Source: Elusimicrobiota bacterium
Lineage (GTDB): Bacteria > Elusimicrobiota > Elusimicrobia > UBA1565
Assembly (NCBI GenBank): GCA_043819795.1
Contig: JBDREN010000178.1
Coordinates: 1-33,911 of the forward strand
Direction: 5' to 3'
DNA: 33,911 nt
A program made the translations under genes and the position numbers. Position 1 is the first letter of the stretch, and each line of letters begins with the position of its first letter. The notes under the pieces were generated by a model that saw only the letters and a list, made by a program, of their open reading frames with translations, made no database searches and was not told the DNA's origin. Below, in pieces: positions 1 to 33,911 of the stretch.

Positions 1-66
1 GAAGTTCTTTGGCGCGGCATGGCGCGTTTGGCTGATATCGATATGGCTTACAACCTTTACCACTGA
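1..66 (+). CDS. IS4-family transposase, C-terminal 21 aa (partial)
   Basis: Open from base 1 to TGA at 64-66; LWRGxxRLxD motif followed by an IS50-like terminal repeat. Confidence 0.65.
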   Translation, partial: EVLWRGMARLADIDMAYNLYH

Positions 67-138
67 CGCCTCCATCATGAATCTTCTCAAAAATCCCCAT
101 CTCCCCTTGTGCTCAAAATAGTTGTGGGTAAAGATTAG
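1..138 (+). mobile_element. Right end of an IS4-family (IS50/Tn5-like) insertion sequence, truncated by the window edge
   Basis: Frame 1 encodes EVLWRGMARLADIDMAYNLYH* (1-66), resembling the LWRG..RL C-terminal segment of Tn5-like transposases. 120-138 AGTTGTGGGTAAAGATTAG matches the reverse complement of the IS50 outside end at about 12/19 positions. The segment is more AT-rich than the sequence that follows. Confidence 0.7.
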
Positions 139-237
139 CCCGTCGGGGGAGAGGGGAATCCGTCCCTCAGGCCGCGTACGAACTGCGCTGACGCGGCTCT
201 CCTACGACACGACGCCGCAACGGCAGAGCCTCAGAGA

Positions 238-269
238 GTCAATGACCCCGCGCCAAGGGGCGGGGCTTG
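238..269 (+). repeat. Hairpin resembling an IS200/IS605-type element end (solo end)
   Basis: GTCAATGACCCCGCGCCAAGGGGCGGGGCTTG fits the GTCAA..ACCCC...GGGGCTTG palindromic end pattern; no tnpA/tnpB/iscB follows. Confidence 0.45.
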
Positions 270-427
270 CGGCGCCCGGTCGATTTGAAGGATGGATGCG
301 TCGGAAGCTTGGCGCGGAAAAGAGCAGGGAAAACGGCGTCCGGACGGATGGGCCGCCCCTCGGGAGGCGGGGCCGGGCGGAACGCCCGGCCGTCAGCGGC
401 CGCTTCGGGCGCGGGCCGCGGCGCCGA

Positions 428-592
428 CTATTTCCGTCGCAGCGCTTCGTCTATCTCTGTGAGCAGCATCGCGAGCGTCTGGATCCGTTCCGAGGCGGTG
501 ACCTCGAAGCGGGCGTCGTAGCCGACCTGTCCGGCCGTCTTGGCCGAGAGGCCCATCGTCCCCGGCATCCTCATCTCGAGCGTCGTGTTCAT
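428..592 (-). CDS. Small hypothetical protein, 54 aa (MNTTLEMRMPGTMGLSAKTAGQVGYDARFEVTASERIQTLAMLLTEIDEALRRK)
   Basis: Not in the ORF track. AAGGAGG RBS just upstream of ATG 592, TAG at 428-430, own promoter at 620-673. Confidence 0.7.
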   Translation of the reverse strand: MNTTLEMRMPGTMGLSAKTAGQVGYDARFEVTASERIQTLAMLLTEIDEALRRK

Positions 593-619
593 CGCGTCCT
601 CCTTCCGTGGCCTATCGTC

Positions 620-673
620 AGCATACCAGCCGGCGTTCTGAGAAGGCTCAGGCGAACCTCAAAGTTTCCTCAA
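620..673 (-). promoter_or_regulatory. Promoter with three (T/C)TGAG direct repeats at 11-bp period and an extended -10
   Basis: Plus-strand CTCAG/CTCAA/CTCAA at 647, 658, 669; minus-strand TGG-TATGCT with the hexamer at 625-620. Confidence 0.7.
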
Positions 674-682
674 ACCCGCGCA

Positions 683-1708
683 TCAGAACTTCCGGGCGTT
701 CAGGCTGCACCTGAGATACAGCTGGAACGCGCGCCTGTCGGCGGAGACGAACCGCTTCACTTCCGACATCGTGAGGGGCGGCGATCCCGCCCTGACCGCG
801 CGCTCAAGAAGGCGGCCGAACCGCTCCCGCAGGCGGGAATCCTGGATCACGGCTCCGGGCTTGACCGCGAGACTCTTCGCGGAGAAGCCCTTCTTGCCCG
901 CCTGAAGGGCCCAATAGCGGGCCTTGAGCTCCAGGATGCTCTCCTGCAGGGTGTCGATGCGCTCCGAGGCCCCCACGCACCCCTGCTCCTCGGCTAGGGC
1001 GTCCCGGAGGTCCGGCATGCGCGCCGGATCGGCCTCGAAAGTCCCGTCCGCCGCGGGCCTCGTCAGGAGTCTTTCGGACATCGGACGCCGCGGGCCCGAT
1101 ATATAGGAAGACGCATCGTCATCCTCCGAACGCCGCTCTTCCCCCCGCTGGAAGGCGAGTACCTCCCGCACGGATTCCTCGGCCGTGATGGCCTCGGGCG
1201 AGGGGAAAACGTCCCGCCGCCCGTAGTGGGTCCTGCGCGTCCTGAAGCTCCTCGCCTCGAGCACCACCCCGCTCTCTATGTCGACGAGCCGGACATTGGC
1301 CTCGAGGGTGTTCCCGAGCGTGACGAAGCTGCCCATGATCACGGCCTCGGCCTGCTGCATCCGCCCGAGACGCCGGAGGCCGGCCGGGTCCAGAAGGCCG
1401 GTAAGCCCAAGGGCATGCTCCTCAAGAACGGCGGGGAGCATGGCGCGCTCGATGACCAGCGGGCCCCCGGAGCGGGCCAGACGGGTCGTGAGCCGCTCCG
1501 AAAGTGCCAGGCCCTCGCCGGCGTCTGAATCGTCGAGCGGCACGAAGGGGGTGACCGCCACTCTTTCCACGCCCGCTTTTTCGGCGGCCCGGGACAGCCG
1601 CTTGGCTGCGGATTTGAGACCCTCCGCCGCCCAGCCCTCGGCCGCGAGGCCGAGGCAGATAAGGAAGACGCCGGAGAAGGTGCGGATCGGGCTCATGTCG
1701 CGGATCAT
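683..1708 (-). CDS. CsgG/HfaB/FlgO-like exported protein with an uncharacterised C-terminal region
   Basis: Signal-peptide-like N-terminus, then RVAVTPF...LSERLTTRL...VIER..L..VLEEHALGLTG...AEAVIMGSF...NVRLVDIESG, typical of the CsgG/FlgO fold. Start uncertain (1708 or 1696). Confidence 0.75.
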   Translation of the reverse strand: MIRDMSPIRTFSGVFLICLGLAAEGWAAEGLKSAAKRLSRAAEKAGVERVAVTPFVPLDDSDAGEGLALSERLTTRLARSGGPLVIERAMLPAVLEEHALGLTGLLDPAGLRRLGRMQQAEAVIMGSFVTLGNTLEANVRLVDIESGVVLEARSFRTRRTHYGRRDVFPSPEAITAEESVREVLAFQRGEERRSEDDDASSYISGPRRPMSERLLTRPAADGTFEADPARMPDLRDALAEEQGCVGASERIDTLQESILELKARYWALQAGKKGFSAKSLAVKPGAVIQDSRLRERFGRLLERAVRAGSPPLTMSEVKRFVSADRRAFQLYLRCSLNARKF

Positions 1709-1715
1709 CCTCCCC

Positions 1716-1769
1716 ATTATGACGTCCGGACCTCTTAGACCCCTCAAGAGAGTCTCAAGCTTCCCTCAA
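1716..1769 (-). promoter_or_regulatory. Promoter with three TTGAG repeats at 11-bp period and a -10-like CATAAT
   Basis: CTCAA at 1743, 1754, 1765; minus-strand CATAAT at 1721-1716. Confidence 0.65.
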
Positions 1770-1788
1770 ATAGCCCCCCCGCGGATTG

Positions 1789-1842
1789 TTGAGCGGAATT
1801 TGAAGCCGCTTTGAATCTTCCGGGAACGCGGCCGGCTATGCT
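1789..1842 (+). promoter_or_regulatory. Promoter with TTGAG/TTGAA/TTGAA repeats at 11-bp period and -10 TATGCT
   Basis: Repeats at 1789, 1800, 1811; TATGCT at 1837-1842. Confidence 0.7.
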
Positions 1843-1899
1843 GGTCTCGTGACGCAATCGGCGGTAAGTCGGAGAACATCACAGTCACGGAGGCGAGTC

Positions 1900-2103
1900 A
1901 TGATGGCAACGACGAATACGACCGAAGTGGAGGACAGGGCATTGAGAATCCTGCTTCTAAGGTGGTTCGGGAACTCGCTCTTGGCGGGTCTGCTGGCGAC
2001 CCTATTGGCGGCGCTGTGCTCCGCGGCGGACCTGACCGTCAACGCGGCCAACGAGGCCGGAGGCGCGGTCTCCAGGACAGCCGTCGATTTGAGGATTCTT
2101 TGA
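1900..2103 (+). CDS. Small hypothetical membrane or secreted protein, 67 aa
   Basis: GGAGG RBS at 1889-1893, ATG 1900, one hydrophobic stretch (LLAGLLATLLAALCSA), dedicated promoter upstream. Confidence 0.6.
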   Translation: MMATTNTTEVEDRALRILLLRWFGNSLLAGLLATLLAALCSAADLTVNAANEAGGAVSRTAVDLRIL

Positions 2104-2142
2104 GCCCTTCTTGAGGCTCCCGGGAGCTTCCCATGTTAACCT
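2089..2142 (+). promoter_or_regulatory. Promoter with three TTGAG repeats at 11-bp period and extended -10 TGT-TAACCT
   Basis: TTGAG at 2089, 2100, 2111; TAACCT at 2137-2142. Confidence 0.7.
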
Positions 2143-2191
2143 GGAAGCGTAGGGGACGGAGGGGAATCGCATTTCCAAAAGGAGGGATACG

Positions 2192-3100
2192 ATGAATACC
2201 GAGGCCGTGAGAATAGAAGACGACAGCGCAAACGGGACCGCCGCTTCCGCGGTCACGACGCTCCTGTTCGCGGACGATTGCCCCGCCGTGCTGCAGGTCC
2301 TGGTGAGGACGTTCTCGGGCCCCGGCACGCGCATTTTCGTGGCCAAAGACGGCCTGGCGGCGCTGGCGGCCGCCTCCGAACACGAGCCCGACCTCATCGT
2401 CCTCGACATCCAGATGCCCGGCATGAACGGCGACCAGGTCTGCCAGGCCCTAAGGAGGGATCCCGCGCACCGCCACACCCCCATATTGATGCTGACCGGC
2501 CGCGGCGCGAAGGACGACGAGCTCCACGGCCTGGACATCGGGGCGGACGACTATATAAAGAAGCCCTTCGACATCGACAACGTCCGGGCGCGGGTCACGG
2601 CGCATCTGCGGCGCAGCCGGACCAGCGTCGAGATGAACCCCGTGAGCCGTCTCCCCGGCAGCGGCGCCGTCAAGGAGGAGGTCGAACGGCGGCTCCACGA
2701 GGGCGGATCCTTCACCTTCACGATCGCCGACATAAGCGGCCTGAAGGCCTTCAAGGACGTCCATGGCGTGCACCTGGGCGACGCCGTGATCCTGGCGACG
2801 GCCAAGCTGCTGCGGGACAACCTGCAGGACCCTGCGGAGGATTTCGTAGGCCACGTCGGAGGCGACGACTTCGCCATCGTCTCGAGCCGGCCCATAGACA
2901 TCGCCGCCCTGCGGAGGCGCTTCTTCGAGAGGGTCGGGGGACTCTATACGATACGCCAAGCCGGCCGGGAGATCCCGCTTCTCAGCCTGGACGAGGGAGA
3001 GGTGTTCTGCAACCCCGTCGTCCATCGGACCTACGAGGAGGTCGCCGAGGCGGCGACCCGGGCCAGGGCGCTCTTTAAGACCCGGGGGATCGCCCGCTAG
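2192..3100 (+). CDS. Response regulator, REC domain plus GGDEF-like domain (GGDDF)
   Basis: REC motifs FADD, VLDIQMP, MLTG, YIKKPF; C-terminal NPVSRLPG...GDAVI...FVGHVGGDDF; AAGGAGG RBS. Confidence 0.9.
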   Translation: MNTEAVRIEDDSANGTAASAVTTLLFADDCPAVLQVLVRTFSGPGTRIFVAKDGLAALAAASEHEPDLIVLDIQMPGMNGDQVCQALRRDPAHRHTPILMLTGRGAKDDELHGLDIGADDYIKKPFDIDNVRARVTAHLRRSRTSVEMNPVSRLPGSGAVKEEVERRLHEGGSFTFTIADISGLKAFKDVHGVHLGDAVILATAKLLRDNLQDPAEDFVGHVGGDDFAIVSSRPIDIAALRRRFFERVGGLYTIRQAGREIPLLSLDEGEVFCNPVVHRTYEEVAEAATRARALFKTRGIAR

Positions 3101-3114
3101 CGAGCCGAGGCGCG

Positions 3115-3585
3115 ATGTCCAAAGAGATTTCCAGAGGCGATCCGCCCGGGGGCCGCATCCTCGTCGTGGACGACGAGGACGCGACCGCGCGCGCGCTGAC
3201 CCGCCATCTGGAGGGGGAGGGGCACCGCACCCGCGTCGCGGCCACCGGCGAGGAGGCGATCAGGCTCATCGGAACCGAGCGATTCGATTTCATCCTGCTC
3301 GACATCGGACTGCCAGGGATGACCGGGTTCGAGGCCATCGAGGAGATCGCCCAGCGCACGGATGCCCCCGTGGTCCTGATGAGCGGCCACGCCGACGAGG
3401 AGGCCCGCCGGGACGCCCTGCTGCTCGGCGCCAAGGACCTGCTGGCGAAGCCTTTTGATTTCGCGGAGGTGGACCGGATCGTCCCGAAGTGGCTCGCCCC
3501 CCTGAGCCGCGGGGGCCCCCTGAGCCCTGCGGGCGAAGGCACGATGTGCGTGTCCCCTCCCCCGCGGGGAGGGACACGGGGATAG
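3115..3585 (+). CDS. Single-domain response regulator (REC)
   Basis: ILVVDDE, LLDIGLPGMTG, LMSG, AKPF motifs. Confidence 0.9.
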   Translation: MSKEISRGDPPGGRILVVDDEDATARALTRHLEGEGHRTRVAATGEEAIRLIGTERFDFILLDIGLPGMTGFEAIEEIAQRTDAPVVLMSGHADEEARRDALLLGAKDLLAKPFDFAEVDRIVPKWLAPLSRGGPLSPAGEGTMCVSPPPRGGTRG

Positions 3586-3609
3586 GCGGGGGATAGCCCC
3601 CCCTGCTTG

Positions 3610-3634
3610 AGCGGCCCCCCGTGGGGGGCCCGCT
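3610..3634. terminator. GC-rich hairpin between convergent genes
   Basis: AGCGGCCCCCC-GT-GGGGGGCCCGCT between the stops at 3585 (+) and 3633 (-); no U-tract. Confidence 0.4.
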
Positions 3635-5585
3635 AACTCGACGGCGCGTCCAGCAGCTCCCGCAGCGTCCGGGCCAGGTCGTAGGGCGAGAAAGGCTTCT
3701 GCAGGAAAGACACGCCCGGCTTCATCATCCCCCGCTCGGCGACGACCTCCTCCGAATAGCCCGACATGTAAAGGACCTTGATCCCGGGCCTCGCCGACAC
3801 CACGCGCTTGGCCAGATCGCGGCCGTCCATGCCCGGCATCACCAGGTCCGTGAGCAGCAGGTGTATCCTCTCCGGGTGGCGCGAGGTCATCCGGAGCGCC
3901 TCCTCGCCGTTGGCGGCGGCCAGGATCTTGTAGCCGCAGTTGCCCAGCACGCGCAGCGCCGACTTCCGGACGATCCCGTCGTCCTCCACGAGCAGGACGG
4001 TCTCCGAGCCCCGGACCTCCGCGAGAGGGGCCTGCCCCCCGCCCTCCTTCCTGGGCATCTCCCCGGTGGCCGGCAGGTAGATCATGAAGGTGGTGCCTTG
4101 CCCCTCGACGGAGTAGACCGAGATGTAGCCGCCGAGCTGCTTGACGATGCCGTATACCGTGGACAAGCCGAGACCCGTCCCCTTCCCCTTCTCCTTCGTC
4201 GTGAAGAAAGGCTCGAAGATGTTCGGCAGGACATCCGCCTTGATGCCGCTCCCCGTGTCGCTCACCGCCATCATCGCGTAGCGTCCGGCCGGTATGGTGA
4301 ACTGCTCGCAGGCGAGCGGCTCGCGAAGCTGCGCGTTGGACGTCTCGACGACCAGCTTGCCGCCGTGCGGCATGGCGTCGCCGGCGTTGACGGCGAGATT
4401 GAGGATCACCTGCTCGAGCTGGGCCGCGTCGGCCTTCACGTGCCCGAGCGCGGGGCTCAGGACGGTGACGAAGCTGATGTCCTCCGAGATGGTGCGCCTG
4501 AGCAGCTTCTCGAGGTCCGCGATGACCGCGTTGAGGTCGACGACCTCCAGGCGAAGCACCTGTTTGCGGCTGAACGCCAGGAGCTGCCGGGTGAGCGCGG
4601 CCGCCTTGGAGCCCGCGTTCTTGATCTCCAGGACGTCGTCGCGCTTCGGGTCGTCGCCCTTCATGTCCTGCAGAAGGAAGTCGGCATAGGCGCCGATCGC
4701 CGTCAAGAGGTTGTTGAAGTCATGGGCGATGCCGCCCGCCAGCCGCCCCACCGCCTCCAGCTTCTGCGACTGGAAGAACTGCGCGCGGCTCTTCTCGAGC
4801 GCCTGCTCCGCTTCCTTGCTCGCGGTGACGTCCCGTCCGATCTTCATGACCGCGCCCGGGCGGCCGGCCTCGTCTCTGAGAGCGACGTTGGCGGTGCAGG
4901 CGAAATCCAGGGCCCTGCCGTCCTTGGCGATCAAGCGCATCTCCTGCTCGTGGATCCGGCCGTCCTCGAACGCCCGCCGCACGAGGCACGGCTGCGCTTC
5001 GCACGGGGTCTCCCGGGCCCGGCAGGCCGCGTAGCACTTCCTGCCCAGGAGATCGGCGCCGAACGTCTCCCGCGCGCTGTCGTTCGCCCAGACGATGTCG
5101 TAGCCCTTGTCCACCATGATGATGCAGTCGCTCATGGACCGCAGCATCGCGTCGAGCTTCCCTTCGCTCTCCCGCAGGGCCTCCTCCGCCCGCTTGCCCT
5201 GCCTGCGATGCTCCGCTTCCCGCAGCTCCCGCTCGATGACGGCGCCGAGCCGGGTCAGCTGGTCCTTCCTCAGGTAGTCGGCGGCGCCGGCGCGCATGGC
5301 CTCGGCCGCGGCTTCCTCGCCGGCCCCGGCCGAGACGACGATGACCGGGATGTCGGGATCCTTCCGCCGCACGAGCGCGATCGCCGCGGGAGCGTCGAAC
5401 TGCGGCATGCTGTAATCGCATAAGACGATGTCCCATGCCCGCTTCTGCAGGGAGGCCTTCATCCCCATCGCCGTATCGACCCGCTCGAAGACCGGCTCGT
5501 AACCCCCGAATCGCAGCGCGCGCACGAGGAGATCGGCGTCCCGCTTCAGGTCCTCGACCATCAAGACGCGGAGCTTTCTGCTCAT
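3633..5585 (-). CDS. Hybrid sensor histidine kinase REC-PAS-HisKA-HATPase-REC (CckA-like)
   Basis: H-box GGIAHDFNNLL, N-box NLAVNA, G1 SDTGSG, F/G2 FEPFFTTKEKGKGTGLGL, N- and C-terminal receiver domains. Confidence 0.95.
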   Translation of the reverse strand: MSRKLRVLMVEDLKRDADLLVRALRFGGYEPVFERVDTAMGMKASLQKRAWDIVLCDYSMPQFDAPAAIALVRRKDPDIPVIVVSAGAGEEAAAEAMRAGAADYLRKDQLTRLGAVIERELREAEHRRQGKRAEEALRESEGKLDAMLRSMSDCIIMVDKGYDIVWANDSARETFGADLLGRKCYAACRARETPCEAQPCLVRRAFEDGRIHEQEMRLIAKDGRALDFACTANVALRDEAGRPGAVMKIGRDVTASKEAEQALEKSRAQFFQSQKLEAVGRLAGGIAHDFNNLLTAIGAYADFLLQDMKGDDPKRDDVLEIKNAGSKAAALTRQLLAFSRKQVLRLEVVDLNAVIADLEKLLRRTISEDISFVTVLSPALGHVKADAAQLEQVILNLAVNAGDAMPHGGKLVVETSNAQLREPLACEQFTIPAGRYAMMAVSDTGSGIKADVLPNIFEPFFTTKEKGKGTGLGLSTVYGIVKQLGGYISVYSVEGQGTTFMIYLPATGEMPRKEGGGQAPLAEVRGSETVLLVEDDGIVRKSALRVLGNCGYKILAAANGEEALRMTSRHPERIHLLLTDLVMPGMDGRDLAKRVVSARPGIKVLYMSGYSEEVVAERGMMKPGVSFLQKPFSPYDLARTLRELLDAPSS

Positions 5586-5605
5586 CGGTCCCTAACTAGG
5601 GGCTC

Positions 5606-8158
5606 TCAGCCCCAGAGCACCATGCCCATCTCGTAAGGATGGACCCGGTCGGGGTGGTGCGGAAGCACCCGCACGGTGAAACCCCGCCGGCCGCTCGCGC
5701 CGCACGGCACCCTTCCCCGATAGAGGTGTACGCCCCCCTCGGCCGGGCGCTCGTGGGCCATCCGGACGCTCTCCCCCGCGTCGATCTCCCCCGGCGTGGA
5801 GAGGTGGCCGTGGTAGAGCTGGATCTCCACGTCCTCCGGCGCCAGGCCGCCCAGCCGGACATGGGCCGTCACCTCCAGCTCGTCGCCGACCGACAAGGCG
5901 CGATTGCCGTCCGAATCGACCTTCTCGATGCGGACGTCCTTCCATCGCTCGCGCAGCTTGCCGCGCCACGCGGCGAGCGCCTTGGCGCGCTCCTGCGAGC
6001 CGGCCGTCAGCTCCTCGTGCTTAGTGGACGCGGCCAAATACGACCGGCCGACATAGTCGGACATCATGCGATGGGTATTGAAGACGGCGCCGATCTTCTC
6101 CATGGACTTCTTCATCTTGGCGATCCAGCCGTGGGGCAGGCCGTCGCGTCCCCGGTCGTAGAACAGCGGGATCACCTCCTCCTCGAGGATGTCGTAGAGC
6201 GTGCTGCTTTCGACGTCGTCCTGGGCCTCGCGCGCGTCGTACTCCTCCCCGCTCCCGATGACCCATCCCACCTCCGGGCTGTAGCCCTCGCACCACCACC
6301 CGTCGAGCGTGCTCAGGTTGAGCGCCCCGTTGACCGCCGCCTTCATGCCGCTCGTGCCCGACGCCTCCAGCGGCCTGCGGGGGGTGTTGAGCCAGACGTC
6401 CGCGCCCTGCACGAAATAGCGCGCGACGTTCATGTCGTAGTCCTCGATGAACACGATGTGCTCGCGGAACCCCTCCTCCCGGACGAAGTGGACGAGCTCC
6501 TTCAGGACCTCCTTGCCGGCGCCGTCCATCGGGTGGGCCTTGCCGGCGAAGATGATCTGGACCGGCCGCTTGGGATCGTTGAGCAGGCGCCTGAGCCGGT
6601 CCCGGTTCTTCAGGATCAGGGTGGCCCGCTTGTAGGCGGCGAAACGCCGCCCGAAACAGATGGTCAGAGCCGTCGGATCGAGCAGCTCATCGGCCTGCTG
6701 CACGATGTGCGGCGACGCCCCCCGGCGCTCCAGCTGGATGCGCAGCCGCTTGCGGGCGAACCATACGAGCCGCTCGCGGCGGAGATCGTGCGCGCGCCAC
6801 ATCTCCGAGTCCGGGATCTTGCGGACCCGCCTCCAGACGGAGAAGTCCGTCGGCTCCTCCTGGAACTTCGGCCCGAGATACCGGTCCAGCAGCTCCGTCA
6901 TCTCGTGACTGAGCCACGAGCGCGTGTGTATGCCGTTGGTCAGGCCCGAGATCGGGATCTCCTCGACGGGAAGCCCGGGCCACAGCCCGCGCCACATGCG
7001 CCGGGAGGTCCGGCCGTGCAGCTGGCTCACCCCGTTGCAGTGCGCCGCGGAGCGCAGCGCCAGCACGGTCAGGCAAAAATCCTCCTCCTGGTTGGCCGGA
7101 TTCTCGCGACCCAAGGCGAGGAATTCCTTCCAGGAGATGCCGATCTTCTCGACGAACGCGCCCAGGTAGCGCTTCACGAGGTCCGGCTGGAATCTCTCGT
7201 TTCCCGCCGGCACCGGCGTGTGGGTCGTGAAGACGGTCGTGGCCCAGACCACCTCCCAAGCCTCGGCCAGGCTCAGGCGGTAGCGCTCCACGACCTGACG
7301 GACCCGCTCGAGCGCCATGAACGCGGAATGCCCCTCGTTCATATGGCATACGCAGGGCTCATACCCCAGCGCGGCGAGGGCCCGCATCCCTCCCACGCCG
7401 AGCAGGATCTCCTGCCGAAGGCGCATGTCCCGGTCGCCGACGTACAGGCGCTTGGTGATGCCCCGCTGCTCGGGCGCATTCTCGGGGAGGTCGGTGTCGA
7501 GCAAAAACAGCAGGATGCGTCCGACCTGGACCCGCCAGATCTCGAACGTGACCGACTGGCCGTCCAGCTCGATGCTGGACCGGACCGGCTGGCCGTCCTG
7601 GCCGAGGGCGCGCTCCACGGGCATGTTGAACCAGTCGTTGATGGGATACGCCTCCTGCTGCCATCCGTCCGCGGTCAGATACTGGGAGCAGTATCCCTCC
7701 CGGTAGAGCAGGCCGACGGCCACCAGCGGCAGGCCGAGGTCGCTGGCGGACTTCAGGTGGTCTCCCGCAAGCGCCCCCAACCCCCCCGAGTAGATCGGCA
7801 GGCTCACGTCGATGCCGTACTCCATGGAGAAATACGCGAACGTCCGCTTGGCGAACTCCGGATGCTCCTCCTGCATCCAGGTCGGGGCCTCCATGTACAC
7901 CTTGAGCCGGTCGCGCACCCGCTTCATGTTCGCGACGAAGCTGTCATCCTTCGCGAGCTCCGCGAAGCGCTCCTGGGGAAGGCGGCTCAGCATCAAGGCC
8001 GGGTTCTGGTATGTCTTCTCCCAGTACTCCGGGTCCATGCGGATGAAGAGCTGGACGGCCTCCCAGTCCCAGCAGTAGTGGAGATTGAAAGCTATCTCCC
8101 TTAAAGGCCCAAGCGCCTTCGGCAGGCGCGGCAAGACGTCGAACTGCCTGATGTTCAT
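5606..8158 (-). CDS. glgP: Alpha-glucan (glycogen) phosphorylase
   Basis: YFSMEYG, YSGGLG, HMNEGH, FTTHTPVPAG and the PLP-site motif EASGTSGMK; probable start MNIRQF at 8158. Confidence 0.96.
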   Translation of the reverse strand: MNIRQFDVLPRLPKALGPLREIAFNLHYCWDWEAVQLFIRMDPEYWEKTYQNPALMLSRLPQERFAELAKDDSFVANMKRVRDRLKVYMEAPTWMQEEHPEFAKRTFAYFSMEYGIDVSLPIYSGGLGALAGDHLKSASDLGLPLVAVGLLYREGYCSQYLTADGWQQEAYPINDWFNMPVERALGQDGQPVRSSIELDGQSVTFEIWRVQVGRILLFLLDTDLPENAPEQRGITKRLYVGDRDMRLRQEILLGVGGMRALAALGYEPCVCHMNEGHSAFMALERVRQVVERYRLSLAEAWEVVWATTVFTTHTPVPAGNERFQPDLVKRYLGAFVEKIGISWKEFLALGRENPANQEEDFCLTVLALRSAAHCNGVSQLHGRTSRRMWRGLWPGLPVEEIPISGLTNGIHTRSWLSHEMTELLDRYLGPKFQEEPTDFSVWRRVRKIPDSEMWRAHDLRRERLVWFARKRLRIQLERRGASPHIVQQADELLDPTALTICFGRRFAAYKRATLILKNRDRLRRLLNDPKRPVQIIFAGKAHPMDGAGKEVLKELVHFVREEGFREHIVFIEDYDMNVARYFVQGADVWLNTPRRPLEASGTSGMKAAVNGALNLSTLDGWWCEGYSPEVGWVIGSGEEYDAREAQDDVESSTLYDILEEEVIPLFYDRGRDGLPHGWIAKMKKSMEKIGAVFNTHRMMSDYVGRSYLAASTKHEELTAGSQERAKALAAWRGKLRERWKDVRIEKVDSDGNRALSVGDELEVTAHVRLGGLAPEDVEIQLYHGHLSTPGEIDAGESVRMAHERPAEGGVHLYRGRVPCGASGRRGFTVRVLPHHPDRVHPYEMGMVLWG

Positions 8159-8359
8159 TCTACCCCCCGTTTCGCATAAGCGAGGCTGTCCCGGTAATAT
8201 TAGCGCGTTTGGAGCCTTCTTGAAAGGCAATCTTCAGGCGCGCGCGGGGTAGGTCCATCGGTCCAAACGGCCGCAGGCCCACGGCCTGGCCGGCGCTGGG
8301 TCTTTCGCCTCTCCCGCGGAGGCATTCCCGGAAGCATAATTCAGTAAGACAGTGGCTCG

Positions 8360-9712
8360 ATGATTCCATCTTCGAGGATGATCTTGCGCCTTTTTGCGGC
8401 GACGATCTTCCCCGCCCTGGCGGCGATAGCCGGAGGCGGAGGGGACGCCGCGGCATTCTCCGCTCCCCCATCGGCCGCTGAAGCCTCTTCTCCAAGCGGA
8501 GCGGACGCCATCTCCCCCGAGCGCGCCTCCGAGCTGAAGTCCCGGCTCCGGATTCCGAGGGAAGCCTCCGCCGCCGACGTCGTGGAGGCGTACCTCAAGA
8601 ACCGGACCCTCTTCGACGGGGCGCGCCGCCCCGATGGCGCGGCGCCCGGCCCCGGCGGAGGCGTCTGGGCGGGCGCGTCGTCCGGCGACGCGGCCGAAGC
8701 GGAGGGGCCCGACGCCGCGCCGGAGGAGGGACCGGCTCCGCCTCCGATCCTCGCCGGGGTCCCCGTGCTTCCCAGGCCCTACGCGATGCGGACATTCCGC
8801 GCCGCGGACGGGCAGGAGCTGAGATACGACTATCGCCCCCCAAGGCCGGGAGCCCCCATAATCGTCTACCTCCACGGCGTGGGCAACCGTCTGCAGGAAG
8901 GACGCGGGCTGGATGAACGGGTCCCGGAGCCGTACGGGGTCGCTTTCTTGGAGCGAAGGGGCCATGGGGCCGAGCATGCCAACCCCGCCGTCGGGGACCT
9001 GATCCGCGACAACGTGGACGATCTGCACGCTTTGCTCGCCCACCTGGACCGGCTCCCCGAGACCGGGTCTTCGCCCCTCGTCGTGGTGGGCCACTCCATG
9101 GGCTCGGACATCGTCCTGCGCTATCTGGAGGTCTACGGCGCGAAGGATCCGAACTTCCGGAGGGTCAAGGAGATCATCATCCTGAACCCGCCCGGTCCCG
9201 ACCCGCTGCGCAGCGCGAACGCGCTTCCGCGCGCCGCCATACGCGCCGGGCTGGCGGTCCACGAGGGGCTCGACGGATTGGCGCGCAGGGGAGGCGTGTT
9301 CCGGAAAGCCTCCGCCGGCCTGAAGACCGCGCTGTACTCGACCGTCCGCAACGGCGTCCGGGTCTTCGCCCCCGACACCTACCGCAACGTCTTCGAGGGC
9401 GTCTCGCGACGGCACATCGACCTTCTGGTGGACGAGTCCGTGGCCGGCCTCCGCTTCGACATCGGCCCGATCGACATGGCGGATCTCGACGGCATCCGGG
9501 TCCAGATCTACAGCGGCGCCAAGGACGGGACCTCCCCCCCCGCCATGGCCGCCGGCGCGGCGGCCCTGTTCGGGCTTGGACCCGAGGACCGGCGGCTCCT
9601 GGCCGAGTCGTTGGCGGCCTCCCCCCGGCCCGTCGAGTGGTGGGATGACCCCGAAGGCGGGCATCTGACCTACCTTCTCAGCCCCGAGAAGTTCCTGCGC
9701 CGGCTTCCCTGA
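8360..9712 (+). CDS. Exported alpha/beta-fold hydrolase with an N-terminal extension
   Basis: Signal-like N-terminus, YLHG, nucleophile GHSMG, SGAKD and GGH as candidate triad; start may be 8378. Confidence 0.8.
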   Translation: MIPSSRMILRLFAATIFPALAAIAGGGGDAAAFSAPPSAAEASSPSGADAISPERASELKSRLRIPREASAADVVEAYLKNRTLFDGARRPDGAAPGPGGGVWAGASSGDAAEAEGPDAAPEEGPAPPPILAGVPVLPRPYAMRTFRAADGQELRYDYRPPRPGAPIIVYLHGVGNRLQEGRGLDERVPEPYGVAFLERRGHGAEHANPAVGDLIRDNVDDLHALLAHLDRLPETGSSPLVVVGHSMGSDIVLRYLEVYGAKDPNFRRVKEIIILNPPGPDPLRSANALPRAAIRAGLAVHEGLDGLARRGGVFRKASAGLKTALYSTVRNGVRVFAPDTYRNVFEGVSRRHIDLLVDESVAGLRFDIGPIDMADLDGIRVQIYSGAKDGTSPPAMAAGAAALFGLGPEDRRLLAESLAASPRPVEWWDDPEGGHLTYLLSPEKFLRRLP

Positions 9713-9729
9713 CCGGGGCGGCGGGCCCG

Positions 9730-9781
9730 ATTTCATCCCTGTATTTCATCCCTTGACGGCTCGGCCGTGTCCGCTTACCAT
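9730..9781 (+). promoter_or_regulatory. Sigma70-type promoter of pilT with an upstream direct repeat
   Basis: TTGACG (9753-9758) N17 TACCAT (9776-9781); ATTTCATCCCT repeated at 9730 and 9743. Confidence 0.6.
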
Positions 9782-9827
9782 TTCCTAGGGGGCGGTCCGG
9801 AAACGCCCGGTTTGCCAGGAGGGACGC

Positions 9828-10931
9828 ATGGCAGAGATCGACGACCTGTTCGCCAGGCTGGAGAGATTCAAGGGATCGGACCTTCATCTTCGCCCCGACA
9901 CTCCGCCGATGATCCGGGTGCATGGGACGCTCCTGCCTATGAAGTCGGAGAAGCTCTCCGCGGAGAGCGTGGAGAAGTTGCTCATGGAGATCGTCCCGGA
10001 CGAGGCGCTGGAGATCTTCAAGGACTGCGGCGAAGTGGACTTCGCCCACGCCCTACCGGGCGGCAACCGCCTGCGCGGCAACGTCTTCCGCGACCGGGCG
10101 GGCGTCTCCGGGGTGTTCCGCCTTATCCCTTCCGTGCCCCCCTCCTCGGACGACGTCTACCTGTCGCCGCCCATACTGGGCCTGTGCCGGCGCTCGAAAG
10201 GCCTCGTGCTCATCACCGGGCCCACCGGGGCGGGAAAATCGACGACCATGGCGGCGATGATCGACCAGATCAACTCCACCAGGAAAGAGCACATCCTCAC
10301 GATCGAGGACCCGCTCGAGTTCCTGCACCGCAACAAGAAATGCCTCATCACGCAGCGCGAGGTGCGCACGCACACGCGGTCCTTCTCCTCCGCGCTCCGG
10401 GCGGCGCTGCGCGAGGACCCGGACATCGTCATGGTGGGCGAGATGCGCGATTTGGAGACCACCATGACCGCCATCGAGACCGCCGAGACGGGCCACCTGG
10501 TGTTCGGGACCCTTCACACCACCACCGCCTCCTCGACCGTGGACCGGATGATCGACCAATTCCCGGCCGACCGGCAGGACCAGGTCCGGACGATGCTGAG
10601 CTCCATCCTGGCCGGCGTGGTCTCCCAGACGCTGCTCCGGAAGAAGGACGGCATGGGCCAGGTCGCGGCCAGGGAGATCCTCATCATGAACCAGGCGATC
10701 AAGACCCTGATCCGCGAGAAGAAGACCTACCAGATCGGGTCGCAGATCGAGACGGGCAAGGAGACCGGGATGATCCTGCTCAACGAATCGATCCAAAGGC
10801 TGGTCATGAGCGACATCGTCTCGCCGGAGGAGGCGCTCTTCAAGTCCATGGACAAAGACGACATGAGGCGGCGGCTCTCCGCCCTGCGGTCCCACCGCAA
10901 GCCCCCGCCGACCGAGGCGGATAACGGATGA
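9828..10931 (+). CDS. pilT: Type IV pilus retraction ATPase, PilT/PilU family
   Basis: GSDLHL, Walker A GPTGAGKST, TIEDPLE, ALREDPD..MVGEMRD, ETGHLVFGTLHT, AIKTLIRE (AIRNLIRE-like). Confidence 0.92.
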   Translation: MAEIDDLFARLERFKGSDLHLRPDTPPMIRVHGTLLPMKSEKLSAESVEKLLMEIVPDEALEIFKDCGEVDFAHALPGGNRLRGNVFRDRAGVSGVFRLIPSVPPSSDDVYLSPPILGLCRRSKGLVLITGPTGAGKSTTMAAMIDQINSTRKEHILTIEDPLEFLHRNKKCLITQREVRTHTRSFSSALRAALREDPDIVMVGEMRDLETTMTAIETAETGHLVFGTLHTTTASSTVDRMIDQFPADRQDQVRTMLSSILAGVVSQTLLRKKDGMGQVAAREILIMNQAIKTLIREKKTYQIGSQIETGKETGMILLNESIQRLVMSDIVSPEEALFKSMDKDDMRRRLSALRSHRKPPPTEADNG

Positions 10932-10973
10932 GCCCGCGCCTCGCCCCTCGACGGACGGAGCCGAGCCGCTCCG

Positions 10974-11666
10974 ATGCCGAAGCCGAAGCCTAGGCGCATC
11001 GCCGTAACCGGAGCCACGCGCGGTTTGGGCCGCGCGCTGATCCGCGGGTTCGTGGAGGCCGGCCACCGGGTCTACGGATGCGGGCGGGACGCGGGCACGG
11101 TGAGGGAGCTGCGGCGGCTCCACGGGAACAGCGGGGACTTCCGGGTCGTCGACGTCTCCGACGAGGGTCAGGTCGGACGCTGGGCCGACGCGGTGCTGAA
11201 GGAAGGCGCTCCGGACATCCTCGTCAACAACGCCGGGCTCATCAACCGGCCGGCGCCGCTGTGGGAGGTCCCGGCCGGGGAGTTCTCCGACGTCATCGAC
11301 GTCAACGTCAAGGGCATGGCCAACGTCATCCGCCGCTTCGTCCCGGCCATGGTGCGGCGCCGCAAGGGCGTGATCGTGAACCTGAGCTCCGAGTGCGGGC
11401 GCGTCACGCTCGCACGGATGGCCCCCTACTGCGCGAGCAAGTACGCGGTGGAGGGGCTGACCAAGAGCCTCGCGCAGGAGCTGCCGGAGGGTATGGCCGC
11501 CGTCCCGCTCGGCCCGGGCGCCGTCAACACGGACATGCTCGAAAAGTGCTGCGGCCCGAAGGCCGCCTCCTATCCCTCTCCCGACACGTGGGCCGCGGCC
11601 GCGGTCCCCTACATCCTCCGCCTCGGCCCCAAGCACAACGGCCGCAGCCTCACCGTGCGGCTCTAG
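10974..11666 (+). CDS. Short-chain dehydrogenase/reductase (SDR)
   Basis: TGATRGLG, NNAG, catalytic YCASK. Confidence 0.93.
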   Translation: MPKPKPRRIAVTGATRGLGRALIRGFVEAGHRVYGCGRDAGTVRELRRLHGNSGDFRVVDVSDEGQVGRWADAVLKEGAPDILVNNAGLINRPAPLWEVPAGEFSDVIDVNVKGMANVIRRFVPAMVRRRKGVIVNLSSECGRVTLARMAPYCASKYAVEGLTKSLAQELPEGMAAVPLGPGAVNTDMLEKCCGPKAASYPSPDTWAAAAVPYILRLGPKHNGRSLTVRL

Positions 11667-11674
11667 CAGTTCGG

Positions 11675-11733
11675 CGCCGCAAGCCCTGCTTGCGGCGCCT
11701 ACACCTTCGAGTTATCGGGAGCCTCGTCGCAAG
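11675..11733 (+). repeat. 59-nt structured intergenic repeat, copy A
   Basis: Aligns without gaps to 13113-13171 and 13194-13252; starts with a CGCCGC...GCGGCG hairpin and ends GTCGCAAG. Confidence 0.85.
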
Positions 11734-11763
11734 GACGCCGTCGGGCGCGCGGCGCCCGGCCGT

Positions 11764-13032
11764 TCAAGTCTGTTTTGTCGAGACGCGCGGCGCGGAGCTC
11801 TTGCCGGGACCGCCCGCCGCGCAGGCTTGGGGGACCGGAAGGCTCAAGGTGAAGACGGCCCCCTTGTCTTTCCCCTCCGAGTGGGCCTCCAGGGTCCCGC
11901 CGCATTTCATCAGGATGTCCCGGCAGATCGAAAGGCCCAGGCCGGTGCCCTTCCTCCCGCGCGTCGTGAAGAACTTGTCGAACAGCCGCGGCAGGTACTC
12001 GGGCTCGATGCCGACCCCCGTGTCCTTGACCCGGACATCGACTTTCCCGTCGCGCGCCTCCGCCGAGACGTCGAGCGTCCCGCCGTCGGGCATGGCATGG
12101 AAAGCGTTGACGAAGAGGTTGATGAACACCCGCCGCAGGGGGTTCTTGGCGGCGTTGACTTTGGGAAGGCCTCCCGGGACGCTGGAGCGGACCGCCACTT
12201 TGTTCATCCTGGCTTGAGTGTCGATGAGGTCCAGCGTCTCCCGGAGCACCTCCTCCAGGACGACCTCCTCCAGCTTGAACTCGGATTTCCGGATGAGATC
12301 CATGAGGTTGTGCAGGATCCCCTGACAGGAGCGCGCGTTCCTCCGGATCTTCTCGACGATCGTGCGGGCGGGAGAGCCCGCCTGCGTCTGCGACATCAGC
12401 AAGTCGGCCCCGGTAAGCAGGTTCATCACGGGGTTGCTCAGATCGTGCGCCACCCCGCCCACCAGAAAGCCAAGGTCCGCCATCTTGGCGCTCTGGGCCA
12501 CCTGGTTCTCCAGACGCCGCTTCTCCTCGGCCTGATCCATCTCGTAGAGCAGGAAACCCACGTGCGGGGAAAGCCATTCCAATATGCGGACGTCGTCGCG
12601 GTCGAAACCGCCCGGCTTGTTCAAGAGCTCCACGACGCCCACCGCGGCCCCGTCGTGATAGAAGGCGGAGGCCAGGAGGGTCTTGGTTTCGTAGCCGCTG
12701 CCCAGATCGACGGACGCATCGAAGCGGGGGTCGTTGTACGGGTCGTTGGTGAGGTAGCTCTTGCCCTCCTGGACCACGCGCCCCGCCATGCCCTGCCCGA
12801 ACTCGAGCTCCACGGGCTCGTCAAGACCCAGGGCGAACTGGCTCCTGAGCTTGCCGTTCTTCACGAGGAACAAGGTGGCGCGTTCGCACCGGAACTGTGC
12901 GACGAAGGACTCCGCGAGCACGGGCCAGAAATCCACCAACGTCCGCGCCTCGATGGACAGCCTGTTCAGGCGACCCATCATATAAAGCGCCTGCTCGAAC
13001 TCGGTGAAATCCTCGTAGGATAGCTTGATCAT
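11764..13032 (-). CDS. GAF-domain sensor histidine kinase (cytoplasmic)
   Basis: GAF with ND.Y.DPRF...D..SGYETK...ELLNK..GF...D; H-box AHDLSNP; NLFVNA, DTGVG, FFTT..KGTGLGL. Confidence 0.93.
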   Translation of the reverse strand: MIKLSYEDFTEFEQALYMMGRLNRLSIEARTLVDFWPVLAESFVAQFRCERATLFLVKNGKLRSQFALGLDEPVELEFGQGMAGRVVQEGKSYLTNDPYNDPRFDASVDLGSGYETKTLLASAFYHDGAAVGVVELLNKPGGFDRDDVRILEWLSPHVGFLLYEMDQAEEKRRLENQVAQSAKMADLGFLVGGVAHDLSNPVMNLLTGADLLMSQTQAGSPARTIVEKIRRNARSCQGILHNLMDLIRKSEFKLEEVVLEEVLRETLDLIDTQARMNKVAVRSSVPGGLPKVNAAKNPLRRVFINLFVNAFHAMPDGGTLDVSAEARDGKVDVRVKDTGVGIEPEYLPRLFDKFFTTRGRKGTGLGLSICRDILMKCGGTLEAHSEGKDKGAVFTLSLPVPQACAAGGPGKSSAPRVSTKQT

Positions 13033-13042
13033 CGTCGTCCTC

Positions 13043-13072
13043 AGTATACGCCCGAGAACGGCCGCCCGTCAA
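13043..13072 (-). promoter_or_regulatory. Sigma70-type promoter of the GAF kinase
   Basis: Minus-strand TTGACG (13072-13067) N18 TATACT (13048-13043). Confidence 0.55.
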
Positions 13073-13112
13073 GCACGTCATGCCGGAAGTCCTGACCGGG
13101 GGGTCAACTCAA

Positions 13113-13252
13113 CGCCGCAGGCCTGCCCTGCGGCGTTTATACCCCTGCGTTATCGGGGACCCCGTCGCAAGAACCCCGTTGTCGTTGTGCCAGCGCCGCA
13201 AGCTCGCCCCGCGGCGTTTATACCTCCGCGTCATCGGGAGCTTTGTCGCAAG
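13113..13252 (+). repeat. 59-nt structured intergenic repeat, tandem copies B (13113-13171) and C (13194-13252)
   Basis: Two gap-free copies 81 nt apart with a 22-nt spacer, homologous to 11675-11733. Confidence 0.85.
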
Positions 13253-13254
13253 AG

Positions 13255-14256
13255 CTATTCGGCGGAAACGCCCTCGCCCGCCCGCGCGCTGCTCCAGGTC
13301 CCCATGGGCCAAGTCTCGTTGGCGTGCAGAAGGAGGCTCTTGTCCGCGCGGGCGGCCGTTATGAAATCGCGGACCTCGTCCGAGCGCCAGGCGCGCTTGT
13401 AGGCCTCCCACGCCTCCGGCAGGGAAAGCTTCCTGAGGTCGGCCGGGGCGAAGGGCAGGGCGTTGAGCAGCTTCACCTTGCCGTCGGGGACGACGAGCAC
13501 CATGGCTTGGGGGCTGTCGAGCCGCGTCCTCATCTCGGTGAGGATGTCCCAGGGATAGATCGAGAGCCTCACCGGCTCTCCCCGCTTCTCGGCGCGCTCC
13601 TTGAGGGCCTGTGCCGCGCGCCGCCACTCCTCCTCGGAAGGAGCCAAGTCGTCCCAACGACGCGCGGCCCTTCCCAGGCGCATCATCGGGCCCGTCACGA
13701 AGCTTTCGCAGCCGGTCCTCGCCGCGATGTCGTAGACGTCGGCGATCTCCGAAAGGTTGTGTCTGTTCGGGACGAAGACCAGCTCCGGCGGCATGCCGCG
13801 CTCGGCGAGACGGCTCAAAGCGGCGACGGCCCCGCGGAAATCGCCCCCGGGCCGGACCTTCTCATGGGTCTCGGCCGCCGCGCCGTCGACCGAGATCTGG
13901 ACGCGCCGGACACCGCGCTCCGCCAGCCAGCCGGCCTTCTCGTCGTCGATGCGGAGCCCGTCGGTCTCGATCTTGAGCTCGACGCCGCCGCGGGTCAGGA
14001 CCTCGAAGACGCCCCAGACGTGCGGCACGCCCAAAGGCTCCCCTCCGCCGAAGGCGACGCAGGGCACACCGCAGGCCACGATGTCGCCCGCGAGCCTCAG
14101 ACACTCTTCTCTGGTCAGCTCATCCGGCCAGGCATTATCGGGTCCCGACTCTTCGCAGCAGTGGACGCAATGGGCCCGGCAGCGGTTGGTGAGTTGCCAC
14201 GCGAGGAAGAGGGGGGCCCGGTAATCGTCTACCGAGGCCCCCCTCTCCGTCTTCAC
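13255..14256 (-). CDS. Radical SAM enzyme 3 (PqqE/MftC/NirJ-like core), 333 aa
   Basis: WQLTNRCRAHCVHC, GGGEP, VQISVDG...HEKVR. GTG at 14256 overlaps the precursor stop (GTGA). The longer 14403 start in the track overlaps the precursor and is unlikely. Confidence 0.92.
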   Translation of the reverse strand: MKTERGASVDDYRAPLFLAWQLTNRCRAHCVHCCEESGPDNAWPDELTREECLRLAGDIVACGVPCVAFGGGEPLGVPHVWGVFEVLTRGGVELKIETDGLRIDDEKAGWLAERGVRRVQISVDGAAAETHEKVRPGGDFRGAVAALSRLAERGMPPELVFVPNRHNLSEIADVYDIAARTGCESFVTGPMMRLGRAARRWDDLAPSEEEWRRAAQALKERAEKRGEPVRLSIYPWDILTEMRTRLDSPQAMVLVVPDGKVKLLNALPFAPADLRKLSLPEAWEAYKRAWRSDEVRDFITAARADKSLLLHANETWPMGTWSSARAGEGVSAE

Positions 14257-14369
14257 GTGAACCGAATGTACGGCTGAGCCATCACCCGCTCGGTGACTTC
14301 CTCGAGGAGAGGCGTCTCCCAAACGAGCTTCTCGACCGTCACATTCGCTGCGGTCTTCTTGTCGTTCAT
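14253..14369 (-). CDS. Candidate RiPP precursor peptide, 38 aa: MNDKKTAANVTVEKLVWETPLLEEVTERVMAQPYIRFT
   Basis: AAAGGAG RBS 5 nt before ATG 14369; TGA 14255-14253 coupled to the next GTG start; WxxPxL leader-like motif; lies in an operon with an RRE and three radical SAM genes. Confidence 0.85.
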   Translation of the reverse strand: MNDKKTAANVTVEKLVWETPLLEEVTERVMAQPYIRFT

Positions 14370-14436
14370 GCTGTCTCCTTTGTCCCGCATCCGCCGTCCG
14401 CAAGGAGACGGCGTCCGGCGGACCGGTCCGCAGGGA

Positions 14437-15420
14437 TCAAGTCCCCGCGGCCAAAACGAGTCCCCGCTCCTTTCCCGAGCGCAGCGGCAGCCAGCGATCG
14501 GCCTCCGCCAAGCGCGCCGGATCGGCCAGGACGCGCGCGCACGCCTCCCGCACCTCCGGGCGCGCCCACGCGCGCCTATAGGCGTCCCAAGCCTCGGCGA
14601 GCGATTGCCGGCGCAAGTCGGCGCAGGTGTACGGCAGGACCGCCGCGACCTTCACCCTCCCGTCCGGCAACACCAGAAGCGTCGCCGGCGGCTGGAGGAG
14701 GCACTCCTCGAGGCCCTCTTCGATCGTGAACGGGCTCCAGCGGAGCTCGAGGTCCGGCCCGATCTCCTTTTTCTTCCTCTCGAGTCCCGCGCGGAAGGCC
14801 GCGTATTGACCGCTCGTGGGCGCGATGTCCTTCCAAAGCTTGGCCGCCCGGCCGAGGCGCATGAGCGCTCCCGTGTTGAACCGGAACGCGCCCAGGGCCG
14901 CCGCCCGGTCCATGACGGCCTCCGCCTCGTGGACGTTGAGACGCGTCGGGGCGAAGGTCACCTCGAGAGGCAGCCCGGCCTCACGGACGGCCCGGCAGGC
15001 CGCGTGCGCCTTCTCGAGCGAGGCGCCGGGACGCTGCCGGGAGTAGGTCCGCTGCGTGTCTCCGTCGATACTGATCTGGACGGAGCGGATCGGGAGCTTG
15101 GCCAGGCGGCGCGCCTCGTCCGGCCCCAGGAGCTGCCCGTTCGACTCGATCTTGAGCTCGACGCCCCCCTCCCCGAGTATCCCCGCGATCTCGAAGAACC
15201 AGGGGACGGTCAGCGGCTCCCCGCCGCACAGCATGAGATACGGGACTCCCCCGGCCGCGATGTCCTCGGCGAGGCGGACGGCCGCGTCGCGGGCCAACTC
15301 CCCCGGGACGGTCCCGCCGGGGGCCGAGCACGCGCAGCAATGGACGCAGGCCAGGTTGCAGCCCCTGGTAAGCTCCCAGGAGACGAACAACGGCGCGCGA
15401 AGCAGATCGATCGAGCTCAT
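14437..15420 (-). CDS. Radical SAM enzyme 2, 327 aa
   Basis: WELTRGCNLACVHC, CGGEP, ESNG, VQISIDG; ATG 15420 overlaps the prenyltransferase stop (ATGA). Confidence 0.92.
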   Translation of the reverse strand: MSSIDLLRAPLFVSWELTRGCNLACVHCCACSAPGGTVPGELARDAAVRLAEDIAAGGVPYLMLCGGEPLTVPWFFEIAGILGEGGVELKIESNGQLLGPDEARRLAKLPIRSVQISIDGDTQRTYSRQRPGASLEKAHAACRAVREAGLPLEVTFAPTRLNVHEAEAVMDRAAALGAFRFNTGALMRLGRAAKLWKDIAPTSGQYAAFRAGLERKKKEIGPDLELRWSPFTIEEGLEECLLQPPATLLVLPDGRVKVAAVLPYTCADLRRQSLAEAWDAYRRAWARPEVREACARVLADPARLAEADRWLPLRSGKERGLVLAAGT

Positions 15421-16325
15421 GCGTTGCACATGCGCGACAGCCAATGATTCACGACCAGAGAAAGCGTGAAAGCGCCGGTCCCCACCAGATAGCAGAGCAC
15501 GACGCTCCGCACGGCCGGAACGAACGCGCGCGGCGTATCGTAGGTCTCGAAGGCCGCGCGCGCGCTGAGAACGAGCAGCGGGACGGCCGCCAAGGCCGCC
15601 AGGACCGGCTTGGGGAAGATCCCCCCGAGCACCCCGAGCACGGGCACCGCCAAGCCGAGGGCGGCCAAAGCCACGTAAAGACGCACCCCGCCCAGCCGGC
15701 CCAGGCGGACCACCAGGTTCCGCTTGCCGACCAGCCGGTCCTGGTGGAAATCCGGGATCTCATTGACCACGGCCAGAGCCGCGATCAGGCAGGCCGGGAC
15801 CAAAGAGGCGGCCAGCGCGCCCCAGGAAAAACGGCCGGTCTGCAGGTGCAGGCTCCCCAGCGTCATCCACGGCCCGTAGGAGAGCGCGATCATGGTCTCG
15901 CCCAGTCCCCGGTAGACCCAGCGGACCGGAGGGCCGACGTAGAAGACGGCCGCCAGCCCGCCCAGCCCCGCGTACGCCAGGACCGGCCAGCCGCCCTGGC
16001 GCGCCAGATAGACGCCGATCAGGGCGGCGGCCGCGAAGGCCGCGATCCCGAGCCAGAGCACCCGATCCTGGATCGGGTCCTCGTCGTCGGGGTTGAACAC
16101 CCGGTCCGTGCCCATGCGCGAGTCGAAGTACTCGTTGAAGGCCTCCACGCCGACCACCGCCAAGAAGATGCCGGACAAGCCCGTCCAGAAAACGCCGGCC
16201 CGGAAGGCGTGCTCCATCCCGTACGCCCAGGCCGCGCCCAGCAGATACGGAAGAAGCCCCGCGTACAGGAAGAATCGGTAGCGGACCAGGCTGAATATCC
16301 TGAGAAGCGCGCGCGGACCGCTCAT
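15417..16325 (-). CDS. UbiA-superfamily prenyltransferase, MenA/UBIAD1-like, 302 aa
   Basis: Multiple TM helices; FNEYFDSRMGTD, YVGPP, GLGE and NEIPDFHQDRLVGKRNLVVRLG motifs. ATG 16325 overlaps the rSAM1 stop (ATGA). This is the C-terminal half of the 657-aa track ORF. Confidence 0.92.
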   Translation of the reverse strand: MSGPRALLRIFSLVRYRFFLYAGLLPYLLGAAWAYGMEHAFRAGVFWTGLSGIFLAVVGVEAFNEYFDSRMGTDRVFNPDDEDPIQDRVLWLGIAAFAAAALIGVYLARQGGWPVLAYAGLGGLAAVFYVGPPVRWVYRGLGETMIALSYGPWMTLGSLHLQTGRFSWGALAASLVPACLIAALAVVNEIPDFHQDRLVGKRNLVVRLGRLGGVRLYVALAALGLAVPVLGVLGGIFPKPVLAALAAVPLLVLSARAAFETYDTPRAFVPAVRSVVLCYLVGTGAFTLSLVVNHWLSRMCNA

Positions 16326-17332
16326 AGCCGGACCCACCGGTGCAGCTCGCGCGTCAGCCGCGGGTCGGCCGCCATATCCGTAACGAACCGGCGGACCCTG
16401 GGGTCCTTCCAGGACCTCTGGAAGTTGGCCCACACCTCGCCGACCGACTCCACGCGCAGGTCGCCGCAGACGAAGGGCAGCGCGTTGATGAGCTTCACCA
16501 GCCCGTTGGGCAGGATGATGAACAGGGCCGCGGGGTTCTCGAGCCTGTAGCGAAGCTCCTCCAGAAGCCCCATCTCGTGGAAGCACACCCGCATCCGCCC
16601 CTCGTACTGCTCGGCCTTCGCGCGAAGGGCATTGAAGTACTCGGCGTACTGCTCCTCCGAGGGCTCCAGCAGGCCCCATGCCTTGACCGCGTTCCCGGTG
16701 TACATCGTCCTGCCCGTGAAGAAGCTCTCGGCTCCGAGCGACCACGCCAGGTCGACGGCGTCGGCGATCTCGTGGACGTTGAATCTCGTGGGCGAATGGT
16801 TGATCTCCGTCGGGACCCCGGCGGCCTTCAGGTTCCGGAGGCCATCCATCATCGCGTCGAAGTCCCCGCGGACCCGCAGCCGGTCGAACGTCGCCTTGCT
16901 GGCGCCGTCCATGCTGACCTGGACGGCCTTGACCCCGATGTCCTTGAGCCGCCCGCAGCTCTCGGTGGTCAGGAGATGGGCGTTGGTCTCGACCTTGAGC
17001 TGGATCCCGTTGGCGCAGACGTATTCGGCCATCTCGAAAAAGTGGGGATGGACCAGAGGCTCGCCGCCCGAGAACGCCACGTAAGGCACCTGGGCGTCCA
17101 CGAGCTGCTTGAGGACGGCGGACACCCGCTCCCTGGAGAGCTCGTCCGCGAAAGCCTTGCCCGGCCCCGACTCCTCCAGGCAGTGGAGGCAGGCGAGGTT
17201 GCACTCGTTGGTGATCTGCCACGCCACGTAGAGCGGAGCGCCGAGGTCTCCCGACGACGTCCGCCCGGGGACGGGAAGCTCCGCGGACCCGGCTGCGGCG
17301 ATAGGCGCGGCGGTCGCGGCCTTCATCCTCAC
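16322..17332 (-). CDS. Radical SAM enzyme 1, about 336 aa
   Basis: WQITNECNLACLHC, SGGEP, VETNA, VQVSMDGA; GTG 17332 overlaps the PqqD stop (ATG 17326 is an alternative start). Confidence 0.93.
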   Translation of the reverse strand: MRMKAATAAPIAAAGSAELPVPGRTSSGDLGAPLYVAWQITNECNLACLHCLEESGPGKAFADELSRERVSAVLKQLVDAQVPYVAFSGGEPLVHPHFFEMAEYVCANGIQLKVETNAHLLTTESCGRLKDIGVKAVQVSMDGASKATFDRLRVRGDFDAMMDGLRNLKAAGVPTEINHSPTRFNVHEIADAVDLAWSLGAESFFTGRTMYTGNAVKAWGLLEPSEEQYAEYFNALRAKAEQYEGRMRVCFHEMGLLEELRYRLENPAALFIILPNGLVKLINALPFVCGDLRVESVGEVWANFQRSWKDPRVRRFVTDMAADPRLTRELHRWVRL

Positions 17333-17580
17333 TCGGCGACGAGGCCCTTCTCCTTGAGGGAGGCGATGAACTCCGCGGCCTGCTTCTCAATCGTGCCGTC
17401 GGGGTCCTGGTAGCGGTCCTTCAGCCGCCCGATGACCGCTTGGTCGTCCCCGCCGGCCAGGATCTCGCGCATGACGGCCGCCCCCGTCCGGCTGAGCGTG
17501 AATACTTTCTCCGAGCGGGTCTCGAAGAGGACCCCCCCGAACTTCTCCTCGCGGAACTTGACGTGCTTCGCCAGCTTCAT
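17329..17580 (-). CDS. PqqD-family RiPP recognition element (RRE) protein, 83 aa
   Basis: GGAGGAGG RBS. KFREEKFGGVLF...KVFTLSRTGAAVMREI...IGRLKDRY...FIASLKEKGLV fits the three-strand/three-helix PqqD/MftB pattern. Confidence 0.88.
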   Translation of the reverse strand: MKLAKHVKFREEKFGGVLFETRSEKVFTLSRTGAAVMREILAGGDDQAVIGRLKDRYQDPDGTIEKQAAEFIASLKEKGLVAE

Positions 17581-17784
17581 ATTGTCCTCCTCCCGCGGAG
17601 GCTCTCCGCTCCCGCTCGCGCCGCACGCCTCCCGCTCCACGATCCATTCCATCTTGGAGCGCAAAAACGAGCGGAGCTCCTCCGCCTCGGACGCGCCTCC
17701 GTCACGGCCCTCGCCGGGCTCCAGCCGGGCATTGTACTCGCCGGACCTCCAGGCGCGGCGGGCCAGCCTCTGATAAAGGCTCAC
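17581..17784 (-). other. 68-codon open segment in frame with and directly upstream of the RRE gene
   Basis: GTG 17784 follows the upstream TAG after one base, with a GGAGGG RBS-like sequence nearby; no stop before the RRE ATG. Confidence 0.4.
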
Positions 17785-17785
17785 C

Positions 17786-18739
17786 CTAGAACTCCCTCCC
17801 GACCATAAGCCGCATGAAGGCCTTGAGGGGCGCGCCTTCCGCCTTCACCGGCAGCCCGTCGATAAGGCGCAGAGCGTCGTCCAGGATCCCGCGCGCCCTG
17901 GCGCGCGCCGCCTCCAGGTGGCCGCGCTCCTCGAAGAGGGCCAAGGCCCGCTCGAGACGCCCGGCGTCCCGAGGGACCGCGCGCCAGATCGTCATAAACC
18001 GGGACCGCGAGCCCTCGTCGTCCATGGCGAGGATGCCCGGAAGCGTCAGGCGCCCGTTGGCCAGGTCCTGGCCCGGAGGCTTTCCCGCCACCGCCTCGTC
18101 GAGCGTGACATCGTGGATGTCGTCGACGATCTGAAGCAGGATTCCCGCCGAGCGCCCCAGGCGGGGCGGGTCCTCCCGCCGATGAGGCAGGACGCCGGCC
18201 TCCGAGAGGACCTCTCCCGTCCATTCGAATAGGGCGCCCGTCTTCCGGGCCGCGAGCCCGTAGTACCCCTCGACCGAGACGTCCAGGCTGCCCCGCAGGA
18301 ACTCCTCCTGGATCTCGCCCACCGCCATCTCGCGGACGGACCGGACCAGGGAGCGCGCCGCGCGCGGGGAAACCCCCAAGGCCTCGTCCATACCCTCGGT
18401 GAAGGCAAGGTCCCCCAGGAGCACCCCGGTCCGGTCCCCGAACTGGGCGTTCGGGGTCGGACAACCGCGCCGCATGAGGGCCTCGTCGATGCAGTCGTCC
18501 TGCAGAAGAGAGGCGTTATGGATGAGCTCGACGACGCGGGCGACGCGTTCACGGACATCGCGGTCGACGCCCAGCGCCGCCCCGACCAGCAGGGCGAAGC
18601 GGGCCCGCAGCATCTTGCCGGGCCGGCCGATGACCGAGACCAGGTGATCGCCGAGGCGGCCGCCGAGGCGGGCGGCCCTGCGCTCCAGCCCCTCTCGCAC
18701 GCGCGCGAGGGAGTCGTCGACGGCGTCGAGAGTCTTCAT
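17786..18739 (-). CDS. Polyprenyl diphosphate synthase, long-chain trans type (HepT/IspB-like)
   Basis: GKMLR, FARM ELIHNASLLQDDCID..RRG, LLGD, KTG, SARM QIVDDIHD, GKPPGQDL..G.LTLP. Confidence 0.93.
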   Translation of the reverse strand: MKTLDAVDDSLARVREGLERRAARLGGRLGDHLVSVIGRPGKMLRARFALLVGAALGVDRDVRERVARVVELIHNASLLQDDCIDEALMRRGCPTPNAQFGDRTGVLLGDLAFTEGMDEALGVSPRAARSLVRSVREMAVGEIQEEFLRGSLDVSVEGYYGLAARKTGALFEWTGEVLSEAGVLPHRREDPPRLGRSAGILLQIVDDIHDVTLDEAVAGKPPGQDLANGRLTLPGILAMDDEGSRSRFMTIWRAVPRDAGRLERALALFEERGHLEAARARARGILDDALRLIDGLPVKAEGAPLKAFMRLMVGREF

Positions 18740-18746
18740 CGAAAAG

Positions 18747-18775
18747 ATTCTACGGCATTCCCGACAGACAGGTCA
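18747..18775 (-). promoter_or_regulatory. Sigma70-type promoter of the prenyl/rSAM operon, probably giving a leaderless mRNA
   Basis: Minus-strand TTGACC (18775-18770) N17 TAGAAT (18752-18747); ATG 18739 lies 7 nt further and has no RBS. Confidence 0.7.
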
Positions 18776-19131
18776 ATCCAACGCCGCGAGCGCGCTTGCG
18801 GCTCTCGCGCGAGGCATGCGACACGCGAAAACGCGCGGCTGGAACTCCGCGACGCGGGTCTCCGGTCGTGCTCGAGCCGGCGGCTGCTTCCGGAAACGGG
18901 GCTGCGCGCCTCCCTGGCCGGCGATGAAGCCGACGGGGGGCTTCCCCCCGGCCTCGGCCGGGCCGCCCGCGAGCCCCGCCGTGCCACGAGGCTCGAGAAT
19001 GATGCCGAAAGACGGCGCGCCCCGCGCCGCTCCTCAGACGCCCTGGCGGACGGCTGTCTAAATTGCTATAAAATCCATAGATAATCCCAATCCCGTCGGC
19101 AAAGGGAAAGACCCATACAAAGGAGGCTGTA

Positions 19132-19890
19132 GTGCCCAGGCGGATCCCTCTCTCCGCGGTCGTCCCCTGCTACAACGAGGCGCCCAACATTCCCCCCTTG
19201 CGGCAGACCCTGACGGAGCTTCCGCTATTCAGCGGCGGACAGCTGGAGATCGTCCTGGTCGACGACGGGTCGCGGGACGACACGTGGAAGCTCCTGTCCG
19301 AGTGGGCTCGGAGCACCCCTCGCGTCAAGGCCGTACGGCTCTTCGAGAACTGCGGGAACCAACACGCGATACTCGCCGGGATCCATCAATCCTCGGGGGA
19401 AGCTGTCGCCGTCCTGGACGCGGACCTGCAGGACCCCCCGGAGCATCTAGTGAAGATGCTCGACAAGCTGGAGAAATCCTCCGTTTCGGCGGTCATCGGC
19501 ATCCAAAAAGGCCAGAACGAGAGGGGCAAGGCCCCGGCCTGGCTCAAGGCGGCCGCCGTCCTGGTCCACCCCTTGCGCCCGGGAGAGGTGGACTTCTGCG
19601 TCATGAAGCGCCCCGTTGCCCGGGACCTGCTGGCTCTGGGTGACGCGGAGACGCCCTTCTGCGTGCGGCGCTACCGGGCCCTGCGCAACCACAAGAAGGC
19701 CTATTTTTCCTACGAGCGCCGGCCGCGGCGCTCGGGCCAGACGAAATTCCCCACCGCCAAGCGGGCCGCTCTGGGGTGGCGCATCTTCCGCTCCATGCGA
19801 CTGCAGCGCTCGGACCGGACGGACGTGTTCATCCCCCGCATGCAGACCCTCGTCGAGAGCAAGGCGTCAGGTGTTAACTTTGTCAACTAA
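19132..19890 (+). CDS. Glycosyltransferase family 2 (GtrB/ArnC/DPM1-like)
   Basis: VVPCYNE, VDDGSRD, DADLQDPP, R..GQTK; AAGGAGG RBS before GTG; lacks the C-terminal TM pair of GtrB. Confidence 0.88.
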   Translation: MPRRIPLSAVVPCYNEAPNIPPLRQTLTELPLFSGGQLEIVLVDDGSRDDTWKLLSEWARSTPRVKAVRLFENCGNQHAILAGIHQSSGEAVAVLDADLQDPPEHLVKMLDKLEKSSVSAVIGIQKGQNERGKAPAWLKAAAVLVHPLRPGEVDFCVMKRPVARDLLALGDAETPFCVRRYRALRNHKKAYFSYERRPRRSGQTKFPTAKRAALGWRIFRSMRLQRSDRTDVFIPRMQTLVESKASGVNFVN

Positions 19891-19938
19891 CTCCGGCCAG
19901 TGGGGGCCACTTAGTTAACAAAGTTAACACCTGACGCC
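19863..19938. repeat. 28-bp inverted repeat (1 mismatch) with 20-nt spacer
   Basis: GGCGTCAGGTGTTAACTTTGTCAACTAA (19863-19890) and TTAGTTAACAAAGTTAACACCTGACGCC (19911-19938). Confidence 0.92.
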
Positions 19939-19947
19939 ATTTTGACC

Positions 19948-20367
19948 ATGCGATTCAAGAAGGAAGGCTCGCGATATTTCGTAAGGCTCGAACGGGGCGA
20001 GCAGGTCCTCGACGCGCTCGCGGGCTTCGCGCTGGAGGAGGGCGTCGCGTCCGCGTCGTTCTCCGGGATCGGCGCGGTGGAGGAACCGACTCTGGGGTAC
20101 TACGATCTCCCCAAACGAGCCTACATGAAGAAGGAATTCTCCGGCGAGTACGAGGTGGCCGGCCTTTTGGGCAACATCTGCGAGCTCGACGGCAAGCCCA
20201 TGGTCCACGCCCACGCGATCCTCGCGGACGCGCAGTGCCGGACGTTCGGCGGGCACCTCTTCGCGGCGCGCGTGTCCCTCACGCTCGAGGTCAGCGTCCA
20301 GTCGTTCTCCTTCAAGATGCGGCGCGAGCCCGACGCCGAGACCGGCCTCAAGCTCATATCAATGTGA
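19948..20367 (+). CDS. PPC/DUF296 domain protein
   Basis: RLERGE, GIGAV, LGYYD, E...LLGNI, HAH, GGHL, TLEV motifs. Confidence 0.9.
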   Translation: MRFKKEGSRYFVRLERGEQVLDALAGFALEEGVASASFSGIGAVEEPTLGYYDLPKRAYMKKEFSGEYEVAGLLGNICELDGKPMVHAHAILADAQCRTFGGHLFAARVSLTLEVSVQSFSFKMRREPDAETGLKLISM

Positions 20368-20369
20368 AC

Positions 20370-20450
20370 TTCGGTGCCGTGCTTGACTTTCGGGACAAAC
20401 CTGCATCAGCTTCCCGCGAATACTTCCCGAAAGTCAAGCACGGCACCGAA
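20370..20450. repeat. Perfect 26-bp inverted repeat with 29-nt spacer; may also act as a terminator between convergent genes
   Basis: TTCGGTGCCGTGCTTGACTTTCGGGA (20370-20395) and TCCCGAAAGTCAAGCACGGCACCGAA (20425-20450). Confidence 0.92.
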
Positions 20451-20461
20451 AGCGGGCGGGG

Positions 20462-23400
20462 CTATCGCGGGGACGCGGGGCGCGGGATGCCCAGGTAGAC
20501 CGTCGACCACAGTTGCACGGCGTTCGCTTCGGTCCTGTGTCCCACGATATCCGCGAACGACACGCTCTTGGCGCGGCCGTCCTCCATGATATCGATACGA
20601 AGGCCGGAGTTCCGCGGCGAAGCCGCCATACGCTCCGCGAGCTCGCCGAACGGCGCGTGCTTGACGCGGCCGTCCTCCACGGTCCAAGACCACAGCTCGG
20701 AGCTTCGCAGCGGCTCGGTCCCGTCGATGGCCTCCCACAAAAGCGCCTGCGCCCGCTTCAGCGCGTTCCGCGTCGAGGACGGAAGGTCCTTCCTCTCCAG
20801 CTGACGCCGCAGCCCGGCCGCCCACACCGCCTGCTGCCAGGACCAGATCACGGCCCCGTGGTAGTGGCCGCGGGTGAAGGAACGCCGCAGCGAATCGCCG
20901 GAAGAGAAGCCCGGGTTGGCCGCGACCAAGCCCGCCGGGGTCCTCAGGCCGCCCGGGAAAGGCCGGATGACCCTCTCGGCGGCCTGTTCGAGATACTCCG
21001 CCGGGGGATCGCGGAAAAGCAGCATGAAGCCCTCGTCCGAGCTCATGACCGGCACCGGCTGGCCGTCCTCGTGCAGGGCGACCGCCGAGAAGACCGTCTC
21101 CTCCGCCGTCTCGGCGAGGGCGAAGTCCAGGCCCAGTTCGGCCGCGTAGTCCCCGAGCCACTCGCGCGCGTGAGCGGCGGGGATATTCACCAGAAAATAT
21201 TCCCGGGCCCGGTCCCAAGCCCGGGCGAGCCGCCGGGCCTCGGCGGCCGCGGCCTTCCGGCCGAAGAGCCCGGTCTCGATCAGACGCGCCGATGCCTCGA
21301 GCGCGGCGGGCACGAAAGCGGCGTTCACGTCGAAAGGGATGCGCCCGAGACCCAGGCCGAGGCGGCTGTCCCGCCAGTTCCCCGCGTCTCTGCCGGGCGC
21401 GAGCGCGATCAAGGTGGCGGGACCCGGATCCCGGGCGAAAGGCTCGGCCCTCTTCAGGACGTACGCCATGTTCCTGCGCAATGCGTCGCGGTAGGTCACT
21501 CCCGAGGGGGCAAGCCGGCTCAGAAAGGCCGGGGCCCTGGCGTTTCCTTCCGCGGAGTCCAACAGATAAGCTGCCGCCACCGGCGCCAGCAGAAAGTCGT
21601 CGTCGATCATCCTGTAATCGTGGAGCGGAGCGCGCGGATCGGACGGCGGATCCTCGGAATTCGAGTTCCGCAACGCCGCCCAGTCGCCGATATCCTCCTC
21701 ATGCGCCACCCGTCCCTCCGGGTCCAGGCGGTCGAGCACCGCGCCCAGCCCGGCCTCGATCGCCGCGGGCCGGAGGTTCGGCAGAAGAAGCCGGAGCGAG
21801 AGCAGCGTGTCGCGCCCGAAGTAGGTCAAAAACCGCCACGAACCGGCGAGCAGCTTCTCGCGGTAGCAGAGAAACGCGAGAGCCTTCAGGCTCCCCGGGT
21901 CCGCCCCCTCATCGCTCTTCAGCAGCTCCGTGGACGCGATGGGCGTCAAGGGAGGCTCGTCGGTCAGGGCGGTGATCCGGAAACGAAGAGCGCCGCCTTC
22001 CGGCGGCGCTTCGATCGCTATCTTTCCTTCCCGGCCTTCCTCCGTCCTGCCGCCGTCCAGTGCCTCGATCCCGAGCGAGTAGCCGTGTCGCCCGGCCAGA
22101 TCGGCGCGACGGAAGACGAGCGGCGGACCTCTTCCCACCATATGCGCGACCTCGCCGGGGACCTCTCCCGTATTCATGTAATCCCGCAGCAGCCGGACGC
22201 TGCCCAAGACCGCGCGCCTCACCCGCAGGCGGGGAGCGGAGACGGCGATCGTCGCGCTCACGCCGCGCATGCCGTTCGGGCCCTCCACACCGCTCAGCTC
22301 ACCCTCGACGGACAATTCCGCCGGCTCTCCGAGCTTTTCGAACCACAGCCCCACGCCCGAGTTGCCCGCGGGAAACGCCACGATGAGCCGCGGCTCGGTT
22401 CCCGAGGTCGTCAGCAGGTGCGCGGCCACTCTCCCCCGGCGATAAAAATGGTTGTCGATGCTCCCGTGGGTGATCCGAAACGCGAGGGTTTCCTCGTCCG
22501 CCCGGGGAGCGCGGGACTGCGCGGCCGCGTCCGGCCGCGCGACGCCGCCCGGCGCCCACGGCCAAGCCCCGGAAAACCGGAGCCACAACACGGCCATGCA
22601 GGCCAGGATCGCCGCGACCAGGACGCGGAAGAGCAGGCGCTGCCGGGACGTGGTGGCTTTTTCCAAGAGGGGACGTATTCCCTTCCAGCACAGCCCTTCG
22701 ACCTGCTCCGGCTTGGGCGGCTCGGTCGCCAGCGACACGGCCACCAGGACGATGATGGAGAAGGCGAAGGTGACCCCCGCCGCCATCAAGAACGGGAGCG
22801 GCTCCCACGCCAGAAGGCCCAGCCCCACGCACAGCCCCCCCAGCAGGGAGCTGAGCACGCCCGCGTGGTTGGCCCGCGGCCAGAAAACCCCCAACAAGAA
22901 GGAGGCGGCGATAGGCGGGCTGATCGCGGCCTGGACCTGCTGCAGATACTGGAAGATCGACTCGGCCCTCCGCACCACCAGCACCCAGAGCACCCCGAAC
23001 ACCATGACCACGACCGTGGTTATCCGGCCCACGCGGACCAGCTCCGCCTGGGTGGCGTCGGGCCTGCGAGGCTGATAGAAGTCCAGCGAGACCAACGTGC
23101 CCGTGGAGTTGAGCGTGGAGTCGATCGACGACATGAGCGCCGCGATCAGGGCCGCGGCCACCAGGCCCGTCACGCCCACCGGAAGAAGCTCCCGCACCAT
23201 CACGGGAAAGACCGTCTTGGACTCGATCTCAGGGAAGAGCACCCGGCCGCAGAGCCCGGGCAAGACGAAGAGGAACACGGGCAGGATCTTGAGGAACGCG
23301 GCGAAAAGCGCCCCCATGCGGGCGTTGTGGACGTCGCGCGATCCCAGCACGCGCTGGACGATCACCTGGTCGGTGCACCAATACCAGATCCCCAGGATGG

Positions 23401-24121
23401 GAACGCCCAGAAGCAGGCCCGGCCAGGGCATCTCCGGGTCCGAGGCGGGCCGCACCATATCGAACATCTCCGGATCGAGGGCCGCGGTGAGCCCGGACCA
23501 TCCGCCGACCTTGTGCAGGGCGATCGCGCTCAAGAACGCGGTCCCGGCCAGCAGGACCGCGGCCTGGACGGCGTCCGTATAGACCACGGCTTTCAGGCCC
23601 CCGGCGGCCGTGTACAGGACGGTGGTCAGCGCCAGGATGGCGATCGACGTCCATATCCCGAGCCCGAACATCTCCTGCATCACCAGCGCCCCGGCGTAGA
23701 GCGCGACGGAGATCCGCACCAGGACGTTCGCCGCGATGGTGACCAGCGAGAGGTAGACCCGGGCCCCGCGTCCGAAGCGGCGCTCCAAAAACTCGGGCAT
23801 CGTCTGGATCCGGGAGCCGATGTAGAAGGGGACGAACACGGTGGCCAGGATGACCAGCACGACGCAGGCCCCCCACTCGTAGTTGCCCACGGCCAGGCCG
23901 CTGCGAAAGCCGTCGGCCGAGAGGCCGATGAGATGCTCGCTGGAGATGTTCGAGGCGAACAGCGACGCGCCCACGACGAGCCACCCCAGCTTCCGGCCGG
24001 CCACGAAGAAGTCGGAAGCCGAGCCCTTTTCCTGGCGGGCCAGCCAAAGGCCCATCCCGAGAACGACGACGAAATAGACCCCGATGATGCTCAGGTCGAT
24101 CCAATGCAGGCTGAGACTCAT
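20462..24121 (-). CDS. Sodium:solute symporter (SGLT-like) fused to a glycogen-debranching/(alpha/alpha)6 glycoside-hydrolase-like domain, 1219 aa
   Basis: SSS motifs DFFVAGR, ASLFASNISSEH, TMPEFLERRF, GGLKAVVYTD, WYWCTDQVIVQR, AALMSS. C-terminal LAGSWRFLTYFGRD, GNWRDS, YHGAVIWSWQ. ATG 24121 overlaps the kinase stop (ATGA). Confidence 0.85.
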   Translation of the reverse strand: MSLSLHWIDLSIIGVYFVVVLGMGLWLARQEKGSASDFFVAGRKLGWLVVGASLFASNISSEHLIGLSADGFRSGLAVGNYEWGACVVLVILATVFVPFYIGSRIQTMPEFLERRFGRGARVYLSLVTIAANVLVRISVALYAGALVMQEMFGLGIWTSIAILALTTVLYTAAGGLKAVVYTDAVQAAVLLAGTAFLSAIALHKVGGWSGLTAALDPEMFDMVRPASDPEMPWPGLLLGVPILGIWYWCTDQVIVQRVLGSRDVHNARMGALFAAFLKILPVFLFVLPGLCGRVLFPEIESKTVFPVMVRELLPVGVTGLVAAALIAALMSSIDSTLNSTGTLVSLDFYQPRRPDATQAELVRVGRITTVVVMVFGVLWVLVVRRAESIFQYLQQVQAAISPPIAASFLLGVFWPRANHAGVLSSLLGGLCVGLGLLAWEPLPFLMAAGVTFAFSIIVLVAVSLATEPPKPEQVEGLCWKGIRPLLEKATTSRQRLLFRVLVAAILACMAVLWLRFSGAWPWAPGGVARPDAAAQSRAPRADEETLAFRITHGSIDNHFYRRGRVAAHLLTTSGTEPRLIVAFPAGNSGVGLWFEKLGEPAELSVEGELSGVEGPNGMRGVSATIAVSAPRLRVRRAVLGSVRLLRDYMNTGEVPGEVAHMVGRGPPLVFRRADLAGRHGYSLGIEALDGGRTEEGREGKIAIEAPPEGGALRFRITALTDEPPLTPIASTELLKSDEGADPGSLKALAFLCYREKLLAGSWRFLTYFGRDTLLSLRLLLPNLRPAAIEAGLGAVLDRLDPEGRVAHEEDIGDWAALRNSNSEDPPSDPRAPLHDYRMIDDDFLLAPVAAAYLLDSAEGNARAPAFLSRLAPSGVTYRDALRRNMAYVLKRAEPFARDPGPATLIALAPGRDAGNWRDSRLGLGLGRIPFDVNAAFVPAALEASARLIETGLFGRKAAAAEARRLARAWDRAREYFLVNIPAAHAREWLGDYAAELGLDFALAETAEETVFSAVALHEDGQPVPVMSSDEGFMLLFRDPPAEYLEQAAERVIRPFPGGLRTPAGLVAANPGFSSGDSLRRSFTRGHYHGAVIWSWQQAVWAAGLRRQLERKDLPSSTRNALKRAQALLWEAIDGTEPLRSSELWSWTVEDGRVKHAPFGELAERMAASPRNSGLRIDIMEDGRAKSVSFADIVGHRTEANAVQLWSTVYLGIPRPASPR

Positions 24122-25416
24122 GAAGGACCACCCGGCTGGGGGATCTCGAAAGCGAACTCGGCCCAGCGTCCCTTTTCCGACTCCGCCCAGATCCGGCCCC
24201 CGTGAAGGTGGATGATACGCCAGCAGTTGTAAAGCCCGAGCCCCGTGCCCTTCTGCTTCCTCAGCTCCGGCGATTCGAGCCTCGAGAACTTCCGGAACAG
24301 GGACTTTTTCTCCTCGGCGGAGAAGCCCGGCCCCTCGTTCCATACCGAGACGGTCAACCTCCCTCCGCCCAGGCCCGCCTTGAGCTTGATCCGGCCGCCC
24401 TCGGTCCCGTACTTGGCCGCGTTGCCCAGCAGGTTCGACACGACCACGGCGAGCAGCTCGACGTCGCACTCGACCTTGTCCGCCTCCCGCGGAAGGTCCC
24501 TGTCGAGGCTCATCCCCCTGGCCTCGATAAGCGTCCCCGCGGAGATCTCGGCCGCTTTCATGAGCGCTCCAAGGCCGATCTTCCTCGCTTTGATCTTGAG
24601 CCCGCTCCCCTCGATGCGGGCGAGGTCCAGATAGTCGCGCACGAGGTCGAGCAAATGCTTGCCCTTGCCCGTGATCGATCCGACCAGCTCCGCCTGCTTG
24701 GGATTCATCGCGCCGAACCCGCCCTGCCCGAGCATGTCGGCCTGCATGATGATCGCGGCGATGGGGCTCTTGAGCTCGTGGGCGACGAAGCCCAGCATCT
24801 CGGTGTAGGCATCGTTCGCGGCGGTGAGCTCCCCTATCCGGTAGGCCTTCTCCACCGCCTGGCCGAGCCTCTCGGCCACGGCCTGATGCAGGCGCACCTC
24901 GCGCTCCCCATAGGAGTCGGGCTCGCGCGAGCTGCGGAAGAAGAGCCCCGCGTTGCGCCCGTCCACCGAGAGGGGGCAGGTCAGGCTCGAGCGCACGCCT
25001 TCGTCCAGAAGCAGCCGCGTCGAGGCGCTGTTTGGATGTTCGTCGTAGTAGGCCTCTAGGTCGCTGATGATGCGCAGCTGGCCGGTGGCAATGATCTTCT
25101 CCAGCGAGCTTCCCCGGAGGTCCTCGAAATACCCCACGCCCAGGACCAGGGGCTCATAGGCGGCCCTGGCCGTGTGCGCGACGACCCGCCGGCCGTTCTC
25201 CTCGACAAAAGCGAGCGCCAGCCTGTCGCAGGGATAGATGTCCCGGGTCGAATCGAACACGAACCCCAGCAGCCGGTCGAGCGACTCCGCCGCCGCCACC
25301 TTTTTGTTCAGGGTATCCAGGACCGCGCTTTCCTTCTCGGAGAACCCCCGCGGGGGGGCCGCCCCCTCCGGGGCCGGGGCGAAGAACCGGATGATCGCGT
25401 CTTTCTTTGAAGGCAT
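24118..25416 (-). CDS. GAF-domain sensor histidine kinase
   Basis: GAF (EGVRSSLTCPL); H-box AHELKSP; NLLGNAAKY; NEGPG; GTGLGL. Confidence 0.92.
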   Translation of the reverse strand: MPSKKDAIIRFFAPAPEGAAPPRGFSEKESAVLDTLNKKVAAAESLDRLLGFVFDSTRDIYPCDRLALAFVEENGRRVVAHTARAAYEPLVLGVGYFEDLRGSSLEKIIATGQLRIISDLEAYYDEHPNSASTRLLLDEGVRSSLTCPLSVDGRNAGLFFRSSREPDSYGEREVRLHQAVAERLGQAVEKAYRIGELTAANDAYTEMLGFVAHELKSPIAAIIMQADMLGQGGFGAMNPKQAELVGSITGKGKHLLDLVRDYLDLARIEGSGLKIKARKIGLGALMKAAEISAGTLIEARGMSLDRDLPREADKVECDVELLAVVVSNLLGNAAKYGTEGGRIKLKAGLGGGRLTVSVWNEGPGFSAEEKKSLFRKFSRLESPELRKQKGTGLGLYNCWRIIHLHGGRIWAESEKGRWAEFAFEIPQPGGPS

Positions 25417-25668
25417 CCTATGCTTGAGCGCCGGATCCCTTTCGAACGGGCCGACGGCCCTCCGCCGGGAATCCAGCGGCCTATCCGTAGGATATTCCCT
25501 TATGCCGCGATATTATGTCAAGCGCGAAAGAAGCGCCGCAGGGAAGACCTCCGTGCGCGAAGAAGGGCCGGGGTCTTTCGGAAAAGCAGAGGCGGGGCGC
25601 GATGCGAGCATCCGCGCCGCGCCCCATACGACCCCCGGACATTCAGACAATCCCGCGGGGGAACTCGA

Positions 25669-26037
25669 TCAGCACGTACCTCCCACGAGGCTCAGACGGT
25701 CTTCGGGGACGGACCGCAGCGGCAGGCCGGCGCCTCTCCAGCCCCTCACGCCCGTCTCATAGTCGCGGACGTCCGTGAAGCCCGCCTGGTCGAGCTTCCC
25801 CGCGGCCGTGGACGACGCGGTGCACTCCCTGCAGGCGCAATACACCACCACCGTCCGGCTCTTGTCCGGCACGATCTCCTCGATGCGGCGGACGAAGTCG
25901 TCCTCGGTGACGGGCACATTGCGCGACCCGGGGATGTGCTCTTTCCGGTAGTATTCCTCCGGGAGCACGTTCACGAGCGTGAAGTCCGCTCCGTTCTCCC
26001 GCATGATCTTAAGCTCTCTTGTCGTCAGAATCCGCAT
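25669..26037 (-). CDS. Rhodanese-like domain protein, 122 aa
   Basis: LVNVLP...HIPGS, VVVYCACRECTAS, GF.DVRDY..G..GW; AAGGAGG RBS before ATG 26037. Confidence 0.9.
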   Translation of the reverse strand: MRILTTRELKIMRENGADFTLVNVLPEEYYRKEHIPGSRNVPVTEDDFVRRIEEIVPDKSRTVVVYCACRECTASSTAAGKLDQAGFTDVRDYETGVRGWRGAGLPLRSVPEDRLSLVGGTC

Positions 26038-26344
26038 CGGGGGACCTCCTTGGCCCGACTCCCCGGAACCTCCTCCACCTGCCCGATGGGCGGAAGAATC
26101 CGGGGAGTCGCGCCCAGCCATAGGCTAGCCGAACACGGTGAACTCCGCTTGAATCCGGCCTTACATCGCCATGAATCCTCCGGACCGCATGCGCCGGCAG
26201 GATGGCCGTTTTGTCGCATCCACTGGAGATGGAGAGGGCGCGCCGCCTCTCGCCGGGGGAGGCCTTCCCGATGTGCTAGGCTATGCGCGAAACGGGCCTG
26301 CCCGGCCACGGGCGGCCTCGGGACCGGCGCTTGGGGTATCGAAT

Positions 26345-27721
26345 ATGGCCATCGTGACCACCGCGGAAAAAGCCGTCAACTCGACCGTCATCCCCCCCGG
26401 CAGCAGGATCTACAGCTCCGGCAACGCGGCCACGCCGCAGGTGCTGCTCAACCAGCTGGCCGCGGACGGATCGATCCGCGACGTGGACCTCTACGGCGTG
26501 CTGTTTCTGGGCAAAGACGAGATCATGTCGCGGGTTTTCAGCAGGAAGGTCTGCGAGAGGGTAACGTTCCGGATCATCTTCACCAGCGCGTACACCCGCG
26601 AAGCCGTGAACGCGGGCTGGGCCAAATACCAGCTTTGGCATCTCGCGGAGATCCCCCGCCACCTCAGGAGGCACATCAGGCCCGACGTCGTGTTCCTGCA
26701 GGTCAGCGGGCCAGACAACGGGGGCAACTACAGCCTGGGTACCACGGTCGAGGGCGTCCTGGCCGCGGTCCAAACGGCGAAGGAAAGCGGCGGGACCGTC
26801 ATAGCCGAGAGGAACAGGCGGATGCCTTTCGTGCTCGGCACCGCCATCCCCGAGGAGTACATCGACTACATCGTCGACACGGACTACGACCTGCCCGTGA
26901 CGCCCGTCTCTCCGATCGATGAGAAGAGCCGGCGGATCGGAGAGATCATCACCAACCTCTACATCGAGGACGGCTCCACGCTGCAGTTCGGCATCGGCGG
27001 CGTGCCGGAGGCGGTCGCGGACGCCGTCATCAAGAAAGGCGTCAAGGACCTGGGCGTCATGACCGAGCTCTTCGCCGACGCCATGAGGAAGCTCGTCCAA
27101 AAGGGCATCGTGACCAACAAGAAGAACCGGCGCAAGGGCGACGCCTTCTCGATCTCGTCGATCTTCCTGGCCGACTCGCGCGAGGGCTACGACTGGCTGC
27201 ATTTCAACAGCTCGGTGCAGAGCCGCCCCAGCAACTACACCAACAGCATCCTGACCATCGCCCAGCAGCCCAAGATGGTGGCCATCAACAGCGCCATCGG
27301 CGTGGACCTTCACGGCAATATCTGGGCCGACTCGCTGAAGGCCCGCAGGGTCTACAGCGGCGTGGGCGGCCAGAGCGACTTCATCCGGGGCTGCCTGTAT
27401 TCCGAGGGAGGCGTGCCCGTCATCGCGCTCAAGTCCACGACCCAGAGCGGCACGTCCAAGATCGTGGACATGTGCCCCGAAGGGATCACAACCACGGGGA
27501 TCGCCGCGGACCAGGTGGTCCTGGTCACCGAGAACGGGGCTTTCTCCCCCTTCGGGCTGAGCATGGGCGAGAAGGCCGTGGGGATCGCGTATCTCGCGGC
27601 GCCGGAAGCCCGCGAGAAGCTCCTGCGGCGCATCTACAAGAGCCCCTTCTTCCACGACCCGAAGGGCTCTTTCGTCGACGGCTACCCCAAGGGGTTCACC
27701 CCTTACGAGAAGGCCGTCTAG
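26345..27721 (+). CDS. Acetyl-CoA hydrolase/transferase family protein (4-hydroxybutyrate CoA-transferase-like)
   Basis: DGSTLQFGIGGVP, DLGVMTE, AINSAI.VDL.G, YSGVGGQSDF.RG, VTENG; probable start MAIVTT at 26345. Confidence 0.9.
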   Translation: MAIVTTAEKAVNSTVIPPGSRIYSSGNAATPQVLLNQLAADGSIRDVDLYGVLFLGKDEIMSRVFSRKVCERVTFRIIFTSAYTREAVNAGWAKYQLWHLAEIPRHLRRHIRPDVVFLQVSGPDNGGNYSLGTTVEGVLAAVQTAKESGGTVIAERNRRMPFVLGTAIPEEYIDYIVDTDYDLPVTPVSPIDEKSRRIGEIITNLYIEDGSTLQFGIGGVPEAVADAVIKKGVKDLGVMTELFADAMRKLVQKGIVTNKKNRRKGDAFSISSIFLADSREGYDWLHFNSSVQSRPSNYTNSILTIAQQPKMVAINSAIGVDLHGNIWADSLKARRVYSGVGGQSDFIRGCLYSEGGVPVIALKSTTQSGTSKIVDMCPEGITTTGIAADQVVLVTENGAFSPFGLSMGEKAVGIAYLAAPEAREKLLRRIYKSPFFHDPKGSFVDGYPKGFTPYEKAV

Positions 27722-27944
27722 GGCTCCGCTCCTGCGATGCCCGCGGAGTCTCTCCCGGCGAGACGTTCTCGGCTGACAAGAAAATAACATGTTTGCGGTA
27801 TAAGGTTTATTTCTACAGGCTTGTCAGCCGGTTGTCCTTGATTAGTCGGCGATTCCCGGCTATACAATAGGTAGGGAACACGCAGCCCGGGATAGAGGAC
27901 GGGTAATGCCGAGCGGCAGATACCGCAAGCAAGAGGGAAAAAAG

Positions 27945-29102
27945 ATGAAAAGAGGTATTGAAAGGGCTCAGGCTTTGGAAAGAGTCGTATACGGTCTGGT
28001 GGCCGCGGCTTTGTTCGCGGCGGCCATGACTTTCTCCACGGAAGCGCGGGCCGTCGAGCTGCCCGTCGATGCGCACACCGCCGCCCTCTGGCATTTCGAC
28101 GAGGGCTCCGGCATCACCTTGTTCGACGCGACAGGCAACGGCCACGATGGGATCCTTCATGGAGCGACGTGGGCGGACGGCAAGTTCGGTGAAGGGCTGC
28201 AGTTTGATGGTATCGACGATTATGTCGATATCGCGAGCGTAGCCCCCGACTGGGACCAGGAGCATGGCACCTTTGAGATGTGGGTCCTGTCCAACGTCGA
28301 CATTTCTCAACAGCCCGGCTCTTTCACGGCGGGTCTTCTGGACAGTGGTGGATGGGCTCAGTGGCAAATCAAGTTCCCCGGATTCTGGCCGGACACTCAA
28401 TGGCTCTTGTTCAATATCGGCAGTCTTGGGGGAGTAGGCGGAAAACCCATTTCTTCGCCAGGCAACTGGAAGGCGAACGAGTGGCACTACATCGCCTTTA
28501 CTTGGGACACACAAAGGGACCCGCAAGTGCAGATCATCATAGACGGCGTGGTCGAGGCCTCATACAACGGCTACAGCTATGCCTATGATCCCAAGAAAAC
28601 CTTCACCCGACTGGGCACGGCCTACCGTTCCACTTGGTGGAACGGCGTGATCGACGAAGTCCGCCTCTCCAACGCGGCGAGGACGGTGAACGAAATACAC
28701 GCTCATTGGGAAGCCAACCGCATGCAGGAGCCGGTGGCGGTCGCCAGGCCCAGCCTTGACCCTGAGGATAATCTTGTCCTGGACGGCGGCAGCTCCTTCG
28801 ACCCGGACGGCGAGATCGTCTCCTTTGAATGGTCCCTGGTCAATCAGGATCCTGAAGGCGGTGATTTCAACCTGTCCGGCGAACTGGCGGCCACGGATAC
28901 CGTGGACATCGGAGCCTACGACTTGACCCTGACCGTAACCGACAACGACGGCCTTACGGGCACCGACACAGTGCCTCTCGCCGTGCCTCGGACGATCCAG
29001 AACATCTCCACGACCATCCAGGAGCCGGGCGACCAGGGAGCGGTCATGCGGGAGGTCATCCGCGAGATCATCAATCCGCCCGGGCGGCAAGGGAAACCGT
29101 AG
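27945..29102 (+). CDS. Secreted LamG-like jellyroll plus PKD-domain protein
   Basis: Signal peptide ending ARA; ALWHFDEGSG..DATGNG, FDGIDDYV, WHYIAFTWD, GVIDEVRLSN; PKD-like LDGGSSFDPDGEIVSFEW...LTVTDNDG. Confidence 0.85.
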   Translation: MKRGIERAQALERVVYGLVAAALFAAAMTFSTEARAVELPVDAHTAALWHFDEGSGITLFDATGNGHDGILHGATWADGKFGEGLQFDGIDDYVDIASVAPDWDQEHGTFEMWVLSNVDISQQPGSFTAGLLDSGGWAQWQIKFPGFWPDTQWLLFNIGSLGGVGGKPISSPGNWKANEWHYIAFTWDTQRDPQVQIIIDGVVEASYNGYSYAYDPKKTFTRLGTAYRSTWWNGVIDEVRLSNAARTVNEIHAHWEANRMQEPVAVARPSLDPEDNLVLDGGSSFDPDGEIVSFEWSLVNQDPEGGDFNLSGELAATDTVDIGAYDLTLTVTDNDGLTGTDTVPLAVPRTIQNISTTIQEPGDQGAVMREVIREIINPPGRQGKP

Positions 29103-29171
29103 GACGATACTCGCTCCACGAAGAGAACGCGAACGCGCCGCTTGCCGGCGTACGACGCCGGGGCTGCCGCT

Positions 29172-29840
29172 TTATTGCGGGAATACCGAGAGCAGGACGC
29201 GCGCCTCGTCGAGGAAGGTCCACATGTCGCCCGGCTCGACCCTGCGGTCCGCCCTGTAGCACGCGAGCCAGCCGCCTCCCCCCTCCACGCACCAGCCGGG
29301 ATATATCTCGAAGTGCTGCAGGACGCTCGGGCCATACAGACCCCGGACGGCTTGCGCGTCCGGGCCGCGCAGAAGGTAGCTCTTCGAGAAGCCCGAATTG
29401 GACTCGAAGTCGATGTCCTGGTAGCCGAATGCCGAGCCGATCTTGTGAAAGAAACGCTCCGGCCGCATCTCGAAGTGAGGAAGCTCCCGCTTGTCGTTGT
29501 GGAAGGCGGCCACGGTCGCGCGATGGGTCGATCGGTTCTTCCCGCCGCCCGTCGTATACGAGTAGTCGAACAGCAGCGTGTCCGTGCCGTGCGCCTTGCC
29601 CCGCATGACGTTTCTGGACCGCTTGCTGTGCCCCAGATTGAAGAGCTGAAGCCGCCCGATCCCCTCGCTGATGAGAGAGGGATCTTCGGGGAGGAAGTCC
29701 AGGCCCGTCTCTTTGGCCAGCCGGGACAAGGCTTCCCGGCGCTGCTTTCCCCTATAGCGAAACCACAAGAATACGGCGCCGGCAAACGCTGCGGCGCCGG
29801 CAAAGATCGCCAAAGGCATCAACTCCGCGTATTGTCCCAT
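29172..29840 (-). CDS. Hypothetical single-pass membrane protein
   Basis: N-terminal TM helix, then a globular-looking domain (LFDYSYTTGGGK, DIDFES...FSKSY); start uncertain. Confidence 0.75.
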   Translation of the reverse strand: MGQYAELMPLAIFAGAAAFAGAVFLWFRYRGKQRREALSRLAKETGLDFLPEDPSLISEGIGRLQLFNLGHSKRSRNVMRGKAHGTDTLLFDYSYTTGGGKNRSTHRATVAAFHNDKRELPHFEMRPERFFHKIGSAFGYQDIDFESNSGFSKSYLLRGPDAQAVRGLYGPSVLQHFEIYPGWCVEGGGGWLACYRADRRVEPGDMWTFLDEARVLLSVFPQ

Positions 29841-30001
29841 GACCGCGCTCCTATCGGCGGTGATGATAGCTGATTGCGCGCGGAGCGGCAACGTTCCGCG
29901 GGATATGCGGCGCGGCCCCGTATCGAAAAAGCAGGGCGCGGAATACGGTCCCCGCGCCCGGCCTTGGCCGCCTCAGGAGCCGACTGGCGACTCCAGCGGC
30001 G

Positions 30002-33000
30002 TTATTTCTTCTTCGTCGCCTGCCTGTCGGGCTGCGCGCTTATCCCGGTCCACTGCTGCATGAGGCCCGGCGAGCAGCCCTTCTTCAGATGGCCCTCTCC
30101 CGCTCCCAGGCCCGCCACGATCTGAGCGCAGGTGCAGCCCCTGGTCGCGGCCATGTCGTAGACCAGGCTCTGGGCGTTGTCCGGCCCCACCTCGAAAGCC
30201 CCGTAGCTCCCGTTCTGCCCGTATTGGTTCGGGTTCAGCGCCATGCCGTCGAGCGCCGAATCCGGACACTCGTCGGTCTCACCCTCGAAGTCCTCGAACA
30301 CGCCGTCGCCGTCGGGGTCCGCGGGAGCGGATACCGCGAAGTTGCTGAAGTGGGTGACCTGCACGGTCAGCGTGTTCGCGGCCGTGTCCAGGTCGGCTTC
30401 CAGAGCCTCCCACAACTGCATCCCCGGGATACGCCAATACACGTCCAGCTTCGACTCCTGCCTCGGGTTGCTGAGCAGCGACTCGTCGTAGCGGAACACG
30501 AGCGTCACCGGCTGGTTGAACGTCGCGCCTTCGGGCAGGATCTCATAGTCCAAGAGGGCGAGCGCCTCCCCCTTGTTCGTGGCGACACGGAAGTTGCCCT
30601 CCCCGCTCATCGCCGTCACCGTAGTCGGCTCCGAAACAGCCCCCGGGTCTAGAGTAACCGTCAGGCTATCAGTGTCCACCGTCCCGCCGCCGGAGTCCAC
30701 GACGCCGCTGTCGTCCACGTCGTCCCCGTTAAGTATCCCGTCACCGTCGATGTCGGGGTCGCAGGCGTCCCCGAGGCCGTCCGCGTCGAAGTCCGCCTGG
30801 TCCGGATTGGCGAGCAGCGGACAGTTGTCGGGGCCGTCATCCATCCCATCGTTGTCGTCATCCGCGTCCATGCAATCCGCCTGGCCGTCAGCGTCCGTGT
30901 CCGCGAAGCCTTCGTCCACCGAGCCGTCGCAGTCGTTGTCCAGCCCGTCGCAGACCTCCGTCGCGGGCGCGCCGGCCGCGCACGTGTCGGCCTGCTGGCC
31001 CTCCTGACAGGACATCACTCCCTCGGCGAAGCACTCCCCGATGCCACAACTCGTCGCGGGAGGCGCATAGGCGTCGTCAGGCGTCCCGTCGCAGTTCTCA
31101 TCCGACCCGTTGCAGTCATCATCCGCGCCGGTGGGCTGCCCGGCCGCGCACGTGTCCTGCGTCTGGCCCGCCACGCAGATCAGCTCGCCTCCCGCCGAGC
31201 ACACGCCCTGCCCGCAGCTCGTCGCCGTCGGGACATAGGCGTCATCGGCCACACCATTGCAGTTCTGGTCCACGCTGTCGCAGTCGTTGTCCTGGCCGGT
31301 GGGTGCGCCGGGGTTGCAGCTGTCGGCCAGGCTGCCGTTCACGCACATCAGCTGGCCCGTTGCCGAGCACACGCCCTGACCGCAACTCGTCGCGCTGGGA
31401 ACATAGCCGTCATCGGCGGCGCCATCGCAGTTCTGGTCCACCCCGTCGCAGTCGTCATCGGCCCCGGTCGGCGCGCCCGGGCTGCAGTCATCGGCCAGCC
31501 CGCCGTTCACGCACATCAGCTGGCCCGCCGCCCCGCATACGCCCTGACCGCAGCTCGTCGCCGTCGGGACATAGCCGTCGTCAGCAACACCGTCGCAGTC
31601 CTGGTCGATCCCGTCGCAGTCGTCGTCCGCCCCGGTGGGCGCCCCGGGGCTGCAACTGTCGTTCAGGCTGCCGTTCTCGCACAGCATCTGGCCCTGCGCC
31701 GCGCACACGCCCTGGCCGCAGTTCGTCCCGGTCGGTACGTAGCCGTCGTCCGCCGTGCCGTCGCAGTCCTGGTCCACACCGTCGCATTCGTCGTCCTGAC
31801 CGGTGGGCGCCCCGGGGTTGCAGTTGTCGGCCAGGCTGCCGTTCACGCACATCAGCTGGCCCTGCGCCGCGCACACGCCCTTGCCGCAGTTCGTTGCCGT
31901 CGGCACATAGCCGTCATCGGCCGCGCCGTCGCAGTTCTGGTCGATGCCGTCGCATTCGTCGTCCTGGCCCGTGGGCGCCCCGGGGATGCAGCTGTCGCTC
32001 AGGCCGCCGTTCTCGCACAGCATCAGGCCCTGCGCCGCGCACACGCCCTGGCCGCAGCTCGTCGCCGTCGGCGCGTAGCCGTCATCGGCCGCGCCGTCGC
32101 AGTCCTGGTCGATCCCGTCGCAGCCGCTGTCGTCGGCGCCCGGGTGCACGGCGGCGTCGCCGTCGTCGCAGTCCGTGGGACCGCAGTCTCCGCCCTGCTG
32201 AGCGAACCCGTCGCCGTCATCATCGTCGCACGCGGCGCCCGCTCCGCAATAAGGGGCGCCGTTCGTCCCGTTGGCGTAATGCTGTTGGATCTCCGCCACG
32301 CTCAACGCCCGGTCGTAGATCACCGCCTCGTCGATCACGCCCTTGAAGTACTGGTTGAGCGATCCCCGGTAGGTGCTGTACGACCTCCCCAGGTACGCCG
32401 GCGAGTCGCTCGTCGGCACCGAGAACGTGCGCGCGTCCTCCAGATTACCGTTCAGATAGATCGCCCCGTTCACCCCGTCGAACACCGCCACCGCGTGATA
32501 CCACACCCCCGTCTGCAGGTCCGTGACACCCCGCATGTTCTGCCCGTCGGTCCACAGGAAGAGCCGCGTGGTGGGATAGGTGTACTTCTGCGTGGACAGG
32601 ATGAACTCCCCATCCCATATGTTCCCCAGGCTCACCACCGGCCCCTGGTCCACGGGCAGCTGGTCCAGCTTGAACCAAGCCTCGATCGTACGCGCCGCCA
32701 GGCCCGTCATCCCCAGACCCGAAACCGTCCCCAGCTGGACATAGTCGTCCACCCCGTCGAACCGGAGCGCGCCCCCGACCCGGCCCTCCGTCCAAACCGC
32801 CCCGCTGACGGCCCCGTCGTGGGATCCGACCGAGTCGATCGCGGAGGAGCCTGATCCGCTGTCCAGCTTCCAGTAGGAGACCGGCGCCGGGTCGCAGTCC
32901 AGGACCTCCCGCGCGCAGAAGGAGGAGCAGCCGTCCCCGTCCGTCGTGTTCCCGTCGTCGCACTCCTCCCCGGACTGCAGCAGCCCGTCACCGCACGCCG

Positions 33001-33911
33001 GCCCCCCCGGCTCGTCGCAGTAGCCCCGGCCGGTCGCGCCGTTCTGGTAGTGCTGCTGGATATCCTCAAGCGCCAGGGCCCTGTCGTAGACCGCGACCTC
33101 GTCGATCACCCCGTTGAAATACTCCGGGGAGTTCGGATCATGCCCTATGCCCACGGGGTTGTCGAACGTGTAAGACGGCGAGCTGTCCGAATAGCTCTCC
33201 ATCCGCCCGTCGAGATACAGCGTGGTCCTGGCGCCCTCCCGCACGACGACCCCGTGGTGCCACTGGCCCTCCCCCACGGGCGTCGTGCCGAACACGTACG
33301 GGTGCACGCCGCCATGCGAAGCGAAGATCGTGTCGGTCGGCGCGTAGATCCCGAACACCCAGGCCCCGTAGCTGTGCCCGATCAAGGTGGGGTACCCGCT
33401 GCCCTGCCCCGTCCGTTTGAACCACACCTCCAGCGTGAACGGGCCGCTCAGCCGCAGGTTCGCCGGATTGCCGATAAGGACGCCGTCGTCCACCCCGTCG
33501 AACGCCAGGGCCCCGCCCACACGGCCCTCCGTCCAAACCGCCCCGCTGATCGTCCCGTCGTTGGAGCCGACCGAGTCGACCGCGGAGGAGCCCGATCCGC
33601 TGTCCAGCTTCCAGTAGGCGACCGGGGTGATGTAGCAGCCCAGACCCTCCCGGCTGCAGGAGGACGAGCAGCCGTCCCCGTCCGCCGTGTTGCCGTCGTC
33701 GCACGCCTCCCCGAGATCCAGCAGTCCGTCGCCGCACGCCGGAGCCGCCGGGTCGGGATACGGATCGTGGCTGAGCCCGCTCTGATAGTGCTGGAGGATC
33801 TCCTCGGCGCTCAACGTCCGGTGCCAGACAGCCACCTCGTCGATCGAGCCCGTCAGATACTCCCCCGGGGCGTAGGGGCTTCGCTGCCCTATGGCCACGT
33901 CCTTGCCCCCG
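30002..33911 (-). CDS. Large Cys/Asp-rich surface protein (5' partial): LamG modules, CGDG..CDDGN disulfide repeats, MopE-like repeats, TSP3-like repeats, ZU5-like domain
   Basis: Frame is open to the window edge. Motifs YWKLD..GVIDE, CGDG..E.CDDGN..DGDGCSS.C, CDG.D.DCDG, DNCP..ANPDQAD.D.DG.GDACD, PEGATF..PVTL..THFS. Confidence 0.9.
30953..32122 (-). repeat. Seven tandem coding repeats of about 168 bp (56 aa)
   Basis: Unit CDG[IV]DQ[DN][48 protein letters not shown]; the last two copies are more diverged. Confidence 0.92.

Follow-up and report, generated by a model that had tools for sequence, protein, structure and literature searches.

Small metabolites are the source of the rings in the known respiratory quinones, and PQQ and mycofactocin, the redox cofactors known to derive from peptides, are soluble. 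The PQQ precursor PqqA carries an ExxxY motif in its core, and the mycofactocin precursor MftA ends in Val-Tyr. Isoprenoid transfer to a ribosomal peptide is known from ComX/ComQ, to which the gene cassette described below bears a likeness. In a survey of 26,264 genomes, a quinone pathway was missing from many lineages, and the existence of further quinones was suggested (PMC13386864, section 5); the same paper lists UQ-8 for Usitatibacter palustris. The cassette is a candidate for filling one gap among the lineages without a known quinone pathway. In the window analysed here (the whole stretch of DNA, 33,911 nt, from an Elusimicrobiota genome), it encodes a 38-aa peptide, and across genomes this peptide travels with a RiPP recognition element (RRE) protein, one to three radical SAM enzymes (rSAMs), and a MenA-like prenyltransferase. 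On genomic evidence, the peptide is fairly probably the precursor of a polyprenylated electron carrier of low potential, lipid-anchored in the membrane and doing the job of menaquinone. No description of the cassette was found in literature searches that covered mainly open-access papers, and this widespread gene set is apparently new to the literature.

The precursor peptide

The peptide ORF (14253..14369, minus strand) reads MNDKKTAANVTVEKLVWETPLLEEVTERVMAQPYIRFT followed by a stop codon when positions 14369 to 14253 are translated, and combines a variable N-terminus with a leader motif, W17xxP20xL22, and a core ending in P-Y-I-R-F-T. The ribosome-binding site AAGGAG (14375..14380, minus strand) lies 5 nt 5' of its ATG, and a site of this kind precedes only 3 of the 159 ATG-started ORFs of 30 to 60 codons in the window, which agrees with the strong site claimed in the preliminary description of this DNA. 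That description also held that the peptide was masked by an over-extended rSAM ORF and coupled to the third rSAM gene (rSAM3). Both statements are borne out, as the mechanical rSAM3 ORF reaches back to TTG 14403 and spans the peptide in another frame, and the likely rSAM3 start, GTG 14256, at the position equivalent to that at which homologues begin, overlaps the peptide stop (GTGA). An alternative in-frame ATG at 14390 would give a 45-aa peptide; the nearest peptide homologues are mostly 36-41 aa long, with the alignment beginning from Met 14369. No match to the peptide was obtained in Pfam and NCBIfam, nor any Rfam match in a scan of positions 12000-20000.

A word-indexed search returned 59 peptide homologues, and a profile gave 99 matches among 50%-identity representatives. 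When 80 genome loci were picked by similarity to rSAM1 alone, the peptide was found in 74, the remaining six ending short of its position. Among 72 distinct DNA tails, pairwise differences in the last 10 codons comprised 9292 silent and 272 residue-changing ones; third positions varied in 10/10 codons and first positions in 0/10, and all three stop codons were used at the same end position. As variation in these codons is almost only silent, the ORF is protein-coding and subject to strong purifying selection, and the hidden precursor proposed earlier is real. An RNA element or spacer in place of a translated peptide at 14369-14253 was ruled out by this codon pattern and is given next to no chance, considering also the three different stops at one position, the ribosome-binding site, and the blank Rfam scan.

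The C-terminal motif is conserved among the homologues: the tail P[YFC]IRF[TS], a filter that by its own definition holds P, I, R, and F constant, occurs in 150 of 157 distinct homologues, the other seven, excluded from the tally below, looking frameshifted or unrelated. Within these 150 peptides, WxxPx[LIMV], for which a WxxP in PqqA may offer a parallel, stands at a constant distance from the C-terminus in 141. The window core reads VMAQPYIRFT; its Tyr is replaced by Phe in four peptides and by Cys in one, its Gln by Arg in two, and 149 end in Phe-Thr. As judged from these alignments, it is the Phe in penultimate position, rather than the Tyr, that forms the invariant aromatic residue of the core. 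Of the aromatic C-terminus first described, the Phe thus stands as a fixed feature and the Tyr proves variable. The absence of PqqA-type ExxxY spacing was correctly noted, as was that of an MftA-type end, there being no C-terminal Tyr. Cys occurs within the last 16 residues of a single peptide and the rSAMs have no auxiliary cysteine motif, in agreement with the earlier exclusion of sactipeptide and ranthipeptide chemistry. Together with the blank Pfam and NCBIfam searches and an RRE closest to a lasso-peptide one (see below), the fixed-distance leader motif sustains the assignment to a distinct class of RiPP-type precursor. Protein P0399, a weak profile match with the same WxxPxL leader, ends in MAKPYFYLRG and could represent the precursor in a sister system.

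Operon organization and maturation enzymes

The operon runs on the minus strand in the order polyprenyl diphosphate synthase, RRE, rSAM1, UbiA-family prenyltransferase, rSAM2, peptide, and rSAM3, with stop-start overlaps between several genes. A sigma-70-like promoter match, TTGACC-18-TAGAAT (18747..18776, minus strand), ends 8 nt before the synthase ATG, and the downstream kinase gene has a promoter-like site of its own, both being consensus matches only. Cassette loci are found in Elusimicrobiota, which supply the nearest ones, and in alpha-, beta-, and gamma-proteobacteria, and the order from RRE to rSAM3 is kept among the loci listed except in L072 (10001-13197), a two-rSAM cassette without rSAM2 whose tail reads VTAQPYIRFT. 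Just 3' of rSAM3 lie two copies (13110-13172 and 13191-13253) of a 63-nt GC-rich palindromic REP-like repeat that recurs at 11675-11733 and has 38 blastn matches over 32 contigs of the host genome. Elsewhere in the window, a sodium:solute symporter shares one frame with a long Pfam-blank downstream region (20462-24131, minus strand; a 1335-aa ORF, either a fusion or adjacent genes), and a large surface protein (30002-33898, minus strand) carries three LamG domains, myxobacterial-type cysteine-rich repeats, and MopE-like motifs.

The three radical SAM enzymes, rSAM1 (334 aa; 16322..17326), rSAM2 (327 aa; 14437..15420), and rSAM3 (333 aa; 13255..14256, GTG start), are all encoded on the minus strand and carry CxxxCxxC, whose cysteines are the only invariant ones across the aligned rSAMs (63/63); none of the three has SPASM cysteines. 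The model of rSAM1 (pLDDT 91) retrieved SkfB first and PqqE second in Foldseek. The top NCBIfam match of rSAM3 is MftC, at 124 bits against a cut-off of 265, the cassette enzymes scoring 102-124 bits with this model, and rSAM2 and rSAM3 reach 50-64 bits with the PqqE model TIGR02109 against a cut-off of 381. The stand-alone RRE, a PqqD-family peptide chaperone of 83 aa (17329..17580, minus strand), matches PF05402 at 39.5 bits (cut-off 23.4) and falls under the TIGR03859 cut-off, and its profile finds as best solved relative the lasso-peptide RRE TfuB1 (6jx3, E 3.5e-9). The roughly 200 nt between synthase and RRE (17580-17784, minus strand) are open in the RRE frame (a 151-aa ORF from GTG 17784); a strong ribosome-binding site precedes the RRE ATG at 17580, and ORFs of 146-149 aa occupy the equivalent place in several Elusimicrobiota loci.

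The cassette encodes no protease, hydroxylase, or methyltransferase. Among the window genes and recurring neighbours there is no PqqB or PqqC, and neither a lasso cyclase nor a leader peptidase appears in the window scan or among those neighbours. Maturation by an rSAM under the guidance of an RRE is characteristic of secreted RiPPs, and the kinship of this RRE with lasso-peptide B1 proteins, as well as the lack of respiratory neighbours at the Elusimicrobiota loci, would fit a prenylated peptide with a role other than electron carriage, be it signalling in the manner of ComX, antimicrobial activity, or service as a cofactor bound to certain anaerobic enzymes. Such a role is distinctly unlikely, given that the core is the same in Elusimicrobiota, Proteobacteria, and an Acidianus-like archaeon, that the peptide is present in single copy per genome, that no transporter, protease, or immunity gene recurs beside the cassette, and that the exclusion of MenA reported below is not what this role predicts.

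Prenyltransferase and polyprenyl diphosphate synthase

The main functional clue, absent from the preliminary description, is the presence of a MenA-like prenyltransferase and a polyprenyl synthase in the operon of the peptide. The prenyltransferase, a MenA/UBIAD1-like membrane protein of 302 aa (15417..16325, minus strand), is the only PF01040 match of the genome. Its best family matches are all MenA models, each below cut-off; with TIGR00751 it reaches 58.2 bits against a cut-off of 102.15, where the stand-alone MenA genes of relatives reach 124-159. Its acidic Mg/diphosphate motifs (NEYFD..GTD, and NxxxDxxxD, here NEIPDFHQD) align with those of MenA genes, and UBIAD1 was the sole match among PDB sequences. 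A second MenA-like type, at 90.7 bits and likewise sub-cut-off, occurs at L142 (G435:C2, 1378-2514) between genes for a Coq10/RatA START protein and an HdrD/GlpC-like protein, both of which are neighbours of the cassette as well, and has a TD..ERVF stretch in common with the cassette prenyltransferase.

The trans-polyprenyl diphosphate synthase (317 aa; 17786..18739, minus strand) is part of the cassette only in Elusimicrobiota-type loci (14 loci), a group of 17 of which three are labelled just 'bacterium'. In polyprenyl synthases, a Tyr or a small residue before the first DDxxD motif distinguishes short-chain from long-chain enzymes. The cassette synthase has Ala where the other synthase of the genome has the Tyr of short-chain enzymes and, with both DDxxD motifs intact, appears to be of the long-chain type.

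Variant cassettes

A metagenome scan with Phe-type peptides as queries yielded four loci, L115 to L118. L115 is arranged as peptide, RRE, a single rSAM, and prenyltransferase; L117 has the same gene order on a contig ending inside the prenyltransferase, and L116 ends in the rSAM. The tail of this one-rSAM form reads PFIRFT, so that the Tyr hydroxyl is dispensable there, a finding that speaks against a chemistry of the PQQ kind and directs attention to the terminal Phe-Thr. The L115 rSAM is labelled as a protein of a Chloroflexota MAG. L118, a 6.1-kb contig of 34% GC without a prenyltransferase, carries the peptide, an RRE, and two rSAMs; one of these rSAMs falls in a protein cluster that includes sequences from Acidianus ambivalens and A. 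brierleyi. Its archaeal-looking stretch at 2524-6105 has the two cassette-type rSAMs divergently placed, adjoining nickel-transporter-like and precorrin-methyltransferase-like genes. For A. ambivalens, a quinone make-up varying with growth conditions, and for the Sulfolobales, thiophene quinones, are described in PMC6770870 and PMC11750793.

Distribution of the cassette and of MenA in Proteobacteria

The relation between cassette and MenA was surveyed in the 208 genomes of one betaproteobacterial family, that of genome G226 (locus L023, labelled Casimicrobiaceae). The cassette is present in 37 of these, Wolinella-type FrdA in 78, MenA over cut-off in 48, MenD in four, and RquA in 16. The 78 genomes with FrdA divide into 44 with MenA only, 27 with the cassette only, one with both, and six with neither, three of the latter having MenA-like matches just below cut-off; among the 130 genomes without this FrdA, MenA is found in three, the cassette in nine, and neither in 118. 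Cassette and canonical MenA are thus mutually exclusive among genomes with a menaquinol-type fumarate reductase, the significance of this exclusion being overstated by the kinship of the 208 genomes. Canonical MenA occurs in a single cassette genome of the 37 (G244). The ring genes for vitamin K2 are usually missing from cassette-free relatives too; in this family such relatives have MenA standing alone, and the cassette takes its place. The nine cassette genomes without FrdA include one (G335) with broken frdAC beside the cassette, five with NapC with or without Fdh, two with neither of these, and one in which the cassette lies on a short contig. No co-occurrence of rquA with MenA or Wolinella-type FrdA was seen in the 208 genomes.

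In an FrdA tree, a gene tree from a quick search covering 72 of the 78 genomes (six partial matches left out), the cassette label requires eight changes, seven of them forced by well-supported branches. The run NuoN-cNMP-malic enzyme-frdC-frdA is followed by menA at locus L156 and by the cassette at L049. This positional swap rests on few cases, as the fetched frdA flank contains menA in only 1 of 41 MenA genomes, the one at L156; it contains cassette genes in 17 of 27 cassette genomes. Across Proteobacteria, genes for Frd, NapC/NirT, Fdh, Mtr, or NiFe-hydrogenase flank 43 of 63 loci (38 of the 47 loci of at least 15 kb), a plain tally with no matched background; such clusters adjoin none of the 17 Elusimicrobiota-type loci. 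A Coq10/RatA START protein is encoded in the flank of eight of the 63, and in 7 of 62 loci the 220 nt preceding the RRE contain FNR-like boxes, compared with 0 in the gene-body control and 0.06 in shuffles.

MenD is absent from 44 of the 48 MenA genomes of the family, which would make salvage of DHNA the norm there and suggests that it is widespread in these betaproteobacteria. The prenyltransferase might then be a diverged MenA of the salvage kind that uses scavenged DHNA, in which case the product of the peptide, RRE, and rSAMs would be a different one and the two would only travel together. The exclusion of MenA is equally expected in that case, which alone accounts for the pattern, and no prenyltransferase accompanies the peptide, RRE, and two rSAMs on the short L118 contig. 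We nonetheless judge this quite unlikely: the prenyltransferase gene is flanked by rSAM1 and rSAM2 and joined to them by stop-start overlaps, it is retained in the rearranged one-rSAM form (L115, L117), all but one of the cassette genomes are without canonical MenA, and the peptide module accompanied none of the stand-alone MenA genes inspected.

Quinone genes in the host genome and its order

The host genome, 90% complete, encodes complex I (NuoA/N) and cytochrome bd, along with a COX1-family protein whose length of 758 aa suggests a qNOR; no MqnA/D was found in it, nor MenB or MenG over cut-off. Its sole UbiA-family gene and its sole long-chain-type synthase both lie in the cassette. Across the 76 genomes of the order with at least 85% completeness, NuoA is present in all 76, the cassette rSAMs in 69, MqnA/D in none, and MenB over cut-off in none. 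A UbiA gene in a cytochrome-oxidase cluster is expected of a haem O synthase. Of 12 other UbiA loci fetched from the order, the strongest other matches, the readable ones lie nearly all in such clusters, with neighbours judged from translated starts. For groundwater Elusimicrobia, 10.1101/765248 describes a respiratory metabolism that includes complexes I, II, and IV.

Seven of the 76 genomes have no cassette, yet possess complex I and no known quinone route. In the five that were checked, no MenA-like gene was found; in one of these (G212), the cassette synthase is cut by the contig end, an assembly break, and the other four (92-99% complete) have a short-chain synthase only, so that the absence of the cassette may reflect assembly gaps or true loss.

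The cassette could also constitute a third route to ordinary (demethyl)menaquinone, with the peptide supplying or scaffolding a DHNA-like naphthoate and the product being a known quinone. This would be consistent with the replacement of MenA by the cassette alongside the same fumarate reductase, with the MenA models being the best family matches of the prenyltransferase, and with organisms that make menaquinone without a known pathway (PMC13386864, section 10). It is an unlikely reading in the light of the distance of the prenyltransferase from MenA (58 bits against a cut-off of 102) and of the absence of MenG from the host genome. Moreover, we know of no precedent for rSAMs alone making a nitrogen-free naphthoate from these residues.

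Proposed role

In the proposed pathway to a carrier, the RRE would grip the WxxPxL leader and present the tail to the rSAMs, the synthase would provide a long polyprenyl diphosphate, and the MenA-like enzyme would join the polyprenyl chain to an aromatic head group, probably at the carboxylate-bearing carbon as MenA does. We speculate that the invariant C-terminal residues I-R-F-T, with the penultimate Phe and the terminal Thr at the centre, give rise to the head group by radical cyclisation or oxidative decarboxylation, comparable to the action of MftC at the MftA end. Radical backbone scission or a housekeeping protease might then free the head group, and rSAM2 and rSAM3 might perform further oxidations in the Tyr-type form. 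The support for the carrier is all genomic, and no established chemistry converts these residues into a redox-active ring. In its fullest version, for and against which we see about equal weight, the proposal is of a new class of respiratory carrier, made by trimming and polyprenylating a ribosomal peptide and based on a Phe-derived ring without oxygen, serving as the main pool carrier of the Elusimicrobiota order and as an interchangeable menaquinone substitute in Proteobacteria, Chloroflexota, and Acidianus-like archaea. If true, it would add to the radical SAM enzymes a subfamily that needs no auxiliary clusters for peptide maturation, and to the UbiA fold an enzyme whose substrate is a peptide product.

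Comparison with known systems

The cassette does not fit the definitions of PQQ, mycofactocin, sactipeptide/ranthipeptide, and lasso systems or of canonical MenA. With the PQQ pathway it shares a peptide, a PqqD-type RRE, and a PqqE-like rSAM fold; it differs in having no ExxxY motif, in the variability of both Gln and Tyr, in the lack of PqqB, PqqC, or a protease, in its one to three rSAMs, and in the proposed prenylation. Lasso leader recognition, as by TfuB1 and TbiB1, resembles it in the best match of the RRE and in an aromatic-x-x-Pro-x-Leu leader motif, whereas no cyclase or B2 peptidase is found among the cassette genes. Differences from ComX/ComQ are that the cassette peptide has its Trp in the leader and an invariant core in place of a strain-specific one, that a membrane enzyme of the UbiA fold serves as transferase, and that both DDxxD motifs are intact in the synthase. 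Menaquinone tailing by MenA and UBIAD1 has both acidic motifs in common with the cassette, and MenA also has the same genomic partners, but the cassette enzyme scores below every MenA cut-off, is accompanied by no Men/Mqn ring genes, and is tied to a peptide-maturation module. Mycofactocin likewise involves a short precursor with a near-invariant C-terminus, a stand-alone RRE, and an rSAM maturase, and its product is thought to be a redox cofactor, a likeness to the role proposed here; in contrast to it, the cassette core ends in IRFT, not in Val-Tyr, the SPASM cysteines and MftE/D/F are missing, and a membrane prenyltransferase and a polyprenyl synthase are present. By analogy, the cassette would work as if a cofactor pathway of the mycofactocin type had been coupled to the tailing of a quinone.
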